A stretch of 32,660 nucleotides of DNA from a virus. Lineage: Duplodnaviria; Heunggongvirae; Uroviricota; Caudoviricetes. Below are positions 1 through 32,660 of the stretch, one piece after another. Positions within the stretch are counted from its first letter, which is position 1; each line of letters starts with the position of its first letter. The notes beneath the pieces were generated by a model. The model was given only the letters and a program-made list of their open reading frames with translations, did not search any database and was not told the origin of the DNA. The translations under genes and the position numbers were made by a program. The DNA lies in IMG/VR virus record IMGVR_UViG_2648501400_000018. One strand, written 5' to 3'.

Positions 1-19
1 TACGACCTCGTTTCATTAA

Positions 20-427
20 TCACTTCCGGGGTGATTTTACTGCTTCAGGTTCATCAATGATAGAGAATAATGGGAGCTGTCGGCGGGCGCTTTCAGAACG
101 CTGGATCTTTTTCACCACTTTGTAGATCCACTGCAAAGTCAGGTTGTACTTCTTCGCCAGTTCGCGGTAGTTGCGTCCATCACACTCCTGCCAGATTTTA
201 TAGTCCCGCGCCGATGTCATGAAGACCATGCCTTTGGGCAGGTAAATGGTTTGTCCGCCCCATGCCTGCATCATGTGATTAGCCACAGCGACGGCAATCT
301 GTTCAGCGATATCATCTTCCATTCCAACCATTTCTTTCAATGTGTTTGCGACGTGGTGCGCAAGGTCAGCAAAGATTTCTGGCTGTTGCGGTTCTTTCAT
401 CTTCCCCTCCCGACACGCGCCAGCCAT
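20..427 (-). CDS. mor: Mor/C-family late-transcription activator
   Basis: 135 aa ORF; small basic protein with C-terminal HTH-like region (NLTLQWIYKVVKKIQ); lies directly downstream of the gemA-like gene as in Mu. Confidence 0.55.
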   Translation of the reverse strand: MAGACREGKMKEPQQPEIFADLAHHVANTLKEMVGMEDDIAEQIAVAVANHMMQAWGGQTIYLPKGMVFMTSARDYKIWQECDGRNYRELAKKYNLTLQWIYKVVKKIQRSESARRQLPLFSIIDEPEAVKSPRK

Positions 428-447
428 TTTTTCAGTTGTTCAATCAC

Positions 448-801
448 CTAGCTGGCCTGCTGATTGTTAAGCCACTCCAGCCGGGCGACGCCTGTCTGGC
501 GTTGTACGAACTTATTTAACGCCGACAAACTGCCATCTCTGACCGTACCGCTGGAAGTCAGTTCCTGCCATAACGCGCGGATCATCGCAGACTGCTTATC
601 ATAGGAAGGAGGCTCTTTAGATGTGACTTTGAAGCCCTGTTTTTTCATCACAGCGAAAGCCTTAGCCAGTTGTGAGTCGCTCATTACCCGTAACGATTCA
701 CTGCCGCAGTGTGTTTTAAGTAATTGTCGATACGTAGCCTCATCCAGTCGCAGCTCTCGCCGGGCAACATGGATAACCCGCAATAATTGTGCTCTGTTCA
801 T
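448..801 (-). CDS. gemA: GemA-like regulatory protein (Mu gp16 family)
   Basis: 117 aa ORF beginning MNRAQLLRVIHVARRELRLDEATYRQLL, closely matching the remembered N-terminal pattern of Mu GemA; position immediately upstream of mor-like gene. Confidence 0.55.
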   Translation of the reverse strand: MNRAQLLRVIHVARRELRLDEATYRQLLKTHCGSESLRVMSDSQLAKAFAVMKKQGFKVTSKEPPSYDKQSAMIRALWQELTSSGTVRDGSLSALNKFVQRQTGVARLEWLNNQQAS

Positions 802-855
802 TCATTCCTCCGTGAGGCGGTTATGACAGGCACAACCGCTGGATAATCAATGTGG

Positions 856-1149
856 CTACACGTCACCACATTGGCAGATCCCAACCATCCTTACGGTTAA
901 TACCGATGGCTCATTTGCGGGAGATATGCAGCTTTTATCGAGGCAGTAATCTTTGCCACGAGATCGGACAACCGCTGAATCATTATTGACGCTGGTTATT
1001 TTCCCTGTTTTTGTCGTTATTCTGATGCGAGTGTTACGGGCGCTCATAGATACTTGCTGCCAGGCAAAACTCACTTTGTCGCCAATGCGAAACGGTACTT
1101 CTTTCTCGGCATATTTCCCGCAGGCCGGGCATTTAACAAACATCATCAT
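856..1149 (-). CDS. Hypothetical early protein with Cys-rich zinc-ribbon-like motifs
   Basis: 97 aa ORF; CPACG near N-terminus and CQCG at C-terminus; co-oriented in the early operon. Confidence 0.35.
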   Translation of the reverse strand: MMMFVKCPACGKYAEKEVPFRIGDKVSFAWQQVSMSARNTRIRITTKTGKITSVNNDSAVVRSRGKDYCLDKSCISPANEPSVLTVRMVGICQCGDV

Positions 1150-1411
1150 TTACTACCCCCAACCATTCAGCCAGTCGCGCCAGCTTTTTCGCTTTGCGAT
1201 AATCGATTAGCTTTTCCATACCGTTCTGCCGGAACTGTTCGATCATGATTTCCACATCAGCCATTTCATCCGCCAGCACAGCTTCGTCACAGAAGCCTGT
1301 CAAACCACGCGCGGCTGCGGCGCTGAGTTCGGCTGCTTCCTCGGCGAGCTTCGCCAGTTGTTTCTCCGGCCCCCACTTGCGTAAGGCTGCACGGTAGATA
1401 AGCGTTTTCAT
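1133..1411 (-). CDS. Putative MazG-like (all-alpha NTP pyrophosphohydrolase-like) early protein
   Basis: 92 aa ORF with acidic helical motifs EEAAELSAA and DEMADVEIMIEQF resembling the EExxE...ExxD metal-binding pattern of MazG-like domains. Weak, memory-based. Confidence 0.35.
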   Translation of the reverse strand: MKTLIYRAALRKWGPEKQLAKLAEEAAELSAAAARGLTGFCDEAVLADEMADVEIMIEQFRQNGMEKLIDYRKAKKLARLAEWLGVVNDDVC

Positions 1412-1602
1412 GCGCCTACCTCCGTTGCCGGGGTTAATTCCATAGTGGGAATAAAGGCGTTATAAGCCTGCTCGCAGTGCGGACAGAGCAAAATTAAATT
1501 TACGCACCACTCCTTATATTCATCAGTCTGCAATAAGCTTGCTTGTTGAAAATCCAGTTCAGTGACTTCTTTTTTGCAGTACACACATTTAATCGTCGCC
1601 AT
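1408..1602 (-). CDS. Small zinc-ribbon protein (two CxxC pairs)
   Basis: Start placed at internal ATG (MATIKCVYCKK...CPHCEQ) so it abuts rather than overlaps the upstream gene; CxxC...CxxC spacing typical of a zinc ribbon. Confidence 0.4.
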   Translation of the reverse strand: MATIKCVYCKKEVTELDFQQASLLQTDEYKEWCVNLILLCPHCEQAYNAFIPTMELTPATEVGA

Positions 1603-1603
1603 C

Positions 1604-2221
1604 TCACACCCCCGCAATATTCAGCACGACAGGCTGGTATTTATCGCTATCACCGACACGCTGATAAACCCGCACGTAACTTGTTGAGTTCACCACCTGC
1701 ACCGACTCGCCAATGGCCTCCATTGCCTTCAGCCAGCGTGGGTCGGTAATTTCATAGCGGCGCAGCGCCAGTACGCGCCCGGTGGAGATGTTGCCCTCTT
1801 TATCTTCTGCGAATGCTTTCTCCACGATGACCTTCAGCTCTGGCGTGGCCTGTGCCGTCCACTCATGCAGGCACTCATCAATCAAGTTACGGGCGGCTTG
1901 TAACCGTTCATCAAAGGCGATGTTTTCGGCAATCTGGCGCTGGATCTTGTAGCGACCATCAAATGAATGCAGGGTGATGTTGCCTTTCTTGCCTCCGGGG
2001 CGGGCATCATATTGTTCAACGGACAAATCAATAAACGCCTGTATATCGCCAAAACAGCGGTTTTTAAACTCAAGTAATTCAGCATTCATTTTCATTGCGT
2101 CGGCGACGATCTCCTTTACCAGCGCATCGCGTGCGCGGTCAATGGGCTTGATCATAGACTCGGGAACCAGACAACCTTTGGCGTCCTGCCAGTAACCTGC
2201 GGGGATAGTTTTTTCAGTCAT
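1604..2221 (-). CDS. Hypothetical early-region protein
   Basis: 205 aa ORF co-oriented with the transposition genes; no motif recognised. Confidence 0.4.
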   Translation of the reverse strand: MTEKTIPAGYWQDAKGCLVPESMIKPIDRARDALVKEIVADAMKMNAELLEFKNRCFGDIQAFIDLSVEQYDARPGGKKGNITLHSFDGRYKIQRQIAENIAFDERLQAARNLIDECLHEWTAQATPELKVIVEKAFAEDKEGNISTGRVLALRRYEITDPRWLKAMEAIGESVQVVNSTSYVRVYQRVGDSDKYQPVVLNIAGV

Positions 2222-2292
2222 AAAATAGTCTCCAGGGTGATTTCAGGGTGTGCGAAGCCTGCCGGGTTGACGGCATTTTTCTGCGACCTGAA

Positions 2293-2388
2293 TTAATTAA
2301 ATAAGGCTATGAATATAAAAATCAGTGTAGTTATAGCGCTGGCCCATAATACAAAACGGTCAGCCAGCGATATCTTGCGGTATTGCAT
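2293..2388 (-). CDS. Candidate small hydrophobic peptide (about 31 aa; up to 42 aa from upstream ATG near 2421), not in the ORF track
   Basis: Minus-strand reading of the AT-rich gap between the B-like gene and the next early gene gives MQYRKISLADRFVLWASAITTLIFIFIALFN; an AAGGA Shine-Dalgarno lies about 6 nt upstream of the internal ATG. Coordinates approximate. Confidence 0.3.
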   Translation of the reverse strand: MQYRKISLADRFVLWASAITTLIFIFIALFN

Positions 2389-2423
2389 CACGTCCTTTCC
2401 GGTTAATTTGTGAAATACCATTT

Positions 2424-3548
2424 TCACACTCCTTTAATCACATCCGCATTCACCACCGGCACGCCGATATCAGCGGCCAGATTCATTGCGGCGATAACCA
2501 GATTCCCCAGCGCCAGCGGATAAAGCAGACTGACGTCACCGCGTCGGGATGAATTACATAATCGGGCGCGGATAGCATCGGCGGTGCTATCATCCAGCAC
2601 CTCGGAAACACCTTTCCCGGTACGCTGAAATTTGAACGCCAGAAACGCTTCCAGATAGTTATCCAGCGGCAGCAGTTCGACGACCTCGCAGCGCTGTACC
2701 ACTTCGCGCACCTCCTGATTACGTTCAGAAAGTTTCAGCTTTAGCTCCGGCTGGCCAATCAACACCACCGACAGCAGTTTTTTAAAGCCGTCCTCCAGCT
2801 CAAAGAACCGCTTCAAATGCTTGAGCGTCGGCACCGGTAGCGAGTGCGCCTCTTCAATAACCAGACAATGTGAGAACCCGGCGCGGGCCGACTCTTTCAG
2901 CACCCGGTGCAACTGGCGGTAACGGGCCTCCTGCGAGCGTTTGACGTTCTCCAGCGGTGCGATGGTGTTGATGATGGCCTCGGCAATCGACGCCGCTTTC
3001 AGAGTTTTGCCTTTGGCGTCGTTGTCTTCCATCGCAATGATGTACGGTTCGATGAGGATAACTGGCGCGTTTTCACGGTTGATGCGATCAGCCAGGTCAC
3101 GGCGTAGCGTGGTTTTCCCTGCGCCGGATTCGCCAACTACGGCGATAAATCCGCCATGTCGCGCGGTCTGATACAGTGCTTCACGCACGTAGCGGATATC
3201 TGGCGTGGTGAACACGTCGTCCGCACTCTGCATAACCTCATCGGCGAACGGGTCGCGGAACAACCCAAAATGCTTCTTCGCCGCTGGATTTAATACCTGT
3301 TTTGCCAGTAACATATTTTCGTCCTCACTGGATGATGTACCGGTGCAGGCGGTGGCCGCCGTCTGCGCCTCCTTCAGTTCAATACCTTTTTCTGCAAAAA
3401 ATGTGCTGATGCGCTCCCGTAGTTCTTCTGTTTTCGGCCACAGGCCGTGATTAACCATCTGCGCGATAACCGCTGCGGAAACTCCGGTAGCCTGTGCTAC
3501 TGCTGCCTGAGTGATGCCACGCTGGCGCAACTGTTGTTTAATCTGCAT
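2424..3548 (-). CDS. MuB-like transposition ATPase (AAA+ with N-terminal HTH)
   Basis: 374 aa ORF; N-terminal HTH (ITQAAVAQATGVSAAVIAQMVN); Walker A GESGAGKT; sits immediately downstream of the transposase as B follows A in Mu. Confidence 0.7.
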   Translation of the reverse strand: MQIKQQLRQRGITQAAVAQATGVSAAVIAQMVNHGLWPKTEELRERISTFFAEKGIELKEAQTAATACTGTSSSEDENMLLAKQVLNPAAKKHFGLFRDPFADEVMQSADDVFTTPDIRYVREALYQTARHGGFIAVVGESGAGKTTLRRDLADRINRENAPVILIEPYIIAMEDNDAKGKTLKAASIAEAIINTIAPLENVKRSQEARYRQLHRVLKESARAGFSHCLVIEEAHSLPVPTLKHLKRFFELEDGFKKLLSVVLIGQPELKLKLSERNQEVREVVQRCEVVELLPLDNYLEAFLAFKFQRTGKGVSEVLDDSTADAIRARLCNSSRRGDVSLLYPLALGNLVIAAMNLAADIGVPVVNADVIKGV

Positions 3549-3557
3549 AACTCCCCC

Positions 3558-5312
3558 TTAACCGCCGACTACGTTCAGTTGCACTCGGGCGGTAAGCTGC
3601 TGCGCGGCGGCGTCCAGTTCTTCTTCCGCCACGCCTTCTGGCCAGCGTTTCACCAGTTCCTGATACAGTGCGACGTTCCATTCCGGCAACCGTGCTTTCA
3701 GCGCCTTCGCCGCCTCGACGTGAGTCAGACGCCGGGCTTCAACGCGTGGAGCGCGTACCGGGGAATCCTGACCACGACGCGGCAGGAACGCGGGCAGTTC
3801 GCTGTCGGTGATGGGTTTATACGGGTCAAGCCTGCCGCCGAACGGCAGCGCCTTCGCTTTACGCGCCGCAGCCGCGTCCGTCTCGTTATCTGTTCCGGTA
3901 ACAATCTGCTCAATCTGTTTAGCCGCAGTCTGCGCGGGTGTATCGGCGTGGCGCTTGTGATTCTGGCCCAGCACCGCCGCGCCTTCGGCAAAGCCGTATT
4001 CGTCCTTGCGGACTTCCTCCACCAGGTGAAAATACTCGTGGCCATCGTCACCGATGAGCACTACCTGCGCGGCATCGCTGCGCCACGGATTGCGGGTGAT
4101 CATCAGTTTTTCACCCACCATCACATCTGGCACGGTGGAGACGTCGTATTCCGTACCCTGAAACGACACGCGCAGCTTCGGCGTTATCTTGCGGCTTTCC
4201 GGCGCGGCAACAGCCAGTTCGCGGCAGACCTCCACCGATGGCGCTTTGATAAGCTGCTGCGCGGTGATGGTCATCCAGACGTTACTACGCGACTTGCCGT
4301 GGCGGGTGTGAATCGCGGTGGCGTTGAAGTGCTGCCGCCACAGGCGCGCTTTGGCGTTCAGTTCCTCCAGGCTGTGAACCGGCTGGAACTTCAGCCCCGG
4401 TTCAAAGCGGCGTTCGATAATGTCGCGCGCCTTTTCCACCTGCCCGGTGGCGCGGGCGTTGTGGGCTTTATGCGCCACCACGTCAATGCCCAGCGAACGA
4501 CAGAGGTTCTTCGTCATAGCGGCGGTGTTGGCCGAGCCGGGGTCGAGATACAACATATGCGGCACGCCGTGGAGCACATCCGCGCCGCCGCGCTCCTGCA
4601 TGGCATTGATGAGAACGGAACAGAGATTTTCGCCAGACTCCGCCCCCATCACGTATTCAACGTAGATCCAGCCGCTGGTATGGTCGGTCAGTTCATAGCT
4701 CCATACCCGGTCACTGGCGATACGTTGCAGGTTCTTCGGCTTGTTTTTGTAGAACGTCGCGCTGTCCATCACCTGTAACCCGCGCTGTCCGTTGCTGAGG
4801 TAGTACAGCGTGCAGAGCGAGGCGTCGATTTCCCAGACGTGATTGGGGTGCAGACTGGCAAGCTCCGTCACTGGCGCGGGCTGGCTGAGTTGATCCGGGT
4901 GCAGGCCGTAGCCACGCAGCGCCCGGATGATGGTGCTTTCTGACAATGGCACCCACTCGCCGCTTTCCTCATCCAGCCGCCCGGCGTCAATCTCGCCGTT
5001 GGCGCGTAACATCTCCACGGCATCAATGACGGAATACAGGCGCTTGCCGTTCTTACGGGTGGCTTCCGTCAGCGTAGCGGAAATCATCACCGCCTCATCG
5101 CGGGTCAGCGCGGTTTTTCCGGCGTCGGTGCGGCGCTTGCGTTTATCGGTCACGGCAACCTCCTTTATTCTGCGTAACAGCGTGGCGCGGGACAGGCCAA
5201 GTTCCGCGCAGGCGGCAGTGTAGATTGCGCCGCGTGCGCCATGCCCGGCCTGCCGTGCAGCCTGAGCAACAGCAACTAAGCGTTCGGTCATGACGGCGCT
5301 CATGGTCAGCAT
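3558..5312 (-). CDS. DDE transposase, MuA-like
   Basis: 584 aa ORF; N-terminal DNA-binding region; candidate DDE residues in HVWEIDAS, YLDPGSANTA and a downstream Glu (GQVEKA); followed by the B-like ATPase. Confidence 0.75.
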   Translation of the reverse strand: MLTMSAVMTERLVAVAQAARQAGHGARGAIYTAACAELGLSRATLLRRIKEVAVTDKRKRRTDAGKTALTRDEAVMISATLTEATRKNGKRLYSVIDAVEMLRANGEIDAGRLDEESGEWVPLSESTIIRALRGYGLHPDQLSQPAPVTELASLHPNHVWEIDASLCTLYYLSNGQRGLQVMDSATFYKNKPKNLQRIASDRVWSYELTDHTSGWIYVEYVMGAESGENLCSVLINAMQERGGADVLHGVPHMLYLDPGSANTAAMTKNLCRSLGIDVVAHKAHNARATGQVEKARDIIERRFEPGLKFQPVHSLEELNAKARLWRQHFNATAIHTRHGKSRSNVWMTITAQQLIKAPSVEVCRELAVAAPESRKITPKLRVSFQGTEYDVSTVPDVMVGEKLMITRNPWRSDAAQVVLIGDDGHEYFHLVEEVRKDEYGFAEGAAVLGQNHKRHADTPAQTAAKQIEQIVTGTDNETDAAAARKAKALPFGGRLDPYKPITDSELPAFLPRRGQDSPVRAPRVEARRLTHVEAAKALKARLPEWNVALYQELVKRWPEGVAEEELDAAAQQLTARVQLNVVGG

Positions 5313-5605
5313 CCTTCCGGTAGTTCGGGAACTAACATCCAGTGGGTGATCTGTTTTGCCGGGTACGTTTCACTGGTGCAGTGAAACTCGCCATCAATAT
5401 AGTTAGCGGTTTCCACGCCGTAGCCATCACAGACCAGCACAAGGTCATAGTCACCAGGCAGTTGTGCGTCAGTGGCTATCCACGGTGAGGCCAGCGCATC
5501 CTTAAAAACGACTCTCAGCAGTCGGCCACCGAGGATATCGGCGTTAAAGTGGTAACTCGGCTCCTGCGGAGCCTTAGCGAAATCAATAACTAATGTGCGG
5601 ATCAT
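5306..5605 (-). CDS. Hypothetical protein
   Basis: 99 aa ORF overlapping its neighbours by a few bases (operon-like packing); no motif recognised. Confidence 0.35.
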   Translation of the reverse strand: MIRTLVIDFAKAPQEPSYHFNADILGGRLLRVVFKDALASPWIATDAQLPGDYDLVLVCDGYGVETANYIDGEFHCTSETYPAKQITHWMLVPELPEGC

Positions 5606-6537
5606 GCGGCGTTCTCCTTATCGGTGGTCATCCAGTCCGGGCGTTCGATTTTAGGCGTGGGGTTTGTTACCCACTCCGGCGCGGCGTCACTGCGTGGTTC
5701 GACAGCAAGGCCAAACTCTTCACGCAGATAAACGGTGGCGCTGTCAATCTGGCATAACAGCCCGGTCATAAAGGCGTGAGGGTGCGTCTGAACCAGTGCC
5801 GAATGATGTTGATTCAGGACGGTAAAAGCTTCGTGGAGCTTGCCGCGAATAATGGCCTCGGCTTCGAAGGCAATAGCCATGACTTCCTTGCGCAACTGCT
5901 CGTCCTCCACATCCGGGGGCGGCGGCGCGATGCGGGATTTTTTGGCAAGCTGGGTGGAGAGGTTGTCGATTTTGCTGTTCTTGTCAGCCAGAACGCGGCG
6001 CTGGGCGTCGGCGTCCTCGCGAGCTTCACGCAGGGCGGCGCGGAGTTCGCGACTGGTCATACGGTCGATATCGTCGAGGGTTAGCCCGGCAACGGTGCCG
6101 CCTTCGGTCAGGGCAGTGAGTTCGTCGTCATCTTCTGCCATTAACTCGAATAGTTTGGTTTTACCCAAATGTGCCAGCGCTGGCATATTTGATTTCAGCG
6201 CTGGAGATAAATATTTGGTTGATGCCTGCATCATCCTTACTGACGTGCGATATGGTAAGCCCAGTTCCTTTTCAATAAGTTCGATAAACTCCCCATGCGG
6301 CTCATTCTCTTTCAGAATCACCAGGCGCTTACCCGCTTCCAGCATTGCCTCGGCGCTCTGCGACATATAAAACCGAGCCTCATGCACCACTCGGTCGCGC
6401 TCATACGGAAGGCCGTCGCCGAACTGCTGCATAATTTCGATGCGGTGTTCCGCCAGCGCGTTCAGGCTGACGTTCAGTTCAGTGTTCAGCGGTGCGTCCG
6501 GCACCAGTTCAACAGGTGGTGATTTTTGACGTGCCAT
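5602..6537 (-). CDS. Hypothetical early protein (acidic, helical)
   Basis: 311 aa ORF between the ner-like gene and the transposase; no secure family assignment. Confidence 0.4.
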   Translation of the reverse strand: MARQKSPPVELVPDAPLNTELNVSLNALAEHRIEIMQQFGDGLPYERDRVVHEARFYMSQSAEAMLEAGKRLVILKENEPHGEFIELIEKELGLPYRTSVRMMQASTKYLSPALKSNMPALAHLGKTKLFELMAEDDDELTALTEGGTVAGLTLDDIDRMTSRELRAALREAREDADAQRRVLADKNSKIDNLSTQLAKKSRIAPPPPDVEDEQLRKEVMAIAFEAEAIIRGKLHEAFTVLNQHHSALVQTHPHAFMTGLLCQIDSATVYLREEFGLAVEPRSDAAPEWVTNPTPKIERPDWMTTDKENAA

Positions 6538-6548
6538 TAACTTGCTCC

Positions 6549-6848
6549 TTAGCGACTGCCAGCCAGCAACCGCTGATTCATTTCATTCAGCCTGTCCTGA
6601 GCGAGTGTGACTTCCGTCGCGTGGGCGTGGGCGATTTGCAGCATCGCCATACTCATGGCGAAGCGCCCATTTTCCAGCCGTTGTACCAGTCCCTCTTCGA
6701 TCAGAGTGTCAGCGGCGCGGGTGATATTGGCCGGGGATTCATGCAACGCCGCCGCCAATTCGCCATTGGACAACCCAGTGAGCGAGTAGCCTTTCAGGGC
6801 TTTGAGTACGCGCAGGATACGTGCGCCGGAAGTAGAGGTGGGTTTCAT
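6549..6848 (-). CDS. Small winged-HTH DNA-binding protein
   Basis: 99 aa ORF; HTH-like segment GLSNGELAAALHESPANITRAADTLIEEGLVQRL. Confidence 0.45.
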   Translation of the reverse strand: MKPTSTSGARILRVLKALKGYSLTGLSNGELAAALHESPANITRAADTLIEEGLVQRLENGRFAMSMAMLQIAHAHATEVTLAQDRLNEMNQRLLAGSR

Positions 6849-7084
6849 GCATGCATCTCCAGTGGTTGGACATGGCGGCTGATGTAGTGGTCAGAACAGG
6901 TGATGTTGCCTGGATCGTCCGGGCCGTTCAGCCCGGCAAACTCATCAACCAGAAATACGCTATATGCGGATAATCCTCGCTGACGCGGAATGCGGCGAAT
7001 AAACGTGCAGTGGTGTGGAGTTGATTGGCCAAATGAGGGCGTAATCAGTACGCGCTGGCCGGGGGTTAAATCGGTAGGTTTCAT
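6845..7084 (-). CDS. Hypothetical protein
   Basis: 79 aa ORF packed between the ner-like gene and the HTH gene; no motif recognised. Confidence 0.3.
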   Translation of the reverse strand: MKPTDLTPGQRVLITPSFGQSTPHHCTFIRRIPRQRGLSAYSVFLVDEFAGLNGPDDPGNITCSDHYISRHVQPLEMHA

Positions 7085-7094
7085 TGCGCTCTCC

Positions 7095-7319
7095 TTAGTT
7101 AGGTTCGTGCAGGATGCCTGGCACGATCTCTTTTCCGATGGTGCGGGACAGTTCTTTCAGGATGCGGAATGTAAGACGTCCGCGCGGCAAGTCCTGTTTG
7201 CCCGCCCAACGATCAACAGCTTGCGTAACCGTCCGGGGTTCGTAGCCGGTACTGATGGCGAACTGGCGAAAGTTGCTGCCCTGCTCAATCAGCCGCGCGT
7301 GGATTTGGTGTTTGTTCAT
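7095..7319 (-). CDS. ner: Ner-like DNA-binding regulator (Ner/Nlp family)
   Basis: 74 aa ORF; size and pattern (FAISTGYEPRTVTQAVDRWAGK) resemble Mu Ner; first gene of the leftward early operon and divergent from the repressor-like gene. Confidence 0.55.
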   Translation of the reverse strand: MNKHQIHARLIEQGSNFRQFAISTGYEPRTVTQAVDRWAGKQDLPRGRLTFRILKELSRTIGKEIVPGILHEPN

Positions 7320-7400
7320 TTGTTCCCTCTGAGCTATTATGTACTCAATTGGGTTTATTGTACGTACTCAAACGGGCAAGTCAACGACTAATATGCACAA
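7320..7400. promoter_or_regulatory. Divergent promoter/operator region between ner-like and repressor-like genes with two direct repeats
   Basis: Imperfect direct repeats TATTATGTACTCAA (about 7335-7348) and TATTGTACGTACTCAA (about 7356-7371) sharing GTACTCAA, in the 81 bp gap between divergent regulators. Confidence 0.4.
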
Positions 7401-7811
7401 ATGAACATAAAAGAAAGGCTCAAAAAAATACTCGCTGACAAAGCGTTATCAATCACTGATGCTGCCGCGCAGTGCGATATCCCATATCGTTCTCTACAAA
7501 ACTATCTGCGTGGCGAGCGAGAACCAAATGCGGAGGCATTGATCTCAATAGGTACCCATTTGGGTATAAATATTGATTGGCTGCTCACCGGCAGAGGAGG
7601 AATGCATCTGTCTGAACATGCGGATGTTTTGACTGAGCAGCCGGAATACAGCCATGCCGATTTGAAGTTACTGGAATTTTTGAATCAGTTGGAACCGGAT
7701 ATACGAAAGGATTTATTACGCAGTGCTGAAGAAAAACAGCGAGTGGCCGCCCTAGAAAAAAGATTAGAGGAATTGGCTTTAGAACTCGAAAGCCTAAAAC
7801 GTTCGGCGTAA
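7401..7811 (+). CDS. XRE-family HTH regulator, putative prophage repressor
   Basis: 136 aa ORF; N-terminal HTH (ITDAAAQCDIPYRSLQNYLRGEREPNAEALISIGTHLGINIDWLLTG); C-terminal coiled-coil-like region; divergent from ner-like gene. Confidence 0.55.
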   Translation: MNIKERLKKILADKALSITDAAAQCDIPYRSLQNYLRGEREPNAEALISIGTHLGINIDWLLTGRGGMHLSEHADVLTEQPEYSHADLKLLEFLNQLEPDIRKDLLRSAEEKQRVAALEKRLEELALELESLKRSA

Positions 7812-7849
7812 AGTGTTCTCATTAAGAACAAAACATGAAGGACTATGTT

Positions 7850-8371
7850 ATGAAACACTTTTTCTTACCTTTGGGGGGTTGTGCGCTGTTGTTGTCGGGA
7901 TGTGGTGATGACGATGTTACGCAGCCATCTGCATCGACAACGTTTACTGTTGAAACCGATAGTCCGGTAGTGAAGCGCGAATTGCCCTTTATTCGCCAAC
8001 AGTGTCCAGGACTGGATAAATACGCGGCAAACTTTGATAAATTTAAGGTCTACGACGACACGATGCGTCCGGTGACAACGGTGGAGTTTCACGTCAAGAA
8101 TGAGAACAGCATACCAGGTAATTACACCGCCTCTGATCATACCTGTTTCCTTTTCATCTCCAACAATGCCCACGAAGTGAAGATTTCAAAATCGGCCTGC
8201 CAGTCAGTTTGCTTTGATAAAGCGGATGTGCCGGGTGGGGATTTGGTTGTGAAACTGGATAAAGAAAGAGTTCCTATGACTGCTGATAAGAAACCACCAC
8301 GCGAGGGGTGCCTGATGGTTTACTCGCCAGAGCCGGATGGGGATTACTGGACGTGTCCAAGACAAGATTAA
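7850..8371 (+). CDS. Lipoprotein (signal peptide with lipobox LSGC)
   Basis: Start moved to the second ATG (MKHFFLPLGGCALLLSGCG), which has AAGGA about 7 nt upstream; six further cysteines in the mature part; AT-rich relative to late genes. Confidence 0.6.
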   Translation: MKHFFLPLGGCALLLSGCGDDDVTQPSASTTFTVETDSPVVKRELPFIRQQCPGLDKYAANFDKFKVYDDTMRPVTTVEFHVKNENSIPGNYTASDHTCFLFISNNAHEVKISKSACQSVCFDKADVPGGDLVVKLDKERVPMTADKKPPREGCLMVYSPEPDGDYWTCPRQD

Positions 8372-8448
8372 ACATGTTGTAAACAAAACAAAAAAGCGTG
8401 CAGACAGCACGCATTTACTATCTAACTCTACTGAAGGTTTCAGATTCT

Positions 8449-9480
8449 ATGCCAGCAAATGAACCTGCAAATGCAATCGTTGTAAATCATGTGGTTATTC
8501 ACCTTTTAGATAAAGAGCCGCATGGGGTGACATCCTTACAGCTTAGCCCGGCAGAGAGTGGCGTCACCGCAGCATCACAACGCTTAATAGATGATATCTG
8601 TGGGAAATATGCAGGGCGAATGGGGAAAGGTTATGGCCATTTTGAAGATGACCCTGACAATTACCCGATGCAAACAATCGTATCAGACTATTTAGCTCAA
8701 GAGCATCCTGATGATTTTTACCGTAGCTCCTGTCGCATGATTCGTCATCTGGAATCTCGGATTCAAACAACACCACTCGCTACTGGTGGCTATGTTCTAT
8801 TCGCCCACATTACGATGAATCAACACGAGCATATTCTAGTTGCCATGTTAAGCCCCACGACGGGAACTGCGGTTAACGATGCCTTTGCTATCCAGGAAAG
8901 TGTCTACCTTGATATCGACAAGCTACGTGTGGCGGGGCGTATTGACATTACGTCCTGGCAATCAGGTGCCGAACGTTATATAAGTTTCCTGAAAGGGAGC
9001 AATGCTGTATCTGGTTACTTTAAGCAGTTCCTGGGCTGTAACGATGTTTTGATCGCCAAGCGTGAAACAGAGAAATTGCGGGATGCGTTGAAAGAGTTTG
9101 CGACTGAGCAAGGGCTTGACCCCGCACGTCGAGAGGCTTTTCTGCAAACGGCCCATGACCATTTGAAGCAACTGAGCAAAGATGGTGAGCCTGTAGATCT
9201 GACAACCTTTGTGAACGCAGTCTGGCCACAAGAACCAGAGCTGCTATCGACTAAGCTGGCCAACCAAGAACTGGAACTGTCGGATGGTTTTGTCCCAGAT
9301 GGACGCGTACTAAAAGGAATCATTTCCTTTAAAGGAAAGTCCAATCATTGGGAGCTAAAGTTTGATCGTGCTGGTCTTCAAGATGGTTCAATTGAGTATA
9401 ATCGTAATCAGGATGTAATCATTCTAAGGAATATTCCTGATAGCTTCAGAGAAGAGATACTGGATGAGGTTGAGGAGTGA
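8449..9480 (+). CDS. NdpA/YejK-like nucleoid-associated protein family homolog
   Basis: N-terminal VNHVVIHLL, central GRIDITSWQSGAERYISFLKG...FLG and C-terminal WELKFD...LRNIPDSFREEI match remembered motifs of E. coli YejK; start placed at internal ATG MPANEP by alignment. Confidence 0.6.
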   Translation: MPANEPANAIVVNHVVIHLLDKEPHGVTSLQLSPAESGVTAASQRLIDDICGKYAGRMGKGYGHFEDDPDNYPMQTIVSDYLAQEHPDDFYRSSCRMIRHLESRIQTTPLATGGYVLFAHITMNQHEHILVAMLSPTTGTAVNDAFAIQESVYLDIDKLRVAGRIDITSWQSGAERYISFLKGSNAVSGYFKQFLGCNDVLIAKRETEKLRDALKEFATEQGLDPARREAFLQTAHDHLKQLSKDGEPVDLTTFVNAVWPQEPELLSTKLANQELELSDGFVPDGRVLKGIISFKGKSNHWELKFDRAGLQDGSIEYNRNQDVIILRNIPDSFREEILDEVEE

Positions 9481-10685
9481 GTATCAGTTTTGAGCAACTG
9501 GTGGGATTGTACAGGCAGATTACTTTCGGTAACGATATGGCCGAAGGTACGCTGGTGCTTACCCCAGAATCCTGCGAGTTGCTCAACGCTTTGCTTGAGG
9601 ACACCGATACATATGGGATCTCTCTGGCACAAGGTGAAGTAGTGGCTGGCCAGCAGGTGTCGCTTTTTGTGAACGCACCAAAGACAAAGCTAGGTCTGCT
9701 ATGCCGTAATTTGGCGGCTTTGTTAAAGTCGCCAAAACACCAAAGCGAGGAACCTTCCCGCTACTACCTGATCGACAGCCAATTTTATAGTTCGGATGCG
9801 CCAACATCCGTAATTGAAAACTACCGCACTATCTTAACATTTCTGCGCCTGCTTAAAGAAAAGTCGGCATACTTTGATACCAGTGCATATGAATGCGTTT
9901 TTTTCCGTGCCGATGTATTTAAATTACCTATACGTTACAGTGCAGAAACCGTAGAAAATCTTGATAAAACGACACTCGATGAACTCATTCAGCAGTTTTC
10001 TGACGACACACACAAAGAGCAGAAACTCTCGCTTTTAATTGAAAGCATCCAGTTAATCGGCCAGGAAACGGAAAACAATAAAGTCTTTGAGTATGCACTG
10101 AAGAACATTGATAAATTAAAAGTTGAGTTCGATAAGGGTTATCGCCTCTTCACTTCTGGGTTCTCATACGAAAAGGTTCTGGATGAACTTAGAACCGCCA
10201 AAGTTGAAGAAATGGGACGTATCCATAAAGTCTTTTCAGATATCCAAAACCAGATACTGGGTATCCCAGTCGCAACCATTATCGTCGCGACACAAATCAA
10301 GAAAGCAAGTGGTGATGTCTATCAAACCATTATCAATAGAGCAGTTTTTTTAGGGGCCTTTGTTTTTGCTACGTTGGTTATGTTGACTTTGTTCAACCAG
10401 TTACAGACGTTAACTGCTATCAAAGAAGAACTTCGACATAAAAAGACTCAGGTTGATAAAAAATATGCATCAATAAAAAATGACATTGATAGTATCTTTT
10501 GCTCTGTACGTAAACGTCTTTGCCGTCAGGTTATTGCGTTCTGGTTTATTATTATGTTCCTTGTTGTCGCTATTATATCGACAGGATTAATTTACCTATA
10601 CTGCACATACCCTGAAACATGGAATATCTTGGTTACAAAAGTGATGTCATGGCGGCATCACTTGAGCAATAAGCCCACTCCTTAA
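9477..10685 (+). CDS. Membrane protein with two C-terminal transmembrane helices, translationally coupled to the NdpA-like gene
   Basis: GTG start overlaps the upstream stop (GTGA); about 270 aa soluble N-domain then AVFLGAFVFATLVMLTLF and VIAFWFIIMFLVVAIISTGLIYLY. Confidence 0.5.
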   Translation: MSISFEQLVGLYRQITFGNDMAEGTLVLTPESCELLNALLEDTDTYGISLAQGEVVAGQQVSLFVNAPKTKLGLLCRNLAALLKSPKHQSEEPSRYYLIDSQFYSSDAPTSVIENYRTILTFLRLLKEKSAYFDTSAYECVFFRADVFKLPIRYSAETVENLDKTTLDELIQQFSDDTHKEQKLSLLIESIQLIGQETENNKVFEYALKNIDKLKVEFDKGYRLFTSGFSYEKVLDELRTAKVEEMGRIHKVFSDIQNQILGIPVATIIVATQIKKASGDVYQTIINRAVFLGAFVFATLVMLTLFNQLQTLTAIKEELRHKKTQVDKKYASIKNDIDSIFCSVRKRLCRQVIAFWFIIMFLVVAIISTGLIYLYCTYPETWNILVTKVMSWRHHLSNKPTP

Positions 10686-10750
10686 ACCCCTTTAAAAGCC
10701 TTCCTGCCAGCCATCCCCCACACTGCCTTCATCACCCAATGGAGGCACTT

Positions 10751-11038
10751 ATGAAAAATCTTTTCCCGCGTTTATCCGGCTGGCTGTTTGCCGCAGTTGT
10801 TTTGTTTGTACAAATAGTCGCGATCTCTCCGCAACAGGTTCCGGTGGTGGGTTACAAATTAAGCCTGATCTCACTGGCGGCGGTGCTGGGCTACTGGCTT
10901 GATCGCAGCCTGTTTCCCTATGCGCGACCTAATCATTTTTATCTGACGGAAGGTGAGCAACTATTGTTTGCTGCGTCCATGCTGCGCCGAGCCGTGATTG
11001 TCGCTGCTGTGTGCCTGGCCGTAGCGATGGGGATGTGA
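10751..11038 (+). CDS. Putative holin (three hydrophobic segments)
   Basis: Start placed at ATG preceded by GGAGG; hydrophobic stretches WLFAAVVLFVQIVAI, LSLISLAAVLGYWL, AVIVAAVCLAVAMGM; immediately upstream of the endolysin. Confidence 0.4.
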   Translation: MKNLFPRLSGWLFAAVVLFVQIVAISPQQVPVVGYKLSLISLAAVLGYWLDRSLFPYARPNHFYLTEGEQLLFAASMLRRAVIVAAVCLAVAMGM

Positions 11039-11040
11039 CT

Positions 11041-11757
11041 ATGGGCTGGCCACAAATTACCTGGATTGTGTTGGTCTCGCTGTCGTTAGGGATAGAGATG
11101 ATGATGCACAGCAGGACGCGTAAGCACAATTTCTGGGGACACTTAGCCAGTGTATTAGTAGTCGCTGGTTTGCTCTGGTGCGGCGGCTTTTTCAGCCAGG
11201 CGCACGCCGCCGAACCGCCCACCGCCGCGAAACCTTACCGCGCCGAATTGGTGCGTAATGCCCGCGCGGTATGGGGGATGGATGCGCCTGTCGCCGATTT
11301 CGCCGGGCAGTTCCAGCAGGAATCCGGCTGGAATCCCGCCGCCCGTTCACCCGTTGGTGCGCAGGGGATGGCGCAGTTTATGCCCTCCACTGCCGACTGG
11401 ATCAGCAAACAATTCCCGGAACTACGTTCCCGCGAGCCGTTCAATCCGTCGTGGGCCATCCGCGCGCTGATGCAGTACGACCAGTGGCTGTGGCAGCGCG
11501 TGAGTGGGCGCGATAACTGCCAGCGGATGGCGTTCACCTTAAGCGCCTATAACGGCGGCTTAGGCTGGGTGAACCGCGATAAAAAACTGGCGACGCAGCG
11601 CGGATTAAATGCTGCCGTCTGGTTCGATGCGGTGGCGACGGTCAACGCCGGGCGCAGCGCCGCCAACTGGCGCGAAAACCGGGGTTATCCGCAACGCATC
11701 CTGTACCAGAACGCGCCGCGCTATCTGTCATGGGGAGGGGCTAACTGTGTTCGATAA
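11041..11757 (+). CDS. Lytic transglycosylase-type endolysin (SLT domain) with N-terminal signal or SAR-like segment
   Basis: SLT-like motifs QESGWNPAA and GAQGMAQFMPSTADW; N-terminal hydrophobic stretch LASVLVVAGLLWCGGFFSQAHA; ATG 3 nt after the holin stop. Confidence 0.7.
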   Translation: MGWPQITWIVLVSLSLGIEMMMHSRTRKHNFWGHLASVLVVAGLLWCGGFFSQAHAAEPPTAAKPYRAELVRNARAVWGMDAPVADFAGQFQQESGWNPAARSPVGAQGMAQFMPSTADWISKQFPELRSREPFNPSWAIRALMQYDQWLWQRVSGRDNCQRMAFTLSAYNGGLGWVNRDKKLATQRGLNAAVWFDAVATVNAGRSAANWRENRGYPQRILYQNAPRYLSWGGANCVR

Positions 11758-12340
11758 ACTCAAAACGGCGGGGTTAGCCGTCACGCTGATACTGCTATTC
11801 GTCGTGTTTGGCGGGTATTTCGCGTGGCTGCAAGGCCACAAACACGGCTACGAGAAGGCGCAGACTGAATGCCTGCGCCTGCAAAAACAGCAGGCCAAGG
11901 CCGGGCAACGGGCGTTGCAGGAGGAAATAAACCGCAGCCAGCAGCAGTTGATTCACATCCGGGAAAGCGAGCAGACCTATCTCACCCGGACAGAGGAACT
12001 CACTGCACGCAACGCCGAACTACAGAGGAAAATTAACGATGTTACGCAGCATTACGTTGACGAAAAAGGCAAGGCTCATCCTTTGGCCTGCGTGTTTACT
12101 CGCGGCTTCGTGCAGCAGTACAACGCCTCCCTCGGCGTGTCCGCCCCGGATGCTGCCGCCGCTACCCGCGACGCTGGCGCAGCCGCCGCAGCCGTTCAGG
12201 GCGCTGACGCCCGGTTACGCGCCTCCGGCGTCAGCCAGCGCGACATCCTCGCCAATCTCGCCGACAACGGCCAGCGCTGCCAGCAGTTAGCGCTCCAGGT
12301 GCGCGGCTTGCAGAACTATATCGCGGAGGTGTCGCGATGA
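11747..12340 (+). CDS. Rz-like inner-membrane spanin
   Basis: Start at in-frame GTG (VFDKLKTAGLAVTLILLFVVFGGYFAWL: N-terminal TM) followed by a Q/R/E-rich coiled-coil region; directly follows the endolysin. Confidence 0.55.
   Translation: MFDKLKTAGLAVTLILLFVVFGGYFAWLQGHKHGYEKAQTECLRLQKQQAKAGQRALQEEINRSQQQLIHIRESEQTYLTRTEELTARNAELQRKINDVTQHYVDEKGKAHPLACVFTRGFVQQYNASLGVSAPDAAAATRDAGAAAAAVQGADARLRASGVSQRDILANLADNGQRCQQLALQVRGLQNYIAEVSR
12039..12290 (+). CDS. Rz1-like outer-membrane lipoprotein spanin embedded in the +1 frame of the Rz-like gene
   Basis: 83 aa ORF wholly inside the Rz-like gene; signal peptide ending LLAASC then a proline-rich mature region, the classic embedded Rz1 architecture. 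Confidence 0.5.
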   Translation: MLRSITLTKKARLILWPACLLAASCSSTTPPSACPPRMLPPLPATLAQPPQPFRALTPGYAPPASASATSSPISPTTASAASS

Positions 12341-12651
12341 TGTTGCAGATTGACTTCTGGGAGGTGATCTCGATGGCGCTGTCGTTTTTGGGCGTGCTGG
12401 TCGCCGCGGGGAAGATGCTGCTGACCCAGATTGAGAAGCGCCTCAACGAACGCTTTGAGTCGCTGGAAGCGGCACGTAAGGAGTCGGAATCCGGCTGGTC
12501 ACGGCTGGAGCGCGAGTTCCTGGAGTTCCGCGCCGACATGCCGCTGAACTATGTGCGGCGCGAGGATTATATCCGGGGACAAACGGTTATCGAGGCCAAG
12601 CTGGACGCGCTGTATAACAAAATCGAACTGTCGCAAGGGGGTGGTAAATGA
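12337..12651 (+). CDS. Hypothetical membrane-anchored coiled-coil protein
   Basis: 104 aa ORF; N-terminal hydrophobic segment ISMALSFLGVLVAAG then charged helical region; ATGA overlap with upstream gene. Confidence 0.4.
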   Translation: MMLQIDFWEVISMALSFLGVLVAAGKMLLTQIEKRLNERFESLEAARKESESGWSRLEREFLEFRADMPLNYVRREDYIRGQTVIEAKLDALYNKIELSQGGGK

Positions 12652-12954
12652 TGGACAAAGTACGCCGTGAGTCGATGCGCTGGAATCTGATGCTGGCGCT
12701 GAACAAGGCGCGGCCCTATACCAGCAATGAGCGATTTTTGCTGGCGGTGATGCAGGCGATTTACCCGGACGCCACCGGCGCTGGAGTTGCGGCGTGAGCT
12801 GGACTATCTGGCTGACCGCCGGATGGTGGATCTGGTGAAGGAACCCTCCGGCACCTGGTTCGGTGATTTGACCCGTCTCGGCGTTGATGTGGTCGAGTAC
12901 ACCGTGGACTGCGGCCCCGGCATCGCCCGCCCGCAAAAGTACTGGAGTGAATGA
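12648..12954 (+). pseudogene. Small late gene apparently split by a +1 frame change near 12775-12797
   Basis: ATG at 12648/12651 opens a 49-codon frame ending TGA at 12795-12797; the next frame is open from 12751 to a TGA at 12952-12954, and together they fill the gap to the gp27-like gene. Confidence 0.35.
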
Positions 12955-12955
12955 T

Positions 12956-13501
12956 ATGGCCCGCCGCAGCACCATCGACAAACTGCCCGAAGAGGTCAGG
13001 CGCTGGCTGGAACGGGCGCTGACCAACAGTGGCTTCAGCGGTTATGCCGAACTGGAGGAACTGATGCGTGATAAGGGCTACCTCATCAGCCGCAGCGCCA
13101 TTCACCGTTACGGCCAGAAGATTGAACGCCGATTTACCGCTATTCGCGCGGCCACCGAAGCCGCGCGGATGCTGACCGAGGGTGCCGCTGACGATCAGGA
13201 TGCCCGTTCGGAGGCGGTGATTGCGCTGATCCAGACTGAACTGTTTGAGTCTATCGTCCAGTTGCAGGAAGCCGAAGATGGCAAGATTGACCCGCAGGAG
13301 CGTGTGGCACTGCTGTCGAAGGTGGCGAAGAACGTTGCCACGCTGTCACGCGCCAGCGTCAACCTGAAGAAGTTTCAGCAGGAAGTCCGGGCGAAAGCGG
13401 AAGCTGCCGCCAGCAACGCTGAGAAGATCGCCCGTAAAGGTGGTCTGTCTGCGGAGTCCGTGCAGGCGCTACGCCGCGAGATTCTGGGGATCGCCTCATG
13501 A
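12956..13501 (+). CDS. Mu gp27-like protein (putative small terminase / DNA-binding packaging protein)
   Basis: Internal ATG gives MARRSTIDKLPEEVRRWLERALTNSGFSGYAELEELMRDKGYLISRSAIHRYG, matching the remembered N-terminal pattern of Mu gp27; directly upstream of the large terminase. Confidence 0.6.
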   Translation: MARRSTIDKLPEEVRRWLERALTNSGFSGYAELEELMRDKGYLISRSAIHRYGQKIERRFTAIRAATEAARMLTEGAADDQDARSEAVIALIQTELFESIVQLQEAEDGKIDPQERVALLSKVAKNVATLSRASVNLKKFQQEVRAKAEAAASNAEKIARKGGLSAESVQALRREILGIAS

Positions 13502-15024
13502 CCGGGTTAGCGCCAGTTCTCCAGGATACCTCCGGGCTTGATGCGCCGGTGGCGCTGATGCCCTACCAGCAACGCTGGGTGGCGGATGACTCCCCGCTGA
13601 AGGTCATCGAGAAAAGCCGACGCACCGGCATCACCTGGGCAGAGGCGTCTGATAACGTCCTGACCGCCGCCTCATCCGCCGCCGCTGGTGGTATGAACGT
13701 CTATTACATCGCCTACAACCAGGATATGACCATTGAATATATTCAGGCGTGTGCAATGTGGGCGCGGGTGTTCAACTATGCAGCCAGCGAGATAGAGGAA
13801 GGATTCTGGGACGATGAAGATGATGAGAAGCACATCAAGACGTACACTATTCGGTTCCCGGAATCTGGCTTTCGTGTGGTGGCATTATCCAGCCGCCCGT
13901 CTAACCTGCGTGGCCGTCAGGGGATCATCGTTGTGGATGAAGCCGCATTCCATGAGCAGTTACGCGAGCTGCTGAAAGCGGCGCTGGCGATGCTGATCTG
14001 GGGCGGCAAGGTGCGGGTGATCTCCACGCATGATGGCGACGATAACCCCTTTAACGAACTGATTAACGATATCCGCGCCGGGCGTCGGGCGGGCAGTATT
14101 CATCGGATAACGTTTCGTGAAGCCATCGCTGAAGGATTGTATCGCCGTGTCTGCCTGCGCACCGGGCGTGAATGGACACCGGAAGGTGAAAGCGACTGGA
14201 TGGCATCGGTGTACCGCTTCTACGGCGACGGGGCCAGCGAGGAACTGGACTGCGTGCCTGCACATTCCGGCGGCGCATGGTTATCCCGCGCGTTGATTGA
14301 GTCGCGCATGTCACCGGACACGCCGGTACTGCGTTTTACCTGTCCGCCCGGTTACGAGCTGAAACCTGACCATATCCGTGAATCAGAAACAAATGACTGG
14401 CTGACGACCCATCTGCTGCCATTGCTGGAGGCTCTGCCTGCAGAGGCTACCTCTTATGTTGGTCGTGACTTTGGTCGTAGTGGTGATTTATCTATCGACG
14501 TGCCGCTGATCCAGTTGAAGAACCTTGTGCGCCGGGTGCCGTTTATTCTGGAGCTGCGGAACGTACCTTTTAAACAGCAAGAGCAAATCACCTGGTATCT
14601 GCTGGACAGACTGCCCCGTCTGATGGGGGCCGCCTTTGATGCGCGTGGCAACGGTGCGTATCTGGCGGAGTACGCTATGCAACGGTATGGAGCAAGTCGG
14701 GTGCAGCAGGTGATGTTAAGCGAAGGCTGGTATCGGGATCATATGCCGCCGGTTAAAGCGGAGCTGGAAGATGGCACGCTGGATGCATTGCCCAGAGATG
14801 AAGATACGCTCAACGATCTGCGGGCTGTTCAGGTGATTAACGGCGTGCCGCGCATCCCCGATACCCGCAGCAAAGCTAAAGCCGACGGTGGTCAGCGTCA
14901 CGGTGAAGCAGCGATAGGAACGGCACTGGCATATTACGCCAGCCGCGAACTGAATAAAGGCCCGGTGACGGTGAACTCCCGCCGCCGTCGCCAGTCCGCC
15001 CGATTACTGGAGAACTATAACTGA
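13498..15024 (+). CDS. Terminase large subunit (Mu gp28-like)
   Basis: 508 aa ORF; position between gp27-like and portal genes; ATPase-like N-terminal and acidic nuclease-like C-terminal regions; ATGA overlap with the upstream gene. Confidence 0.7.
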   Translation: MTGLAPVLQDTSGLDAPVALMPYQQRWVADDSPLKVIEKSRRTGITWAEASDNVLTAASSAAAGGMNVYYIAYNQDMTIEYIQACAMWARVFNYAASEIEEGFWDDEDDEKHIKTYTIRFPESGFRVVALSSRPSNLRGRQGIIVVDEAAFHEQLRELLKAALAMLIWGGKVRVISTHDGDDNPFNELINDIRAGRRAGSIHRITFREAIAEGLYRRVCLRTGREWTPEGESDWMASVYRFYGDGASEELDCVPAHSGGAWLSRALIESRMSPDTPVLRFTCPPGYELKPDHIRESETNDWLTTHLLPLLEALPAEATSYVGRDFGRSGDLSIDVPLIQLKNLVRRVPFILELRNVPFKQQEQITWYLLDRLPRLMGAAFDARGNGAYLAEYAMQRYGASRVQQVMLSEGWYRDHMPPVKAELEDGTLDALPRDEDTLNDLRAVQVINGVPRIPDTRSKAKADGGQRHGEAAIGTALAYYASRELNKGPVTVNSRRRRQSARLLENYN

Positions 15025-16499
15025 TGCCACGCGGAATTTACGTTACCCCTACCGAGTTTGTTTCATTCAGCGAGCCGACCAAAAATCTGTCAGAGCAAAT
15101 CGCCGTTCGTTCGCGCTCCATTGATTTCTACGGGCTGGGAATGTACCTGCCCAATCCCGATCCCATTCTTAAAGCGCAGGGGCGCGATATCAAAATCTAC
15201 CGCGAACTGCGTAGCGATCCCTTAGTTGGCGGCTGTATTCGTCGACGCAAGGCAGCGGTCAAGGCGCTGGAGAACGGCGTCGAACGTGGCAATGCCACGG
15301 CGCGGGTGTTTCGCTTTGTGCGTGATCTGTTTGATGATTTGGATATTTCACGCATTACGGGCGAGATGACCGACTCTGTTCTCTACGGCTATCAGCCATG
15401 TGAACTGATGTGGACACGCGGCGGTAAATCCTGGGCGGTGTCTGATGTGGTGGGTAAGCCTCCGGAGTGGTTCCAGTTCGATATGGAAAACCGCCTGCGC
15501 TTTCGTGCTCGCAATGCCGGGCTGGAGGGCGAGCTGACGCCGCCGTATAAGTTCCTGTTGCCGCGTCAGGATGCGACCTACGATAACCCGTATGGCTTCC
15601 CTGATTTGTCGATGTGCTTCTGGCCCGTCACCTTCAAAAAAGGCGGCATGAAGTTCTGGGTGCGCTTTGCCGAGAAGTACGGCTCGCCGTGGGTTGTTGG
15701 CAAGCATCCGCGCGGTACGTCGCAGGGCGAGATTAACCAGTTACTGGATTCGCTGGAGGCGATGATTGAGGACGCCGTGGCCGCTATCCCGGACGATTCT
15801 TCTGTAGACATCAAAGAGGCGGCAGGTAAAGCCGACAGCAGCGATATCTACCAGAACCTGATCACCCTGTCGCGCGGTGAGATTTCTATTGCGCTGCTGG
15901 GGCAGAATCAGACCACTGAAGCCAGCGCCAACAAAGCCTCGGCGCAGGCCGGGCTGGAGGTGACTGATGATATCCGTGACGGTGATGCATCCATTGTAAC
16001 CAGCGCGTTTAACCAGCTTATCCGCTGGATTGTGGAACTGAACTTCGGTGCGGTGGACTGCCCTGTGTTCCGTATGTGGGAGCAGAAAACGGTTGATGAG
16101 GTGCAGGCCGGACGCGACCAGAAACTGTCGCAGTCAGGCGTCAAGTTCACCCCGCAATACTGGAAGCGCGAGTATCAGTTACAGGATGGCGATATCGACG
16201 AAACCCCGGCACCTGCATCGTTGGCGTTCGCTGAGGCGGTAGCCGCAGACGTGGCTGCGCAGGAGCTGCTGGACGCGGCGCTGGATGAACTGATGACCAG
16301 CGGCAAGCTGGACGATACGCTGACGCCGGTGCTGGCTCCCTTGTTTGCGCGGGTACAAAACGGCGTCGCGCCAGCGGTGTTGATGGGCGAACTGGCGGAG
16401 CTGTACCCGCAGATGAACACCGACGACCTTACAGAACGGCTGGCGCGTGTGTTGTTTGTGGCGAATATCTGGGGGCGGCTCAATGAGCGTCACGAGTAG
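15024..16499 (+). CDS. Portal protein (Mu gp29-like)
   Basis: 491 aa ORF following the large terminase; size and synteny typical of Mu-like portal proteins. Confidence 0.7.
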   Translation: MPRGIYVTPTEFVSFSEPTKNLSEQIAVRSRSIDFYGLGMYLPNPDPILKAQGRDIKIYRELRSDPLVGGCIRRRKAAVKALENGVERGNATARVFRFVRDLFDDLDISRITGEMTDSVLYGYQPCELMWTRGGKSWAVSDVVGKPPEWFQFDMENRLRFRARNAGLEGELTPPYKFLLPRQDATYDNPYGFPDLSMCFWPVTFKKGGMKFWVRFAEKYGSPWVVGKHPRGTSQGEINQLLDSLEAMIEDAVAAIPDDSSVDIKEAAGKADSSDIYQNLITLSRGEISIALLGQNQTTEASANKASAQAGLEVTDDIRDGDASIVTSAFNQLIRWIVELNFGAVDCPVFRMWEQKTVDEVQAGRDQKLSQSGVKFTPQYWKREYQLQDGDIDETPAPASLAFAEAVAADVAAQELLDAALDELMTSGKLDDTLTPVLAPLFARVQNGVAPAVLMGELAELYPQMNTDDLTERLARVLFVANIWGRLNERHE

Positions 16500-17304
16500 T
16501 GAGTTAGCCTATTGCCTGAGTCTGCCGCCAAAGCGGGCCATCGGCTATCTGGAGTCCAAAGGCTATACCCTGTCGTGGGACTGGGAGGAGGTCTGGCAGG
16601 AAGCTCACGCCCACGCTTTTACCGTCGCGAAGGTGACAAAGCTGGATATACTGGAAGATATCCGCCGCGCGCTGGAGCGGTCACTGGCGGAGGGCAAAAC
16701 CGGCGCGTGGTTTCGTAAGGAACTGGAGCCGGTGTTGAAAGAGAAAGGCTGGTGAGGCGAGAAAGAAATCACCGACCCGGACACCGGGGAAGTGACCATC
16801 ATCCAGCAAGGCAGTTCCTGGCGACTTGATACCATCTACCGCACCAATATGACGGTGGTTTACAGTGCCGGGCGCTGGGCCGAGCAGATGGAAAACGTCG
16901 ACGATCGTCCATATGGGATGTACTGTGCCATTTGCGACAACCGCACCCGTCAACCCCACCTCCTGCTGCATCAGATGGTCATGCGTCTTGATGATCCATT
17001 CTGGCAGTCATTCTACCCGCCTAACGGCTGGGGGTGCCGCTGTACAGTGATAGCAATGACTGAGGCGGATGTCCGCCGCCGCAGGCTGAAAATCACGGCC
17101 TCCGGCGATGCGCTGGGGGAAACGATGAAACTGATATCGATGCAAACCGGAGAATTGCAACCGGTGGCCACCTTTACTATTGGCAATACGATTATCACCC
17201 CAGATGCGGGCTGGTCATACGCGCCGGGCGCGGCGTACCGCCCGGACTTAGCCAAATACCAGGGCGTGCTCGCGCCGCTGGCGCAACAGGAGCTGGCACC
17301 ATGA
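16483..17304 (+). pseudogene. Head morphogenesis protein F-like (Mu gp30 / SPP1 gp7 family) interrupted by an in-frame TGA at 16753-16755
   Basis: ORFs 16447-16755 and 16792-17304 are in the same frame, separated by one TGA (…KEKGW*GEKEITDPDTGE…) with 12 open codons between; the downstream part carries the Phage_Mu_F-like motif DNRTRQPH...DDPFW...PPNGWGCRCT. Confidence 0.5.
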
Positions 17305-17837
17305 TGGAGATTAAGCTGGAGGATAATGCGTTACAGCACGCGCTGAAGAGCCTGGAGATCGGCTGCAAAGATTTAACCCCGGCGATGCACAAGATTGCCG
17401 GATCGTTACAGACGGAAACGGCAGAAACCTTCGAGGCTGAAGGTCGCCCAGCATGGGTGCCATCGCTTGCGGCGAAGAAACGCGGTGGCCCGACGCTGCG
17501 CGATACCGGTGCGCTGGCACGTTCGGTGACCACAGAGTACGACGCGCAGCACGCGGTAGTGGGATCTAATCTGGCTTATGCCGCCATTCACCAGCTCGGC
17601 GGCGAGGTGAAGCGCAAGGATCGGAAGGTGTACTTTAAGAAGGACGAAAATGGCCGCGTTGGTCGGTTTGTGAAAAAGAAAGACAGCGACACCGAGCGAA
17701 CCGCTGCCGACCATACCGCCACCTATCCGGCACGTCCGTTTTTGCCTGTGGATAGCGACGGCAACCTGACCACCCGCGCAAAACGGGTGGTGCTGGCGAC
17801 GATTCTGCGCCATCTTGAATCAGCGGCCCGTAGATAA
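17301..17837 (+). CDS. Virion morphogenesis protein (Mu G-like)
   Basis: 178 aa ORF; ATGA overlap with the F-like gene; motif RDTGALARSV...VGSNLAYAAIHQLGG typical of the phage virion-morphogenesis family. Confidence 0.6.
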   Translation: MMEIKLEDNALQHALKSLEIGCKDLTPAMHKIAGSLQTETAETFEAEGRPAWVPSLAAKKRGGPTLRDTGALARSVTTEYDAQHAVVGSNLAYAAIHQLGGEVKRKDRKVYFKKDENGRVGRFVKKKDSDTERTAADHTATYPARPFLPVDSDGNLTTRAKRVVLATILRHLESAARR

Positions 17838-17850
17838 GCCGTTTCTCCGC

Positions 17851-17868
17851 GCCGGGCGAATGCCCGGC
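17851..17868 (+). terminator. GC-rich hairpin downstream of the G-like gene (possible terminator/attenuator; no U-tract)
   Basis: GCCGGGC-GAAT-GCCCGGC, 7 bp stem, about 14 nt after the stop; not followed by a T-run, so intrinsic-terminator status is doubtful. Confidence 0.25.
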
Positions 17869-17879
17869 TTCACCGCCCA

Positions 17880-18010
17880 ACCTGCTTTATAAAGATTTAT
17901 AAAGCCCTTTATGCCCCGCTTTTCCCTCTCTCTCCCGGCGCGATGATTAAAGCGCTTTAAAAGCGATTTTCGCCCGTTTTTATAAAGCTATTCCCTGACG
18001 TACTACGGAG
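17880..18010 (+). promoter_or_regulatory. Candidate late promoter region upstream of the I-like gene with repeated TTATAAAG motifs and a 14 bp palindrome
   Basis: 178 bp non-coding gap inside the late operon; TTATAAAG at about 17887, 17897 and 17980; perfect palindrome TTAAAGCGCTTTAA at about 17947-17960. Confidence 0.35.
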
Positions 18011-18015
18011 GGAAT

Positions 18016-19107
18016 ATGCCCGCACCTATTCATATCTTTAAATCCGGCACGCATACCGCGATGAACGGTACGCAGATGCCGTTCACAGCGGCGGAGCTGG
18101 CCGCCTGTGCAGCCGCTTATGATCCGGCAGTGCATGAAGCGCCGCTGGTTATCGGTCATCCGACGCATGACGCCCCGGCTTACGGCTGGGTAAAGTCGTT
18201 AACCGCCTCGCAGGATGATTTGCAGGCCGAGCCTGACCAGGTTGATCCGGCCTTTGCCGAACTGGTCGGAGCCGGACGTTACAAGAAAATCTCCGCCTCG
18301 TTCTATCTGCCGGACTCCCCTAATAACCCAAAGCCCGGCGCGTTGTATCTGCGTCACGTGGGTTTTCTCGGTGCGCAGCCGCCTGCCGTGAAAGGACTGA
18401 AAGCGGTGGAGTTCAGCGAGCAGGAGGAAGGCGTGGTTGAGTTCGCCGACTGGGGACTGGCAACCAGCGCCGGAATGTTTGCCCGCCTGCGCGATTTCCT
18501 GATCAGCAAGTTCAGCCTCGACGAGGCCGACAGCGTTTTGCCGTCCTGGCAAATCGATGCGCTACGCGATGAGGCGCAGCGTGATGACCCGAAACCCGAT
18601 CCGGCTTTCAGTGAGCCAAAACCTGAACCAAAGGAGAAATCCGTGACTGAAGAAGAAATTAAGGCGATGCGCGAAGAGAATGCCCGCCTGAAAGCCGACG
18701 CCGCTGACCGCGCGAAGGCTGACGTAAAACGCCGTGCCGACGAGCTGCACGCCACCAACGTCTCCTTTGCCGAGGAGCTGGTGACCGGCGGCAAGCTGAC
18801 GCCTGCGGCTAAAGGCGTGGTTGTCGCGCTGCTGGATGAAGTAAGCAAAGGCGATGCGCCGGTGGAGTTCGCCGAGGGCGATGTGAAGAAACCACTGGCG
18901 ATGGCCTTTAAAGAACTATTGACAGGCGCTGCGCCGGTGCTGGATTTCAGCGAAGTTGCCAGCAAAGACCGCGCCAACCGCGACGTCGTGCGCACCGTCG
19001 ATTTTGCCGACGCCGACCCGGAGCAACTGGCGGTGCATAACAAGGCCGTAACGCTGGCGAAGGCCGAAGGCATCAGTTACGAAGCCGCCGTTAAACGCTG
19101 CTTATAA
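18016..19107 (+). CDS. Mu I-like prohead protease/scaffold protein
   Basis: 363 aa ORF; N-terminal PLVIGHPTHDAPAYGWV region and charged K/E/A-rich coiled-coil-like C-terminal half, as in Mu I (protease with in-frame scaffold). Confidence 0.6.
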   Translation: MPAPIHIFKSGTHTAMNGTQMPFTAAELAACAAAYDPAVHEAPLVIGHPTHDAPAYGWVKSLTASQDDLQAEPDQVDPAFAELVGAGRYKKISASFYLPDSPNNPKPGALYLRHVGFLGAQPPAVKGLKAVEFSEQEEGVVEFADWGLATSAGMFARLRDFLISKFSLDEADSVLPSWQIDALRDEAQRDDPKPDPAFSEPKPEPKEKSVTEEEIKAMREENARLKADAADRAKADVKRRADELHATNVSFAEELVTGGKLTPAAKGVVVALLDEVSKGDAPVEFAEGDVKKPLAMAFKELLTGAAPVLDFSEVASKDRANRDVVRTVDFADADPEQLAVHNKAVTLAKAEGISYEAAVKRCL

Positions 19108-19118
19108 AGGAGAAAAGA

Positions 19119-19370
19119 ATGGCAAATCATTTACAGGGTAAACGCGTCGTTAACCCTATCCTGACCACCGTTGCGCGTGGCTATAAAAACGCGGCGTTTA
19201 TCGGGGAGAAGATTTTCCCGGTGGTGGAGATGGATAAAGAAGGCGCAACGGTGCCGACGTTCGGCAACGGCGTGTTTGCCGTCTATGAGACGAAACGCGC
19301 CGTGGGTGCTGACAGTAACGTCATGATCCGTGAGAAAACCGGTAAAGCTGGACGCAGTGACATATATTGA
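19119..19370 (+). pseudogene. Short ORF of uncertain identity joined out of frame to the sheath gene (possible 5' remnant of the major capsid gene, or an aberrant sheath N-terminus)
   Basis: 83 aa ORF in the position where Mu-like phages carry the major head gene T; terminates inside the start of the sheath reading frame (overlap 19330-19370). Confidence 0.3.
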
Positions 19371-20100
19371 TGCCCCCATCGGCACCACGTTCAGCCAGGT
19401 GCTTGCAGGTCGTGGCGCATCCGGGACGATCAATTTTAACACCAGCTCCGAACGCGCCCGTCTGTGCTATCCGCATGTCAAGGTGTACGACGCCGCCTCC
19501 GACAGCGAACGGCTGGAGCCGCTCTCGTCGCGCGCCGCTGGCCTGCGTGCCAAAGTGGACCTGGATAACGGTTTCTGGTGGAGCAACTCCAACCAGGAAA
19601 TCCTCGGCATTACTGGTGTGGAACGTTCGCTGTCGGCGATGATTGATGACCCGCAAAGCGAGGTGAACCAACTGAACGAAAACGGCATCACCACCGTTTT
19701 CAACAGTTACGGCACTGGGATGCGACTGTGGGGCAACCGTACCGCCGCCTGGCCAACCGTGACCCATATGCGCAACTTTGAAAATGTGCGGCGTACCGGG
19801 GATGTGATTAACGAGTCGATCCGTTATTTCAGTCAGCAGTATATGGATATGCCGATTAACCAGGCGTTGATTGATGCGCTGACCGAGTCAGTGAATGCCT
19901 ACGGGCGCAAACTGATTGGCGACGGCGCGCTGCTCGGTTTTGAATGCTGGTATGACCCGGCGCGTAACGAACAGACCGAGCTGGCCGCTGGCCATCTGTT
20001 GCTGAGTTACAAATATACGCCGCCTCCGCCGCTGGAACGGCTGACGTTTGAGACGGAAATCACTTCGGAATATCTGGTTAATCTGGAAGGTAAACGCTGA
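19330..20100 (+). CDS. Tail sheath protein, P2 FI-like C-terminal portion (N-terminal region missing or frameshifted)
   Basis: AAGLRAKVDLDNGFWW, LNENGITTVFNSYGTGMRLWGNRT and YKYTPPPPLERLTFETEITSEYLVNL match the remembered C-terminal two-thirds of P2 FI; reading frame opens only at 19330. Confidence 0.6.
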   Translation: MRKPVKLDAVTYIDAPIGTTFSQVLAGRGASGTINFNTSSERARLCYPHVKVYDAASDSERLEPLSSRAAGLRAKVDLDNGFWWSNSNQEILGITGVERSLSAMIDDPQSEVNQLNENGITTVFNSYGTGMRLWGNRTAAWPTVTHMRNFENVRRTGDVINESIRYFSQQYMDMPINQALIDALTESVNAYGRKLIGDGALLGFECWYDPARNEQTELAAGHLLLSYKYTPPPPLERLTFETEITSEYLVNLEGKR

Positions 20101-20624
20101 TGGGCGGAAAAATTGAAGTTAACCGTATTACCAACGCCAATATCTATATCAACGGTAATAACCTGCTGGGCCGCGCGGAGGAGATTAAGCTGCCGGATAT
20201 CAGCATGATTATGCAGGAGCATAAGGCGCTGGGGATGGTCGGTAAAATCGAATTGCCTGCCGGGTTCGATAAGCTGGAGGGCGAGATTAAGTGGAACTCG
20301 TTTTATCGCGAAGTGATGCGTCATGCGGCCAATCCGTATAAGTCGCTGGCGTTGCAGTGCCGCTCCAGCATCGACCGCTATAACTCGACGGGCCGTATCG
20401 ATGAAATCCCGCTGGTGACGCACCTGACCATTATGTTCAAGAAGAATCCGATGGGGACGTTTAAGCAGCACGAAAACCCGGATTTTTCCAGTGCCTTTAG
20501 CTGCACCTATATCAAACAGGTGGTGGACGGCGAGACGCTGCTGGAGCTGGATTATCTGGCGAATATCTTCAAAGTGAATGGTGTGGATCAGTTGAGTACC
20601 TATCGCGCCAATATTGGCGGTTAA
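20100..20624 (+). CDS. Tail tube protein (P2 FII-like)
   Basis: 174 aa ORF directly after the sheath (ATGA-type overlap); pattern NANIYINGNNLLGRAEEIKLP...LLELDYLANIFKVNGVD resembles the P2-type tube family. Confidence 0.6.
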   Translation: MGGKIEVNRITNANIYINGNNLLGRAEEIKLPDISMIMQEHKALGMVGKIELPAGFDKLEGEIKWNSFYREVMRHAANPYKSLALQCRSSIDRYNSTGRIDEIPLVTHLTIMFKKNPMGTFKQHENPDFSSAFSCTYIKQVVDGETLLELDYLANIFKVNGVDQLSTYRANIGG

Positions 20625-20672
20625 CCGCTCATTAAAGCTGTTTAATACTGTTTGTGTAGTCCCTCCTCAATA

Positions 20673-20698
20673 CTGTCCTCATCATTTGATGAGGACAG
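20673..20698 (+). promoter_or_regulatory. Perfect 12 bp-stem hairpin covering the ribosome-binding site of the tail chaperone gene
   Basis: CTGTCCTCATCA-TT-TGATGAGGACAG in the tube-chaperone gap; the GAGGA inside the 3' arm is the only Shine-Dalgarno-like sequence upstream of the ATG at 20704. Confidence 0.4.
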
Positions 20699-20703
20699 CT
20701 ACC

Positions 20704-21027
20704 ATGAAAGACACTTTCGAACTGCAATACCCTTTCACCGCGCCCTCCGGGCAGCACATCGACGAACTGCAACTGACCCGCCTGAAGGTGAAGGATATGC
20801 GCGCTGCGCGCCGTATCAGCGACAAACCGGAGGACTGGGATGAACCGCTGCTGGCGGCGATGACCGGGCTGGTGCCGGAAGATTTAGCTGAAATGGATCT
20901 GGCGGATTACCAGGCATTGCAGAAACGATTTCAAAACATGCTTGGGCTGGGCGGCGAATCCGCAGCAACTGTGGCAGGCGATGGCACTGCTGGCGCGGTG
21001 GTTTCGGTTTCAGCCGGGGGAAATTGA
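20704..21027 (+). CDS. Tail assembly chaperone (P2 gpE-like)
   Basis: 107 aa ORF between tube and tape-measure genes; low-complexity G/A/S-rich C-terminus; overlapped by an out-of-frame extension ORF. Confidence 0.55.
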   Translation: MKDTFELQYPFTAPSGQHIDELQLTRLKVKDMRAARRISDKPEDWDEPLLAAMTGLVPEDLAEMDLADYQALQKRFQNMLGLGGESAATVAGDGTAGAVVSVSAGGN

Positions 21028-21103
21028 CGGGCTGGCGGTGGATGATTTTGAGCGCTGGCTGGATGAGGCCAGCGCGCAGATTAAGCGTGAGAGCGGAAGC
21101 TGA
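20888..21103 (+). CDS. Out-of-frame extension of the tail chaperone (E'-like), reachable only by translational frameshift
   Basis: The +1 frame is open from about 20888 to a TGA at about 21101-21103 and reads protein-like sequence (NPQQLWQAMALLARWFRFQPGEIDGLAVDDFERWLDEASAQIKRESGS); slip site not identified. Confidence 0.4.
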   Translation: MKWIWRITRHCRNDFKTCLGWAANPQQLWQAMALLARWFRFQPGEIDGLAVDDFERWLDEASAQIKRESGS

Positions 21104-21341
21104 TATGGCTGATAGCGGTAAACAACACGGTGAGTGCAACCAGAACGGGTTCCAGTACCAGCGCCACCAGTAACGCCGCCAGTGAGCCGAAGAAAACCCC
21201 GCCGCAGACAAACAACAGAATAACAAACCCGTCGTTGCTTGCTGTTAATCCGTAACTTGCCATCAGGTAAAGAATGGTTAACCAGGCAACGGCAGCGCAG
21301 GTAAAACGAAGCGCATCAAACACCATCGTTATTTTGTTCAT
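21081..21341 (-). CDS. Small membrane protein encoded antisense to the tail operon
   Basis: 86 aa ORF with 2-3 hydrophobic helices (AAVAWLTILYLMASYGL; FVILLFVCGGVFFGSLAALLVALVL) filling an otherwise non-coding gap; AGAGGGAA Shine-Dalgarno-like sequence upstream of its ATG. Confidence 0.5.
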   Translation of the reverse strand: MNKITMVFDALRFTCAAVAWLTILYLMASYGLTASNDGFVILLFVCGGVFFGSLAALLVALVLEPVLVALTVLFTAISHISFRSHA

Positions 21342-21382
21342 ACCGTTCCCTCTTCTTTGTCTCTTTTACGGGAGTGTAAAAC

Positions 21383-24070
21383 GTGGCTGCTGAATTTTCA
21401 ATCGGTGTGGTGATTAAAGGGATGATGGCGGGTTCGCTGTTGTCGGCTATTGGCGGAACGCAAAAAACCTTAAAAGGGCTGGAATCCACCACCGCACGCC
21501 TGAAAAAGCAACATGCAGATATGACGCAGGAACTGGCGCGTAATACCAATGGCAGCACCGAAGCCACGGCGCGACTAAACCGCGAGTTACAGAGTGTGGG
21601 CAGGACGCTGGAGAACCTGAAACTGCGGCACGATAACTTAGCTAACGCTGCCAGCCGGAGCGCTGCGCTGCGCTCCCAGCGCATGGAACTTTACGGACGC
21701 GGTCTGGAGACGATGGCGCAGGCAAAGGTAGTGTCGTCCCCCGTTGTTGCCTCGGTAAAACAGTATGCCGCCTTTGAGTCCGGGCTGCGTGATATCGCCG
21801 TGACGGGGGATCTGGACAGTAAGCAGGAGGCAGCAATTGGCAATGCCATTCGTCAGGCGGCAGGTCAGGTTAACCAGATGCAGGAGACGTTGCTTGGCGG
21901 CGTGAATCAACTGGTGGCTGATGGCATGAATCCAGAGAAAGCGGCAAATATGATTGGCCTGCTGGGTAAAACAGCCACCGCCACCGGCGCTGATATGACC
22001 GACCTGGCGAAAATGACCTATGCCTTCAGCGACGCGCTAAAAATCGGCGATGGCAAGGAGATGGAAGAGGCCTTTGCGCTGGCCGCTGCGGGTGCCAAAA
22101 CCGGCTCTTTTGAGCTGAAAGATATGGCAAAAGCGTTGCCGACGCTGGCAAAAAGTTTTGCCGCCAAAGGTATTACTGGCCCGGAGGCGATCAAGGAAAT
22201 TATTGCTTCACTGGAGCTGGGAAAAGGTGCAGGTTCGGCGGAGGAAGCCGTCACCAACATGACCAACTGGATGGGGGCGATGACGCGCGGTGACACTATC
22301 AAGAAATATGAAAAAGCGGGCGTGAAATATGATGCCTCCATGCAGGATTATGTTGCCAAGGGGTATTCGCAGTACGAAGCCTCGCTGATGATTGCCAATG
22401 AGTTTATTGACGGGAAAGGTGCGGCCTTTAAAAAGCAATGGGAGGCTGCGGGGGCAAAAGGCGACGGTGAAGCACAGCAAAAATTGATGGAATCCTTTGG
22501 TCTGTCAGAAATCTTTACCGATATCCAGACCGTCAACCATTTGCTGTCAATGCGTCAGAACTGGAGTCAGTACCAGACTAAAAAAACACAGATGGCGACC
22601 CCGGAAGCGCAAAAGACGCTGGATACCGACTTCGCAAAACAGGGCGATACGCTGGAGGCTCGTTGGCGAAAATCACAGGTTGCGCTGAATGAAGTGGCGT
22701 TGAGTATCGGCAGTTCGTTGTGCCCGGCGCTGATATCGCTGATGGATACCGTGGTGCCGTGGCTTGATGCGCTGGGGAAATGGGCAGCGGCGAACCCGGA
22801 AATTATCGCCGGGATCGGGAAAGCGGCGGCGGGATTTTTTGTTATTAAAAGTTCGATGATTGGCACCCAGATTGTGGCCAACTATTTATTTTCCACCTGG
22901 GCGGGCGGCGCAAAGGCGATTGCATTACTGGCTGCAAAAGGTACGCAGTTAAAAGCTGCCTTTTCCGTTGGTGGTAAACTGGCAGGCATCACTAAGTTGT
23001 TCGGCTCACTGGCGCGTGGCGCGTTGTCACTGGGTAAAATACTCGGTGGCGGACTCCTGCGCGGTCTGATGATGGCAGGACGCGCGGTGTTGTTTTTGGG
23101 CCGGGCGCTGATGATGAATCCCATCGGTCTGATCATCACCGGCATCGCCGTGGCCGCGTATCTGATTTACCGCTACTGGGGGCCGATTTCCGCTTTCTTT
23201 AAGCGGCTGTGGGCGCAGGTCACGGTAGCGTTTCGTGGGGCGTGGAGCGGCATCAAAGGTATCTGGAGTGGTGTGTCGGGCTGGTTCTCTGGTATCTGGG
23301 CGCAAATCAAAACCGCGTTCAGCGGCGGGATTGGCGGCGTGGCAAAGCTGATTACCAACTGGTCGCCGCTGGGCCTGTTCTATAAAGCCTTTGCCGGGGT
23401 GATGAAATACTTCGGTATTGATATGCCGAAAAACTTTACCGATTTTGGCGGCAATCTGATTAACGGTCTGGTGAACGGTATCGGCAATGCGCTGACTGCC
23501 GCGAAAGAGACGGTCGTTAACTTTGGTAACTCGATTTCAGGCTGGTTTAAGGAGACGCTGGGGATTCATTCCCCCAGCCAGGTGTTTGCCGGGTTCGGCG
23601 ACAATATCGCGCAAGGGGCCGCTATCGGTATCAACCGCACCGCCCCGGATGCGATTTCCGCCAGCCAGCAGATGGCACAGGCATTGATTCCACCCGCACC
23701 GGGTATCGTTGTTCCGGGCATTGCGGTGTCGGCCATTCCCCGACAGTCAGACGTTATGTTACATGGTGCTATGGGTGCGGCGCTGTCACAACCAAAACCA
23801 TTGCCGCCGATAACCCCCGGTGTCGCAGTCCCTGCTGTTCCTGAACTGCCGAAAAGTACCGCGCCAGCCGCCAAAGGCCGCAATGCCAGTGCGCACGTAC
23901 CGGGGCAGTCGTCCGGGGTGAATGTCACCTTCGCGCCGCAAATCACTATCAAAGGCGCAGCCTCAACGACCGAAGGTGAAATCACCTCGGCGCTGAAACT
24001 GAGCCTGCACGAACTGGAGAAGATGATGGAGCGGATTATGGCGCGTCGTGAACGCCGGGAGTATGCGTAA
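21383..24070 (+). CDS. Tail tape measure protein
   Basis: 895 aa ORF downstream of the chaperone/frameshift pair; long helical A/K/Q-rich regions and G/W-rich hydrophobic repeats (GIWSGVSGWFSGIWAQIKTAFSGG) typical of tape measure proteins. Confidence 0.75.
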   Translation: MAAEFSIGVVIKGMMAGSLLSAIGGTQKTLKGLESTTARLKKQHADMTQELARNTNGSTEATARLNRELQSVGRTLENLKLRHDNLANAASRSAALRSQRMELYGRGLETMAQAKVVSSPVVASVKQYAAFESGLRDIAVTGDLDSKQEAAIGNAIRQAAGQVNQMQETLLGGVNQLVADGMNPEKAANMIGLLGKTATATGADMTDLAKMTYAFSDALKIGDGKEMEEAFALAAAGAKTGSFELKDMAKALPTLAKSFAAKGITGPEAIKEIIASLELGKGAGSAEEAVTNMTNWMGAMTRGDTIKKYEKAGVKYDASMQDYVAKGYSQYEASLMIANEFIDGKGAAFKKQWEAAGAKGDGEAQQKLMESFGLSEIFTDIQTVNHLLSMRQNWSQYQTKKTQMATPEAQKTLDTDFAKQGDTLEARWRKSQVALNEVALSIGSSLCPALISLMDTVVPWLDALGKWAAANPEIIAGIGKAAAGFFVIKSSMIGTQIVANYLFSTWAGGAKAIALLAAKGTQLKAAFSVGGKLAGITKLFGSLARGALSLGKILGGGLLRGLMMAGRAVLFLGRALMMNPIGLIITGIAVAAYLIYRYWGPISAFFKRLWAQVTVAFRGAWSGIKGIWSGVSGWFSGIWAQIKTAFSGGIGGVAKLITNWSPLGLFYKAFAGVMKYFGIDMPKNFTDFGGNLINGLVNGIGNALTAAKETVVNFGNSISGWFKETLGIHSPSQVFAGFGDNIAQGAAIGINRTAPDAISASQQMAQALIPPAPGIVVPGIAVSAIPRQSDVMLHGAMGAALSQPKPLPPITPGVAVPAVPELPKSTAPAAKGRNASAHVPGQSSGVNVTFAPQITIKGAASTTEGEITSALKLSLHELEKMMERIMARRERREYA

Positions 24071-24976
24071 TGTTTGCCGTACTGGGGGATATTGAGTTTG
24101 AGGTGGTGACCTACTGGGACGGCTTTGATGCGTCGTTTGGCATGGATTACGCCGAGCACGCACGCATCGAAGGCAAACCGGGGTTGCAGTTTATCGGCGA
24201 AAAGCTGGATGAAGTCAGCATCAGTCTGGTGTTCCATGACCACTATTGCCAGCCGGATGTTGAACTGGCGCGGCTGCGTGGCGCATCAGGCGCTGGCGCT
24301 GGTGTTCGGCAACGGGGACTATCGCGGCTGGTTTGTGGTAACCGATATTCGGGCGACCAGCCAGCAGACCGATGGCCTCGGTAATGTGCAGGCGTTAAGT
24401 GCAGAGCTGTCGCTGAAGGAGTACATCGGCGATCCGAAAAATCCCCTGACGCCACCGGCTGTGTCCGGGGACGATCCGAATATCGATTCGTGGTCTGACG
24501 ATGCCGACGACAGTTTTTCCGGCAGCGATATGTTCGACGGCCTAAGCGATATTACCGACGGGCTGGATGCGGCATCGGACGCGCTGGATGCCGCAGAGCA
24601 GGCGTTCGATGAGGCAGTGTCGTGGGCGGAAGATGTGGTGGAGCAAGTTGAAGATGCGATTGATGACGTACTTTCACCGCTGGAGGACGTTCTCAATGAG
24701 GTGTTATCACCACTCGATGAGGTGATGCAGGCGCTGGAGGGTATCATGGGCGGCGGCGTACTGACCGATGCTCTCGGCGAGGTCGGGCAAGTCGCCTCGC
24801 AGATTTACGATGAAATCAGCAGTACGTTGACCGGGCTTGACGGTATCACCCCCGACAACTTTGCCGATCTGTTCTCGCAGGCACTGGACGTGGTGCGCAA
24901 CGGTCAGTCATTGATGGAAGCGTGTTCTCCCGCCGTTAGCAGGCTGGCGGCGGCAATCATTACCAGGAGCGTGTGA
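24070..24976 (+). pseudogene. Tail protein gpU-like / Mu DNA-circulation (N)-like gene with a +1 frame change near 24277-24290
   Basis: Frame A (24070-24384) has a gpU-like N-terminus up to ...DVELARLR; frame B (24125-24976) continues the family pattern from ...HQALALVFGNGDYRGWFVVTDI and carries an acidic C-terminal region. Confidence 0.5.
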
Positions 24977-25194
24977 TGGGCGGCTGGATTGAACATATCA
25001 CCACCGAGGGCGAGCGCTGGGATAATCTGGCGTTCCTCTATTACGGCGATCCAATGGGCTATGAGCGCATCATTGTCGCTAACCCCCATATTGCGATCAC
25101 GCCGACACTGGCCTCCGGGCTGCGGTTGCGTATTCCGGTGATCGGCCCGATGCAGGTGCATAACGTTGATGAGGTGCCGCCGTGGCTCAGGTAA
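24973..25194 (+). CDS. Tail protein X-like (LysM-like small tail protein)
   Basis: 73 aa ORF; pattern GERWDNLAFLYYGDPMGYERIIVANPHIAITPTLASGLRLRIP resembles P2 gpX. Confidence 0.6.
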   Translation: MMGGWIEHITTEGERWDNLAFLYYGDPMGYERIIVANPHIAITPTLASGLRLRIPVIGPMQVHNVDEVPPWLR

Positions 25195-26282
25195 ATGCCG
25201 TTATCACCCCCGTTTTCACCCTGTTTTACGGGCAGAAAGATATCACTCACGATATTGCTCCTTTTGTCCTGAGCGTGACGTATACCGACAGTCTCAAGAG
25301 CGAATCGGATGAAATCGACGTGCAGGTGGAAGACACCGCCGGGCGCTGGCGCGAGGCGTGGTATCCGGGCAAAGGCGATATGCTGATGCTGAAGTTGGGC
25401 TATCAGGGCGAAGCGTTGCTGGACTGTGGAGCGTTCTCCATCGATGAGATTGAGCTGGGCGCACCGCCGGATACGGTATCCATTCGCGGCGTGGCGACGT
25501 CGGTCAACAGCGCTCTGCGTACCGCCTCCAGCGAGGGCTACGAAGAGACGACGCTGGATGCGATTGCCAGCCGTATCGCGCAGAAGCATGGTCTGAAGCT
25601 GGTCGGTCAGATAGAGCCGATTACCATTGACCGGGTGACGCAATACGCGGAAACCGACGTCGGTTTTCTGAAGCGGCTGGCGGGTGAGTATGGTTATGCG
25701 CTGAAAGTCACCACTGGCGAGCTGGTGTTTTCCCATCTGGCTACACTGCGAAGTAACGCGCCGGTGACGACGCTGACGCCGCAGGATGTAGCGCGCTGGT
25801 CGCTGCGCGATACCATCAACCGCATCTATAAGGATGCAAAGGTGGCGCATCAGAAGAGTAAAGAGAAGACGCTGGTGACGTACCACGCCGACGGCCCGCC
25901 GACCACGGAGACGCGTGGTAAATCGACCAGCGCCGATACGCTCAAGGTCAATGCACGGGCGGCGGATCAGGGGACGGCGCAGGTGAAAGCCGAGGCGGCG
26001 CTGGATGACCATAACGAGTATCAGCAGACCGGTTCGCTCTCGATGATGGGCAACACGCAGCTTATCGCCGGGAACAAAATCACTCTCGACGGGTTCGGCG
26101 TGCTCTCCGGGGAGTGGCTGATCACCAGCGCCCGTCACTCGTTTGACCGTTCATCGGGCTACAGCACCGAAATTGAGGTCGGACGTGGCCCGAAAACGGC
26201 CTCCGGCGGCGGGAAGAAGAAAAAACCGGATACGCTGACCGTCTATCACCCGGACGGCCCACCCACCCAGGAGAAAAAATGA
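25182..26282 (+). CDS. Baseplate hub / late control D-like tail protein
   Basis: 366 aa ORF immediately upstream of the gpV-like spike gene; size and synteny as P2 gpD / Mu P-like proteins. Confidence 0.55.
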   Translation: MAQVNAVITPVFTLFYGQKDITHDIAPFVLSVTYTDSLKSESDEIDVQVEDTAGRWREAWYPGKGDMLMLKLGYQGEALLDCGAFSIDEIELGAPPDTVSIRGVATSVNSALRTASSEGYEETTLDAIASRIAQKHGLKLVGQIEPITIDRVTQYAETDVGFLKRLAGEYGYALKVTTGELVFSHLATLRSNAPVTTLTPQDVARWSLRDTINRIYKDAKVAHQKSKEKTLVTYHADGPPTTETRGKSTSADTLKVNARAADQGTAQVKAEAALDDHNEYQQTGSLSMMGNTQLIAGNKITLDGFGVLSGEWLITSARHSFDRSSGYSTEIEVGRGPKTASGGGKKKKPDTLTVYHPDGPPTQEKK

Positions 26283-26770
26283 AAGGCGTCACCCGACAGA
26301 CCGGGATTATCAGCGATATCGACGAGGTGAAGGTGTGCGTGCGCGTCACCCTGCCGGAATGCGACGATCTGCGCACCAACTGGCTCCCCATCCTGCAACG
26401 CAATACGCAGGACAATAAGGACTACTGGCTGCCGGATATCGGCGAGCAGGTGGAGGTGCTGCTGGATGATAACGGCGAGGATGGCGTGGTGCTGGGGGCG
26501 GTCTATTCGTCGGTGGATACGCCACCGGTGACGGACAAAGACAAGCGCTATGTGCGGTTCTCCGATAAGGCCGCGATTGAGTACGACCGCAAACAGCACC
26601 AGTTGACCATTAATGGCGGCATTGAAAAAATCGTGATTGAGGTGAAAACCAGCGTCAGCATCACCGCGCCGCAGGTGGTCATCACGGGTAATGTCCGCGT
26701 CACCGGCAATATCAGTGCGTCAGGCTCTATCATCGACGCTGGCGGCAATACCAACCATCACTCTCATTAA
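26279..26770 (+). CDS. Baseplate assembly protein V-like (spike)
   Basis: 163 aa ORF; N-terminal pattern GIISDIDEVKVCVRVTL...WLPDIGEQVEVLL...VVLGAVYSS resembles the P2 gpV N-terminal domain. Confidence 0.65.
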   Translation: MKGVTRQTGIISDIDEVKVCVRVTLPECDDLRTNWLPILQRNTQDNKDYWLPDIGEQVEVLLDDNGEDGVVLGAVYSSVDTPPVTDKDKRYVRFSDKAAIEYDRKQHQLTINGGIEKIVIEVKTSVSITAPQVVITGNVRVTGNISASGSIIDAGGNTNHHSH

Positions 26771-26816
26771 AGCGGTTTAATATCGCCACTTTAGCAACGG
26801 GGGCGACAATGCCCCC

Positions 26817-27176
26817 ATGAGCACACAATCCCATCCTTTAAATCTGCACTGGCAACCGGCCCTGAAACGCGACGGCGAGTACGTCTGTGGGCTGGAGGAT
26901 ATCAGCCAGGCCGTTCACATCATTCTGCGCACGCCGCGCGGTAGCGATCCCCATCGCCCCTTTTTCGGTAGCGACCTGTGGCGCTATATCGACTGGCCTG
27001 CTGAACGGGCGATTCCCCATGTGGTGCGTGAGTCGGTGGAGGCTATCCGCCACTGGGAGCCGCACTGCAAATTTCTCAAAGTGGTGCCGGAACTGGACGG
27101 CGAACATCTCACGCTGCGCATCCAGTGGCGCGCCGCCGATGGCGTTATTAATGAAACGGAGGTGGTATGGCGTTAG
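26817..27176 (+). CDS. Baseplate protein W-like (gp25-like wedge protein)
   Basis: 119 aa ORF; pattern LEDISQAVHIILRTPRGSDPHRPFFGSDL...EAIRHWEP resembles P2 gpW. Confidence 0.65.
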   Translation: MSTQSHPLNLHWQPALKRDGEYVCGLEDISQAVHIILRTPRGSDPHRPFFGSDLWRYIDWPAERAIPHVVRESVEAIRHWEPHCKFLKVVPELDGEHLTLRIQWRAADGVINETEVVWR

Positions 27177-28282
27177 CTGAACCCGATTTTATCGACCGCG
27201 ACCCGGCGCAAATCACCAGTGAGATGATTGCGCAGTATGAAGCGGTGAGCGGTAAAACGCTCTATCCGGCGCAGGCGGAGCGGCTGCTGATTGATGTTAT
27301 TGCCTATCGTGAAAATCTGCTGCGCATCGGCATTCAGGAGGCGGCAAAGCAGAATCTGGTGGCGTTTTCCCGTGCGCCAATGCTCGATTACCTCGGCGAA
27401 CTGGTGGGCGTGAAGCGCCTGCCTGCGCAGGCGGCACAGACCACGTTGCGGTTTTCCGTTGCCAGCGCGCAAAAGCGCAATGTGCTGATCCCGGAGGGCA
27501 CCCGCGCCAGCGCGGCCAACAGCGTGATGTTTGCCACCGATGACGATGTGCTGCTGCCAGCCGGAAGTCTGAGCGTCGATGTCACGGCCACATGTACCAC
27601 CGCTGGCGTTGTGGGTAATGGCTGGCAACCGGCGCAGATTAGCGCACTGGTGGACAGCGTGGCAGGTGTCGATTTGCAGGTGACGAACATTACCGCGTCC
27701 GGCGGCGGCTGCGCCGATGAAAGCGACGACGCCCTGCGCGAGCGTATCCGGCTGGCTCCTGAAAGTTTCAGTAACGCGGGGAGTTATGGCGCATACCGCT
27801 TTCATGCGCTGTCAGTCAGCCAGGCGATTATCGACGTGGCCATCCTCGGCCCGGATGAGGGGCTGGATGAAGGTTGCGTGGAGATTTACCCGCTGACGCA
27901 GGACGGTCTGCCGGGCGATGAGTTGCTGGCACAGGTGGTGCAGGATGTCAGTAAAGAGAAGAAACGCCCGTTGACCGATAAGGTAAGCGCGAAGAAACCA
28001 CTGCGCGTGGCATATCAGATTAACGCGCAACTCACGCTATTCACTAAAGCCGATCAGGACTCGACGCTGCTGGCCGCGCGTAAGGCCATCGCCGACTGGA
28101 CGGCAGAGCGCGAGCGCCATCTGGGGCGGGATATCGTCCCCAATCAAATCATCAAAGTGTTGCAGGTGGCGGGTGTCTATGACGTGGCGCTGGAAACACC
28201 TGCCAAACGAGTGCTCGCGGCACATGAGTGGGCGCAGTGTACCTCGATTGATGTGACCATCGCCGGGGTGAGCGATGGATAA
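27167..28282 (+). CDS. Baseplate protein J-like
   Basis: 371 aa ORF after the W-like gene with overlapping start; size and synteny of P2 gpJ. Confidence 0.65.
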   Translation: MALAEPDFIDRDPAQITSEMIAQYEAVSGKTLYPAQAERLLIDVIAYRENLLRIGIQEAAKQNLVAFSRAPMLDYLGELVGVKRLPAQAAQTTLRFSVASAQKRNVLIPEGTRASAANSVMFATDDDVLLPAGSLSVDVTATCTTAGVVGNGWQPAQISALVDSVAGVDLQVTNITASGGGCADESDDALRERIRLAPESFSNAGSYGAYRFHALSVSQAIIDVAILGPDEGLDEGCVEIYPLTQDGLPGDELLAQVVQDVSKEKKRPLTDKVSAKKPLRVAYQINAQLTLFTKADQDSTLLAARKAIADWTAERERHLGRDIVPNQIIKVLQVAGVYDVALETPAKRVLAAHEWAQCTSIDVTIAGVSDG

Positions 28283-28985
28283 GTTACCGCTTCAACCGCC
28301 GCTCGCCGGGGATGAACGCTTTACCCGGCTGGCAAATCTTGCCGCTGAACGCTTCGCACAACTCGATCTGACCGCGCTTCTGATTTATCTGGTGGATGCC
28401 ACGGCGCTGCCGTCGCTGGCAGAACAGTTCCACGTTCAGGGGCTGGAAGGCTGGCTGTTTGCCCGCGATGAGCGACAAAAGCGCGATCTGATCAAGCAGG
28501 CCATTGAGCTGCACCGCTATCGCGGTACGCCGTGGGCAGTGCGTCAGGTACTGAAGATTCTGGCGTTGGACGGCGATATCAGCGAGTGGTTTGAGTATGG
28601 CGGTAAGCCGTACTTTTTCCGCATGGATGTCACGCTTGAGACGCGCGGGCTGACTGAGGATGAATTTAACGCGCTGATTGTGCTGATCCATGAGTACAAG
28701 AACGTCCGCTCAAAGCTGGAGATGCTGACTATCTGGCTGATTAACCAGAGCCAGATCCCGGTTATCGCCAGTGCTGTTCAGGGCGGCGAGATTGCTACCG
28801 TTCTGCCGTGGATTGCGGAGAGCGTGAGTCAGTCGTCTGCGGTTTATCTGGCGACGGAGTGTTTGAGTGCAGAGGTGGTAACGGTGTTGCCTCCGCTGCA
28901 TGGCAATGTTGAGCAGACCAGCGTTATGAGTGTTGGAGCGGGCTGCTGGAGTATTGAGTTTGTCACTGTTTACCCGGAGGAGTAA
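28275..28985 (+). CDS. Tail protein I-like (baseplate)
   Basis: 236 aa ORF between the J-like gene and the tail fibre gene, overlapping both, as P2 gpI. Confidence 0.6.
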   Translation: MDKLPLQPPLAGDERFTRLANLAAERFAQLDLTALLIYLVDATALPSLAEQFHVQGLEGWLFARDERQKRDLIKQAIELHRYRGTPWAVRQVLKILALDGDISEWFEYGGKPYFFRMDVTLETRGLTEDEFNALIVLIHEYKNVRSKLEMLTIWLINQSQIPVIASAVQGGEIATVLPWIAESVSQSSAVYLATECLSAEVVTVLPPLHGNVEQTSVMSVGAGCWSIEFVTVYPEE

Positions 28986-30685
28986 TGGCGAGTGAATTTT
29001 TTACCATTTTAACCGCCGCTGGCCGCGCGAAGATTGCTGCGGCGCTGGCGGAACAAAAGCAGATAGTGCTGCAAACAATGGTCGTTGGCGACGGCGGCGG
29101 GCAGTATGCCGAACCGAAAGAGAGCCAGACAAAGGTGGTGCGTGAAGTCTGGCGCGGGTCACTGAATACGCTGAAAATCGCCCCGGAAAACCCGGCGTGG
29201 GTGATTGCCGAGGCGGTACTGCCGGAAGCGAAAGGCGGCTGGTATATCCGCGAGGTGGGATTGCTGGATATGGACGGCGTGCTGATTGCCATCGGCAAGT
29301 TCCCGGAAACCTATAAGCCGAAGCTGCCTGCCGGGGCCAGTAAGCAAATTGTGATCCGCGCTGTGATGGAAGTGACGAACGCGGCGGCGGTAACGCTGAT
29401 GGTTGATCCGTCGCTGGTGATGGCAACGGTAGATTATGTGGACTCCAGTATTGAAGAGCACGAAAGATCACATAATCACCCGGACGCAACGCTGACGCAG
29501 AAAGGCTTTACGCAGCTTAACAGCTCCACCAATAGCACGCTGGAAACGCAGGCAGCAACGCCGAAGGCGGTGAAGGCGGCGATGGATAAGGCGAATGAGG
29601 CACTGGAAAAAGCTGGGGCTGATAAAGCGCATAAACATCCGTGGGCCGATATTACCGGGGTGCCGGATGGGACAACGGCGCAGAAAGGGGTTGTGAAGCT
29701 TAATAGCTCAACGAACAGTACCAGTACGACGGAGGCTGCGACACCGAGTGCGGTTAAGGCGGCATATGACCTGGCGAATGGTAAGGCGGCGGGGAGCCAT
29801 AAACATGCCTGGGGCGATATTACCGGGGTACCGGATGGCACTACGGCGCAAAAAGGGATCGTAAAGCTCAACAGCGCGACGAACAGCACCAGTACTACCG
29901 AAGCGGCCACGCCCGGCGCAGTGAAGGCGGCGTATGACCTGGCGAACGGGAAAGCGGCTTCCAGCCATACTCACGCATGGAGTCAGATTACCGGCGTACC
30001 GGATGCAACTACAGCGCAAAAAGGGGTTGTGAAGCTTAATAGCGCGACGAACAGTACCAGTACGACTGAAGCCGCAACGCCGAGCGCGGTTAAGGCGGCG
30101 TATGACAAGGCGAATACAGCAATCTCCAGTTTTGCTCTTTTCACGTCGAATGGGACGTTTACGGTGCCAGTCGGGGTAACGAAAGTGATGGTGGAAATGA
30201 TTGGAGGTGGAGGTGGTGGCGGCGGCGGTGGTGTGGGTGGTGGTGAGCGAATTGGTTATCCGACAGCAGGTAAACCATCACTTTTTGTTCAAGGGATTGT
30301 TGCTGTGAACTCTGGACAAAATGTAACCGTCACAGTCGGCGGAGGCGGTGTTGGGGGATCATCAAAAGTAGATACTGGTGGTGGTTCGATGACCGGGAGT
30401 AATGGGTACGCCGGAGGAAACTCAATTTTCTTAACGCTCACTTCTGTTGGTGGTAGCGGCGGCGGCGGTGCATTGCCAGATTCTGGTCCTGGCAACGCAT
30501 TAAATGAGCCAGGTTCTGATTCAACGCATGGCTATGGCGGGGGGACTAAGTATAACTCGCAGAAAAATGCCGTAGGTTATGGTTCGAGTGGTGCGGCTGG
30601 TACCTCTAAAGGCGTCAGAACTGTTGAAGGGGACTCTACAGCAGGTGGCAATGGTGCTTCAGGTTTTGTCAGAATATGGTGGTAA
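28985..30685 (+). CDS. Tail fibre protein (P2 gpH-like N-terminus, internal tandem repeats, glycine-rich low-GC C-terminal domain)
   Basis: N-terminus (FFTILTAAGRAKIAAALA...VVGDGGG...VWRGSLN...WYIREVGLLDMDGVLIAIGKFPETYKP) matches the conserved gpH anchor domain; about four repeats of AQKG[VI]VKLNS[AS]TNSTSTTEAATP.AVKAAYD; poly-Gly C-terminus. Confidence 0.75.
   Translation: MASEFFTILTAAGRAKIAAALAEQKQIVLQTMVVGDGGGQYAEPKESQTKVVREVWRGSLNTLKIAPENPAWVIAEAVLPEAKGGWYIREVGLLDMDGVLIAIGKFPETYKPKLPAGASKQIVIRAVMEVTNAAAVTLMVDPSLVMATVDYVDSSIEEHERSHNHPDATLTQKGFTQLNSSTNSTLETQAATPKAVKAAMDKANEALEKAGADKAHKHPWADITGVPDGTTAQKGVVKLNSSTNSTSTTEAATPSAVKAAYDLANGKAAGSHKHAWGDITGVPDGTTAQKGIVKLNSATNSTSTTEAATPGAVKAAYDLANGKAASSHTHAWSQITGVPDATTAQKGVVKLNSATNSTSTTEAATPSAVKAAYDKANTAISSFALFTSNGTFTVPVGVTKVMVEMIGGGGGGGGGGVGGGERIGYPTAGKPSLFVQGIVAVNSGQNVTVTVGGGGVGGSSKVDTGGGSMTGSNGYAGGNSIFLTLTSVGGSGGGGALPDSGPGNALNEPGSDSTHGYGGGTKYNSQKNAVGYGSSGAAGTSKGVRTVEGDSTAGGNGASGFVRIWW
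29477..30118 (+). repeat. Tandem coding repeats (about 168-183 bp period, about 3.7 copies) inside the tail fibre gene
   Basis: Repeat units start at about residues 171, 232, 288 and 344 of the fibre protein; nucleotide-level near-identity is visible between units. Confidence 0.6.
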
Positions 30686-30688
30686 CAC

Positions 30689-31291
30689 ATGAAATATGCG
30701 TATTTTGAACCCTCATCAATGAAGGTTTTAGACTGGCTGGATACCGAACAATTATCCTTTGTTTTGCCTGACAGTGTTGTTTCGGTAACTGATGAGCAAT
30801 GGTGTTATCGTGATCGTGAATGCTGGGTCAATATTTCAACCACAGAAATCATCACAACACCTCCACCCGGTGATTTTTATCGGCTTGATGGTGATAAGTG
30901 GGTGTATGACGCAACCAGCTATACTGCTGCGCTAGACGGTGCTAAGTCACTAGTTGTTAAGGCAATCAAGGCGCTACGCGATGAAGTCACTGCCGATTAT
31001 ATCATTATCGGCGACTATCACTTTCACAGCGATGCCAGCAGTCGTATCCAGCAAATGTCACTCACCAGGATGGGGCAAACGAAGCAAATCCCCAAAGGCT
31101 TAATGTGGCAGACCAAAAACCTCGGACTTCTCGAGCTAACCAATGAAATCGCGGCGCAGTTTGAGTCCATTACAATGGATCACGATATGCGCCTCTTTGC
31201 CAATGCCCAGCGACATATTGCCGCCGTTGAGGCGCTGGAAGATATCCTGGCAGTTCAGGAGTATGACTACTCTACGGGGTGGCAACCATGA
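30689..31291 (+). CDS. Hypothetical protein downstream of tail fibre (possible fibre assembly/accessory protein)
   Basis: 200 aa ORF starting 4 nt after the fibre stop; AT-rich like the fibre C-terminus; no motif recognised. Confidence 0.3.
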   Translation: MKYAYFEPSSMKVLDWLDTEQLSFVLPDSVVSVTDEQWCYRDRECWVNISTTEIITTPPPGDFYRLDGDKWVYDATSYTAALDGAKSLVVKAIKALRDEVTADYIIIGDYHFHSDASSRIQQMSLTRMGQTKQIPKGLMWQTKNLGLLELTNEIAAQFESITMDHDMRLFANAQRHIAAVEALEDILAVQEYDYSTGWQP

Positions 31292-31740
31292 GGCCGGTGT
31301 ATCTGGCGTTCTATAAAGGGCGAGCCGATCATCATGGGTTCGCACGTCTTTCCGACTGGCTGACGCGGCTGGTGACGCGGGGTGAGTATTCTCACTGCGA
31401 GCTGGCTGTTGACCAGGGTAACGGCGAGTTTCTTTGTTATTCGTCGTCGGTGCGTGACAAGGGGGTGCGCTGTAAGCAAATGCCGCTGCCACTCGATAAA
31501 TGGGATCTTATCGCGCTAAATGCGCTACCAACCAGTGTGGAGCAGTTCTTCCGTCGAAACGACGCCATGAAATATGACTGGCTGGGGGCTGTGGGATTCG
31601 TTGTTTTTAATCGTGGACGGGAGAACAAATATTTCTGTAGCGAGTTTTGCGCAGATTTTCTTGGACTGGTCGATAGCTGGCGTTATTCACCCAATATGCT
31701 CCACGCGCTGGCCAGCAGTATTCAGACTATGAAGTTATAA
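31288..31740 (+). CDS. Hypothetical protein (Cys/His-containing, possibly enzymatic)
   Basis: Start placed at internal ATG giving an ATGA overlap with the upstream gene; motifs YSHCELAV and KYFCSEFCADF; function unknown. Confidence 0.3.
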   Translation: MRPVYLAFYKGRADHHGFARLSDWLTRLVTRGEYSHCELAVDQGNGEFLCYSSSVRDKGVRCKQMPLPLDKWDLIALNALPTSVEQFFRRNDAMKYDWLGAVGFVVFNRGRENKYFCSEFCADFLGLVDSWRYSPNMLHALASSIQTMKL

Positions 31741-31886
31741 GGGAAACAGCGACCAGAGTCAGGCGGTCACCTGACTCTGACCAGCTAACCCGCAGGAAGT
31801 GTCTGCGAGCCGCCCAGGGCTGCCACTGATGGCCATCAGTCCAATAAGCCTAACAGTTTTTCACATACTGAAAAAGGTTTGCAGAA

Positions 31887-32660
31887 ATGAAAACATTACC
31901 CATTATTCCGTGGCCCGGCGGTAAGCGTCGTCTGGCCAAAAAGTTATTACCGTTATTTCCTGAGCACCAGTGTTATGTAGAGCCATTCTGCGGCGGTGCA
32001 GCCTTGTATTTCATGAAGGAGCCGGTTGAAGCTGAAGTCCTGAACGATATCAACGGCGAACTGGTGAATCTGTACCGTGTGGTTAAAAATCATCTTGAAG
32101 AGTTTGTGCGCCAGTTCAAGTGGGCGTTGAGCAGCAGGCAGATTTTTGAATGGTCGAAAATGACCATCCCGGAGACGCTAACTGATATTCAGCGTGCAGC
32201 GCGGTTTTATTATCTCCAGAAGCAATCATTCGGAGGGAAAGTGGAATCACAGACGTATGGAACGGCGACCACTTCTGCACCACGGCTTAATCTGCTAAGG
32301 CTGGAAGAGGAGTTGAGCGCCGCCCATTTGCGGCTATCACGCACGTTTGTAGAACATTTACCGTGGCGTACCTGCATTGAGAAGTATGATCGCCCGCACA
32401 CACTGTTCTATTGCGATCCCCCGTATTGGGGAACGGAGGGCTACGGTGTTGAATTTGGACTGGAGCAGTACACCCAACTTGCAGAGTTGGCCAGAACGAT
32501 AAAAGGCAGGATGTTGATCAGTGTGAACGATATCCCGGAGATGCGTGAAACCTTTGCGGACTTGTCGATTGATACGGTAGATATTCGCTATACGTTGAGC
32601 GGTGGGCCTAATGCTAATCGCTCGAAAGTCAGCCGTGAGCTGGTCATTCGTAACTGGTAA
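31887..32660 (+). CDS. Dam-family (D12-class) N6-adenine DNA methyltransferase
   Basis: N-terminal SAM-binding pattern PGGKRRL...CYVEPFCGGAALYF; catalytic DPPY in LFYCDPPYWG; C-terminal RMLISVND; arrangement parallels E. coli Dam. Confidence 0.75.
   Translation: MKTLPIIPWPGGKRRLAKKLLPLFPEHQCYVEPFCGGAALYFMKEPVEAEVLNDINGELVNLYRVVKNHLEEFVRQFKWALSSRQIFEWSKMTIPETLTDIQRAARFYYLQKQSFGGKVESQTYGTATTSAPRLNLLRLEEELSAAHLRLSRTFVEHLPWRTCIEKYDRPHTLFYCDPPYWGTEGYGVEFGLEQYTQLAELARTIKGRMLISVNDIPEMRETFADLSIDTVDIRYTLSGGPNANRSKVSRELVIRNW

What the first reader, a model, noticed from the sequence alone, without database searches (positions are those of the whole stretch)
7835..8371. Cysteine-rich lipoprotein directly behind the repressor gene: candidate superinfection-exclusion factor
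The ORF has a clear lipoprotein signal peptide (LLSGC) and six further cysteines, and sits 24-39 nt after the repressor-like gene in the same orientation. Prophage lipoproteins in this position (T5 Llp, Cor-type proteins) block receptors against superinfecting phages.
Basis: inference. Interest (0 to 1): 0.5.

Follow-up and report, generated by a model that had tools for sequence, protein, structure and literature searches.

The report
Conserved prophage lipoprotein behind the repressor
The ORF is a real, disulfide-bonded envelope lipoprotein that always sits just after the repressor in BcepMu-like transposable prophages; it may shield lysogens from other phages, but it is unrelated to Llp or Cor and its function is untested.

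Summary
Window 7850-8371 (alternative start 7835) encodes a 173-aa lipoprotein precursor: signal peptide, lipobox L-S-G-C, and six further cysteines that form three co-varying pairs. It lies 38 nt after an HTH_3 repressor and is under strong purifying selection (dN/dS about 0.1).

The window is a BcepMu-like transposable prophage. In all ~50 related loci held with enough flank (about 35 distinct contigs), a gene carrying this domain follows the repressor on the same strand. It follows either directly or after a Flk_N-like membrane protein. In the loci where the downstream sequence was folded, a hairpin follows its stop codon. Then come variable cargo and the lysis cassette.

The protein matches no Pfam, NCBIfam or PADLOC model, and its confident AlphaFold model has no PDB or BFVD neighbour. 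It is not homologous to Llp, Cor or Ltp, and those receptor-plug genes sit beside tail genes, not beside the repressor. The domain occurs only in phages and plasmids in the contexts I read. It can be lipid-anchored or anchored in the inner membrane, and one member is fused to Ltp exclusion repeats.

The best reading, at 0.4 confidence, is a prophage-expressed periplasmic exclusion factor of a new family that acts after adsorption. The function is inferred, not shown.

The parts
7338..7376 (.). Two 16-nt direct repeats (TATGTACTCAATTGGG / TACGTACTCAAACGGG, 23-nt spacing) in the ner-repressor divergent intergenic region. They are candidate operators.
   Evidence: That they act as operators is inference.
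7357..7384 (-). Sigma-70-like promoter (TTGACT, 16 nt, TACAAT; 10 of 12 matches) pointing into the Ner-like early operon.
   Evidence: This is a consensus match only.
7401..7811 (+). Repressor-like gene: 136 aa, HTH_3 N-terminus, coiled-coil C-terminus. It is the first gene of the proposed immunity operon.
   Evidence: Pfam HTH_3 at E 4e-8 with a weak Phage_CI_repr hit. PHROG transcriptional repressor families. It is divergent from the Ner-like gene at 7095-7319.
7838..7842 (+). Shine-Dalgarno AAGGA, 7 nt before the ATG at 7850. The 94%-identity block shared with the E. coli A35 prophage also starts here.
7850..8371 (+). Lipoprotein CDS of 173 aa including the stop codon. The alternative upstream ATG is at 7835.
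7850..7903 (+). Type II (lipoprotein) signal peptide MKHFFLPLGGCALLLSGC. The lipobox is L-S-G-C and the acylated Cys18 is at 7901-7903. Position +2 is Gly and +3 is Asp.
   Evidence: rule-based; invariant Cys. Outer-membrane sorting is inferred from the E. coli +2 rule, which is established knowledge.
7904..7942 (+). Acidic, low-complexity tether (residues 19-31). It is variable in length and sequence among homologues.
   Evidence: pLDDT below 50 for residues 1-28. Indel-rich in alignment A1. dN is higher here.
7943..8269 (+). Core periplasmic domain (residues about 32-140). It carries the motifs LPxIRxxCPGLDKYA and GHxC, and the Cys pairs C52/C121 and C99/C117.
   Evidence: The profile search matches query positions about 40-140 in 127 cluster representatives. 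It also matches the C-terminal domain of phrog_10002. Model pLDDT is about 90.
8270..8368 (+). Optional C-terminal tail (residues 141-173) with the motif KPPRxGCLxV...WxCP and the third Cys pair, C154/C169. Versions of 132-148 aa lack it. In versions of 318-371 aa a helical insert separates it from the core.
8396..8412 (.). GC-rich hairpin (GCGTGC-AGACA-GCACGC) 25 nt after the stop codon. It is flanked by an A-run and a T-rich tail, so it looks like a bidirectional terminator and is the proposed end of the repressor-lipoprotein transcript.
   Evidence: It is the top terminator-like site. Non-homologous hairpins occupy the same position in 14 of the 15 related loci folded. The A35 variant keeps the pairing through a G-U wobble.

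Best explanation
**Shown.** Window 7850-8371 encodes a secreted, lipid-anchored protein of about 155 mature residues with three disulfide pairs. It is the conserved gene that follows the repressor in BcepMu-like transposable prophages. A terminator-like hairpin separates it from a variable cargo slot and from the lysis cassette.

**Inferred.**
- It is co-transcribed with the repressor in lysogens.
- It acts there as a superinfection-exclusion or envelope-defence factor by binding a conserved periplasm-exposed step of incoming-phage genome delivery. This would be a post-adsorption block, as with Ltp or T4 Sp/Imm, rather than an Llp/Cor-type plug of one outer-membrane receptor.

It represents a new sequence and fold family. 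In more distant BcepMu-like relatives (about 55% MuA identity in the GC-rich contigs) it is the third gene of a repressor, Flk_N-like membrane protein, lipoprotein operon. The window's lineage keeps only the lipoprotein.
For: **Lipoprotein and disulfides.** Lipobox rule. Invariant lipobox Cys. The C52/C121 pair is gained and lost together: 12 both, 15 neither, 0 discordant among close homologues; 88, 24 and 11 in the wide family. C99/C117 is present together in 118 of 123.

**Real, constrained gene.** dN/dS is 0.09-0.11.

**Operon position.**
- The gap after the repressor is 38 nt, and the top terminator-like hairpin lies at 8396-8412.
- Non-homologous hairpins occupy the same place in other lineages.
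- In every locus with flank, the domain gene follows the repressor on the same strand.
- This holds even where the repressor type (E. coli A35) or the downstream cargo has been swapped.

**Low-GC island.** Repressor 0.44 and lipoprotein 0.48, against a backbone of 0.55-0.61.

**Mobile-element family.** All contexts read were phage or plasmid, and 90 of 123 members hit phrog_10002.

**Link to exclusion.** One member fuses the domain to two Ltp superinfection-exclusion repeats (PF07553, E 5.5e-28). Ltp is a lysogeny-module lipoprotein that blocks DNA injection (PMC3952083).

**Why periplasmic rather than a receptor plug.**
- The same domain is inner-membrane anchored, by a transmembrane helix on a roughly 20-residue linker or by Asp at +2, in other members.
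- The tail fibre is a Mu/P2-type fibre 21 kb away.
- Its distal part differs between phages whose lipoproteins are 83-87% identical.
Against: - There is no functional or expression data of any kind.
- There is no homology to any characterised exclusion or defence protein: Pfam, PHROG function labels, NCBIfam and PADLOC give nothing, and neither do PDB and BFVD fold searches.
- The gene behaves like a vertically inherited core gene. It is about 40% identical where MuA is 55% and is under strong purifying selection, which would equally fit a role in the phage's own life cycle.
- The Ltp fusion is a single metagenomic protein on a 4-kb contig.
- BcepMu itself lacks the domain.
- Co-transcription with the repressor rests on spacing and hairpins only. 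No plus-strand promoter was found by the consensus scan.
Confidence: 0.4

Rival explanations
1. It is an Llp/Cor-type receptor plug. The outer-membrane lipoprotein would bind the periplasmic face of the outer-membrane protein used as receptor by this phage and its relatives, and inactivate it.
For: It is predicted to be an outer-membrane inner-leaflet lipoprotein with disulfides, as Llp is (Llp facts from bioRxiv 10.64898/2026.03.26.714494). It is probably expressed in the lysogen.
Against: - Similarity to Cor is limited to the signal peptide.
- No PDB or BFVD fold match.
- It is about 2.5 times larger than Llp or Cor.
- The gene is 21 kb from the tail fibre, whereas llp, cor and the mEpimmI lpp genes adjoin tail or receptor-binding genes.
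- The tail-fibre tips differ while the lipoprotein stays 83-87% identical.
- Inner-membrane-anchored homologues could not reach the outer membrane.
- Mu/P2-type fibres usually bind LPS (established knowledge, not tested here).
Confidence: 0.1
2. It has a phage life-cycle or regulatory role. It would be the periplasmic arm of a repressor-linked trans-envelope module, acting with the Flk_N-like tail-anchored protein found in relatives. That module would sense envelope state to tune lysogeny or induction, or would control the timing of the adjacent lysis cassette.
For: - Conservation looks like that of a core gene, with strong purifying selection.
- Relatives carry the three-gene unit repressor, Flk_N-like protein, lipoprotein with gaps of 8-16 nt.
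- The repressor C-terminus and the Flk_N-like N-terminus share a motif (FHGxVGQxxxGxI / GDVxGNVxxGxVT).
- Some Flk_N-like proteins carry the same periplasmic domain themselves.
- The gene lies upstream of holin-SLT-Rz.
Against: - The window, and most enterobacterial relatives, lack the Flk_N-like partner and have a different repressor type, yet they keep the lipoprotein under selection.
- A lipoprotein cannot signal to the cytoplasm on its own.
- A terminator-like hairpin and variable cargo separate it from the lysis genes.
- The o-spanin role is already filled by the embedded Rz1.
Confidence: 0.2
3. It is a lysogenic-conversion lipoprotein that benefits the host for reasons unrelated to phages. 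Examples would be Bor- or TraT-like serum resistance, envelope stress tolerance, or adhesion.
For: It is a lysogen-expressed envelope lipoprotein in a low-GC island. Precedents such as lambda Bor come from established knowledge. The hosts are enteric bacteria and insect pathogens.
Against: - No similarity to Bor, TraT or any Pfam family.
- Homologues occur in phages and plasmids from varied environments and GC contents, always in the same operon slot. This argues for a function centred on the mobile element rather than one specific to a host niche.
Confidence: 0.15
4. It is a third component of the downstream DS-1-like defence pair (NA37/YejK-like protein at 8449-9480 plus the membrane protein at 9477-10685).
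For: Same strand and adjacent position. The block from 7838 to 10786 is shared with the E. coli A35 prophage. The neighbours hit the NCBIfam DS1_1 and DS1_2 antiphage models.
Against: - The lipoprotein occurs without the pair in most loci, which carry Dam methyltransferase, DUF2441 or other cargo instead.
- The pair is 98% identical between the window and A35, while the lipoprotein is 83% identical with dS of 0.83.
- A hairpin lies between them.
- The published DS-1 is a two-gene system.
Confidence: 0.03

Closest known systems
Ltp, the superinfection-exclusion lipoprotein of Streptococcus phage TP-J34 (Pfam PF07553)
   Same: It is a lipoprotein encoded in the lysogeny module and transcribed in the prophage, tethered outside the cytoplasm, where it blocks DNA injection (PMC3952083). 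One member of the present domain family is fused to two Ltp repeats.
   Different: The window protein has no Ltp repeat (no PF07553 hit at E <= 0.01). The hosts are Gram-negative. The fold is a cysteine-rich alpha/beta domain rather than HTH-like repeats. The function here is untested.
T5 Llp and the Cor proteins of phi80, HK022 and N15
   Same: They are small phage lipoproteins of Gram-negative hosts that sit in the outer-membrane inner leaflet, are stabilised by a disulfide and exclude phages.
   Different: They are about 61 mature residues with one disulfide, against about 155 residues with three. There is no sequence similarity beyond the signal peptide and no fold similarity. Their genes adjoin receptor-binding or tail genes, not the repressor. 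Their specificity tracks the receptor, which is not seen here.
Lambda rexA-rexB (immunity-operon exclusion genes) and P22 sieA/sieB
   Same: They are exclusion functions expressed from the prophage together with or alongside the repressor, and they include membrane proteins (established knowledge; P22 SieA in PMC10883804). The operon repressor, Flk_N-like membrane protein, lipoprotein in relatives is laid out like cI-rexA-rexB.
   Different: There is no homology. Rex and Sie proteins are inner-membrane or cytoplasmic, not lipoproteins.
phrog_10002 / BcepMu gp18-type proteins (Flk_N-like cytoplasmic domain, transmembrane helix, periplasmic domain)
   Same: The periplasmic C-terminal domain of phrog_10002 is homologous to the core domain of the window protein (E 2e-12; 90 of 123 family members hit it). 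These proteins occupy the same operon slot behind the repressor.
   Different: They are anchored by a transmembrane helix and have a cytoplasmic domain of about 190 aa that the window protein lacks. Their function is also unknown.
Lambda Bor and plasmid TraT lysogenic-conversion or surface-exclusion lipoproteins
   Same: They are outer-membrane lipoproteins encoded by mobile elements and expressed in the carrier cell (established knowledge).
   Different: The window protein matched no Pfam family at all at E <= 0.01. Whether this Pfam copy holds Bor and TraT models rests on my memory and was not verified. Their gene positions also differ.

Membership tests
Bacterial lipoprotein (signal peptidase II substrate) | N-terminal signal peptide with a positive n-region and hydrophobic h-region, followed by a lipobox [LVI][ASTVI][GAS]C | tested here: met
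   MKH / FFLPLGGCALLL / L-S-G-C18. It passes a PS51257-style rule. The Cys is invariant and the lipobox is conserved in 28 homologues. Only 2 ORFs in the window pass the rule. SignalP and LipoP were not run.
Bacterial lipoprotein (signal peptidase II substrate) | Actual lipidation, globomycin-sensitive processing and membrane localisation | not testable with these tools
   This needs labelling and fractionation experiments. Outer-membrane sorting is inferred from Gly at +2 under the E. coli +2 rule.
Llp / Cor receptor-blocking exclusion lipoproteins | Sequence or fold homology of the mature protein (about 61 aa, beta-rich, with one N-to-C disulfide) | tested here: not met
Llp / Cor receptor-blocking exclusion lipoproteins | Gene adjacent to the receptor-binding or tail genes and co-segregating with receptor specificity | tested here: not met
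   The gene is 21 kb from the tail fibre at 28985-30685. Phages with lipoproteins 83-87% identical have divergent distal fibre parts (only 3 informative contigs).
Llp / Cor receptor-blocking exclusion lipoproteins | Blocks adsorption or infection by phages that use a given outer-membrane receptor | not testable with these tools
   This needs plating and adsorption assays.
Ltp-type exclusion lipoproteins (PF07553) | Presence of Lipoprotein_Ltp repeat domains | tested here: not met
   No PF07553 hit in the window protein at E <= 0.01. Only the distant member P0046 has two Ltp repeats appended to the domain.
Ltp-type exclusion lipoproteins (PF07553) | Encoded in the lysogeny module and expressed in the prophage state | tested here: inconclusive
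   The position behind the repressor is conserved, with a hairpin after the gene. Expression was not measured.
Unnamed 'CPGLDKYA' periplasmic domain family (C-terminal domain of phrog_10002) | Significant profile match over the core domain, with the conserved P-G...Y...P...G-x-x-C...K-x-x-C positions | tested here: met
   phrog_10002 at E 2e-12. 127 cluster representatives at E < 1e-3. Near-invariant P53, G54, Y58, P89, G96, C99, K114 and C117.
DS-1 anti-phage system (DefensePredictor) | The protein is one of the two DS-1 components or is obligately linked to them | tested here: not met
   The lipoprotein has no NCBIfam hit. It occurs without the NA37 pair in most loci. DS-1 is listed as two genes.
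o-spanin (Rz1-type outer-membrane lipoprotein of the lysis cassette) | A short, proline-rich lipoprotein embedded in or adjacent to the i-spanin gene | tested here: not met
   The Rz1-like ORF is at 12057-12290, inside Rz at 11609-12340. The target is a folded 155-aa domain 3.2 kb upstream of Rz, separated from it by a hairpin and cargo.

The most novel reading that the evidence does not exclude
The lipoprotein is the periplasmic component of a previously undescribed three-part immunity operon of BcepMu-like transposable phages: repressor, Flk_N-like tail-anchored membrane protein, disulfide-rich lipoprotein. In this reading the repressor's C-terminal tail and the membrane protein's N-terminus share an interaction motif. 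Envelope events sensed in the periplasm, such as an incoming phage or envelope damage, would then be coupled directly to the prophage repressor. That would make it an envelope-wired lysis-lysogeny or exclusion switch built on a new protein fold.
Probability: 0.1. Interest if true: 0.7.

Novelty: new variant of a known kind. Interest (0 to 1): 0.4.

Why it matters
Prophage-expressed envelope proteins decide which phages can still enter a lysogen. That matters for phage therapy host range and for how prophages compete with each other.

This gene marks a conserved, completely unannotated family. It has no Pfam model and no structural neighbour. It occupies the slot behind the repressor in a widespread group of Mu-like prophages of Escherichia, Salmonella, Klebsiella, Citrobacter, Serratia and Photorhabdus.

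If it is an exclusion factor, it adds a new fold and probably a new target to the short list of Gram-negative exclusion lipoproteins. If it is not, the strict conservation of a periplasmic protein in a repressor operon still needs an explanation.

The survey also defines a cargo slot between this gene and the holin. In this window that slot carries a distant relative of the recently validated DS-1 defence pair.

Tried and rejected
**Searches that found nothing for the lipoprotein.**
- Pfam, NCBIfam and PADLOC: no hit.
- Foldseek against PDB and BFVD: nothing with E below 0.09.
- The family profile against all PDB sequences: one chance hit at E 0.98.

**Tools or queries that failed.**
- The afdb50 fold library was not installed.
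I replaced them with degenerate DNA patterns for P-x5-CPGLDKYA.
- The Planctomycetota hit L027 looks like a chance or fragmentary match.

**Ideas rejected.**
- BcepMu gp19, which has the same length and slot, is unrelated (hhalign probability 0.1).
- The o-spanin idea fails because Rz1 is found elsewhere.
- Membership of the DS-1 pair fails on separability.
- A lysozyme or transglycosylase-inhibitor idea (Ivy, MliC, Pli) was considered, but it has no family or fold support.

**Other dead ends.**
- Scans of the cargo genes for defence functions found only Dam methyltransferase, DUF2441 and an IS21 insertion. The PADLOC 'DrmD' hit is the IstB ATPase of that IS21.
- The tail-fibre co-variation test rests on only three informative contigs.
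- Literature searches found no paper describing this gene.
Full report
**1. The observation.**
ORF 7835-8371 (+) is present. Two in-frame ATGs are possible. The second, at 7850, has an AAGGA Shine-Dalgarno 7 nt upstream. PGAP uses it for the orthologue in E. coli A35, and it matches the N-termini of homologues.

The 173-aa product starts MKHFFLPLGGCALLLSGC|GDDD. That is a basic n-region, a hydrophobic h-region and a canonical lipobox L-S-G-C. Both possible starts pass a PROSITE-PS51257-style rule that I coded. Across all six frames and all start codons of the 32.7-kb window, only one other ORF passes it: an Rz1-like spanin embedded in the Rz gene. The signal is therefore not a chance feature.

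The mature protein has six further cysteines: C52, C99, C117, C121, C154 and C169. The repressor-like gene (7401-7811; HTH_3, weak Phage_CI_repr) ends 23 or 38 nt upstream on the same strand. SignalP and LipoP were not available.

**2. It is a real, constrained, extracytoplasmic protein.**
Thirty close homologues (49-88% identity) exist, all annotated 'hypothetical'. They come from Escherichia, Salmonella, Citrobacter and Apirhabdus. The lipobox Cys is invariant. dN/dS against two orthologues with unsaturated dS is 0.09 and 0.11, and it is lower in the folded domain than in the signal peptide and tether.

The cysteines behave as three pairs.
- C52 and C121 are either both present or both replaced. 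Among close homologues the counts are 12 both, 15 neither, 0 discordant. In the wide family they are 88, 24 and 11.
- C99 and C117 are both present in 118 of 123 members.
- C154 and C169 travel with an optional C-terminal tail.

Paired gain and loss is the expected signature of disulfides in an oxidising compartment. Position +2 is Gly and +3 is Asp. By the E. coli +2 rule (established knowledge) this predicts release to the outer membrane. Residues 19-31 form an acidic tether that varies through indels.

**3. Where it sits.**
The window is a BcepMu-like transposable prophage.
- On the minus strand lie a MuA-like DDE transposase, a MuB-like ATPase, DUF3102, a MarR-like gene and a Ner-like gene.
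- On the plus strand lie the repressor, the lipoprotein, two cargo genes, then holin, SLT endolysin and Rz/Rz1, followed by Mu-type head and contractile-tail genes. BcepMu has the same layout.

The strongest terminator-like hairpin in the region (8396-8412) lies 25 nt after the lipoprotein stop codon. The repressor, the lipoprotein and the two cargo genes form a low-GC island of 0.41-0.48, against a backbone of 0.55-0.61.

**4. Comparative context.**
About 50 loci with enough flank were collected, from about 35 distinct contigs. They come from IMG/VR, GTDB genomes, E. coli RefSeq, GenBank phages and metagenome assemblies. In every one, a gene encoding this domain follows the repressor on the same strand.

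This holds in four situations.
- When the immunity region has been swapped. In E. coli A35 the shared 94% block starts exactly at 7838, and the repressor and Ner differ.
- When the downstream cargo differs. Cargo includes a convergent Dam-like methyltransferase in 14 loci, DUF2441, an IS21 insertion, unknown ORFs, or almost nothing.
- In Photorhabdus.
- In GC-rich relatives that share only about 55% MuA identity and about 40% lipoprotein identity.

Downstream of the stop codon, 14 of the 15 loci folded show a stable hairpin, although the hairpin sequences are not homologous between lineages. The A35 copy keeps the pairing through a G-U wobble. The two cargo genes are 98% identical between the window and A35, while the lipoprotein is 83% identical with dS of 0.83. 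The lipoprotein is therefore neither part of the immunity-specific cassette nor part of the cargo.

**5. The domain family.**
A profile search of 1.84 billion cluster representatives found 127 clusters at E < 1e-3. The conserved core is query residues about 40-140. Near-invariant positions are P53, G54, Y58, P89, G96, C99, K114 and C117, within the motifs (W/L)PxI(K/R)xxCPGLDKYA and GHxC. Ninety of 123 members hit phrog_10002, whose function is unknown. The window protein matches that family's C-terminal domain.

The architectures vary.
- Lipoproteins of 132-148 aa with the core only.
- Lipoproteins of 173-188 aa with the core plus the Cys-pair tail.
- Forms of 318-371 aa (P0033, P0157, P0037) with a helical insert between core and tail.
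- Proteins with an N-terminal transmembrane helix, or a zinc ribbon plus a transmembrane helix.
- Lipoproteins with Asp at +2.
- Proteins of about 325 aa with a cytoplasmic Flk_N-like domain, a transmembrane helix and then the domain.

The domain therefore works in the periplasm whichever membrane anchors it. One member (P0046) is a transmembrane helix, the domain and two Lipoprotein_Ltp repeats (PF07553, E 5.5e-28). It lies on a 4-kb contig next to an HTH regulator.

Every distant context I could read was a mobile element.
- A lambda-type-terminase phage with a Bro-N neighbour.
- A phage-like contig near an integrase.
- A 55-kb record of Eleftheria terrae that I read as a plasmid from its KfrA, integrase and DUF932 genes.
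- More BcepMu-like prophages.

**6. A three-gene unit in relatives.**
In the more distant BcepMu-like phages the order is repressor, Flk_N-like membrane protein, lipoprotein, with gaps of 8-16 nt.
- Serratia has the Flk_N-like protein carrying the domain and also the separate lipoprotein.
- One E. coli prophage has only the transmembrane form.
- BcepMu has gp17 and gp18 but no copy of the domain.

Repressors that precede Flk_N-like proteins end in a motif that recurs at the N-terminus of the next protein: GDVLGNVIKGNVT / GDVGNVVSGDVT, or FHGAVGQAVAGNI / FHGEVGQAAGGDI. The window's repressor is a different type with a coiled-coil C-terminus, and the window has no Flk_N-like gene.

**7. Structure.**
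AlphaFold2 on the 28-sequence alignment gave a mean pLDDT of 80.7, and about 90 for residues 30-173. The model has an N-terminal helix pair packed on an antiparallel sheet, a short helix at 115-122 and a C-terminal hairpin. The fold searches gave the following.
- Foldseek against PDB: no E below 0.2.
- Foldseek against BFVD: no E below 0.09.
- AFDB was unavailable.

No family or fold assignment is possible.

**8. Comparison with known exclusion lipoproteins.**
- Llp is a 7-kDa lipoprotein of the outer-membrane inner leaflet with one essential disulfide. It binds the periplasmic face of FhuA, and its gene lies immediately upstream of the receptor-binding protein gene (bioRxiv 10.64898/2026.03.26.714494).
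- HK022 cor (77 aa) lies between the J-like tail protein and an stf-like minor tail protein gene.
- The mEpimmI exclusion lipoproteins lie in the structural cluster and track the receptor used (PMC11893012).

The window protein shares only the signal peptide with Cor. It matches nothing in the PDB and is 2.5 times larger. It lies 21 kb from a Mu/P2-type tail fibre, whose distal part differs between phages that carry lipoproteins 83-87% identical (three contigs only).

The better positional analogues are Ltp and, from established knowledge, lambda rexAB and P22 sie. Ltp lies in the lysogeny module, is transcribed in the prophage and blocks DNA injection (PMC3952083).

**9. Mechanism.**
Shown: a constrained, disulfide-paired lipoprotein fixed behind the repressor, with a hairpin after it in the loci folded.

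Inferred: co-transcription with the repressor in lysogens, an outer-membrane inner-leaflet anchor, and action in the periplasm.

The domain also functions when anchored to the inner membrane on a linker of about 20 residues, and it is uncoupled from the fibre tip. For both reasons I favour binding to a conserved periplasm-exposed step of genome delivery over a receptor plug. Confidence is 0.4 for exclusion acting after adsorption in the periplasm, with the Llp-like receptor plug scored separately at about 0.1.

The rivals are as follows.
- A role in the phage's own regulation or lysis, linked to the Flk_N-like module (0.2).
- A host-benefit conversion factor (0.15).
- A third DS-1 component (0.03, rejected on separability).
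- An o-spanin (rejected).

About 0.1 remains unassigned.

**10. Verdict.**
This is an unannotated, mobile-element-restricted lipoprotein family with no detectable structural relative. It is best filed as a new variant of the known kind 'lysogeny-module envelope protein, candidate exclusion factor'. It is of moderate interest. The most interesting open point is why a periplasmic protein is so strictly wired to the repressor operon.

Noticed in passing
window 8449-9480 and 9477-10685: The two cargo genes are an NA37/YejK-like nucleoid-associated protein and a 402-aa protein with C-terminal transmembrane helices. They hit the NCBIfam models DS1_1_antiphage (E 2e-18, 66 bits against a cutoff of 330) and DS1_2_antiphage (E 1e-20, 74 bits against a cutoff of 315). 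That makes them a distant relative of the validated two-gene DS-1 defence system (DefensePredictor, PMC13092281), in the same gene order. A 98%-identical pair sits in the E. coli A35 prophage.
   Followed up: partly
window 8372-10738; L002, L009, L013-L024, L026, L029, L034, L036, L044: The interval between the lipoprotein's hairpin and the holin is a variable cargo slot of 0.45-4 kb in BcepMu-like prophages. It most often holds a convergent Dam-like methyltransferase (14 loci). Other contents are DUF2441, an IS21 insertion and unknown ORFs. Only the window and A35 cargo resembles a known defence system.
   Followed up: partly
L010 4373-5841; L034 4543-5987; L077 4874-5984; L078 4976-5986; L033 (BcepMu) 9226-10421: Many BcepMu-like repressors are followed, often with overlapping stop and start codons, by a Flk_N-like (PF27202) tail-anchored or transmembrane protein. 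The repressor's C-terminal tail repeats the motif found at that protein's N-terminus (GDVxGNVxxGxVT or FHGxVGQxxxGxI). In L078 the motif recurs at the start of a further downstream ORF. This suggests an interaction between the repressor and a membrane protein. None of this is present in the window.
   Followed up: partly
window 12057-12290 (+), inside 11609-12340: An embedded, out-of-frame, proline-rich lipoprotein ORF (TTG start; MTKKARLILWPACLLAASC|SSTTPPSACPP) lies within the Rz-like spanin gene. It is the Rz1-type o-spanin, as in BcepMu gp23/gp24.
   Followed up: yes
window 7838 (junction); L001 8549-9012: There is a mosaic breakpoint. Identity to the E. coli A35 and OkiPb01694 prophages starts exactly at the lipoprotein's ribosome-binding site. 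Their repressor and Ner-like genes are different, so this is a heteroimmune swap. Only 2 of 5426 complete E. coli genomes carry the near-identical block.
   Followed up: yes
window 7338-7376: Two 16-nt direct repeats with 23-nt spacing, plus a small palindrome (ACTCAATTG), lie between the divergent Ner-like and repressor genes. They are candidate operators.
   Followed up: no
P0046 (L076 2585-3532): A metagenomic protein joins an N-terminal transmembrane helix, the 'CPGLDKYA' domain and two Ltp superinfection-exclusion repeats. Its neighbours are an HTH_3 regulator and a DUF4258 protein on a 4-kb contig.
   Followed up: partly
window 31279-31740 and 31887-32660: After the tail-fibre genes lie a 153-aa ORF that hits a PHROG labelled enoyl-CoA hydratase/carnitine racemase-like (moron category) and a DNA methyltransferase that runs off the window end.
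   Followed up: no
IMG/VR contigs UViG_2579778940_000019 (L006, L055) and UViG_2654587726_000014 (L007): These viral contigs are essentially the same phage as the window. The early genes, the cargo pair and the tail fibre are 94-100% identical at the protein level, the lipoprotein is 98%, and the holin and SLT endolysin are about 81-82%.
   Followed up: no

Follow-up and report, generated by a model that had tools for sequence, protein, structure and literature searches.

A YejK-family protein and its membrane partner in a Mu-like prophage form a probable anti-phage module related to DS-1 and type II PANGU

We identified two adjoining genes in a Mu-like, Bcepmuvirus-like prophage that probably constitute a prophage-carried anti-phage module of the DS-1/type II PANGU kind, a reading to which we assign a probability of roughly 0.7. 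The genes lie in the window, that is, the whole 32,660-nucleotide stretch of viral DNA analyzed here (IMGVR_UViG_2648501400_000018). They encode ORF A (8449..9480, + strand), a 343-aa protein of the YejK/NdpA family (PF04245) proposed to act as a chromosome-bound sensor, and ORF B (9477..10685, + strand), a 402-aa membrane protein proposed to be the effector. An earlier note on this DNA had suggested a DNA-binding sensor coupled to a membrane effector in exclusion or abortive infection, and this suggestion is supported by homology to DS-1, by the architecture shared with type II PANGU, by the obligate pairing of the two genes and by their occurrence in mobile elements and defense islands. The accompanying claim that the system is undescribed has been overtaken, as YejK-based defense was published in 2025-2026 and the respective models are available in NCBIfam; judged by sequence comparison, the pair is no longer of an undescribed kind and is a distant relative of a system first described in those years.

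By its profile match, ORF A is a full-length member of the PF04245/YejK family. The match to PF04245 (NA37) in Pfam, which had been expected beforehand, is highly significant (E-value 3.8e-74, 250.4 bits against a cut-off of 24.6) and spans profile positions 1-324 of 325. Furthermore, ORF A is matched by phrog_3767, “nucleoid associated protein” (E 3e-101), and by the solved structure of Escherichia coli YejK (9be2, E 4.8e-30), so that the similarity to YejK/NdpA noticed in the N-terminal, central and C-terminal parts of 8449-9480 is real. We also considered the possibility that ORF A is a housekeeping YejK orthologue; this was ruled out by a score of 189.5 bits against the NCBIfam YejK equivalog NF001557, below the cut-off of 341, and by the location of the gene in low-GC prophage cargo. 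Inspection of the sequence revealed neither a zinc ribbon nor cysteine pairs at the N-terminus.

The start of ORF A is placed at ATG 8449 because a GAAGG ribosome-binding site lies 10 nt upstream, because gene calls in the Salmonella and E. coli relatives give the same 343-aa product, and because the alternative GTG at 8398 would fall within a hairpin. Position 8398, from which the feature had been counted in the earlier note, is indeed where the open frame has its first GTG, but ATG 8449 is better supported as the start.

In YejK, mutation of the basic patch R173/R176/K177 abolishes DNA binding, and R276/R280/K284 are likewise needed; the DNA-binding-deficient Pag1A mutant K200/R203/K204 (bioRxiv 10.64898/2026.04.06.716658) is assumed to correspond to R173/R176/K177. 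In ORF A, the columns of the first patch are occupied by S184, a gap and A186, and those of the second by G285 (with R286 adjacent), K289 and S293. Across the paired family, K or R is retained in the R173 column in 78% of the members, and many further basic residues are conserved. With the R173/R176/K177 patch not conserved and other conserved basic residues kept, ORF A may bind DNA, but binding is not assured.

The stop codon of ORF A (TGA, 9478-9480) overlaps the start codon of ORF B (GTG, 9477-9479) in a 4-bp GTGA overlap (9477..9480, + strand), which can be read directly in the sequence, as had been pointed out for the 402-aa frame, implying translational coupling of the two genes. GTG 9477 was accepted as the start of ORF B because F5, L8 and Y12 are nearly invariant among 67 homologues. 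ORF B yielded no match in a Pfam scan and was matched by phrog_5023 (E 1.9e-86). Its AlphaFold2 model has a pLDDT of 81.6, and a model of the N-terminal domain on its own reaches a pLDDT of 94.9 and a pTM of 0.89. This confident N-domain model, together with two Kyte-Doolittle cores, agrees with the earlier description of a large soluble domain followed by two C-terminal transmembrane helices.

The N-terminal alpha/beta domain (aa 1-210; 9477..10106, + strand), for which no structural analogue was found among solved or viral structures, is the proposed docking domain for ORF A. It is acidic, as it is throughout the ORF B family: the net charge of aa 1-210 is −11 (family median −9, range −17 to −2), a value that alone cannot decide whether the domain mimics DNA, and the pI of aa 1-257 is 4.9. 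H179, within the motif DTHKEQKL, is invariant and is common to DS-1B. The membrane cores were delineated with Kyte-Doolittle hydropathy in 19-residue windows at a threshold of 1.6. The first, at aa ~284-306 (10326..10394, + strand; above 1.6, family median 1.95), lies inside model helix 280-329, and the second, at aa ~352-374 (10530..10598, + strand; up to 2.63), inside model helix 331-377. A further hydrophobic helix upstream, aa 256-274 (10242..10298, + strand; QNQILGIPVATIIVATQ; mean hydropathy 1.74), is the most conserved segment of the protein, with Q257, N258, L261, P264, A266, T272 and Q273 invariant, and aligns with “NQTKALTIPGALIAAG” of DS-1B. This moderately hydrophobic helix (NQILGIPVATIIVATQ) may constitute a third membrane segment, either the first or a re-entrant one. 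The invariant polar residues of the membrane module are Q257, N258, T272, Q273, N287, N307, Q308 and Q351. A positive-inside topology was considered and dropped because the loop charge of +5 (aa 310-349) is not conserved (family median +1).

The most informative relative of the pair is DS-1, a validated two-gene anti-phage system of E. coli (working id D390), in which the gene for a YejK-domain protein precedes that for a 404-aa protein containing two transmembrane helices (WP_000355468.1 and WP_000150292.1; NCBIfam NF053868 and NF053869) (DefensePredictor, Science 2026). When cloned alone in E. coli, DS-1 scored as defensive in replicated assays, with −log EOP of 7.6 on Bas1 and 2.7 on Bas26. 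ORF A matches the NCBIfam model DS1_1_antiphage with an E-value of 2.3e-18 (66.4 bits, equivalog cut-off 330), and ORF B matches DS1_2_antiphage with an E-value of 1e-20 (74.2 bits, equivalog cut-off 315); the DS-1A and DS-1B proteins as published, run as a positive control, pass their own models with 451 and 375 bits. Pairwise comparisons point in the same direction, with BLASTP E-values of 5e-11 for ORF A against DS-1A (23% identity) and 8e-9 for ORF B against DS-1B, and an hhalign probability of 95.8% (E 6.9e-9, 264 columns) for the ORF B family against DS-1B. Taken together, these profile and alignment scores identify ORF A and ORF B as remote homologues of the validated DS-1 pair. Both proteins score far under the DS-1 equivalog cut-offs and, thus, belong to a sister subfamily, and the function is extrapolated across 23-25% identity. 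Clustering at 50% identity divides the sister subfamily into about 1,200 clusters. A YejK-like protein with 39% identity, WP_077474557.1, was independently predicted to be defensive by DefensePredictor.

The two pairs share the gene order, with the YejK-like gene first and the gene for a protein of ~400 aa with C-terminal transmembrane helices second, as well as an acidic N-terminal part of the second protein (net charge −9 for the DS-1B N-domain) and the motifs D-x-H-K-x-x-x-K-L, FS-x-x-K-[IV]L-x-EL and an IP-containing membrane helix. In contrast, DS-1A carries an N-terminal CxxC...CxxC zinc ribbon (MDITCLECG...CDKCG) that ORF A lacks, ORF A resembles housekeeping YejK more (189 bits) than DS-1A does (81 bits), and the alignment of ORF B with DS-1B leaves out roughly the first 70 residues of ORF B. 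PADLOC-DB 2023, a library older than the relevant papers, gave no match for ORF A and a chance-level match for ORF B.

The pairing of the two genes is obligate. A YejK-like gene lies directly upstream on the same strand at every locus with upstream DNA that encodes a full-length ORF B homologue (56/56), and the same holds in all seven of the other contexts inspected, so that the pair does co-occur in other genomes and mobile elements, as the earlier note had proposed to check. Close spacing or overlap of the two genes recurs in other loci, and the two partners co-diverge, the pairwise identities of A and B being correlated (r 0.88, Mantel p about 0.001). In an exhaustive search, the top 150 relatives had either the same ~400-aa layout or were shorter partial matches; a profile search with N-domains alone, directed at fusions to other effectors, gave at least three matches.

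The pair travels in prophages, Tn7-like elements and defense islands. In a Tn7-like element, it adjoins SIR2-DUF4020 (SIR2_2-DUF4020), in a Pseudomonas island a restriction-type nuclease (RE_endonuc), and in a Sinorhizobium phage it is located at the genome end. A raw listing of 150 nearest-neighbor ORFs from 41 loci includes REase_III, ZorA/ZorB, SduA, Dsr1, HEC-05, HEC-08, Cas proteins and methyltransferases, and further neighbors are DUF4238, integrases, TniQ and conjugation genes.

In the prophage itself, the pair is a low-GC cargo in a variable slot between repressor and holin. Its GC content is 0.42-0.46 compared with ~0.58-0.60 for the prophage, which marks it as acquired, and related Bcepmuviruses carry other cargo in the same slot, with the pair absent. 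Upstream on the same strand is an HTH_3/CI-type repressor (7401..7811, +; Pfam HTH_3 E 4.4e-8, Phage_CI_repr E 4.4e-4, PHROG repressor families). The previous description of the pair as co-oriented with and directly downstream of this gene is right as to strand and order but not as to adjacency: ORF A starts 638 nt 3′ of the repressor, and a 178-aa lipoprotein-like ORF with the lipobox LLSGC (7835..8371, +; phrog_10002 E 2e-12) and a GC-rich hairpin (8396..8412, between this ORF and ORF A) intervene. We asked whether the lipoprotein-like ORF might form a third component and left it out of the conserved pair, because its homologues are confined to the two closest prophages. The hairpin is terminator-like on both strands, with a T-run on the minus strand only, and its stem in the minimum-free-energy structure is 6 bp long; for the 77-nt intergenic region as a whole, the folding energy is −15 kcal/mol (z −1.8). 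A promoter scan gave 7 sites compared with 6.4 in shuffled sequence, so that no promoter is claimed for the pair. Downstream, 54 nt 3′ of ORF B, the holin gene (10739..11038, +; PF13272 Holin_2-3, E 3.2e-30) opens the lysis and late block, and a sequence scan found no terminator-like site between ORF B and this gene. Megablast of 7300-11100 against phage genomes gave no match.

In the Bcepmuvirus-like prophages, the pair is placed directly 5′ of the holin and no terminator-like site separates them, which raises the possibility that the genes serve the phage's own cycle, the YejK-like protein organizing or protecting DNA during Mu-type replicative transposition and the membrane partner tuning the timing of lysis, for instance, through activation once headful packaging breaks up the chromosome. 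Mu-type phages rely on host DNA-architectural proteins, and in a Citrobacter lambdoid prophage the pair is likewise found between the Q antiterminator and the holin. In that prophage, however, the pair and the late operon are on opposite strands. Moreover, the pair also occurs where there are no lysis or phage genes nearby, as in the Tn7-like element and the Pseudomonas island, and beside Zorya, Shedu and Dsr1; it is missing from related Bcepmuviruses, is present in only 2 of 5,426 complete E. coli genomes and has the GC content of acquired cargo. We therefore regard a role in the phage's own cycle as very unlikely.

Defense on behalf of the host remains the preferred reading, and the mechanism proposed for it follows the PANGU systems, in which YejK-like proteins are released from the nucleoid as it is degraded in the course of infection and then attach to an acidic effector domain (bioRxiv 10.64898/2026.04.06.716658). 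In that work, the YejK-like protein bound the effector domain with a KD of 19 nM and came off the nucleoid on T4 infection. Type II PANGU (Pag2A and Pag2B) combines a YejK-like protein with a transmembrane effector bearing an N-terminal acidic domain; both genes were required, neither construct was toxic, and the system conferred 3-4 logs of protection against T4 or Bas34 with abortive-infection behavior (bioRxiv 10.64898/2026.04.06.716658). The pair described here is probably defensive, and its defense phenotype, trigger, A-B contact and membrane effect are what we infer from published systems. In a lysogen, ORF A would be bound to the host chromosome as a YejK-type dimeric DNA clamp, and ORF B would reside in the inner membrane in an inactive state, its acidic N-terminal domain projecting into the cytoplasm. 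Degradation of the chromosome by an infecting lytic phage would strip ORF A of its DNA, and the freed protein is predicted to dock on the acidic N-domain of ORF B. Docking would switch the long-helix membrane module to a membrane-damaging form, and the infected cell would stop growing or die ahead of phage release, that is, abort the infection.

A more specific version, which we consider rather unlikely as a whole, can also be envisaged. Under this version, the effector of this sister family to DS-1/Pag2 would carry a receptor domain whose fold has no solved analogue, and its three-helix module with the invariant polar residues would form a gated pore. In Mu-like prophages, the pair would be wired behind the repressor as a lysogen-expressed, RexAB-like guard of the intact chromosome that the transposable phage needs for its own replication, and it might also fire in the late phase of the prophage, beside the holin, when packaging fragments the chromosome.

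Superinfection exclusion without cell killing, phage exclusion having been the alternative raised in the earlier note, would place ORF B at the injection site and ORF A on the incoming DNA, so that DNA entry or early steps are blocked at the membrane. The combination of a membrane protein and a DNA-binding protein in one module, downstream of a repressor and beside a lipoprotein-like gene, would be compatible with such a function. However, the homologous kind acts by abortive infection at high multiplicity, and its sensor relocalizes only once host DNA has been degraded; furthermore, YejK-type clamps bind DNA without sequence preference and, therefore, would be unable to distinguish the DNA that enters from that of the host. 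Exclusion of this type thus seems highly improbable. Least probable is a role outside immunity, as a maintenance or accessory module of mobile elements. The YejK-like protein could then be a foreign nucleoid protein that reduces the cost of carrying the element, a role suggested for NdpA-like proteins of plasmids, or the two genes could work as an addiction-type toxin/regulator pair. Such a module would fit the presence of YejK/NdpA-like genes without assigned function on plasmids and temperate phages and the many kinds of mobile element that carry the pair. It would leave unexplained both the obligate membrane-protein partner (56/56) and the homology of ORF A and ORF B to the DS-1 proteins, which are protective when cloned alone in E. 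coli; the PANGU constructs, moreover, were non-toxic and showed no toxin-antitoxin behavior (bioRxiv 10.64898/2026.04.06.716658).

If the pair works as proposed under the defense reading, temperate transposable phages would supply their hosts with a sensor of chromosome integrity, and a large, widely mobile branch would be added to a defense class described only in 2025-2026. For the membrane effector of this class, the ORF B family offers a deep alignment and a confident N-domain model, with the invariant sites, namely, H179, the FSY-K motif and the QNQ...IP...TQ helix, as targets for mutation. Prophage YejK-like genes that are annotated as “nucleoid-associated protein” should be read as likely defense genes when an ORF B-type partner follows.

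The RexA-RexB system of phage lambda, which is encoded in the prophage downstream of the repressor and on the same strand and in which a cytoplasmic part is proposed to activate a membrane part, leading to abortive infection, resembles the pair in being a two-gene prophage module with this placement and orientation relative to the repressor. It differs in the trigger logic, in the gene and hairpin that separate the pair from the repressor, and in that the repressor linkage of the pair is not conserved. The comparison with the position of rexA-rexB, drawn in the earlier note, is thus apt for the Bcepmuvirus-like prophage lineage and fails elsewhere, where the pair is found in other contexts without repressor linkage. 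The Rex family was absent from the Pfam and PADLOC scans of ORF A, which returned only NA37, and of ORF B.

E. coli YejK/NdpA (9be2) belongs to the same fold family as ORF A over the full length and shares many conserved basic positions with it, whereas ORF A is borne by a mobile element, has an obligate membrane-protein partner and does not conserve the R173/R176/K177 patch. Type I PANGU (Pag1A and the toxSAS/GRel protein Pag1B) follows the same proposed logic, a clamp freed from degraded DNA binding an acidic effector domain; its effector is a nucleotide pyrophosphokinase, whereas ORF B is a membrane protein without a match to such domains in Pfam. In architecture, the pair corresponds to type II PANGU, as judged from the published description of that system. 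Type II PANGU operons are delimited by a gap of <40 bp to a non-YejK partner, and the pair has a 4-bp overlap; their effectors are delimited by an acidic N-domain and a C-terminal transmembrane domain, both of which are present in ORF B. The two also have in common a tight bicistronic operon, linkage to defense islands and an interphylum, modular distribution. The PANGU preprint is silent on prophage carriage, whereas the pair described here occupies the immunity-to-lysis slot of a Mu-like prophage.

The sequence of the window is that of a Mu-like (Bcepmuvirus-like) prophage. Its early genes, left of 7319 on the minus strand, encode a DDE (rve) transposase (3558-5312), a MuB-like AAA protein (2424-3548), a Ner-like HTH protein (7319-7095), a MarR/IclR-like regulator, a DUF3102 protein and a DUF3164 protein. 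The DUF3102 protein shares 58% identity with its counterpart in Escherichia phage PhiKM, of the genus Bcepmuvirus, 57% with that of Burkholderia phage phiE255 and 40% with BcepMu gp10. The late genes (holin, SLT endolysin, Mu Gp27, Mu-type portal, tape-measure protein and tail fibres) run rightwards on the plus strand from 10739. The right-hand end of the window, past the tail-fibre genes, holds a plus-strand gene for a D12-class N6-adenine DNA methyltransferase (31887-32660; PF02086, E 1.5e-28); in the Klebsiella relative, a Dam-type methylase (L003 3924-4694) is instead found in the repressor-to-holin slot, adjoining the pair.

Between the early and late arms, four successive plus-strand genes encode a CI/HTH_3-type repressor (7401-7811), a lipoprotein-like ORF (7835-8371), the YejK/NdpA-like ORF A (8449-9480) and the membrane protein ORF B (9477-10685). 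The GC content falls to 0.42-0.46 over about 7000-10700, compared with about 0.58-0.60 on either side, indicating that this block is acquired cargo. The content of the repressor-to-holin interval differs among related phages, with gp47-gp50 in phiE255, and a Dam methylase and unknown genes in PhiKM. Two of the 5,426 complete E. coli genomes carry the block, with 93% identity to window positions 7838-11036 and a different repressor; there, its genes are labelled hypothetical protein, nucleoid-associated protein, hypothetical protein and putative holin.

ORF A matches the entire Pfam profile PF04245 (NA37, YejK/NdpA family) with an E value of 3.8e-74, as the earlier note had expected. The likely start is ATG 8449, given the GAAGG site upstream and the 343-aa gene call in the Salmonella and E. 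coli relatives. In the reported structure, YejK forms a dimeric clamp whose basic pore measures 30 A. A reservation about ORF A is that the YejK basic patch R173/R176/K177, which is required for DNA binding, corresponds to S184, a gap and A186 in ORF A; this site is S or Q in the enterobacterial subclade and R or K in most family members. Many other conserved basic residues are retained in ORF A.

The overlap between the two genes and the two C-terminal transmembrane helices that had been proposed for ORF B are both borne out: the ORF A TGA (9478-9480) overlaps the ORF B GTG (9477-9479), a start supported by the near invariance of positions 5, 8 and 12, and the hydropathy profile contains two strong membrane cores (residues 284-306 and 352-374). 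Conservation peaks in a shorter hydrophobic helix, residues 256-274. ORF B belongs to phrog_5023 (E 1.9e-86), and no Pfam family matches it. In the AlphaFold2 model, residues 1-210 form an alpha/beta domain (pLDDT 94.9 and pTM 0.89 when modelled alone), for which no structural analogue, solved or viral, was found, and four long helices follow (211-272, 280-329, 331-377 and 379-397). The N-domain carries a net charge of -11, with a family median of -9 and negative values throughout; conservation is highest in the membrane part, with invariant polar residues Q257, N258, T272, Q273, N287, N307, Q308 and Q351.

An initial search recovered 259 close relatives of ORF B, the nearest from Salmonella (92% identity), and an exhaustive profile search yielded 1,233 clusters at 50% identity, of which the best 150 are either proteins of ~400 aa with this layout or shorter partial hits. 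In each of seven contexts examined at the level of single genes, the ORF B homologue is immediately preceded by a co-oriented PF04245 gene. The pair occupies the same slot in Salmonella and Klebsiella Mu-like prophages, and in Xenorhabdus budapestensis (L002 4211-6017) it adjoins Mu-like tail genes; the latter copy is probably decaying, because its YejK-like gene is broken into two pieces (247 and 97 aa), next to an intact ORF B homologue. Elsewhere, the pair lies between Q and holin, on the opposite strand, in a Citrobacter lambdoid prophage, adjoins a SIR2-DUF4020 protein in a Tn7-like element of an Oxalobacteraceae bacterium and a restriction-type nuclease in a Pseudomonas island, and is located at the genome end of Sinorhizobium phage phi2LM21, next to a methyltransferase. 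In the Citrobacter prophage (L004/L005 10039-11265), genes for a colicin-domain protein (PF01024), HNH and SLFN/AlbA_2 are located within a few kb of the pair, which suggests a cargo-rich region.

The co-occurrence of the two genes in other genomes and mobile elements, a check proposed in the earlier note, also holds at a larger scale. Across 62 loci from alpha-, beta- and gammaproteobacteria, sampled at one genome per species, an ORF A homologue lies directly upstream of the ORF B homologue in 56; among the other six, two are cut at contig ends and four (L065, L066, L070 and L072) have ORF B fragments only. Pairwise identities of ORF A and ORF B are correlated over 57 distinct pairs (r 0.88, Mantel p about 0.001). 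The nearest neighbours include mobile-element genes (integrases, TniQ, AcaB, TraN, TrbI, Q antiterminators and holins) and known defence genes (type III restriction enzyme, ZorAB, Shedu SduA, Dsr1, HEC-05, HEC-08, DUF4238 and Cas proteins). A MAG labelled Candidatus Yonathbacteria (L071) also has a complete pair (37% and 39% identity), the contig of which is attributed to a candidate-phyla-radiation bacterium; this could reflect either mis-binning or genuine long-range transfer, all other hits being from Proteobacteria.

The pair is located downstream of the repressor on the same strand, as the earlier note stated, but not directly: the lipoprotein-like ORF and a hairpin intervene. The 178-aa lipoprotein-like protein has an LLSGC lipobox (signal MKHFFLPLGGCALLLSGC), matches phrog_10002 (E 2e-12) but no Pfam family. 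Its gene accompanies the pair and the holin in the 93%-identical block of the two E. coli genomes and is absent from contexts outside the closest relatives; thus, it may represent an exclusion or moron gene distinct from the pair. The hairpin (GCGTGC-AGACA-GCACGC, 8396-8412) is preceded by an A-run, so that on the minus strand, with a T-run, it reads as a canonical terminator, and on the plus strand only as a weak one. One possible role is to block antisense transcription into the repressor; no obvious minus-strand gene lies to its right. The best promoter-like site of the region (TTGACT-16-TACAAT, 10/12; 7357-7384, minus strand) faces left, into the Ner-like gene, and is divergent from the repressor gene, which starts at 7401; this is apparently where the prophage has its early promoter and operator. 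A promoter scan gave sites at chance level. The ORF B-holin interval (10686-10750) showed no terminator-like site, and the pair, if expressed in the lysogen, would have no evident barrier to read-through into the lysis genes.

Sequence comparisons show that the pair is remotely homologous to DS-1, system D390 of DeWeirdt, Mahoney and Laub (DefensePredictor; bioRxiv January 2025, Science 2026). DS-1 is an E. coli operon encoding WP_000355468.1 (DS-1A; 391 aa, zinc ribbon and NA37) followed by WP_000150292.1 (DS-1B; 404 aa, two TM helices). Cloned in MG1655, it gave a replicated defensive score, with -log EOP values in the primary screen of 7.6 for Bas1, 2.7 for Bas26, 1.7 for Bas3 and T3, about 1 for T5 and T7, and none for SECphi27 (DefensePredictor). 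ORF A is 23% identical to DS-1A (E 5e-11) and ORF B 25% identical to DS-1B across the C-terminal 214 residues (E 8e-9), and a profile of 67 ORF B homologues aligns with DS-1B at 95.8% hhalign probability over 264 columns (ORF B residues 73-354). The ORF B family and DS-1B share D-x-H-K-x-x-x-K-L in the N-domain, including the invariant H179, FS-x-x-K-[IV]L-x-EL, and a hydrophobic helix containing IP; the DS-1B N-domain is likewise acidic (-9). Against the NCBIfam (June 2026) equivalog models DS1_1_antiphage ("nucleoid-associated anti-phage protein") and DS1_2_antiphage, ORF A scores 66 bits (E 2.3e-18) and ORF B 74 bits (E 1e-20), far below the cut-offs of 330 and 315 bits; the published DS-1A and DS-1B sequences pass with 451 and 375 bits, confirming that the models represent DS-1. 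Because the pair falls under these thresholds, and ORF A lacks the zinc ribbon of DS-1A and is closer to housekeeping YejK than DS-1A is, we assign the pair, on homology, to a putative sister subfamily: a divergent member of the described YejK-based defence class and not DS-1 itself.

Operons encoding YejK-like proteins were tested as PANGU systems in a recent preprint (Li et al., April 2026). Type I combines the YejK-like protein with a toxSAS enzyme carrying an acidic "DNA-mimicking" domain, and type II with a transmembrane effector in which an acidic N-terminal domain is joined to a TM domain at the C-terminus. The two genes were both required, neither construct was toxic, and protection reached 3-4 logs against T4 or Bas34 with abortive-infection behaviour; T4 escaped through EndoII mutations. 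The YejK-like protein bound only long DNA, a DNA-binding mutant turned type I toxic, the GFP-tagged protein left the nucleoid upon T4 infection in both types, and Pag2A bound the Pag2B N-domain with a KD of 19 nM. The preprint itself describes the activation and action of the membrane effector as unknown.

As modelled, ORF B has the layout expected of such an effector, with an acidic N-domain followed by membrane helices, and by analogy the sister subfamily most likely works in the same way as the described class. ORF A would bind DNA, be released when the chromosome is degraded and dock onto the acidic domain of ORF B, which would then damage the membrane. The earlier note's observation of the pair holds, and its guess of an exclusion or abortive-infection function was a good one, although "undescribed" no longer applies: the class is by now known and in part characterised, as DS-1 and PANGU.

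Follow-up and report, generated by a model that had tools for sequence, protein, structure and literature searches.

The window, i.e., the whole stretch of 32,660 nucleotides analysed here, is a BcepMu-type (Mu-like) transposable prophage in one E. coli isolate. Pfam matches to rve and AAA_22 identify a DDE transposase A (3558..5303, - strand; 581 aa as called in relatives) and an adjacent MuB-like AAA ATPase, B (2424..3548, - strand; 374 aa), both uninterrupted. The transposase shares 68% amino acid identity with that of BcepMu over 96% of the protein and 69% with that of phiE255 (tblastn), and shows a single synonymous difference from its close relatives. Based on the ORF map and the annotation of the relative L001, the early/transposition operon lies on the opposite strand from the repressor, lysis and structural genes; the BcepMu transposase is likewise on the - strand (4770-6476 of the BcepMu record). 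Mu-type head genes (gp27-like, portal, F and G) were found together with those of a P2-type contractile tail, with Pfam matches to Phage_Mu_Gp27, Portal_Mu, Phage_Mu_F, Phage_tail_S, sheath, tube, GpU, X, D and V, and the regulators Mor and GemA were both detected.

BcepMu is a Burkholderia phage of a Mu-like transposable family (Summer et al. 2004, J Mol Biol 340:49, as cited in PMC2628397). Members of this family, which also includes phiE255, Klebsiella phage KP12 and Escherichia phage PhiKM, encode transposases 68-76% identical to that of the window, and they share with the window the MuB-like ATPase beside the transposase, the divergent early operon, the combination of Mu head and P2-type tail, and the use of many insertion sites, where a short stretch of target is duplicated. 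For the E. coli elements, these sites include ybjC|grxA, the pdeL/betT side, the phoH side and nag, among others; all copies have the same termini, and the target duplications are 6 bp long (GCTTCC in L001 and GCTTTC, at both ends, in the window strain). Unlike the BcepMu family, the window element has an enterobacterial host and carries both an NA37-based cargo and five disruptive lesions. Its right end encodes a Dam-type methyltransferase, where L001 has com/mom.

A promoter-like site of the early operon lies at 7384..7357 (- strand), and this operon diverges from an intact HTH_3/CI-type repressor-like gene (7401..7811, + strand; 136 aa) whose product is identical on 27 contigs. Immediately downstream of the latter, and on the same strand, lies the cargo (7850..10685), of low GC content (0.43-0.46 vs. 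0.58-0.61) and composed of intact genes for a lipoprotein (7850..8371, +; 173 aa), an NA37/YejK-like nucleoid-associated protein (8449..9480, +; 343 aa; PF04245, E 4.5e-74) and a 402-aa protein (9477..10685, +). The last protein has an acidic N-terminal part (net charge of -11 over residues 1-265) and, judged from sequence only, two C-terminal hydrophobic segments (residues 284-309 and 346-379). The cargo is followed by a lysis block (10751..12651, +) with holin, SLT transglycosylase, 197-aa and 104-aa genes, all equal in length to those of intact relatives. The repressor, cargo, A and B genes, which the earlier note had described as uninterrupted, are full length and collinear with those of relatives.

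The cargo architecture resembles that of the recently described Type II PANGU, an E. coli system that consists of a YejK-like nucleoid-associated protein (Pag2A) and a transmembrane effector (Pag2B), the latter joining an acidic, DNA-mimicking N-terminal domain to a transmembrane domain at the C terminus; it is defined as a two-gene operon with a gap under 40 bp and was shown experimentally to protect from phage by abortive infection, with both genes being required (bioRxiv 10.64898/2026.04.06.716658). In the window, the NA37 gene forms an operon with its downstream partner, which it overlaps by 4 bp (9477..9480), and this partner is the acidic protein with the hydrophobic segments; the likeness is one of described architecture rather than of sequence alignment to Pag2A or Pag2B. 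The window copy differs from the described Type II PANGU in being phage-borne and in having the lipoprotein gene in front, and PADLOC-DB 2.0 contains no model for the window cargo system. A phage-borne example of a Type II PANGU-like anti-phage operon is a plausible reading of this architecture, and the cargo may benefit the host because of its resemblance to a defence operon of this type.

Lesions were defined against the intact forms in relatives, namely L001 (~90% nucleotide identity) and L003, L004, L014 and L025 (99.7-99.96%). In a small late gene of the phrog_436 family (12648..12954, +), one additional G at about position 12777 (CCACCGCGCTGG > CCACCGGCGCTGG) shifts the frame: tblastn matches aa 1-41 in reading frame 3 and aa 44-101 in reading frame 1, and the called product is 49 aa long instead of 101 aa; this 49-aa form is on 1 contig vs. 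23 with the intact form of the same allele. The head-morphogenesis gene F (Phage_Mu_F; 16483..17304, +; 273 codons) carries an in-frame opal stop, W91* (TGG>TGA, 16753..16755), and the resulting 90-aa N-terminal fragment is on 7 contigs vs. 17 with the same allele intact. UGA is read as tryptophan at low frequency in E. coli (PMC7918605); the F stop may therefore be leaky and may not have been the inactivating event.

A 2,834-bp deletion (L003 11329..14162), without microhomology at its junction (19343..19344), accounts for both the missing capsid and the truncated sheath. It took out major capsid codons 76-312 (phrog_1005), four genes for head and neck (cement, Gp36-like, Gp37 and a 76-aa gene) and the N-terminal ~220 codons (~47%) of the 471-codon sheath gene, leaving capsid codons 1-75 of 312 (19119..19343, +) and the C-terminal ~251 codons of the sheath (19344..20100, +). 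The capsid remnant continues into out-of-frame sheath sequence as an 83-aa ORF (19119..19370), and the products of the deletion are found on 1 contig only. The junction lies in unique sequence. A gpU-like tail gene (phrog_788; 24070..24976, +; 305 aa when intact, with a GpU domain and an acidic C-terminal extension), which the earlier note had called U/N-like, is frameshifted in the middle of the GpU domain by an 11-bp deletion at 24277|24278 (GTGACGCAATG), between GTG direct repeats; the 282-aa fragment is on 5 contigs vs. 212 with the same allele intact.

These four late lesions had been recognized by the earlier note, and all of them are real. A fifth one, which that note had missed, lies in the GemA/gp16-family early gene (Pfam GemA; 448..801, -), where a nonsense change, Q118* (CAG>TAG, stop codon at 448..450), shortens the protein from 134 to 117 aa. 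Window position 450 is A, as opposed to G in L006, L007 and L008, and the alignment to the L001 gp16 (1-134) spans the stop; the 117-aa form is on 1 contig vs. 231 with the same allele intact. The window lesions are therefore not limited to virion genes. With the capsid cut to 75 codons, the sheath lacking ~220, gpU frameshifted and F stopped, the element is a defective (cryptic) prophage, as had been proposed, and is probably no longer able to make particles. Since A, B, the lysis genes and the two ends are intact, derepression may still lead to transposition and to death of the cell.

The window is 100% identical to contig JHSW01000008.1 of E. coli GCA_001266175.1 and to the Logan assembly of SRR19671056, and the prophage is inserted between efeB and phoH. 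None of 5,426 complete E. coli genomes matched a query across the window junction, and 3,090 of the 5,426 matched its host half alone. The insertion is restricted to about a dozen contigs that are at least 99.8% identical. The relatives at this site (99.8-99.96% identical) carry fewer or other lesions. The host efeB gene of the window strain is also frameshifted. In the gene for tail protein I (28275..28985, +), a 9-bp tandem repeat is one copy short (LVDLVD>LVD), which keeps the frame and gives 236 instead of 239 aa; this probably harmless loss marks the clone with the efeB|phoH insertion.

Mapping the lesions across strains, as the earlier note had suggested, revealed a nested series at this one insertion site. 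All full-length copies examined at the site (L003, L005, L031, L033 and L035) carry the F stop, and the codon is TGG in L004 and L023-L027. The 11-bp gpU deletion is shared by L003, L005, L016 and L031; L014/L035 and L033 have gpU intact and, instead, a 187-bp deletion in the head protease gene. The GemA stop, the additional G and the 2,834-bp deletion are found in the window strain only, among the contigs surveyed, with the full lesion set in one NCBI contig and one Logan assembly. L007, at the same site, has a ~32-kb deletion that runs from efeU to window position 6474; both repressor and cargo were lost with it, but A and B were kept. A stop in the tape-measure gene (TMP Q330*) is an independent lesion elsewhere in the family. 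The siblings L025 (GCA_002509785.1), L027 and L004/L026 (~99.7%) and L001 (OkiPb01694, ~90%) have the same gene order and cargo as the window, with uninterrupted F (273 aa), small late (101 aa), capsid (312 aa), sheath (471 aa) and gpU (305 aa) genes; unlike the window, they are inserted at other sites (where the site could be seen) and are free of the window lesions in the regions covered.

The earlier note had contrasted lesions confined to virion genes with intact immunity, cargo and transposition genes. The four lesions it named are indeed late, but the late region makes up 69.8% of the reconstructed 35.5-kb element, so the virion-only pattern is within chance: under a length-proportional random model, the probability of four out of four lesions being late is 0.24, and that of none out of five falling in the repressor, cargo, A or B is 0.39. 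Non-random sparing of potentially beneficial genes was therefore not detected by this placement test, which rests on five lesions; about 30 independent ones would be needed to detect a modest, real protection of the cargo. Pairwise dN/dS to L001, which reflects pre-inactivation history, is low throughout, at 0.06-0.15 for the cargo and 0.03-0.29 for the virion genes, with the broken genes within the range of the intact ones; the cargo is not below the virion genes. The window branch has accumulated seven substitutions (1 nonsense, 3 missense and 3 synonymous), and the ratio of five disruptive events to about six other substitutions is high. This may be a hint of a mutator background, conceivable because efeB is frameshifted as well, or of selection for inactivation.

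A recently decayed Mu-like prophage, resulting from one insertion followed by vertical inheritance and ordinary random decay, is the probable explanation of these data and the one we favor. Alternatively, it is possible that the element is domesticated, with selection keeping the repressor and a lysogeny-expressed cargo (perhaps A and B, too) while the virion genes are free to decay, as the earlier note had proposed. The intactness of all these genes, the position of the low-GC cargo directly downstream of and on the same strand as the repressor, the match of the NA37 gene and the overlapping gene for an acidic two-TM protein to the Type II PANGU architecture, and the amino acid identity of the cargo to that of L001 (97-98%, against 90% overall) are all consistent with this view. 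However, the lesion pattern is as expected from random decay, with the early gene GemA broken too, and is therefore unfit to be cited as evidence of domestication; dN/dS is no lower for the cargo; and the lesions are so recent that selection cannot be read from them. Nor are cargo and repressor retained in all decayed derivatives of this young insertion: the putative sister L007 dropped both. Other strains have a truncated cargo effector gene beside an IS-type transposase gene (transposase A is split in one such strain). Further, intact and presumably functional siblings carry the cargo just as well, which makes it part of the usual outfit of the phage and not something left over from domestication, and no convincing promoter or terminator was found for it. 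Hence, we consider it rather unlikely that the prophage was kept for its cargo. Classical cryptic or "grounded" E. coli prophages, such as those of K-12 (PMC6379469), similarly combine lost virion functions with some intact accessory genes, but they are old, have undergone extensive deletion and are shared by diverged strains in which they are conserved, with some genes under purifying selection after inactivation, whereas the window element is nearly full length, confined to one small clone and a few substitutions away from intact siblings.

The high share of disruptive mutations on the window branch and the repeated, independent hits in sister lineages might instead mean that the lesions were selected for disarming a dangerous prophage. 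We find this quite improbable, since loss of virion genes alone should, based on Mu biology, leave replicative transposition and lysis lethal, and disarming should strike the killing genes (A, B, holin and SLT) or the regulators first, yet these killing genes and both ends are intact. Dependence on a co-resident related prophage, which would complement capsid, sheath, gpU and F in the manner of a satellite, would fit the up to three places per E. coli genome that match the family and the intact terminase, portal, transposase and ends. It is nonetheless extremely improbable: no second copy was found among the contigs retrieved for the window strain, and a full lesion set confined to one strain and one chromosomal site is the opposite of the pattern expected for a mobilised element. 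Finally, the additional G and the 2.8-kb deletion are in two records only, possibly of the same strain, as might be expected if the prophage were really intact and the lesions were sequencing or assembly artefacts. But the F stop and the gpU deletion recur in several independent runs and assemblies, the window is base-for-base identical in the NCBI assembly and the separate Logan assembly (window-specific lesions included), none of the lesions (a substitution, the 11-bp and 2,834-bp deletions, G>GG) is in a long homopolymer, and the deletion junction is in unique sequence; artefacts are thus very unlikely indeed.

The history that we favor would have started with a single transposition into the intergenic region between efeB and phoH in an E. 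coli clone, followed by vertical descent and decay through ordinary mutation. The F opal stop, W91*, would be the lesion shared by the full-length copies at the site, after which sublineages would have been hit independently, i.e., by the 11-bp gpU deletion in one branch, by the 187-bp frameshifting deletion of the protease/scaffold gene in another, and by the ~32-kb deletion of L007 in a putative third. The window strain would have acquired last the GemA stop (Q118*), the +1 frameshift in the small late gene and the 2.8-kb capsid-to-sheath deletion. The predominance of lesions in virion genes would follow from the ~70% share that virion and late genes have in the element, and the repressor, cargo, A and B would be unbroken as small targets that have had little time to be hit. 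The decay itself appears to have been neutral.

Prophage domestication has reportedly been treated by Bobay et al. (2014, PNAS). That the window element persists after virion loss through a benefit to its host, by superinfection immunity from the repressor, the PANGU-type operon and possibly active A/B transposition, is distinctly unlikely; if true, however, the isolates would show, as a natural time series, how a prophage begins to be domesticated into a mobile defence island. Under random decay, the isolates document successive decay states at one insertion site, that is, the F stop, then the gpU or the protease deletion, then three more lesions, and, separately, the 32-kb deletion. Such a series could calibrate the speed and order of the erosion of transposable prophages.

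The data support a defective prophage in the window, as the earlier note had suggested in calling it cryptic; its lesions are real, and there is one more of them, in an early gene. The element fills the window almost exactly, with a leftward early operon (20..7319, minus strand) encoding Mor, GemA, a DUF3164 protein, a MuB-like AAA ATPase (B) and an rve/DDE transposase (A), and a rightward block (7401..32660, plus strand) that starts with an HTH repressor and continues with low-GC cargo, lysis genes, Mu-type head genes (gp27-like, terminase, Mu portal, F, G and protease/scaffold), a P2-type contractile tail and a Dam methyltransferase. The transposase shares 68-69% identity with those of Burkholderia phages BcepMu and phiE255 and ~76% with those of Klebsiella phage KP12 and Escherichia phage PhiKM, which identifies the element as a transposable phage of the BcepMu type (Summer et al. 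2004, cited via PMC2628397). Among deposited phages, megablast returned distant relatives only (~77% identity), too remote for lesion calling. The close relatives used for this purpose therefore came from a set of E. coli genomes and from exact-protein look-ups, and comprise L001, an annotated prophage of E. coli OkiPb01694 that is ~90% identical and has a structural module without interruption, and, from the look-ups, relatives at 99.7-99.96% identity.

Several features of the element stood out in these comparisons. In this clade, the large terminase (13498..15024) shares no more than 28% identity with its L001 counterpart, against 84% for the gp27-like gene on one side and 97% for the portal gene on the other; within the head operon, this is a clean swap of one module. 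An 86-aa hydrophobic ORF (21081..21341, minus strand), antisense to the tail operon and located between the tail assembly chaperone and tape-measure genes, is kept in all relatives at 86-92 aa and may be a moron. At the right end, a Dam-type N6-adenine methyltransferase (31887..32660) stands in place of the com/mom genes of L001 (36844..37735), and only the first 25 codons of Com are still recognisable (31829..31903). Finally, the ner-like gene (7095..7319), in the early regulatory region, has 12 extra bases at its 5' end (window ~7310) in copies of the L006 type (another E. coli contig), and thus encodes 78 aa there vs. 74 aa in the window.

All four virion-gene lesions described previously were confirmed against intact relatives. 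On the plus strand, a small late gene (phrog_436, 101 aa; 12648..12954) carries one extra G at ~12777, and codon 91 of F (16483..17304) has changed from TGG to TGA (W91*; 16753-16755); no tRNA is encoded in the window, and hence no opal suppressor. What had been described as a missing capsid with a truncated sheath is correct as to the loss but represents one event, that is, a blunt 2,834-bp deletion (junction 19343|19344) that leaves 75 of the 312 capsid codons and removes the cement, Gp36-like, Gp37 and 76-aa genes plus ~220 of the 471 sheath codons. In the gpU-like gene (24070..24976, plus strand), 11 bp flanked by two GTG repeats are missing at 24277|24278, so that the GpU domain is split over two frames; the intact protein is 305 aa long and matches phrog_788 end to end. 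Programmed frameshifting in this gene was rejected because the relatives have a single open 305-aa frame with the 11 extra bases and because the break is internal to the GpU domain. A gpU lesion shared with L001 was rejected as well: PGAP calls the L001 homologue (29052..30037) an incomplete pseudogene, yet it can be read without a stop for 328 aa. This flag is an annotation artefact, not a common lesion, and the long acidic C-terminal extension of the gpU family seems to confuse annotation.

The lesions are not, however, limited to virion genes. Comparison with three near-identical copies revealed, in the early region, a previously unreported nonsense mutation in GemA (Q118*, CAG>TAG; gene 448..801, minus strand, stop at 448..450), present in the window strain only, that shortens the protein to 117 from 134 aa. 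Mor starts 48 nt downstream of this stop; since the end of GemA coincides with the start of Mor in the relatives, it is tempting to speculate that the mutation could also reduce translation of this late-gene activator. Tail gene I has a 9-bp tandem repeat with one copy fewer, an in-frame change that is probably harmless, and no other gene is shortened in comparison with L001 and the close relatives.

Sequencing artefact is very unlikely. Both JHSW01000008.1 (E. coli GCA_001266175.1) and the SRR19671056 Logan assembly match the window at 100% identity, so that even the window-specific lesions occur in two separately built assemblies; the F stop and the gpU deletion were seen again in several runs and assemblies, and none of the lesions fits a long-homopolymer error. 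In these assemblies, the prophage is inserted between efeB and phoH, with both termini just beyond the window (~125 bp from its left edge and 84 bp from its right edge) and a 6-bp GCTTTC duplication on either side of them. A junction query against 5,426 complete E. coli genomes matched the host half alone in 3,090 and the prophage-host junction in none.

Mapping the lesions across strains, a check proposed in the earlier note, placed them among isolates carrying the prophage at this same site. The F stop is found in all full-length same-site copies examined (L003, L005, L031, L033 and L035), and the intact TGG codon in near-identical copies (L004 and L023-L027), none of which was seen at the efeB-phoH site. 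The gpU deletion is present in L003, L005, L016 and L031; L014/L035 and L033 have an intact gpU and instead a 187-bp frameshifting deletion in the protease/scaffold gene, which in L033 and L035 lies between 12-bp direct repeats (window equivalent 18673..18847). The GemA stop, the extra G and the 2.8-kb deletion occur in the window strain only, each product being found in one contig; the corresponding intact alleles are present in 231 contigs for GemA and 23 for the small late gene, and intact gpU in 212. A further same-site isolate, L007 (GCA_040253905.1), has a ~32-kb deletion from host efeU to window position 6474 (L007 3955..3961) that takes efeO and efeB together with every late gene, the cargo, the repressor and those regulators of the early operon that lie upstream of 6474, so that only a remnant from Mor to A/B is left. 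Lesions were also found elsewhere: an independent tape-measure stop (Q330*; window equivalent 22370) in a different clade, represented by L011 (464) and L024 (17735..20422), the latter group standing for 16 contigs; and, in L028-L030, a 402-aa cargo gene shortened to 229 or 205 aa beside IS-type (rve) transposase genes, with the phage transposase A of L030 in two pieces (403 + 176 aa). In the window strain, host efeB, adjoining the right prophage end (L015 15166..15906), is split by a 1-bp deletion (CCGCTTCC>CCGCTCC) into 246 + 176 aa (intact at 423 aa in L014), which may reflect a mutator background or a general build-up of pseudogenes in this strain.

The contrast drawn in the earlier note between broken virion genes and otherwise intact ones does not amount to more than chance. 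With the deletions restored, the element measures 35.5 kb, the late region accounting for 69.8% of it, the early region for 20.6% and the repressor with the cargo for 9.6%. For all four virion-gene lesions to be late by chance, p=0.24; with GemA included, four of five are late vs. 3.5 expected, and the absence of any of the five from the repressor, cargo, A and B gives p=0.39. An empty repressor-cargo segment would become significant only at about 30 independent lesions. Lesion density is 0.14 per kb in the prophage vs. one frameshift in ~15.7 kb of host flanks, for only part of which a close comparator was available; the two do not differ significantly (p=0.41). The proposed dN/dS check likewise gave no contrast between broken genes, intact genes and cargo: in pairwise comparison to L001, values range from 0.03 to 0.29 across all genes, and raised dN/dS was sought but not found in the broken genes, which at 0.03-0.15 fall within the intact-gene range; therefore, nearly all of the divergence predates inactivation. 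The window's own branch has only seven substitutions (one nonsense, three missense and three synonymous); their make-up would be compatible with relaxed selection over the whole element.

The cargo (7850..10685, plus strand; GC 0.43-0.46 vs. 0.58-0.61 in late genes) consists of a lipoprotein gene (7850..8371) upstream of an NA37/YejK-family gene and a 402-aa gene that overlap by 4 bp (8449..10685). The 402-aa protein has an acidic N-terminal part of 265 residues (net -11) and two C-terminal hydrophobic segments. In architecture, this pair, with its acidic two-TM product, resembles Type II PANGU, which a 2026 preprint describes in E. coli as an abortive-infection system (bioRxiv 10.64898/2026.04.06.716658). 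There, phage-induced genome degradation releases a nucleoid protein whose partner is a transmembrane effector. The pair in the window differs in being borne by a transposable phage and in having the lipoprotein gene in front. PADLOC found no match in the cargo; PADLOC 2.0 has no Type II PANGU model. By this analogy, a benefit to the host is plausible. No promoter signal above shuffles was found in 6900-11200. Terminator-like hairpins exceeded those in shuffles, but the gap after the cargo has no such hairpin on the plus strand, and folding of 10660-10770 gave no significant structure (z = -0.78).

Whether the prophage is kept for this cargo, as the earlier note had suggested, is a separate question, and the data do not support it: lesion placement fits random decay, cargo dN/dS (0.06-0.15) is no lower than that of the virion genes, and L007 has lost both cargo and repressor. 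Further, the same cargo occurs in intact sibling prophages, which makes it regular phage equipment. Alternatively, the lesions might have been selected to disarm the prophage. However, the element retains its lysis genes, A, B and both ends undamaged and is therefore probably still lethal once derepressed, which argues against such selection. The best explanation, in our view, is that the prophage has been passed on vertically within one small clone and has decayed neutrally, step by step. Of the hits seen so far, the F stop is the shared first one, and sister lineages acquired others independently afterwards. This first hit may have been leaky rather than a decisive loss, since E. coli reads UGA as Trp at low frequency (PMC7918605) and such read-through would restore wild-type F. 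The prophage studied here thus represents a fresh instance of a well-known process, prophage decay.

Follow-up and report, generated by a model that had tools for sequence, protein, structure and literature searches.

Prophage gene order and a stop within the F-like gene

The window, a stretch of 32,660 nucleotides of viral DNA recorded as IMGVR_UViG_2648501400_000018 in IMG/VR, is identified by its gene content as a transposable prophage of the BcepMu type (Bcepmuvirus-like), and as a defective one. Its early region, encoded on the minus strand, holds Mor-like (20-427), GemA-like (448-801), MuB-like (2424-3548) and MuA-like (3558-5312) genes. The late region, on the plus strand, runs from the TerL gene (13498-15024) through the portal gene (PF06074; 15024-16499), an F-like minor head or head morphogenesis gene (16483-17304), a G-like virion morphogenesis gene (PF05069; 17301-17837) and a protease/scaffold gene (18016-19107), after which the contractile-tail genes follow; a Dam-type methylase gene (31887-32660) lies at its end. 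The F-like coding region spans 822 bp and would encode 273 amino acids if its codon 91 were read. It begins at ATG 16483, so that its first 17 nt lie within the portal gene, an arrangement shared by annotated homologs and by public gene calls, and its natural terminator, a TGA at 17302-17304, is overlapped by the ATG of the G-like gene directly downstream.

Codon 91 (16753-16755) is a premature TGA. It directly follows the TGG of Trp90 (16750-16752), so that positions 16750-16755 read TGG-TGA in the local context AAA GGC TGG TGA GGC GAG. Past this stop the frame stays open for 12 codons (16756-16791, GEKEITDPDTGE), which align residue for residue with homologs as ordinary F coding sequence, then reaches the next possible start, a GTG at 16792, and continues to the natural stop. 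The gene is thereby divided into an N-terminal open reading frame of 90 codons (16483-16755), called as a 90-residue gene in public assemblies, and a C-terminal open reading frame of 170 codons (16792-17304). A sequence-only reading of this DNA had proposed that one in-frame TGA splits a single F-like gene, and both the coordinates and the frame were confirmed in the window. That reading had begun the F-like span at 16447; the same frame does run from there through 17304, but the GTG at 16447 is merely a mechanical start of the open reading frame, and the gene itself starts at ATG 16483.

The two open reading frames belong to one gene. Their joined translation aligns end to end with homologs that are single proteins of 272-278 residues, with full-length identities of 74% to the protein of an E. 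coli A35 prophage, 70% to that of phage PhiKM and 59% to gp30 of BcepMu. The intact allele, protein P0125, which equals the conceptual protein of the window except for Trp91 and Gly201, matches Pfam model PF04233 (Phage_Mu_F) over residues 59-190 with 85.4 bits, against a cut-off of 29.6. Within the head module the gene immediately follows the portal gene, as is usual for the family; the order portal-F-G recurs in BcepMu, PhiKM and the E. coli A35 prophage. What the window copy lacks is a single uninterrupted frame across the whole domain, which relatives retain, unbroken, at 273 residues. Because codon 91 lies inside residues 59-190, the stop falls within the conserved domain and not at a domain boundary. 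The C-terminal fragment alone still scores 77.4 bits, but it covers only profile positions 33-112 of the 112 in the model and is without positions 1-32, while the N-terminal 90-residue fragment alone gave no Pfam match above the cut-off. On these sequence comparisons, the F-like gene of the window is most simply classed as a pseudogene of the PF04233 family and not as a working member.

The residue replaced by the stop is a conserved one. The motif GWWG is invariant in the E. coli A35 prophage, PhiKM and BcepMu gp30 proteins, and in the alignment the TGA takes the place of its second Trp, Trp90 of the window being the first; a Trp had been suggested at this column as the thing to look for in an alignment of F homologs, and it is indeed invariant there. 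A search of 5.8 billion proteins returned 798 homologs at E <= 1e-30. The best 120 of these 798 range from 227 to 446 residues, typically about 270-285, with no half-gene among them. The closest cluster at 90% identity has 40 members, and its listed members of 273 residues are from E. coli, E. albertii and Salmonella; GWWG is present in all ten of the 273-residue members that were fetched. Among the 15 of 40 cluster entries listed, the only short members are the 90-residue and 170-residue fragments of the TGA allele. Homologs naturally encoded as two genes split at this point, a finding that would have told against the original proposal, are absent from the matches listed, and these lengths, together with the placement of the stop inside the Pfam domain, rule out a naturally split gene.

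A related possibility is that translation restarts at GTG 16792 and that F works as two polypeptides, of 90 and 170 residues. An in-frame GTG does occur 36 nt past the stop, and the downstream open reading frame retains its score of about 77 bits against PF04233. Such an arrangement would nevertheless divide the domain internally, deprive the C-terminal polypeptide of roughly the first third of the profile and discard 12 conserved codons. The lone Shine-Dalgarno-like run, GGGG at 16786-16789, is just 2 nt from the GTG, and the matches listed offer no two-gene precedent. We consider restart very unlikely.

Alleles among near-identical prophages

Near-identical prophage DNA was recovered through exact-protein look-ups. 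Codon 91 is TGG in loci L017-L022 and L024, and TGA in loci L004-L009, L023 and L025. Across the 822-bp gene, positions 16755 and 17083 are the sole differences among the window, L004-L009 and L018-L021, and they form a nested series. Loci L018-L021 have TGG at codon 91 and G at 17083; L005-L008 have TGA and still G at 17083; TGA together with A at 17083 is found in the window, L004 and L009. The last change, GGG to AGG, lies 3' of the premature stop, replaces Gly201 with Arg and occurs only in the window lineage. Over 5-18 kb, the loci of the series share 99.6-99.95% identity with the window. A further TGA carrier, L023 (GCA_001266175.1, contig JHSW01000008.1), matches the window at 100% identity over 17 kb and is presumably either its source or a twin. 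The ancestral codon 91 is thus TGG, and the order of the mutations is nested. The suggestion that the stop arose from TGG is borne out directly by prophages about 99.8% identical to the window that have G in place of A at 16755.

The same series bears on whether the TGA might be a sequencing or assembly error, a reading favored by nothing beyond the general prior that single-base errors occur. The TGA is found in seven independent samples, namely five Logan assemblies of separate sequencing runs (SRR19671056, SRR10748677, SRR12769711, SRR31898987 and SRR14860202) and two NCBI assemblies (GCA_001266175.1 and GCA_043286325.1). Recurrence of the same base in all seven refutes an error, the remaining chance of which is negligible.

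An exact-pattern scan for TGA or TGG around the site in a collection with one genome per species gave no match, the prophage being absent from the species representatives. Megablast against 5426 complete E. coli genomes returned only two distant (84%) partial matches, and a search of a phage collection returned matches of about 70% identity or less.

Insertion sites

Because the insertion of transposable phages is almost random, junctions with host DNA test whether the phage moved after gaining the stop. On the left the prophage extends about 150 nt past window position 1, and on the right about 85 nt past position 32660. One left junction, ...CTGATTA|GAAAGCACAC, lies beside phoH and is identical in L023 and L025, both TGA carriers, and in L014, L015 and L027. 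Loci L027 and L019 are contigs from a single assembly, GCA_002509785.1; both break at prophage position 8384-8392, where this copy carries an insertion, and they overlap by 9 nt. Since L019 carries TGG and its sister contig carries the phoH junction, a copy with intact F occupies the same site as the TGA carriers. The ancestral allele is thus present in a near-identical copy at the very chromosomal site of the mutated ones (L019/L027 versus L023 and L025), and the host DNA flanking the copies at phoH is 99.8-99.96% identical.

Other copies lie elsewhere. A second left junction, near pdeL/betT, is found in the other TGG copies L013, L022 and L024, and a third in L026, in which the F region is outside the stretch covered. 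Three different right junctions occur in L010, L011 and L012. With three left and three right junctions, varied insertion sites accompany the BcepMu-like gene content and order, as is typical of Bcepmuvirus, and the prophage family is, or recently was, mobile. Among the junctions read, the TGA allele was seen at phoH only, and at no second insertion site. Two carriers (L023 and L025) are tied to phoH directly and two more (L004 and L005) by inference, because their contigs end about 2.67 kb to the left of the prophage, as does L015; the contigs of L006-L008 all break at window position 13893, short of the host flanks. TGA carriers and a TGG carrier at one phoH junction, with other TGG copies elsewhere, indicate that the mutation arose in a resident prophage. 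For the two carriers with a readable junction, there is no sign of phage movement after the TGA arose.

Further lesions in the window copy and sister copies

Lesions of the window lineage were defined against all close relatives plus the outgroup loci L016 and L017. The largest is a 2834-bp deletion whose junction, at 19343-19344, lies between what remains of the major head gene and of the tail sheath gene, as shown by junction sequences and by the undeleted relatives L005, L006 and L018. Lost with it are the major head gene beyond about codon 75, a cement-like gene, gp36-like and gp37-like genes, a gene for 76 amino acids and roughly codons 1-220 of the sheath gene. In the GemA-like gene, on the minus strand, a nonsense mutation confined to the window lineage turned CAG (Gln118) into TAG at 448-450 by a change at position 450, shortening the product from 134 to 117 amino acids (L023 versus the gene calls of L022, L024 and L025). 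On the plus strand, one extra G at 12777-12778, again in the window lineage only, shifts the frame of a late-region gene and reduces it from 101 residues (L005) to 49 (L004). An 11-nt deletion (ACGCAATGGTG) at 24277-24278, plus strand, shifts the frame of a gpU-like tail gene that encodes 305 residues in relatives and is broken in the window into open reading frames 24070-24384 and 24125-24976. A 9-nt deletion at 28387-28388, plus strand, is in frame and leaves the gpI-like baseplate protein with 236 residues where relatives have 239. TerL carries Ala422Glu in the window lineage only. In the tail-fiber gene (29545-29797), the megablast comparison showed no indels.

Sister copies have lesions of their own. 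In the TGA carrier L007, an independent deletion between 11-nt direct repeats took 187 nt out of the protease/scaffold gene; a stop replaces Gln330 of the tape-measure gene in L018 and L012 and Gln180 of the transposase gene in L026; and L014 has a large deletion. In L005 and L025 the TGA is the sole obviously inactivating lesion in the stretches read. The window copy thus bears several independent inactivating lesions in essential genes, as is expected of a decaying prophage, and the resident copies of the prophage are plainly in decay. The stop in F is the earliest visible lesion in the window lineage. Having lost its major head and sheath genes, the window copy cannot make virions, whatever happens at the TGA.

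Readthrough and recoding

The open frame past a TGA codon invites the thought of programmed recoding, whether by selenocysteine insertion, by a dedicated readthrough signal or by an alternative genetic code. Programmed readthrough is marked by conservation of the stop among relatives and by a stimulatory structure downstream. Here all examined relatives outside one near-clonal group have TGG; an Rfam search of the whole window found no family at gathering score, and the fold of the 86 nt spanning the TGA (16745-16830) was no better than that of shuffled sequence (MFE z = -1.0). Selenocysteine insertion is marked by a SECIS hairpin and by Cys or selenocysteine at the site; homologs have Trp there, and neither an Rfam match nor a significant fold was found. 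As to an altered code, F itself is closed by a TGA at 17302-17304, and the sources name Escherichia and Salmonella as hosts, both of which use the standard bacterial code. Given the TGG of near-identical relatives, programmed recoding is so improbable as to be in effect refuted.

Another reading is a stop that is leaky but tolerated. By this account near-cognate decoding by Trp-tRNA-Trp restores F at about the percent level, sufficient for a low-copy head protein, carriers of the TGA alone are viable, and the allele is nearly neutral. In E. coli K-12 reporters, UGA readthrough by Trp-tRNA-Trp in competition with RF2 amounts to about 2% at 37 C and about 4% at 25 C (PMC10570021). As the ancestral residue is Trp, readthrough by tRNA-Trp would give authentic F. 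F-type proteins are minor virion components, and no second obvious knock-out appears in the covered regions of L005 and L025. F is plausibly made at full length in trace amounts, and some residual F function may persist through readthrough that inserts Trp. Lysogens of the L005/L025 type might even stay viable, background UGA decoding re-creating F and making this a self-correcting nonsense mutation, though we give that outcome only a slim chance.

Several observations speak against a tolerated stop. TGG copies occur at two of the three left junctions, while no TGA carrier was seen at a second site; the window/L004 lineage and L007 each acquired later, independent knock-outs; and the site is without a stimulatory structure. 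E. coli K-12 has a weak RF2 allele, so that wild isolates probably read through less. For the window copy the matter is moot, given the loss of the capsid and sheath genes. The earlier remark that low-level readthrough is possible thus holds for UGA in E. coli in general, but the present locus gives no sign of its selection or use, and a tolerated leaky stop is unlikely to be the explanation.

Interpretation

The account that we hold with high confidence is a recent spontaneous nonsense mutation: an ordinary pseudogene that arose in a resident BcepMu-type prophage beside phoH. A G to A change at 16755 turned TGG (Trp91) into TGA in the single-copy F-like gene of a prophage already integrated in the chromosome of an Escherichia host. 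Translation that ends at codon 91 yields a 90-residue fragment, with the Phage_Mu_F domain (59-190) cut through, and the allele has been passed on vertically within a small clone, one branch of which, that of the window, gained its further inactivating lesions after the stop in F. The insertion site is shared and the additional lesions are present. Since the stop cuts through the conserved domain, the gene is a pseudogene; loss of F function is probable from the sequence, in the TGA-only carriers L005 and L025 as well, and we infer that F came under no selection after the mutation. There is no evidence of a new recoding mechanism.

For annotation, open reading frames 16483-16755 and 16792-17304 should be recorded as one pseudogene and not as two genes, and the region as a BcepMu-like prophage that is defective. 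The series may also have some modest value as a dated illustration of how prophage decay begins in Escherichia, going from intact to F nonsense and on to a missense change, deletions and frameshifts, all at one site and in copies about 99.8% identical. Beyond correct annotation, its significance is small.

Comparison with known systems

Programmed UGA readthrough produces the A1 coat extension of phage Qbeta, and the likeness to the present case is a UGA that tRNA-Trp can decode. The stop described here differs in being unconserved; it breaks a domain and does not serve to extend a protein, nor is a logic of a short plus a long product evident. Among proteins, the closest parallel is the Mu F (gp30)/SPP1 gp7 family, with BcepMu gp30 sharing PF04233, 59% identity, portal and G-like neighbors and nearly the same length (278 residues against 273); the window copy departs from it by the premature stop at codon 91 and by Gly201Arg.

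At the level of the whole element, the window resembles the Bcepmuvirus types Escherichia phage PhiKM and Klebsiella phage KP12, with which it shares the late-gene order TerL, portal, F, G, protease/scaffold, major head and then a contractile tail, and to both of which the DNA of its F region is about 70% identical. With BcepMu-like prophages it shares an early region on the opposite strand, with MuA-like and MuB-like genes, and the varied chromosomal junctions expected for a transposable phage. Unlike PhiKM and KP12, the window copy is defective, with a 2.8-kb head/tail deletion, two nonsense codons and two frameshifts. In this respect it is like the defective (cryptic) prophages of E. coli, in which several independent inactivating lesions accumulate on a vertically inherited prophage and sister copies differ in their lesions. 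From these it differs in nothing notable, and it seems to stand at an early point in that process, its copies being still about 99.8% identical to intact ones.

Decay of the window lineage and its sister copies

The window has a 2834-bp deletion with its junction at 19343-19344, where the major head gene, cut down to its 5' end, now runs into the 3' portion of the gene for the tail sheath. What is left is a major head remnant ORF of 83 amino acids (19119-19370) and the remaining 3' part of the sheath gene (19330-20100). Three loci of near-identical prophages in public assemblies (L005, L006 and L018) are undeleted at this point, and there the major head gene is accompanied by cement-like, gp36-like and gp37-like genes, a gene of 76 amino acids, and a complete sheath gene of 471 amino acids.

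Smaller lesions are private to the window lineage. A CAG to TAG change at 448-450, on the minus strand, shortens the GemA-like product to 117 amino acids, compared with 134, and is confined to this lineage. Equally lineage-specific are three small indels. One is a +1 G frameshift at 12777 in a gene of 101 amino acids; another, a loss of 11 nt at 24277-24278, puts the gpU-like tail gene out of frame; the third removes 9 nt at 28387 from the gpI-like baseplate gene, which stays in frame.

Sister copies carry knock-outs as well. Gln330 of the tape-measure protein is replaced by TAG (window position 22370) in L018 and L012, and Gln180 of the MuA-like transposase by TAG (position 4775) in L026. In L007, 187 nt of the protease/scaffold gene are deleted between 11-nt direct repeats (18673-18859). 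L014 has a large deletion, which leaves the early region of the prophage fused to the putP side. In this prophage family, independent decay is common.

Contig breaks within the prophage

The prophage of assembly GCA_002509785.1 is broken at window 8384-8392, between its contigs L019 and L027. The two contigs have in common 9 nt of prophage sequence, resembling a target-site duplication, and each ends in 72 nt of unrelated sequence (L019 1-72 and L027 1-72). The interruption is probably an inserted mobile element. A different break, at position 13893 within the terminase gene (TerL), is where the contigs of L006, L007, L008 and L021 all begin. Each of the four comes from an independent short-read assembly; codon 91 of the F-like gene is TGA in three of them and TGG in the other. 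No foreign sequence was found at these four contig ends. Possible causes of the shared break are an insertion or the presence, in the genomes concerned, of a second, related prophage that diverges at that position.

Prophage ends and terminal methyltransferase

The last gene in the window encodes a Dam-type DNA methyltransferase (PF02086) of 257 amino acids (31887-32660). In the public collection, 479 blocks list its exact sequence, compared with 34 for the intact F allele, P0125, and the methyltransferase sequence is therefore far more widespread than that allele. Both prophage ends fall outside the window: the left about 150 nt before position 1, where ...CTACTGATTA meets host sequence, and the right about 85 nt past position 32660 and the end of the methyltransferase gene, where ...GCGCGGCTTTA does so. 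Across genomes, three different host junctions are seen on each side, a variety consistent with transpositional integration.

Follow-up and report, generated by a model that had tools for sequence, protein, structure and literature searches.

A 2834-bp deletion joining capsid and sheath gene remnants in a BcepMu-type prophage of Escherichia coli

The window, by which we mean the whole 32,660-nucleotide stretch of DNA analysed here, contains on its + strand a short interval flanked by two intact structural genes. To the left lies the head maturation protease/scaffold gene (18016-19107, 363 aa; phrog_976, E 2e-146), and to the right the P2-type tail tube gene (20100-20624, 174 aa; Pfam Phage_tube, E 3e-57). 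The original prediction placed two open reading frames (ORFs) between them, and both are present as claimed: an 83-aa ORF in frame 0 (19119-19370) and a 256-aa ORF in the +1 frame relative to it (19330-20100). The second is a mechanical ORF containing the remnant of a tail sheath gene, whose stop codon overlaps the ATG of the tube gene (TGATG). The match statistics of both ORFs are far above chance.

The 83-aa ORF is chimeric. Over its residues 1-75 it matches the first 75 residues of the 312-aa major head protein of near-identical relatives with 100% identity (tblastn E 9e-45), and residues 1-75 of the protein in the capsid position of Escherichia phage PhiKM with 71% identity (E 3e-38), which identifies the piece as the N-terminus of a capsid rather than of a sheath protein, a choice that had been left to be made. 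A Pfam search of the 83-aa ORF gave no match; the full-length capsid protein of the type found in the intact contig L011 belongs to phrog_1005, major head protein (E 3e-114). The major capsid gene remnant occupies 19119-19343 on the + strand, corresponds to codons 1-75 of 312 with 100% identity to the L011 capsid, and is preceded by its native ribosome-binding site aaggagaaaagaATG. Past this point, the capsid frame continues for eight more codons (KAGRSDIY), read from out-of-frame sheath DNA, and stops at 19368-19370. An ATG at 19370 overlapping this stop was considered as a site of translational coupling into the sheath and rejected, as it lies in the third frame and not in the sheath frame.

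The sheath remnant, delimited by tblastn and Pfam, spans 19344-20100 on the + strand and consists of the third base of codon 220, codons 221-471 and the stop codon. Sheath residues 221-471 match the window with 99.6% identity (tblastn E 5e-171), the homology beginning at 19345, and the 256-aa ORF shares 86% identity with the 475-aa PhiKM sheath over residues 225-473 of the latter (E 1e-168). In Pfam, the Phage_sheath_1C domain of the ORF is complete, and the match to Phage_sheath_1 (168 profile positions) begins only at position 47. Capsid DNA, translated out of frame, supplies the first five codons of the 256-aa ORF. Candidate GTG starts are located at 19330 and 19357, the latter chosen by gene callers (247 aa), and neither has a good Shine-Dalgarno sequence, unlike the capsid remnant with its native one. 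The description of this ORF as the C-terminal two-thirds of a P2-type sheath holds for the approximate length of the 396-aa P2 FI protein, but measured against the element's own sheath the remnant makes up 53%.

The full-length sheath of an intact relative aligns from end to end with the R2 pyocin sheath PA0622 (PDB 3J9Q; E 6e-51). Relative to this R-type pyocin sheath, the remnant retains the C-terminal core, equivalent to pyocin residues ~149-381, but has no equivalent of residues 1-148, which include the N-terminal strand of the inter-subunit mesh. According to the summary of Ge et al. 2015 given in PMC6088184, the N-terminal strand of a sheath subunit and the C-terminal strand of its neighbour extend a beta-sheet in the adjacent subunit to form an interwoven mesh that keeps the sheath together. 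Since the mesh strand and approximately the first 148 pyocin-equivalent residues are missing, a functional sheath appears to be excluded, and the fragment, even if translated, would not be able to build a contractile one.

Near-identical copies of the element were collected by exact-protein look-ups; 11 public E. coli contigs encode the identical protease protein. Three representative intact contigs (L011, L012 and L013) were used for comparison. All three align to window positions 8015-19343 and 19344-26273 with 99.72-99.97% identity, and a block of 2834 bp is present only in these contigs. Between the protease and the tube, the intact arrangement, in contigs with 99.95-99.97% identity on either side, encodes a capsid protein of 312 aa, a cement protein of 112 aa, a gp36 adaptor of 147 aa, a gp37 protein of 154 aa, a 76-aa ORF and a sheath of 471 aa. 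The deleted genes carry the PHROG labels major head protein, head decoration/scaffold, head-tail adaptor, gp37 and tail sheath (phrog_23), and the cement/decoration protein is recognized as Pfam Phage_cement_2. A similar protease-to-tube block of ~3.9 kb was found in PhiKM, KP12 and a prophage of E. coli A35, with a capsid-sized gene of ~315 aa, four small genes and a sheath of 470-475 aa.

Base-by-base alignment with L011 placed the deletion junction, a feature without strand, at 19343/19344; the 2834 bp absent between these two bases are exactly L011 positions 11329-14162. The missing stretch begins with capsid codon 76 and ends after two bases of sheath codon 220, so that window position 19343 is the last base of capsid codon 75 (GGT, 19341-19343) and 19344 is the third base of sheath codon 220. 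Lost with it were capsid residues 76-312, the cement/decoration protein, the gp36-type head-tail adaptor, gp37, the 76-aa ORF and sheath residues 1-220. Division of 2834 by three leaves a remainder of two and the capsid and sheath frames disagree across the junction, which accounts for the change of frame between the 83-aa ORF and the sheath remnant. The original prediction of an internal deletion reaching from the capsid into the sheath gene was therefore borne out by the alignment it had called for: the capsid-to-sheath block is present in relatives that are 99.96% identical over the flanks and is absent from the window. The deletion is recent, because the flanks differ from the intact copies by only about six substitutions in 18 kb.

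In the L011 alignment, with a slash marking the break, the left side reads ...AACCGGT/TCGG... (more fully ...GAGAAAACCGGT/TCGG...) and the right side ...GCAGA/AAAG... (more fully ...CTGGCAGA/AAAGCTGG...). The join is blunt, with zero shared bases, and no microhomology, direct repeat or inverted repeat was found at the junction when the sequence up to 40 nt from either breakpoint was searched. Two candidates were dismissed: the hexamer AGAAAA is common to both breakpoint regions but out of register, and an 8-nt inverted repeat near the breakpoints (GTGCTGAC/GTCAGCAC) has a geometry that fails to explain the join, about 0.1 such matches being expected by chance. In the intact capsid gene, the left breakpoint is also located within a palindrome of 8 bp, AACCGGTT (window 19336-19343; L011 11322-11329), to which we give no weight. 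The lack of microhomology at the join points to illegitimate, homology-independent (non-homologous) end joining rather than to slipped-strand or repeat slippage or to RecA-mediated recombination between repeats.

The identical junction is found in the Logan assembly SRR19671056 (contig_46, 117 kb), with 100% identity over 21 kb, and also in an NCBI contig of 277 kb, for which the exact 83-aa product is on record. The two assemblies come from different pipelines but possibly from one isolate, and their independence as samples is therefore unproven. With the junction limited to one or two assemblies and the evidence drawn from assemblies instead of reads, one may ask whether the prophage is intact in the cell and an assembler collapsed 2.8 kb. 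We regard such an assembly or sequencing artefact as very unlikely. Two pipelines arrived at the same junction, and the breakpoints have no common repeat or k-mer to cause a collapse, so reads across the junction would be needed for a graph assembler to connect them. Furthermore, the same element bears another private lesion, a 1-bp G insertion at ~12777 that shortens a phrog_436 gene of the late region (12648-12797, + strand) from 101 to 49 aa and was found only in the deletion-bearing copies.

The junction has a narrow distribution. Only two of the 11 contigs with the identical protease contain the large deletion. No intact relative with the same compact arrangement was encountered, as none of the 229 complete E. 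coli genomes with a match spans the junction and all of their alignments resume at window position 19345. An exact search for the 32-nt junction in a set with one genome per species likewise found none, so the deletion is not a species-level feature. The near-identical E. coli prophages SRR30991827_2, DRR827163_137816 and SRR12769711_72 share 99.72-99.97% identity over ~18 kb of flanks as well as the identical protease protein, but they keep both the 2834-bp block and an intact 101-aa phrog_436 gene, and the DRR827163 copy additionally has an intact F gene.

The gene content of the rest of the window identifies the element as a BcepMu-type transposable prophage of E. coli, with head and transposition genes of Mu type and a tail of P2 type. 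Among the early genes, Pfam detected Mor (20-427), GemA (448-801), an AAA+ B-type ATPase (AAA_22; 2424-3548) and a DDE (rve) transposase (3558-5312; E 6e-7, though below the gathering score). Pfam and PHROG scans added DUF3164, a repressor and a nucleoid-associated protein to the early and regulatory genes, and identified the lysis genes as holin, SLT endolysin and spanin. The Mu-type head and packaging module includes small and large terminase subunits, a Mu-type portal, Mu F and Mu G, and is followed by the P2-type tail genes, collinear with PhiKM, which was classed as Bcepmuvirus by its depositors, and with KP12. The same gene order, from the Mu gp27-like small terminase through large terminase, portal, F, G and protease/scaffold to the P2-type tube, chaperones, tape measure and baseplate, is shared with the BcepMu-like phages (Bcepmuvirus: Burkholderia phage BcepMu, phiE255, Escherichia phage PhiKM and Klebsiella phage KP12). 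In these phages as in the window, the early genes (rve transposase, AAA ATPase, GemA and Mor) lie on the opposite strand. Their sheath and tube DNA is 72-79% identical to that of the window; however, they have the C-terminal three-quarters of the capsid, cement, gp36, gp37, orf76 and the N-terminal half of the sheath, all of which the window lacks.

A capsid gene elsewhere in the element would alter this picture, and the original prediction that no other ORF in the window looks like a capsid protein was upheld by three types of search. When the six deleted proteins were compared with the whole window by tblastn, only capsid residues 1-75 and sheath residues 221-471 were recovered, other matches having E > 0.1, and none of the remaining window ORFs scored as a head (capsid) protein in Pfam and PHROG scans. 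The only capsid-sized ORF without an assigned function, of 402 aa (9477-10685), was considered as a substitute capsid gene and discarded, since this member of phrog_5023 also occurs in the intact relatives.

We also considered whether the compact arrangement could be native, that is, whether the element could be a functional phage or a tailocin-like entity with a short sheath and a capsid gene that is located elsewhere or not needed. The P2-type tail genes downstream (tube, chaperones, tape measure, baseplate and fibres) appear intact, as this reading would expect. Yet relatives with 99.96% identity possess the full block, the arrangement occurs in no complete E. coli genome or phage record examined, the window holds no second capsid gene, and the remnant has no proper start and a Phage_sheath_1 domain that is truncated at profile position 47. 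Unlike a tailocin, the element retains its terminase, portal and protease genes. We thus consider a native compact arrangement exceedingly improbable. An R-type tailocin in particular was rejected because the sheath is reduced to residues 221-471 and because the transposase and B ATPase genes are present along with the terminase, portal and protease genes. A fusion by programmed translational frameshift was also rejected, given that the junction is absent from the compared relatives and the change of frame follows arithmetically from the length of the deletion. Taken together, the region almost certainly owes its structure to one deletion of 2834 bp in a BcepMu-type E. coli prophage.

The deletion is not the only lesion in the virion genes. 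In the Mu-F-like head morphogenesis gene (16483-17304, + strand), translation and comparison with L012, L011 and L013 revealed a TGG to TGA change at 16753-16755, codon 91 of 273, which splits the gene into 90 and 170 aa. L012 encodes the 273-aa protein with TGG, while L011 and L013 have TGA. The TGA allele occurs on at least eight contigs from several sequencing runs, most of which retain the full capsid-to-sheath block. The nonsense codon lies within the part of the gene that corresponds to the Pfam Phage_Mu_F profile and is expected to be inactivating, although readthrough or function in two pieces is conceivable. A further sister copy, L017 (SRR31898987), has a 187-bp deletion in the protease/scaffold gene, independent of the one described above and lying exactly between two 12-bp direct repeats AAGGCGATGCGC (window 18661-18672 and 18848-18859; L017 site 4769-4780). 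In contrast to the blunt 2834-bp deletion, the 187-bp deletion is repeat-mediated. Compared with its intact relatives, the prophage in the window is therefore defective, with essential virion genes missing or broken through the 2834-bp deletion, the F nonsense codon and the frameshift in the 101-aa ORF.

Because the F nonsense codon is common to otherwise intact sister copies, it is, by parsimony, probably older than the 2834-bp deletion. The prophage was then probably non-viable already, and the deletion would be a later step of decay rather than the inactivating event. The 2834-bp deletion and the frameshift in the window copy, and the 187-bp deletion in L017, presumably arose independently after the F nonsense codon under relaxed selection. 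In the scenario that we propose, the nonsense codon in the Mu-F-like head gene would first have disabled the prophage, and a single deletion of 2834 bp would then have fused capsid codon 75 to the last base of sheath codon 220. The capsid frame runs eight codons into sheath DNA and stops, giving the 83-aa ORF, and the C-terminal half of the sheath is left in the +1 frame with neither a start of its own nor a good ribosome-binding site. The deletion itself would represent neutral decay.

With capsid residues 76-312, the adaptor and the head-completion genes gone, we infer that the element cannot make heads and does not produce particles; a second, related prophage, if present intact at another site of the genome, could complement it in trans. 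The original prediction that the deletion left the prophage unable to build heads or a normal sheath agrees with the genes lost, with the refinement that the F nonsense codon had probably disabled the element already. More speculatively, the early stop of the 83-aa ORF may lower the expression of the downstream tail genes, either through polarity or through lost translational coupling at the TGATG overlap.

Instead of neutral decay, the deletion might have been favoured for stopping the production of virions, or because superinfecting related phages are hindered in their assembly by the capsid or sheath fragments. In principle, truncated structural subunits are able to poison assembly, and the 83-aa capsid fragment keeps a strong native ribosome-binding site and its position in the late operon, both of which speak for such a domesticated remnant. 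The allele, however, is rare among the contigs with the identical protease and arose very recently, and thus shows no sign of selection; the F nonsense codon had probably made the element non-viable beforehand; and the sheath fragment has no translation start. The transposase, B ATPase and lysis genes all remain, and killing of the host on induction would consequently not be prevented. A selected or domesticated remnant is for these reasons highly doubtful. The more specific idea that the surviving fragments (the 83-aa capsid N-terminus and possibly the 247-aa sheath core), expressed from the late operon, act as dominant-negative poisons against superinfecting BcepMu-like phages seems just as improbable; if true, the deletion would have created an accidental anti-phage function that was then retained.

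Neutral decay by deletion fits a familiar pattern. Deletional decay of prophages is textbook knowledge, and in cryptic prophages of the K-12 type essential morphogenesis genes are deleted and point lesions accumulate, with regulatory, lysis and accessory genes remaining. The element studied here resembles such cryptic E. coli prophages in having lost morphogenesis genes by deletion and point lesions while keeping its regulatory, lysis and accessory genes, but its decay is far less advanced: apart from a single 2.8-kb deletion, a nonsense codon and a frameshift, the element of ~35 kb is complete. Cryptic and defective prophages are reviewed more generally in PMC6832061 and PMC10448788. The sister copies form a small early series, from intact, through the F nonsense codon only, to the additional 187-bp repeat-mediated deletion or the additional 2834-bp blunt deletion with frameshift. 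The finding is correct and well documented here and at the same time biologically ordinary, the process being already known, and its significance extends little beyond annotation, as stepwise prophage decay is well established. For annotation, the locus should be recorded as two pseudogene fragments, a capsid N-terminus and a sheath C-terminus, not as a hypothetical protein followed by a short sheath protein.

Several minor observations concern the accessory genes and the relatives of the element. A gene pair between the repressor region and the lysis cassette (8398-10685) comprises an NA37-type nucleoid-associated protein (360-aa ORF) and the overlapping 402-aa ORF, to whose phrog_5023 family no function is assigned; the pair had no match in PADLOC, occurs in the intact relatives as well, and may be a moron or accessory module. 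At the right end, a D12-class (Dam-like) N6-adenine DNA methyltransferase gene (31887-32660; Pfam E 1.5e-28, PADLOC MTase_II E 6e-109) overruns the limit of the window, and it was the only finding of the PADLOC scan of accessory ORFs. A search for related loci with the protease protein retrieved nothing beyond Photorhabdus prophages with 65% identity and two distant matches in spirochaetes, none of which helped to delimit the deletion. The Photorhabdus prophages, in P. viridis, P. antumapuensis and P. kayaii (L005-L007), carry this 65%-identical protease/scaffold protein, which indicates that the phage type reaches beyond Escherichia, Salmonella and Klebsiella. Finally, a strongly hydrophobic 86-aa ORF lies antisense between the tail chaperone and tape measure genes (21081-21341, - strand). 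Gene calls in every sister contig include it, the corresponding site in E. coli A35 (L003 10737-11015) bears the annotation of a hypothetical protein, and the product of the 86-aa ORF is likely a membrane protein.

Follow-up and report, generated by a model that had tools for sequence, protein, structure and literature searches.

An open reading frame (ORF) of 86 codons, encoded on the strand opposite to the late genes between the tail chaperone and tape-measure genes of a BcepMu-like Escherichia coli prophage, is a real gene that is maintained by purifying selection within its alleles. The decisive support for this gene is its conservation, i.e., a slot shared by all 12 family members for which genomic context was fetched, combined with dN/dS ratios of 0.09–0.22. 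Its product is solidly predicted to be a small, very hydrophobic integral membrane protein. The gene is accessory, being present in some relatives and absent from others, and it displays a cassette-like hypervariability with sharp borders. Among the functions considered, superinfection exclusion by targeting the tape-measure protein of rival phages is the most likely one for this protein, and we consider it plausible, if short of probable.

The window, i.e., the whole 32,660-nt stretch of DNA analyzed here, is a transposable, Mu-like prophage of the BcepMu type, and is defective. The genes for a Ner-like regulator, a transposase, a transposition ATPase-like protein, and a late activator are found on the minus strand. 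The plus strand carries a repressor-like gene followed by a lysis cassette (10739–12651; holin, endolysin, and Rz-like spanin), the terminase, Mu-type portal and head genes, and P2/Mu-type contractile tail genes (sheath, tube, E/E′, T, gpU, X, D, V, W, J, I, and fibre genes). The holin of this cassette (10739–11038, plus strand) was assigned to phrog_1528 (E = 5e-36). When scored against a 99.8%-identical relative (L004), the window copy displayed three deletions, of which the largest (2,834 bp, at 19343/19344) extends from within a 312-aa head gene into the sheath gene, the second (11 bp, at 24277) shifts the frame of gpU, and the third (9 bp) lies at 28386. In addition, the Mu F-like gene is interrupted by a nonsense change at 16755. 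The window is separated from an intact relative by no more than 9 substitutions in 13.4 kb, so that the prophage is too young for the survival of the small gene in a decaying genome to be informative about selection.

The small gene spans positions 21081..21341 on the minus strand (coordinates including the stop codon), starts with an ATG, and is translated into an 86-aa protein (MNKITMVFDALRFTCAAVAWLTILYLMASYGLTASNDGFVILLFVCGGVFFGSLAALLVALVLEPVLVALTVLFTAISHISFRSHA). Upstream in the late operon lie the tail assembly chaperone E (20704–21027, plus strand; Pfam Phage_TAC_7) and its GpE-like extension E′, which is read in the +1 frame (plus strand, open from 20888, stop at 21103). On the other side, the tape-measure gene T (21383..24070, plus strand; PhageMin_Tail) is divergent from the small gene, with a GTG start 41 nt from the small gene’s ATG, and encodes an 895-aa protein with 50% identity to BcepMu gp44. 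This protein includes two hydrophobic segments, at residues 5–23 and 568–596, such as one would expect in a pore-forming domain. The E′ stop and the T start are separated by 279 bp, which is the largest break in the plus-strand chain of late genes, and all plus-strand ORFs inside this gap are ≤49 aa. At its 3′ end, the small gene overlaps E′ in antisense over 23 nt (21081–21103), its terminal codons F-R-S-H-A-stop lying over the K-R-E-S-G-S-stop end of E′; in other alleles, the GGG in the tail of E′ is the reverse complement of the small protein’s RRR. The sequence also includes a Shine-Dalgarno motif, GAGGGA (21352–21347, minus strand), 5 nt before the ATG at 21341, and a purine-rich motif at equivalent spacing was found in every allele type (AGAGG, AGGGGA, GGAGA, GGAG, and GAGGGGGA). 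The initial annotation had described a very hydrophobic 86-aa opposite-strand ORF filling a gap without plus-strand coding between the E/E′ chaperone and tape-measure genes, with a ribosome-binding site of its own and a 3′ end converging on the chaperone extension. All of these elements stand, the ORF and its hydrophobicity being recovered from the ORF list, the hydropathy profile, and the helices modelled by AlphaFold2.

The length of the ORF constitutes weak evidence by itself, as a minus-strand, ATG-initiated ORF of ≥86 codons arose in 57 of 5000 mononucleotide shuffles (~1%). The ORF is already called in public records, under the name “hypothetical protein [Escherichia coli]”, and contigs from 56 blocks of the searched collection encode exactly the window protein, with its gene being called there. 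A word-indexed protein search with the window protein recovered its own cluster only, and the family was reached through a positional homologue in E. coli A35, then through profile searches. This A35 protein (WP_032217816.1, “hypothetical protein” in RefSeq, 92 aa) occupies the same slot in the same orientation and is 33% identical to the window protein. Profile searches identified relatives in Salmonella, E. coli, Dickeya, Pectobacterium, and Prodigiosinella, and an exhaustive HMM search of 1.84 billion representative proteins yielded 13 clusters at E ≤ 0.001 (clustering at 50% identity).

Genomic context was fetched for 12 members, i.e., the window type, four A35-type and three L017-type members, P0021, P0020 from Dickeya, and the distant P0027 and P0030. 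In all 12, the gene lies antisense between E′ and T in a BcepMu-like tail operon, its ATG is 34–42 nt from the T start, and it is preceded by its own ribosome-binding site. These syntenic members derive from E. coli, Salmonella, Dickeya, and metagenomic BcepMu-like prophages, and among the members looked up, no family gene was seen outside a BcepMu-like tail operon. We estimated dN/dS in the minus-strand frame for within-type pairs, limiting this analysis to comparisons with unsaturated synonymous change, and obtained values of 0.09–0.22 for all nine pairs. The initial annotation had proposed checking related prophages for this gene; it is syntenic in all 12 members looked up, and the dN/dS values speak for its conservation as coding sequence.

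Possible counterparts were also identified in more distant phages, with annotated phage relatives being reached via the tape-measure protein only. In Burkholderia phage phiE255, gp17 (YP_001111217.1, annotated as “membrane protein”, 80 aa) is encoded antisense between a GpE-like ORF and the tape-measure gene, and similar ORFs were found in BcepMu, where the ORF is unannotated and a plus-strand “gp43” is annotated over its site, in Ralstonia phage YO107_2, and in 12 IMG/VR contigs. These gp17-like ORFs are 79–80 aa long, always lie 28–29 nt from the T start, and correspond to phrog_20219, which is assigned to the PHROGs category “moron, auxiliary metabolic gene and host takeover”. They resemble the window gene in slot, orientation, helix pattern, a Gly/Gln-Pro turn preceding the last helix, and a C-terminal tail rich in Arg. 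Unlike the window gene, they do not overlap E′ and are far less variable (46–98% identity), and this low variability is compatible with a housekeeping function in the phage no less than with an arms race. When the enterobacterial family was aligned to the gp17-like proteins with hhalign, the local alignment reached a probability of 70% (E = 4e-5) over 33 columns that take in the Pro turn, the last helix, and the tail of basic residues; a global alignment over the full length reached 15%, and a single sequence 0.5%. On the sequences alone, this similarity is insufficient for a claim of homology. The window protein itself had no hmmscan match to phrog_20219. Based on the identical slot, orientation, size, and architecture, we consider a common ancestry of the two groups probable.

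Within PHROGs v4, a second family without assigned function, phrog_25743, was matched over nearly the full length by P0028 (E = 2.6e-8) and P0029 (E = 5.6e-5), and more weakly, again over the full length, by several other alleles (E = 0.035–0.1), with no match for the window protein. A tblastn search of the phage collection for the source phages of phrog_25743 returned no match, and neither did DNA and protein searches of this collection with the slot, the A35-type protein, and P0028. The family alignment contains no conserved stretch, which made a back-translated search of IMG/VR unproductive.

At the protein level, the mean Kyte-Doolittle hydropathy is 1.43, with hydrophobic stretches at about residues 13–32 and 39–82, the second being broken by E64-P65. 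The window protein can thus be divided into an N-terminal tail (MNKITMVFDALR), a first predicted helix (~13–32), an acidic loop (TASNDG), a second segment (39–62), an L-E-P turn, a third segment (66–82), and a basic end (FRSHA). AlphaFold2, run on a 13-sequence alignment, predicted two long helices (2–34 and 38–84; pLDDT 85), with the second and third hydrophobic segments modelled as a single helix; the model is a plain helical hairpin. Two residues, G48 and P65 in window numbering, are invariant in the family alignment. The overall architecture is kept at 15–30% identity, and includes a short N-terminal tail of about +1, a first helix, a usually acidic loop, a second helix with the invariant Gly, the invariant Pro (usually in Leu-Gln-Pro), a third hydrophobic segment, and an Arg-rich tail. 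Across 19 members, the charge pattern is +1 for the N-terminal tail, about −1 for the loop, and from +1 (window allele) to +5 for the C-terminal tail. In our reading, the product would span the inner membrane with two to three helices, the first of which is followed by an acidic loop, and would further comprise a conserved Pro turn and a basic, presumably cytoplasmic C-terminal tail.

Next, we evaluated the distribution of the gene across relatives. Two close relatives lack it, namely Klebsiella phage KP12, in which the E′–T gap is 92 bp, and E. coli phage PhiKM, with a gap of about 75 bp; both have a similar T N-terminus. The gene is also absent in ~35 more distant enterobacterial relatives, which have a different T N-terminus and a gap of 93–110 bp at the loci where it could be measured, as well as in Pseudomonas and Xanthomonas relatives. 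In a Lelliottia prophage, a 72-bp deletion remnant is left, in which the 5′ leader, the codons for ALRFT, and the RFHA end of the gene can still be recognized; the helices are lost, along with ~100 N-terminal codons of T. With respect to the definition of a moron (Juhala/Hendrix, quoted in PMC3594210 and PMC2920897), the gene does occupy a slot between genes that are adjacent in relatives, the gap being 279–298 bp with the gene and 72–110 bp without it. Its base composition does not differ from that of its neighbors, with a GC content of 0.50 next to values of 0.51 (tube gene), 0.56 (T), and 0.58 (E), and an overall value of 0.55 in the window, and an equally ordinary GC at nine other loci. 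No intrinsic terminator or hairpin, such as a moron would carry for itself, was seen downstream of the small gene on the minus strand. The initial annotation had termed this gene an insertion, and its presence in some relatives and absence or remnant in others upholds the accessory part of that description. A recent horizontal insertion can be rejected, however: the ordinary GC content and the deep synteny, which runs across Enterobacterales and probably to Burkholderia and Ralstonia phages, point to an old accessory gene.

The gene further stands out through its diversity. Between allele types, the small proteins share 19–47% identity, compared to 95–100% for the tube and 90–98% for E in matching pairs. 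The borders of this variability are sharp: between L052 and L063, for instance, the flanking DNA is 97–100% identical, and identity drops to 35–65% inside the small gene, over about 240 bp. For the same pair, the T N-termini are 99% identical and the small proteins 41% identical. Synonymous divergence in this pair is about 1.0 inside the gene and 0.1–0.2 in the flanks, which indicates that old alleles were swapped by recombination rather than that the mutation rate was locally raised. In other comparisons (window vs L001 or L061), the variable block extends into the first ~400 nt (~130 codons) of T. As seen for L052 and L063, the allele does not follow the linked tape-measure type, which is compatible with an exclusion of incoming phages without providing positive support for it. 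Moreover, small transmembrane proteins whose sequence is weakly constrained commonly diverge fast.

Upstream of the ATG, a consensus scan identified a sigma-70-like promoter candidate on the minus strand (21373..21401), consisting of a −35 element TTGAAA (21401–21396), a 17-nt spacer, and a −10 element TACACT (21378–21373), with 9 of 12 consensus matches and a predicted transcription start near 21366, about 25 nt before the ATG. The pattern TTGAAA-17-TAC(A/T)CT is kept in all enterobacterial allele types, despite variation in the T start codon (GTG or ATG), T leader, and spacer length. In KP12 and PhiKM, which lack the gene, it is replaced by CTGAAA and an unrelated T leader. Because the motif overlaps codons 5–7, the leader, and the ribosome-binding site of T, its conservation is confounded and may have another cause. 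A promoter upstream of the ATG, which the initial annotation had proposed looking for, is therefore represented by a conserved candidate, but the overlap with the start and leader of T weakens what this conservation can say, and a role of this motif in driving the small gene is, in our view, no more than suggested. We found no relevant Rfam match in the spacer, and a known non-coding RNA at this site can be discarded on the same basis, i.e., that no Rfam family matches. From its orientation opposite to the late operon, we infer that the small gene is transcribed separately from this activator-dependent operon, and it could then be expressed in the lysogen. Transcript, protein, or phenotype data were not found for any family member, and a literature search on the expression or function of the BcepMu or phiE255 gp17-like genes returned nothing specific.

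The exclusion reading presented at the outset would involve the following steps. A promoter of its own, located over the T start, would drive transcription of the small gene in the direction opposite to the late tail operon, and the small protein would be made in the lysogen, when late genes are silent; during lytic growth, convergent late transcription would dampen its expression. The protein would exclude superinfecting phages at the step of DNA entry, and its many anciently diverged alleles would represent exclusion specificities kept by an arms race. Three features make this reading fit better than its rivals, namely a small and apparently polytopic protein, a tight linkage to T, and many discrete alleles, each under purifying selection, swapped between near-identical prophages. 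The initial annotation had noted that opposite-strand insertions in tail clusters are often lysogeny-expressed exclusion or toxin-like genes; of these two, exclusion would be favored by analogy and by the allelic hypervariability, and a toxin is less likely. [quoted passage not shown] Recombination at two anchors, the E′ end with the RRRSHA tail and the promoter/T start, would then shuffle alleles between otherwise identical prophages, and transcriptional interference, with the gene lying antisense over the T start, would tie exclusion to lysogeny. Taken as a single claim, this version is more tentative than exclusion as such.

Two known systems offer the closest parallels. Gene 15 of phage HK97, the first moron described, is located between the tail chaperone and tape-measure genes (PMC3594210), and its product is an inner-membrane protein expressed from the prophage that blocks DNA entry in a tail- or tape-measure-dependent manner (PMC3594210; Cumby et al. 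2012). The window gene shares with it the chaperone/tape-measure slot, the encoding of a small, probably inner-membrane protein, and the absence from close relatives. The two differ in several respects, however, as gp15 is a siphovirus protein with one N-terminal, YebO-related helix, while the window family would have two to three helices and lacks any sequence relationship to it. HK97 gp15 is also encoded in the same direction as the tail genes and has its own terminator, unlike the window gene, which is antisense, overlaps E′, has an ordinary GC content, and belongs to an old, syntenic, and multi-allelic family. [quoted passage not shown] Imm thereby provides a model of the mechanism through which a small membrane protein can prevent a tape-measure protein from forming its pore. 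Imm resembles the window protein in size, polytopic inner-membrane helices, and myovirus context, and the colicin-immunity analogy fits the allelic diversity of the window family. Unlike the small gene, imm belongs to the early genes of T4, which is a lytic phage, and does not lie beside the tape-measure gene, and no sequence or fold similarity between the two was detected.

Database comparisons did not connect the family to any of these systems. No gp15/YebO-type match was found in Pfam, PHROG, or NCBIfam for 19 members at E ≤ 1, and no credible family in Pfam, PHROGs, or NCBIfam was obtained for the window protein. Likewise, a sequence-profile search of the PDB returned no match at E ≤ 10, and a fold search of BFVD no significant match (best E = 0.039, to an uncharacterised protein). 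None of seven members matched a defence model in PADLOC-DB at E ≤ 1, and similarity to Imm or SieA-type proteins, in sequence or fold, was absent from the libraries searched.

Several other roles must be weighed against exclusion. The first is a lysogenic-conversion protein that would modulate a host inner-membrane transporter, sensor, or the envelope for the benefit of the host, without excluding phages, for which lambda Bor, Lom, and small regulatory membrane proteins serve as models of host-directed conversion. Such a role would be consistent with the accessory status of the gene, its antisense orientation with its own promoter-like motif, and the predicted membrane location of its product; the gene is also intact in a decaying prophage, although, as noted above, this prophage is too young for that to inform. 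It is harder to reconcile with the observed diversity and distribution, since, with a conserved host target, one would not expect 12 or more deeply divergent alleles to be exchanged as a cassette between near-identical prophages, and the family, in the members looked up, is confined to BcepMu-like tail operons. We therefore regard host conversion as unlikely.

A role in the lytic cycle, in which the protein would serve as a membrane immunity factor or chaperone against the pore domain of the phage’s own tape-measure protein, or as a tail-assembly or DNA-entry factor, appears less likely still. The gene is held at a fixed distance of 28–42 nt from T from Burkholderia to E. coli, the window-type variable block takes in the first ~130 codons of T, the Lelliottia prophage lost the gene core and ~100 N-terminal T codons together, and gp17-like proteins are well conserved in the plaque-forming BcepMu and phiE255, all of which would suit such a function. 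Yet the antisense orientation precludes a transcript shared with T and the remaining late genes, the sequenced phages KP12 and PhiKM, whose T N-terminus is similar, do without the gene, and alleles can change while T stays 99% identical.

We also considered a membrane-damaging toxin, i.e., a holin- or antiholin-like protein that times lysis, a type I toxin, or an effector of abortive infection, restrained by antisense late transcription or low expression. Here, the size, the hydrophobic helices, and the basic C-terminal tail resemble those of class I holins, which have three transmembrane helices in an N-out/C-in topology; weak matches to phrog_1350 (E = 0.028, A35-type) and Phage_holin_3_3 (E = 0.24, one member) were obtained, and the convergent overlap with the late mRNA would permit antisense control. 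These holin-profile matches are at noise level, however, and the phage encodes a complete holin-endolysin-spanin cassette elsewhere (10739–12651), to which the small gene does not belong by position as a class I holin would; a holin can be rejected on this ground. At 86–97 aa and with two to three helices, the family members are larger than typical type I toxins, no PADLOC match was found, and late antisense RNA would be absent in the lysogen, such that the restraint would be missing there. As a whole, a toxic function seems improbable. Finally, a chance antisense ORF, or a regulatory antisense RNA from the spacer, might be suspected from the frequency of ORFs of this length in shuffles and from the plus-strand annotation at the BcepMu site, but the dN/dS values in the minus-strand frame, the helix pattern, invariant Pro, and basic tail kept at 15–30% identity, the conserved ribosome-binding site, the synteny of all 12 members, and the lack of an Rfam match exclude a non-coding reading for practical purposes.

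Overall, the ORF was known as a hypothetical protein and its Burkholderia counterpart as a membrane protein, and we found no function, family name, or comparative description for the small protein in records or literature. We would class it with the small accessory membrane proteins of the chaperone/tape-measure slot. Noteworthy features of its gene are that it lies antisense over the T start, that it is conserved among BcepMu-like phages, and that its alleles are hypervariable within sharp borders. For annotation, this means that the plus-strand “gp43” of BcepMu covers what is most likely an antisense gene, and that the enterobacterial proteins are still without a family name. If the protein were merely a conserved accessory membrane protein, it would represent an ordinary prophage gene of the hypothetical-protein class. 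If exclusion holds true, the family would provide a natural multi-allelic set of small membrane proteins directed against the DNA entry of contractile-tailed phages, and allele swaps between near-identical prophages would offer a cross-exclusion matrix for studying how tape-measure proteins open the inner membrane and how specificity is encoded. The slot known from HK97 gp15, a protein of lambdoid siphoviruses, would then have its equivalent in the Mu-like myoviruses of Enterobacterales, and probably in those of Burkholderia.

Judged by comparison with a 99.8%-identical relative (L004), the window prophage is defective. Loss of 2,834 bp at window 19343/19344 has fused the 312-aa head gene with the sheath gene; in addition, the Mu F-like gene is split by a nonsense change at 16755, gpU is frameshifted by an 11-bp deletion at 24277, and the gpI-like gene has an in-frame 9-bp deletion at 28386. 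Three plus-strand genes (7835-10685) follow the repressor-like gene (7401-7811) and precede the lysis cassette; they encode a 178-aa protein with no function assigned, a nucleoid-associated-protein-like product of 360 aa (phrog_3767), and a 402-aa protein with no function assigned (phrog_5023), and possibly represent cargo or early functions.

Upstream of the antisense small membrane protein gene (21081-21341), the GpE-like extension E' (20888-21103) is read in the +1 frame with respect to the tail assembly chaperone gene E (20704-21027), and the same arrangement is found in Escherichia coli A35 (L001). This differs from phage P2, in which E' is in the -1 frame. To make an E-E' fusion, the ribosome would have to shift by +1 or -2 within 20888-21005; alternatively, E' would be translated alone from the ATG at 20981. 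In relatives, PGAP annotates E' as separately translated from a start equivalent to this ATG. The E/E' overlap also includes a hairpin on the plus strand that is followed by a run of T (20985-21002). In BcepMu (L053, NC_005882), the record annotates the gap between E' and the tape-measure gene T with a plus-strand gene, gp43 (2142-2528), as an "alternative gene 42 C-terminus by ribosomal slippage". The minus strand of this gap encodes an unannotated 80-aa protein (2229-2471) that is 96% identical to gp17 of Burkholderia phage phiE255, the membrane protein in the equivalent antisense position, and the plus-strand gp43 is probably a misannotation.

On the other side of the small gene, the first ~130 codons of T (window 21383-21780) form a second variable block, with a hydrophobic stretch at residues 5-23 of the T product. 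This block is contiguous with the small gene when the window is compared to L001 or L061, but not when two other relatives, L052 and L063, are compared with each other. Separately, two relatives combine an intact small gene with a broken T: in L003 (6954-7959) T is split into products of 329 and 560 aa, and the A35 copy of T (3789-6487) is labelled a pseudogene containing an internal stop.

A Lelliottia wanjuensis prophage (L009) carries a 72-bp remnant of the window-type gene (3401-3472), which retains the leader, ...ALRFTAVGA... and ...RFHA but has no helices, and the adjoining T (start 3473) lacks roughly residues 23-120 of window T. Taken together, the remnant and the shortened T show that at least one lineage has lost the small gene through a deletion. 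Another family member, the 114-aa P0014 from an ENA metagenome contig, is identical to the A35-type allele over residues 1-59 and then continues into unrelated sequence, and is apparently a frameshifted copy of that allele.

At window 21081-21103, and at the equivalent positions in L001, L015, L017, and L052, the two strands of one stretch of DNA encode both the C-terminal tail of E' (GGG or SGS) and the small-protein tail (RRRSHA or FRSHA), and relatives without the small gene have other E' tails (YGSQT, YDSQE, or FGDNQ). This opposite-strand coding of both tails, along with the different tails where the small gene is missing, suggests that the antisense gene shapes the end of E'.

Follow-up and report, generated by a model that had tools for sequence, protein, structure and literature searches.

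An inherited 11-bp deletion splits a GpU-like gene, the predicted tail-tube initiator gene of a Mu-like prophage, across two reading frames

The window, the whole 32,660-nt stretch of viral DNA analysed here, carries directly behind its tape measure gene a GpU-like tail gene that has lost 11 bp and is now read in two pieces, in two frames. The deletion very probably pseudogenised the tube-initiator gene in a Mu-like prophage that already carried inactivating lesions; since such lesions are present and the deletion is inherited, ordinary prophage decay accounts for the broken gene, and no new mechanism is called for. The prophage itself is a Mu-like transposable element with a P2-type tail, inserted beside efeB. 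The features on which the analysis relies are the following.

21383..24070, + strand: tape measure gene, 895 aa; its TAA overlaps the next ATG (TAATG), and the identical protein matches Pfam PhageMin_Tail
24070..24279, + strand: 5' part of the GpU-like (predicted tube-initiator) gene, native codons 1-70; PF06995, PHROG 788 and identity to protein P0122
24277..24280, + strand: deletion junction, GTGACGCAATG missing after 24277; alignments, with re-insertion restoring P0122
24280..24384, + strand: out-of-frame tail, 34 aberrant codons (GASGAGAGVRQRG...) and then TAA; ORF reading
24278..24976, + strand: 3' part of the GpU-like gene, codons 74-305, +1 frame; PF06995, PHROG 788 and identity to P0122
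24976..25194, + strand: gpX-like (tail protein X) gene with its own AGGAG at 24965-24969; PF05489 family, PHROG
25182..26282, + strand: gpD-like baseplate hub gene, the predicted assembly partner of the tube initiator; PF05954, PHROG
16753..16755, + strand: W91* nonsense codon (TGG>TGA) in a Mu F-like head morphogenesis gene (16483-17304); locus comparison
19343..19344, + strand: junction of a 2,834-bp deletion from head gene to sheath gene; locus comparison
28386..28387, + strand: 9-bp in-frame deletion (ACCTGGTGG) in a gpI-like gene, a lineage marker; locus comparison

The gene order is tape measure, tube initiator, gpX and gpD, so that the initiator sits between tape measure and hub. The tube-like domain continues in its 3' part to about 24430; this part also encodes the acidic helix-rich domain and ends in a TGA at 24974-24976 that overlaps the gpX start (TGATG). 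The tail module downstream of the broken gene is intact. Through the 2,834-bp deletion, the major head gene, which starts at 19119, is fused at codon ~75 to sheath codon ~221 in the wrong frame, and the gpI-like product with the 9-bp deletion has 236 instead of 239 aa.

The frame change in the tube-initiator gene is real, and the switch lies within about 3-6 nt of 24281/24284, where the first-pass annotation had put it. The ORF that begins at the ATG (24070-24384, 104 aa) matches positions 1-72 of the Pfam profile PF06995 (Phage_P2_GpU; E=1.5e-18, 67 bits), and positions 71-119 are found in the +1 frame when it is translated from 24278 (E=4.6e-11, 42.8 bits). Membership was defined as a whole-domain match above the PF06995 gathering score of 27.5 bits, and the window copy passes this cut-off only as two fragments in two frames. 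PHROG 788 is split likewise, the first frame covering profile positions 1-75 and the second 75-296; together, the E-values and the adjoining profile coordinates put such a split far beyond chance. The native reading ends with codon 70 (24277-24279) and resumes at 24278, the two parts being identical to residues 1-70 and 74-305 of the intact 305-aa protein P0122, which is on record on 212 contigs. Two further expectations held: residues 74-305 of P0122 carry the 3' part into the acidic domain, and the baseplate or tail-tip protein is truncated, the first frame giving a product of 104 aa against the 305 aa of P0122. After the shift this frame runs through its aberrant codons to the TAA at 24382-24384, and the two ORFs overlap over 24125-24384. 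The exact 104-aa product is absent from the recorded called genes; a 282-aa product, P0121, is a gene-caller call from the second frame.

The junction is uncertain over a 3-nt GTG microhomology, and the deletion is bordered by the imperfect direct repeats GTGaCGCA and GTGgCGCA. It removed codons D71, A72 and M73 together with two bases of V74; A72 and M73 are conserved in at least 90% of the sequences across 38 family members. Alignments of the window with two E. coli relatives (87.7% identity), with the related locus L004 and with the closer locus L011 (99.8% identity) all reveal this 11-bp gap. Re-insertion of the missing bases gives a 918-nt ORF whose translation is exactly P0122, and the repaired translation matches PHROG 788 in full.

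The comparison set comprised ten loci from contigs with an identical tape-measure protein. Five of them (L010, L012, L014, L015 and L017) have the deletion junction, and in the other five (L008, L009, L011, L013 and L016) the 11 bases are present between otherwise identical flanks; they are also present in all outgroups examined. The character matrix of shared SNPs and indels is fully nested. L009 and all deleted loci have Mu F W91*, the 9-bp deletion in gpI and three SNPs in common, the gpU 11-bp deletion and one SNP are common to the six deleted sequences, and the 2.8-kb deletion with four SNPs is confined to the window and L010. The gpU deletion arose once, on one branch of this matrix, and was inherited vertically. 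The lesions followed one another in a definite order, with the Mu F nonsense codon (W91*) and the gpI deletion older than the gpU deletion, and the 2.8-kb head-to-sheath deletion the youngest. Deletion, inheritance and lesion order are observations made on these loci. Because the insertion is of the Mu type, the shared site is a marker of common descent, and the lesions can thus be ordered in time; the alignments of L009, L010 and L012 to L011 are continuous from the prophage into the efeB flank, the host flank being compared on the right side. L010 matches the window with 100% identity across 21,278 bp and may come from the same isolate, so the independence of the evidence rests on L012, L014, L015 and L017.

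A junction pattern fitting both alleles was matched by three sequences in IMG/VR, all of them intact alleles, and had no match in the GTDB representative genomes, among which a protein-based scan found only one relative, in Lelliottia wanjuensis, with 74% identity. Among 50,697 phage records, megablast found no match to the gene. NCBI labels the host lineage 'E. coli', and PADLOC reported no defence system on the low-GC island. A cluster of 39 SNPs relative to L004 was considered as a special mark of this locus and rejected, as the closer L011 (99.8%) shows L004 to be a mosaic relative.

The first-pass annotation had suggested, as the cause of the frame change, a single-base insertion near 24280. 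Such an insertion fits the net +1 change, given that a loss of 11 bp also shifts the frame by +1 and therefore mimics a one-base insertion, and without a reference sequence both causes look alike. Comparison with the two E. coli relatives, L004 and the ten loci replaces it with an 11-bp deletion: all alignments to intact alleles show an 11-bp gap and no extra base, the conserved D71, A72 and M73 are absent from both frames, and no homopolymer occurs at 24270-24290, so that the insertion can practically be dismissed. It is extremely unlikely that the real gene is intact and the junction a sequencing or assembly artefact. The only window-identical assembly, L010, may be the same isolate, and the evidence consists of assemblies rather than reads; however, the junction is found in four further assemblies from different runs and projects (SRR30991827, SRR12769711, GCA_015138655.1 and GCA_012596395.1), which differ from the window elsewhere and retain the head-sheath region. 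These independent assemblies stand in for the read-level check that the first-pass annotation had suggested. Moreover, the deletion allele co-segregates with SNPs in the nested pattern, and the loss of 11 bp outside a homopolymer would be an atypical platform error.

A programmed ribosomal frameshift, or two truly separate overlapping genes, might be suspected from the overlap of the ORFs and from the 282-aa call in the second frame, and among phage tail modules a programmed shift is known, in the chaperone pair that precedes the tape measure. The probability of either is negligible, since the 99.8%-identical sister alleles form one continuous 305-aa ORF and all more distant family members (294-327 aa) are single ORFs as well; two separate overlapping genes in homologues had been named as a refutation of the frame change, and the homologues show one continuous gene. 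In addition, the break interrupts one Pfam domain close to where a predicted helix ends, no XXXYYYZ slippery heptamer occurs within 24125-24384, and any shift product would still lack the three conserved residues. That the 3' part, with its acidic helix-rich domain, is expressed alone and retained for a host-beneficial role is very unlikely, even though its ORF is open for 283 codons, the tail module behind it is intact and several isolates still carry the allele. Neither a promoter nor a terminator was predicted by scans of 23800-25300, in-frame starts lie only far upstream inside the overlapping first ORF, and the nonsense codon and the 2.8-kb deletion testify to undirected decay elsewhere in the prophage; with a handful of SNPs, the clade is too shallow for a selection test. 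Some low-level product may nevertheless be made from the 3' part.

Pseudogenisation by the 11-bp deletion thus remains the preferred explanation, and its course can be outlined. Slipped-strand mispairing between GTGaCGCA and GTGgCGCA probably produced the deletion, judging from the repeat structure alone, and it struck a prophage whose Mu F-like head gene already contained a nonsense codon. The frame shift would yield a product of 70 native and 34 aberrant residues, lacking the predicted beta-hairpin region of the tube-like domain as well as the whole helical domain. Loss of the initiator alone would be expected to abolish tail-tube assembly, and the sub-lineage of the window later gained the 2.8-kb head-to-sheath deletion.

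The family and fold of the intact protein also belong to the observations. Intact alleles match positions 1-119 of PF06995 with 126.9 bits (E=4e-37 for the 327-aa E. coli allele), and P0122 covers the 297-position PHROG 788 profile end to end (E=2e-94); by profile match, the long form with two domains thus already has an entry among catalogued phage families (PHROG 788). The C-terminal domain of ~170 aa is helical and strongly acidic (pI ~4, with 39 D+E against 3 K+R), and offers no obvious DNA-binding surface. The AF2 model of the intact allele (pLDDT 89.6) has a helix at 62-74, strands at 79-82, 88-104 and 110-121, and helices at 142-301; a first AF2 run on a shallow alignment, in which the GpU domain had pLDDT <50, was discarded. 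The top Foldseek matches were the Mu baseplate (9ki1), Milano (8fqc), phage 7-7-1 (9rku) and pyocin R2 (6u5b), with probability 1.00 for Mu 9ki1, Milano 8fqc_U1, pyocin 6u5b_g, diffocin 8v3w, PVC 9qgl_7A and AFP 6rbk_A. Leading these matches, at 310-356 aligned columns, are two-domain proteins from Mu, Milano and 7-7-1; the best of them is to chains 0 and u of 9ki1, with E=4.7e-9 over about 310 columns. From their length and architecture these chains are probably gp43/N, which makes the earlier label 'U/N-like' an apt one. A family profile built on a more diverse alignment matched 6u5b chain h, 'Ripcord PA0626' (E=2.7e-7); PDB sequence searches with the single protein or a shallow alignment returned only coiled-coil and helical-bundle noise from the C-terminal domain. 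The structural model identifies the intact protein as a predicted tail-tube initiator composed of a tube-like domain and an acidic helical domain. By homology, it would form a hexameric ring on the hub and nucleate tube polymerisation.

Mu N (gp43), the 'DNA circularization protein', is injected with the DNA, and binds and circularises the DNA ends. A tentative and rather doubtful proposal is that the long GpU form is its functional counterpart among these Mu-like phages, a tube initiator that also serves as an injected holder or protector of DNA ends, the LysM module having become a separate protein, gpX. The long form occurs in Mu-like prophages of all three lineages sampled, namely the Escherichia lineage of the window, Salmonella (P0077) and Klebsiella (P0054). 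The Pfam model DNA_circ_N had no match at E<=0.1 in either fragment or in the intact 327-aa allele, and the protein contains no LysM or tail-X match to either Pfam or PHROG. This proposal concerns the intact family; the window copy is dead either way.

For annotation, the ORFs in 24070-24976 should be recorded as one tube-initiator (GpU/Mu N-like) pseudogene, not as two proteins nor as a 282-aa protein, and the prophage should be flagged as defective on account of the Mu F nonsense codon, the tube-initiator frameshift and the head-to-sheath deletion. The frame change is an already known kind of event and brings no new biology; its value is that of a small, clean example of stepwise, time-ordered prophage decay.

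The tube initiator of P2 consists of six copies of gpU seated on the trimeric gpD hub (bioRxiv 10.64898/2026.09.14.750843). The intact form of the gene in the window resembles P2 gpU in belonging to PF06995 and in the order tape measure, U, X, D. The protein differs from gpU in being about twice as long (305 aa) and in carrying an acidic helical C-terminal domain of ~170 aa; lengths of about 160-190 aa also occur in its family. The gene lies in a Mu-like, not a P2-like, genome, and the window copy is a pseudogene. For Mu, gp43/N has been described as a tube initiator that includes a helix-rich domain (PMC11915804). It has in common with the GpU-like gene a layout of tube-like and helix-rich domains, a position directly after the tape measure gene and a transposable phage as carrier. 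[quoted passage not shown] The intact allele also lacks a DNA_circ_N match at E<=0.1, and a circularisation role for it is hypothetical. The initiators of the R2 pyocin (PA0626), of the eCIS, PVC and AFP particles and of diffocin have in common with it only the tube-like domain of ~130 residues, over which 6u5b_g, 8v3w, 9qgl_7A, 6j0n_b and 6rbk_A superpose with rmsd values of 3.7-5.8 A; in the 290-residue chain of PA0626, the match is best over residues 166-286. Within PHROG 788, P0122 matches in one piece and the window copy in two pieces and two frames. Finally, there is no substantive difference from the frameshift pseudogenes of other decaying prophages, with which the gene has in common an intact orthologue, an inherited lesion and lesions in other virion genes; the nested series at a single Mu-type insertion makes it an unusually clean example of the kind.

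After the tape-measure gene, the gpU-like tail gene of the window is divided between two reading frames, according to the ORF list and, for the two gpU-like ORFs, the sequence:

21383-24070: tape-measure gene
24070-24384: first gpU-like ORF, 104 codons, from ATG at 24070 to TAA at 24384
+1 frame, ending in TGA at 24976: second, long gpU-like ORF, overlapping the first

The 104-codon ORF matches positions 1-72 of the Pfam profile PF06995 (Phage_P2_GpU; E=1.5e-18), the +1-frame translation from 24278 matches positions 71-119 (E=4.6e-11), and the PHROG 788 match divides at the same point (profile 1-75, then 75-296). This two-frame signal is far beyond chance, and both splits bear out the frame change described in the first-pass annotation, with coordinates right within a few bases.

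The cause proposed there, a single-base insertion near 24280, is contradicted by every alignment, all of which show 11 missing bases and none extra. A relative at 87.7% identity is present in two E. coli chromosomes; in one of them, OkiPb01694, the gpU-like gene is a single intact ORF of 327 codons, and the DNA alignment shows 11 bases missing from the window and no base added. Closer relatives, namely the mosaic L004 and ten loci encoding an identical 895-aa tape measure (L008-L017), were recovered through exact-protein look-ups. L004 is 99.3% identical to the window over 23824-32660, the only indels between them being 11 bp missing from the window after 24277 and 9 bp missing in frame after 28386, and L011 is 99.8% identical to the window. 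The intact junction CTGC-GTGACGCAATG-GTGGCGCAT is found in L008, L009, L011, L013, and L016, and the deleted junction CTGC-GTGGCGCAT in the window, L010, L012, L014, L015, and L017. Putting GTGACGCAATG back into the window gene yields a 918-nt ORF whose translation is identical to P0122, a 305-aa intact allele on record in 212 contigs and labeled E. coli by NCBI. With the 11 bases, the window gene lost D71, A72, M73, and two bases of V74; in an alignment of 38 family members, A72 and M73 show conservation of at least 90%. Imperfect direct repeats (GTGaCGCA/GTGgCGCA) lying 11 bp apart, with an exact microhomology of 3 nt, flank the deleted segment and suggest that it was lost through slipped-strand mispairing.

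A sequencing or assembly artefact is contradicted by the same allele recurring across independent assemblies in a nested phylogenetic pattern. Window positions 11383-32660 are 100% identical over 21,278 bp to L010 (Logan assembly of run SRR19671056), which may therefore be the same isolate; L012, L014, L015, and L017, however, belong to different runs and projects and show differences from the window at other sites, so that a local error is ruled out. A programmed frameshift or a pair of genes is likewise contradicted. The homologue comparison that the first-pass annotation had called for reveals one continuous ORF, rather than two overlapping genes, in the sister alleles and throughout the family (294-327 aa); moreover, the break falls inside one domain, three conserved residues are gone, and neither a homopolymer run nor a slippery heptamer was found at the deletion site. 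Separate expression of the C-terminal fragment has no support, as a search of 23800-25300 for a promoter-like site found none and P0121, the 282-aa protein called from the second frame, is a gene-caller product with its first 50 residues out of frame. The frame change is ordinary pseudogenisation through an inherited deletion, of an already-known kind, in a prophage undergoing decay.

The deletion is one of several lesions in the window:

16483-17304: Mu F-like head morphogenesis gene, with TGG>TGA (W91*) at codon 16753-16755
19343/19344 (within 19119-19370): junction of a deletion of 2,834 bp (L011 as reference) that starts at codon ~75 in the major head gene and reaches codon ~221 in the sheath gene
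28386/28387: 9-bp in-frame deletion (ACCTGGTGG) in the gpI-like gene (28275-28985; 236 vs. 239 aa)

A variable-site matrix built against L011 as reference is perfectly nested, and the lesions can therefore be dated in order. L009 shares W91*, the gpI-like deletion, and three SNPs with every gpU-deleted sequence; the window, L010, L012, L014, L015, and L017 have the 11-bp deletion and one SNP in common; two SNPs set L012, L014, L015, and L017 apart as a group; and four SNPs and the 2,834-bp deletion are confined to the window and L010. W91*, present in the window, L009, L010, L012, L014, L015, and L017 and absent in L008, L011, L013, and L016, is thus older than the 11-bp deletion, and the gpI-like deletion, also seen in L009, L010, L012, and L014, serves as a lineage marker. 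The order is therefore the Mu F nonsense mutation and the gpI deletion, next the gpU deletion, and last the head-to-sheath deletion. This last deletion joins the first ~75 head-gene codons to the mid-portion of the sheath gene, out of frame, and eliminates the cement gene, the Mu gp36-like and Gp37 genes, and a 76-aa ORF.

L009, L010, and L012 align with L011 unbroken from the prophage into a shared host flank, efeB; the flank of L008 differs from efeB. Mu-type phages transpose into many sites, so the common junction indicates a single ancestral insertion, with decay passed on vertically. Compared with 5,426 complete E. coli genomes, the efeB flank (L011:21299-22688) is 90-95% identical to most and at most 95.6% identical to any; the NCBI label of these prophage assemblies is E. 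coli, and their host possibly belongs to an outlying Escherichia lineage.

The frame-1 product comprises residues 1-70 plus 34 unrelated residues, without strands 79-121 and the entire helical domain. By homology, it would be unable to form the initiator ring, and tube polymerisation should therefore fail. The gpX start overlaps the old gpU-like stop (TGATG), so its translational coupling is lost; gpX has its own AGGAG at 24965-24969. In the window, the loss of the initiator is moot, since this prophage is defective in other respects too: its Mu F gene is truncated, and most of the major head gene, four head-completion/neck genes, and the N-terminus of the sheath are missing.

Overall, the window is a Mu-like transposable prophage. 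Its gene content includes Mu-type portal, Mu F, Mu gp36, and Gp37 genes, together with a tail module in P2-type order (sheath, tube, chaperones, tape measure, U, X, D, V, W, J, I, fibre) and the following features:

2424-5312: DDE transposase and AAA ATPase genes (annotation of the E. coli relative)
7000-10700: low-GC island between early and lysis genes (GC 0.42-0.48 vs. ~0.58)
7401-7811: HTH repressor-like gene, 136 aa, in the island
8398-9480: NA37 nucleoid-associated protein, in the island
9477-10685: unknown 402-aa protein (PHROG 5023), in the island
20704-21027 and 20981-21103: tail-assembly chaperone pair, 5' of the tape measure
31887-32660: Dam-like DNA methyltransferase, last gene (PF02086 on the identical gene in relatives; PHROG 56)

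PADLOC defence models gave no match to the two larger island proteins and weak, HTH-type matches to the 136-aa product. The stop codon of its last gene marks the exact end of the window, and relatives at other insertion sites diverge ~94 bp past this end; the corresponding end of the 90%-identical OkiPb01694 prophage carries com/mom rather than the Dam-like gene. The GpE-family chaperone ORF is shifted by +1 with respect to the first ORF, where the classical P2 E/E' pair has a -1 relation, and a G5 run (ccgggggaaattga) immediately precedes the stop of the first ORF; the +1 relation also appears in the annotation of the E. coli relative.

Other relatives show further variation in the gpU-like gene. 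In OkiPb01694 (NZ_AP042564.1, L001:3071-4054), RefSeq/PGAP calls only 3071-3508, as a pseudogene 'missing C-terminus'; as the ORF is open over 327 codons and matches PHROG 788-type proteins over its full length, the call seems to be an annotation artefact arising from the unusual C-terminal domain. Relative to this ORF, the window has a 66-bp in-frame length difference at ~24672 (305 vs. 327 aa), in a repetitive acidic 'D-V-L-S-P-L-E/D' region of the helical domain. In E. coli A35 (NZ_CP028740.1, L002 ~3780-3790), the gpU-like gene is independently frameshifted by one C added to a C-run in the helix-rich part, which could be decay or assembly error; the A35 record also flags the tape measure (internal stop) and gpD (frameshift). 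Several family members (P0051, P0053, P0062, P0071, P0098, and P0087) have 181-194 aa and out-of-frame tails past ~residue 140, one being fused to gpD C-terminal sequence; disruption of this gene is common in prophages or draft assemblies. The Salmonella loci L021 and L022, whose protein P0077 represents 1,098 member sequences, hold a Mu-derived cluster with Mor at the start of L022 and the order holin, SLT, Gp37, sheath, tube, tape measure, then long GpU, X, D, and V; the gpV-gpW interval carries an insertion of gtrA, gtrB, and an STM0557-like glycosyltransferase. The cluster has no head genes. It may represent the remnant of a prophage or an element resembling a tailocin.

An AlphaFold2 model of the intact allele, built on a diverse 91-sequence alignment (mean pLDDT 89.6), contains a beta-rich domain at residues 2-121 (one helix at 62-74; strands at 79-82, 88-104, and 110-121), a poorly ordered linker, and helices at 142-301, the long ones at 155-192, 194-230, and 236-261. 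Its best Foldseek matches in the PDB are chains 0 and u of the phage Mu baseplate 9ki1, probably gp43 judging by length and architecture, followed by Milano 8fqc_U1, 7-7-1 9rku, pyocin R2 6u5b_g, diffocin, PVC, AFP, and further baseplates; the family sequence profile reached the pyocin 'Ripcord PA0626' (E=2.7e-7). The P2 tube initiator consists of six gpU copies on the gpD hub trimer (bioRxiv 10.64898/2026.09.14.750843). The Mu initiator is gp43, the classical N 'DNA circularization' protein, with a tube-like domain whose six copies make a 24-stranded barrel and a helix-rich domain touching the wedges (PMC11915804). Given these papers, the structural matches, and the Pfam GpU match, the earlier label 'U/N-like' is apt.

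The intact protein is a member of PF06995 and a full-length member of PHROG 788, so this long GpU form, found in Mu-like prophages in all three lineages sampled, is already catalogued and not new. By analogy, it would work like Mu gp43, and carrying the DNA-end function of Mu N as well is a mildly interesting candidate role. Unlike gp43, however, it is not a sequence-level member of the gp43 family, having no DNA_circ_N match, and its LysM-type partner is encoded by a separate gene, gpX.

Follow-up and report, generated by a model that had tools for sequence, protein, structure and literature searches.

The end of the tail fibre gene in a Mu-like (transposable) prophage of Escherichia coli, whose baseplate and fibre are of the P2 type, raises the question of whether the fibre tip and the gene behind it form a module exchanged between phages and, if so, where that module starts and stops. 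The initial annotation had proposed a swapped host-range module comprising the glycine-rich C-terminus of the fibre and the whole downstream gene. Analysis of the complete stretch of DNA (32,660 nucleotides, hereafter the window; the fibre features and the genes that follow are all on the plus strand) points to a smaller unit. The explanation that we favour, and consider likely as a whole, including the change of receptor, the chaperone function and the recombination, is that the tip and the 5' third to half of a chaperone gene constitute an exchangeable cassette.

Layout of the fibre locus

The tail fibre gene (28985..30685) is an open reading frame of 566 codons with matches to PF12571, to PF03406 (four times) and to PF21722. 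The identical protein is carried by 101 contigs, where a cluster look-up gives the annotation 'tail fiber protein [Escherichia coli]'. Directly 5' of it are Baseplate_J (27167-28282) and Tail_P2_I (28275-28985). Two parts of the fibre belong to the backbone and are GC-rich, as had been annotated: (i) a gpH-like, baseplate-proximal N-terminal domain (aa 1-150, 28985..29434), with a PF12571 match spanning aa 1-149 (E 2.4e-56), a third-position GC content (GC3) of 0.69 and 97% identity to the relative in E. coli OkiPb01694, and (ii) a shaft (29435..30124, GC3 0.60) of four 'phage tail fibre repeat' units at aa ~169-380 (PF03406 in four stretches, E 4.8e-68), the last three of which are also direct DNA repeats of 168 nt at 29630-30133 (families D1-D3). 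With its N-terminal domain encoded after the gpJ/gpI genes and its repeat shaft, the fibre shows both defining traits of the P2 gpH type.

The remainder of the gene encodes a putative C-terminal TNF-like/glycine-rich receptor-binding domain (aa 387-566, 30143..30685, PF21722). Three parts make up the fibre: the conserved domain that attaches it to the baseplate, the shaft of repeats and this tip. The stop codon is followed after a gap of 3 nt by an open reading frame of 200 codons (30689..31291) coding for a DUF4376 protein (PF14301) and putative fibre chaperone, whose identical copies are indexed in 467 blocks of assemblies. The stop codon of that gene overlaps (ATGA) the start of a 150-aa open reading frame (31288..31740), a homologue of Salmonella locus tag STM4198 which is conserved in all relatives and serves as the right-hand marker of the backbone.

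Composition and homology borders

A two-breakpoint likelihood scan of the 2174 codons of the tail genes delimited a tract at 30194..31006 in which GC3 is 0.357, against 0.675 in the tail genes around it (Fisher p = 5.5e-23); the log-likelihood ratio of 49.2 compares with a maximum of 13.0 in 200 permutations. Sliding GC3 lies at 0.53-0.75 until about nt 30155-30185 and then falls to 0.28-0.45. The abrupt change of codon usage that had been placed near 30200-30250 is thus real, with the border of the scan at 30194. The accompanying description of the region as low-GC holds for third positions only, as total GC within the fibre goes from just 0.569 before 30200 to 0.523 in 30200-30685, a value as low as that of 6.5% of the 486-nt windows in the structural region. 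Total GC hardly falls because the GGN codons of glycine, which makes up 30% of the tip, mask the drop. Plain GC plots can therefore miss a large silent-site shift in a glycine-rich domain, a methodological caution for similar loci.

The same glycine content might be taken to produce the shift by itself, long runs of G being avoided by means of GGT and GGA, with no evolutionary signal involved. GGT is indeed the most frequent glycine codon of the tip (26/55) and GGC dominates upstream. Such a by-product is hardly credible, since the codons for other amino acids have a GC3 of 0.327 in the tip against 0.612 upstream, which refutes a glycine-codon artefact, and the tract takes in some 100 codons of the gene behind the fibre, whose product is not rich in glycine, and coincides with the homology breakpoints described below.

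In the downstream gene of 200 codons, GC3 is back at 0.57-0.67 from about codon 91-105 onwards (~nt 30960-31006). The AT-richness thus ends in the middle of this gene, and not at 31291 as expected from the initial annotation, in which it extended through the whole open reading frame.

Alignment with the prophage of E. coli OkiPb01694 and A35 places DNA breakpoints in the same area. Identity is 89.6% over 24000-29938, the similarity of the OkiPb01694 prophage is weak up to 30232, where the BLAST high-scoring pair ends, no DNA similarity is detectable by blastn in 30233-30862, and identity resumes at 85% over 30863-31886. On the left side, similarity to relatives reaches its limit at a run of ten glycine codons (30203..30232). 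The core of the exchanged cassette, as delimited by blastn against loci L003 and L001 and by protein alignments, is accordingly 30233..30862, which takes in the hypervariable part of the tip and ~58 codons at the start of the gene behind it. A swapped module is thereby supported, and the accessory gene belongs to it with its first 60-105 codons; its DUF4376 C-terminal domain, which is 92% identical to that of the E. coli relative and has the GC3 of the backbone, does not.

The glycine-rich tip and the DUF4376 protein

The match of the tip to Gly_rich_2 (PF21722) covers fibre aa 387-557 with 29.1 bits for a cut-off of 24.3. Its ends carry conserved motifs, FTSNGTFTVPVGVTKVMVEMIGGGG on the N-terminal strand and GFVRIWW at the C-terminus. 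In an alignment of 18 tips, with a mean column identity of 41%, the invariant and near-invariant columns are almost all glycines, together with the first and last strands. The ten consecutive glycines at aa 407-416, which had been read as a linker at the junction, are the first glycine-rich motif of the folded domain: they correspond to G columns invariant or near-invariant across the 18 tips and are modelled at a pLDDT of 92 (model residues 21-30). The structure model, a monomer with low-confidence loops (pLDDT <50 at model residues 118-143), places a beta-sandwich at the C-terminal end of the fibre, with strands that run on into a lattice of glycine-rich motifs. This assigns the Gly_rich_2 tip of enterobacterial prophages, an uncharacterised Pfam family, to the fold of gp24 from phage Pam3 (gp24/gp25, PDB 7YPX/7YFW; PMC9608196). 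In Pam3 the tip stands on a short helical stalk and the host is a cyanobacterium, whereas the tip of the window is attached to an N-terminus of the P2 gpH type and a shaft of four repeats, in a phage of E. coli. Other likenesses, to gp33 (the 'tail wing brush') and gp29 of mycobacteriophage Bxb1 (PDB 9D93) and to the glycine-rich domain of the receptor kinase ALK (PDB 7LRZ, 7LIR), are at 18-28% sequence identity and come from contexts unrelated to the window, a siphophage tail decoration and an animal receptor ectodomain, respectively. From the distal position of the tip, its hypervariability and the published work (PMC9608196), we infer that it binds the host receptor and sets the host range. 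In this picture the conserved glycine-rich motifs serve as scaffold, and the variable loops that separate them most likely touch the receptor.

The DUF4376 protein, modelled by AF2 with a pLDDT of 92.9, consists of two domains. A variable, beta-rich N-domain (aa 1-88, 30689..30952) has a GC3 of 0.30-0.47 and co-varies with the tip. The conserved C-domain (30953..31288, GC3 0.57-0.67) contains the PF14301 match (aa 86-194, 38.8 bits for a cut-off of 25) and is folded in the model as helix, beta-hairpin, helix, beta-hairpin and helix. Among 120 homologues, identity is 15-65% in the N-domain and 61-93% in the C-domain, and the latter behaves as a part of the backbone.

In Campylobacter CJIE1, fibres need the DUF4376 genes located 3' of them in order to function, and the DUF4376 protein of Alteromonas phage V22 has been assigned as a fibre chaperone (PMC7882524, PMC10579305). 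A requirement for fibre folding or trimerisation is known from these other DUF4376 proteins only (PMC7882524, PMC10579305). The proteins of phages V22/A5 and of CJIE1, like that of the window, have ~200-240 aa, carry DUF4376 C-terminally and are encoded directly after the fibre gene (PMC10579305, PMC7289586, PMC7882524). The fibres and the N-domains are different, and the dependence of the fibre on the DUF4376 protein comes from experiments in those systems. The protein of the window is most likely a two-domain fibre chaperone, whose variable N-domain would grip the side of the tip and whose conserved DUF4376 C-domain would drive oligomerisation and assembly.

Fibre and assembly protein are encoded in the same order in Mu (S/U) and P2 (H/G), where the latter is of the Tfa type (Caudo_TAP, PF02413), and the modular logic is the same: the N-domain, which is not conserved, binds the tip of the fibre, and the C-domain, which is conserved, serves assembly. 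Unlike those proteins, that of the window has no Caudo_TAP match (PF02413 absent at E <= 0.01) and does not resemble Mu U at the profile level (hhalign with the DUF4376-protein alignment, probability 0.5%). Mu U has been stated to contain DUF4376 (PMC7882524); in our profile search it matched PF02413 over aa 40-175 and gave no DUF4376 match. The DUF4376 profile likewise matched no chain among the PDB sequences, and DUF4376 is absent among the listed structural neighbours of Pam3 gp25, a chaperone from which the protein of the window differs by its DUF4376 C-domain. The DUF4376 protein probably works like Tfa, yet is no sequence-detectable member of that family. Sister alleles of the Salmonella STM4199 type combine the N-terminal half of Caudo_TAP with DUF4376. 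DUF4376 stands in for the usual Tfa C-domain in this family, which has both chaperone types at one locus.

The kinship with Mu also brings to mind programmed variation, either by an invertible segment with an invertase and alternative S/U genes, like the G segment of Mu in which U and the C-terminal part of the fibre are encoded, or by a diversity-generating retroelement targeting the tip. The window has no second, inverted copy of tip and chaperone and no flanking inverted repeats, the single inverted pair (14 nt) being elsewhere in the fibre, and the genes beyond the chaperone are the 150-aa open reading frame and a D12 methyltransferase, not an invertase. Nor is 30125-31010 repeated elsewhere in the window, in which no long open reading frame with a YxDD reverse-transcriptase motif was found. 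Both forms of programmed variation are effectively refuted for this window and can be considered extremely improbable.

Co-variation and a probable host-range exchange

Pairwise identities and their correlations (rho) were compared among 22 distinct related loci. Mean identity is 0.86 for both the fibre N-terminus and the DUF4376 C-domain but no more than 0.33 in the tip and 0.35 in the N-domain of the DUF4376 protein. These last two vary together (rho 0.80), as do fibre N-terminus and C-domain (rho 0.66), whereas tip and N-domain against backbone give a rho of 0.00-0.06, every cross term being <= 0.06. At this one site, backbones that are 96-99% identical bear tips of differing folds (Collar/HxH or Gly-rich): the Collar/HxH tip goes with an N-domain matching Caudo_TAP (Salmonella STM4200/STM4199), and Gly-rich tips go with an N-domain of the MxKYAYY..VLDW type. 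The match between tip and N-domain apparently need not be strict in some relatives, as L012 and L018 have identical tips (100%) with N-domains at 70%, and L001 and L016 have N-domains at 99% with tips at 61%. A Gly-rich tip followed by a DUF4376 gene of ~200 aa is also borne by an HP1-like and by a P2-order backbone, both unrelated, with fibre N-termini only 22-27% identical to that of the window. The initial annotation had suggested looking for the same tip on unrelated backbones and had named shared neighbours and composition as evidence against a swap; the tip of the window shares neither with the rest of the tail module.

A donor was looked for in several ways. The closest tip outside the phage of the window is 46% identical, the closest N-domain is 65% identical, and a search for a near-identical cassette on another backbone found none. 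Against the phage collection, megablast of 26000-32660 gave no match and blastn returned two Salmonella records only, with similarity in the 3' portion of the DUF4376 gene. A tblastn search of phages with the tip gave no match either, but the low-complexity filter of BLAST masks this sequence, and even the tip of L001 in that collection, 37% identical, was missed. A word-indexed protein search with the tip, swamped by poly-Gly words, returned only the same E. coli protein.

Almost all alleles of the family are GC3-poor, with a median of 0.32 for tips and 0.31 for N-domains, and GC3 is 0.27-0.40 in nearly every cassette allele, unrelated tip folds included. The cassette pool is thus AT-richer at silent sites than the backbone of 58-60% GC. 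Being common to almost all alleles, low GC3 does not speak for one recent import, and with no donor found the acquisition from a lower-GC source stays a conjecture; the signature is therefore a property of the cassette pool or of the position. On a broader reading, which we hold to be unlikely, the deficit, present in essentially every allele and with unrelated folds and ending inside the chaperone gene, would be no footprint of foreign origin but would mark an evolutionary regime peculiar to this position, a recombination-hot cassette with silent sites close to an AT-rich mutational equilibrium. The split in the chaperone would then be a functional partition, the C-domain co-evolving with shaft or baseplate (rho 0.66 with the fibre N-terminus) and the N-domain with the tip, and DUF4376 would be a second, structurally distinct and possibly prefoldin-like assembly domain able to replace the Tfa C-domain.

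The absence of a donor and the family-wide low GC3 of the variable region, whichever the allele, would also suit an origin without any exchange, in which strong diversifying selection made tip and N-domain diverge in situ and their fast-evolving silent sites drifted to an AT-rich mutational equilibrium while the backbone kept its GC. Also in its favour, all Gly-rich alleles keep one architecture and one set of conserved glycine-rich motifs. It is nevertheless improbable, as identity drops from ~90% to below detection over a few bases and comes back as sharply, tip and backbone identities are uncorrelated (rho 0.06), the tip-plus-DUF4376 pair is found on unrelated backbones, and unrelated tip folds with unrelated N-domains occur on backbones that are 96-99% identical.

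The favoured explanation is thus replacement of the cassette, which begins at the first glycine-rich motif (~30200-30232) and reaches about codon 60-105 in the gene for the chaperone (~30860-31000). Replacement would proceed by homologous recombination between conserved flanks, with the 5' strand/poly-Gly motif of the tip as the left one and the DUF4376 C-domain as the right one, and would bring in a highly divergent allele of the same architecture. Receptor specificity would be altered in this manner while tip and chaperone stay matched. Of these elements, the break in composition, the ends of homology, the joint variation of tip and N-domain and the fold of the tip are observed; receptor binding, chaperone activity and the mechanism of recombination are deduced.

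Exchange of the tip together with its cognate chaperone is a textbook host-range route of temperate myophages. The cassette of the window is an ordinary case of this well-known mechanism and the finding is in that respect unsurprising. According to North et al. (2019), as cited in later work (PMC9608196, PMC7882524), the fibre C-termini of Mu and P2 have been exchanged horizontally together with the chaperone. What the locus adds is a set of base-level borders for a portable cassette of tip and chaperone N-domain, in a prophage common in E. coli, and these borders would be usable to retarget phages or R-type pyocins.

Prophage context and fibre architecture

The window carries genes for a DDE (rve) transposase (3558-5312), an AAA_22 ATPase (2424-3548) and a DUF3164 protein (1604-2221), all within an early region (1-6900) on the minus strand, opposite to the late genes, as well as a Mu-type portal. 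Many E. coli assemblies contain the exact fibre and DUF4376 proteins, and among them the prophage adjoins three or more distinct chromosomal neighbourhoods, in keeping with transpositional insertion. These features identify the window as a Mu-like, transposable prophage of E. coli whose tail is P2-like. The patch at 7000-11000, probably an acquired accessory region, is AT-rich (GC 0.45 vs 0.58 in structural genes); it encodes a 37-kDa nucleoid-associated protein (NA37, 8398-9480) and has a 402-aa ORF (9477-10685) that matches no Pfam family.

The feature under study comprises the 3' third of the tail fibre gene (28985-30685, 566 aa), which lies downstream of Baseplate_J and Tail_P2_I genes, and a 200-aa ORF (30689-31291) starting 3 nt after it, whose product holds a DUF4376 domain (PF14301, aa 86-194). 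In the fibre, aa 1-149 form a P2 gpH-type N-terminal domain (PF12571); four phage tail fibre repeats (PF03406) come next, and the C-terminal domain, the tip, is of the Gly_rich_2 type (PF21722, aa 387-557; 29.1 bits vs a cut-off of 24.3). The shaft repeats are encoded by three 168-nt direct repeats (29630-30133, 74-80% identical); their number varies among relatives, with four protein repeats in the window and three in the related prophage of E. coli OkiPb01694, and fibre length in the family is 517-637 aa.

An AlphaFold2 model of fibre residues 383-566, built with 14 diverse homologues, reached a mean pLDDT of 78.5 and a pTM of 0.78, the strands and first glycine motifs being of high confidence and the loops of low confidence. 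The sequence profile of the tips matches end to end gp24, the tail fibre of cyanophage Pam3 (E 2e-5), in which a TNF-like sandwich extends its strands into a lattice of glycine-rich motifs and bears a hypervariable distal tip proposed to bind the receptor (PMC9608196). Invariant columns in an alignment of 18 tips are nearly all glycines, together with the first and last strands; thus the ten-glycine run at 30203-30232, previously taken for a linker, opens the series of structural motifs in the domain. Because DNA conservation ends with this run, ahead of the variable part, it is a plausible arm for recombination on the left. In databases the exact fibre is entered many times as a partial protein of 395-409 aa, the rest being covered by a separate 149-aa partial protein; breaks at or close to this (GGN)10 tract seem to recur in draft assemblies.

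A composition break coinciding with a probably exchanged segment

Sliding GC3 (GC at third codon positions) lies at 0.53-0.75 until about nt 30155-30185, where it falls to 0.28-0.45. The low values persist into the downstream gene, and 0.57-0.67 is reached again around codon 91-105 of that gene. A two-breakpoint likelihood scan of 2174 tail-gene codons placed the tract at 30194-31006, with a GC3 of 0.357 inside and 0.675 outside (LLR 49.2 vs a maximum of 13.0 among 200 permutations; Fisher p = 5.5e-23). A glycine-codon artefact is ruled out by the non-glycine codons, which shift likewise (0.327 vs 0.612). Plain GC drops little, from 0.569 before 30200 to 0.523 in 30200-30685 (6.5% of equal-sized structural-region windows are as low), because glycine makes up 30% of the tip and keeps codon positions one and two rich in GC. 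The initial annotation had proposed a low-GC module at 30200-31291: its left border agrees with the break, its right border lies about 285 nt too far, and "low-GC" applies to silent sites and not to total composition.

A related prophage occurs in the complete genomes of E. coli OkiPb01694 and A35. Compared with the OkiPb01694 locus (L003), the window is 89.6% identical over 24000-29938, merely about 73% alignable up to the last codon of the glycine run (30232), without detectable DNA similarity over 30233-30862, and again 85% identical over 30863-31886. At the protein level, the fibre N-termini are 97% and the tips 41% identical; in the DUF4376 protein, the first 88 residues (N-domain) are 43% and the remainder (C-domain) 92% identical. 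Similarity to this approximately 90%-identical prophage ends at 31886. In 31887-32660 the window has a D12-class N6-adenine methyltransferase (GC 0.50) and OkiPb01694 has Com and Mom, which makes this a second replaced module, at the prophage's right end.

Thirty-four related loci were collected, from a Salmonella phage contig, a Salmonella SARB27 prophage remnant (genes bearing LT2 locus tags STM4198-4207), E. coli assemblies and 27 IMG/VR contigs, and yielded 22 distinct combinations. Among these, mean pairwise identity is 0.86 for the fibre N-terminus, 0.33 for the tip, 0.35 for the N-domain and 0.86 for the C-domain. Tip and N-domain co-vary (Spearman rho 0.80), as do fibre N-terminus and C-domain (0.66), with all cross terms at or below 0.06. 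Backbones 96-99% identical carry wholly different tip classes: glycine-rich (several subtypes), Collar/HxH (STM4200), short (locus L032) and long (locus L034). Every class has its own N-domain class, that of the Collar tip matching the first half of Caudo_TAP. Such pairing on near-identical backbones is the signature of a cassette that travels in one piece, whatever its flanks. Had the segment diverged in place, with no exchange, its abrupt borders and the occurrence of unrelated folds at one site of near-identical backbones would be difficult to explain. A Mu G-type switch is ruled out by the absence of an inverted second cassette and of an invertase, and a diversity-generating retroelement (DGR) by that of a template repeat and of a reverse-transcriptase-like ORF.

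The DUF4376 gene as a putative fibre chaperone

The downstream protein has no Pfam Caudo_TAP match and aligns to Mu U with a probability of 0.5% (hhalign); judged by sequence, it is not a Caudo_TAP member. The statement that Mu U shares DUF4376 (PMC7882524) was not reproduced, since Mu U is pure Caudo_TAP without DUF4376. Function of the Campylobacter CJIE1 fibre requires the DUF4376 gene located 3' of it, and in Alteromonas phage V22 the DUF4376 gene is annotated as a tail fibre chaperone (PMC7882524, PMC10579305). In Tfa-type chaperones, according to North et al. 2019 as cited in PMC9608196 and PMC7882524, a non-conserved N-domain binds the tip and a conserved C-domain oligomerises. Among 120 homologues, identity is 15-65% in the N-domain vs 61-93% in the C-domain. 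From its position after the fibre, this variability, the co-variation with the tip and the published DUF4376 evidence, we infer that the gene encodes a putative fibre chaperone.

In sister alleles, DUF4376 follows the N-half of Caudo_TAP within one protein, which suggests that DUF4376 stands in for the canonical Tfa C-domain. These chimeras (locus L002 7464-8165, STM4199, and about 30 homologues of 233-245 aa) consist of an unassigned N-terminus, the first 73 Caudo_TAP profile positions, then DUF4376 in place of the C-terminal half. Tip and N-domain are uncoupled now and then among IMG/VR and Salmonella phage contigs (L012 vs L018, L001 vs L016, L011 vs L012): one pair has tips 100% and N-domains 70% identical, the others N-domains 99% and tips 57-61% identical. 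Recombination also takes place within the cassette, and the putative chaperone tolerates differing tip loops. The next ORF (31288-31740, 150 aa), joined to the DUF4376 gene through an ATGA in which start and stop codons overlap, has no Pfam match; it matches PHROG 1128 ("enoyl-CoA hydratase/carnithine racemase-like", moron category, E 5e-57). This homologue of STM4198 is kept in every relative, and its GC3 is of the backbone type.

Portability and origin of the cassette

An exhaustive HMMER search of 1.84 billion representatives returned only 81 tip relatives, the best 46% identical, with no close donor of the window's allele among them. Contigs could be assigned to two of the 81: P0127 belongs to an HP1-like tail cluster and P0129 to one with P2 gene order. 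The same tip type does recur on unrelated backbones. Their fibre N-termini are just 22-27% identical to the window's, and each fibre is directly followed by a gene for a DUF4376 protein of about 200 aa, with N-domains 47-59% identical to the window's. Other proteins have Gly_rich_2 after a Collar domain (P0134) or as a tandem (P0128). The architecture of glycine-rich tip plus DUF4376 gene is therefore portable.

All alleles of the family, including those with unrelated tip folds, are GC3-poor precisely in the variable stretch (medians 0.32 for tips and 0.31 for N-domains vs 0.67 and 0.59 for the flanks). The dip is milder on the two unrelated backbones (tips 0.43-0.53 vs 0.60 in the pre-tip fibre); N-domain and C-domain GC3 are 0.55 vs 0.70 at locus L037, and 0.65 vs 0.66, without a dip, at L036. 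The low-GC3 signature is therefore a property of the cassette pool or of the position, and not of one recent import into the window phage. The pool may circulate among AT-richer enterobacterial phages, the 58-60% GC backbone being the outlier, or the cassette may evolve fast enough to sit near an AT-rich mutational equilibrium.

The earlier proposal of a swapped module describes a real feature and is essentially right, except that the cassette ends inside the accessory gene; its lower-GC source is not established, given the GC3-poor alleles throughout and the lack of a close donor. P2, Mu and lambda-type phages have long been known to exchange fibre tips together with the chaperone, and Pam3 provides a solved precedent for both the tip fold and the chaperone logic. 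The cassette of the window is a well-delimited further example of this known exchange.
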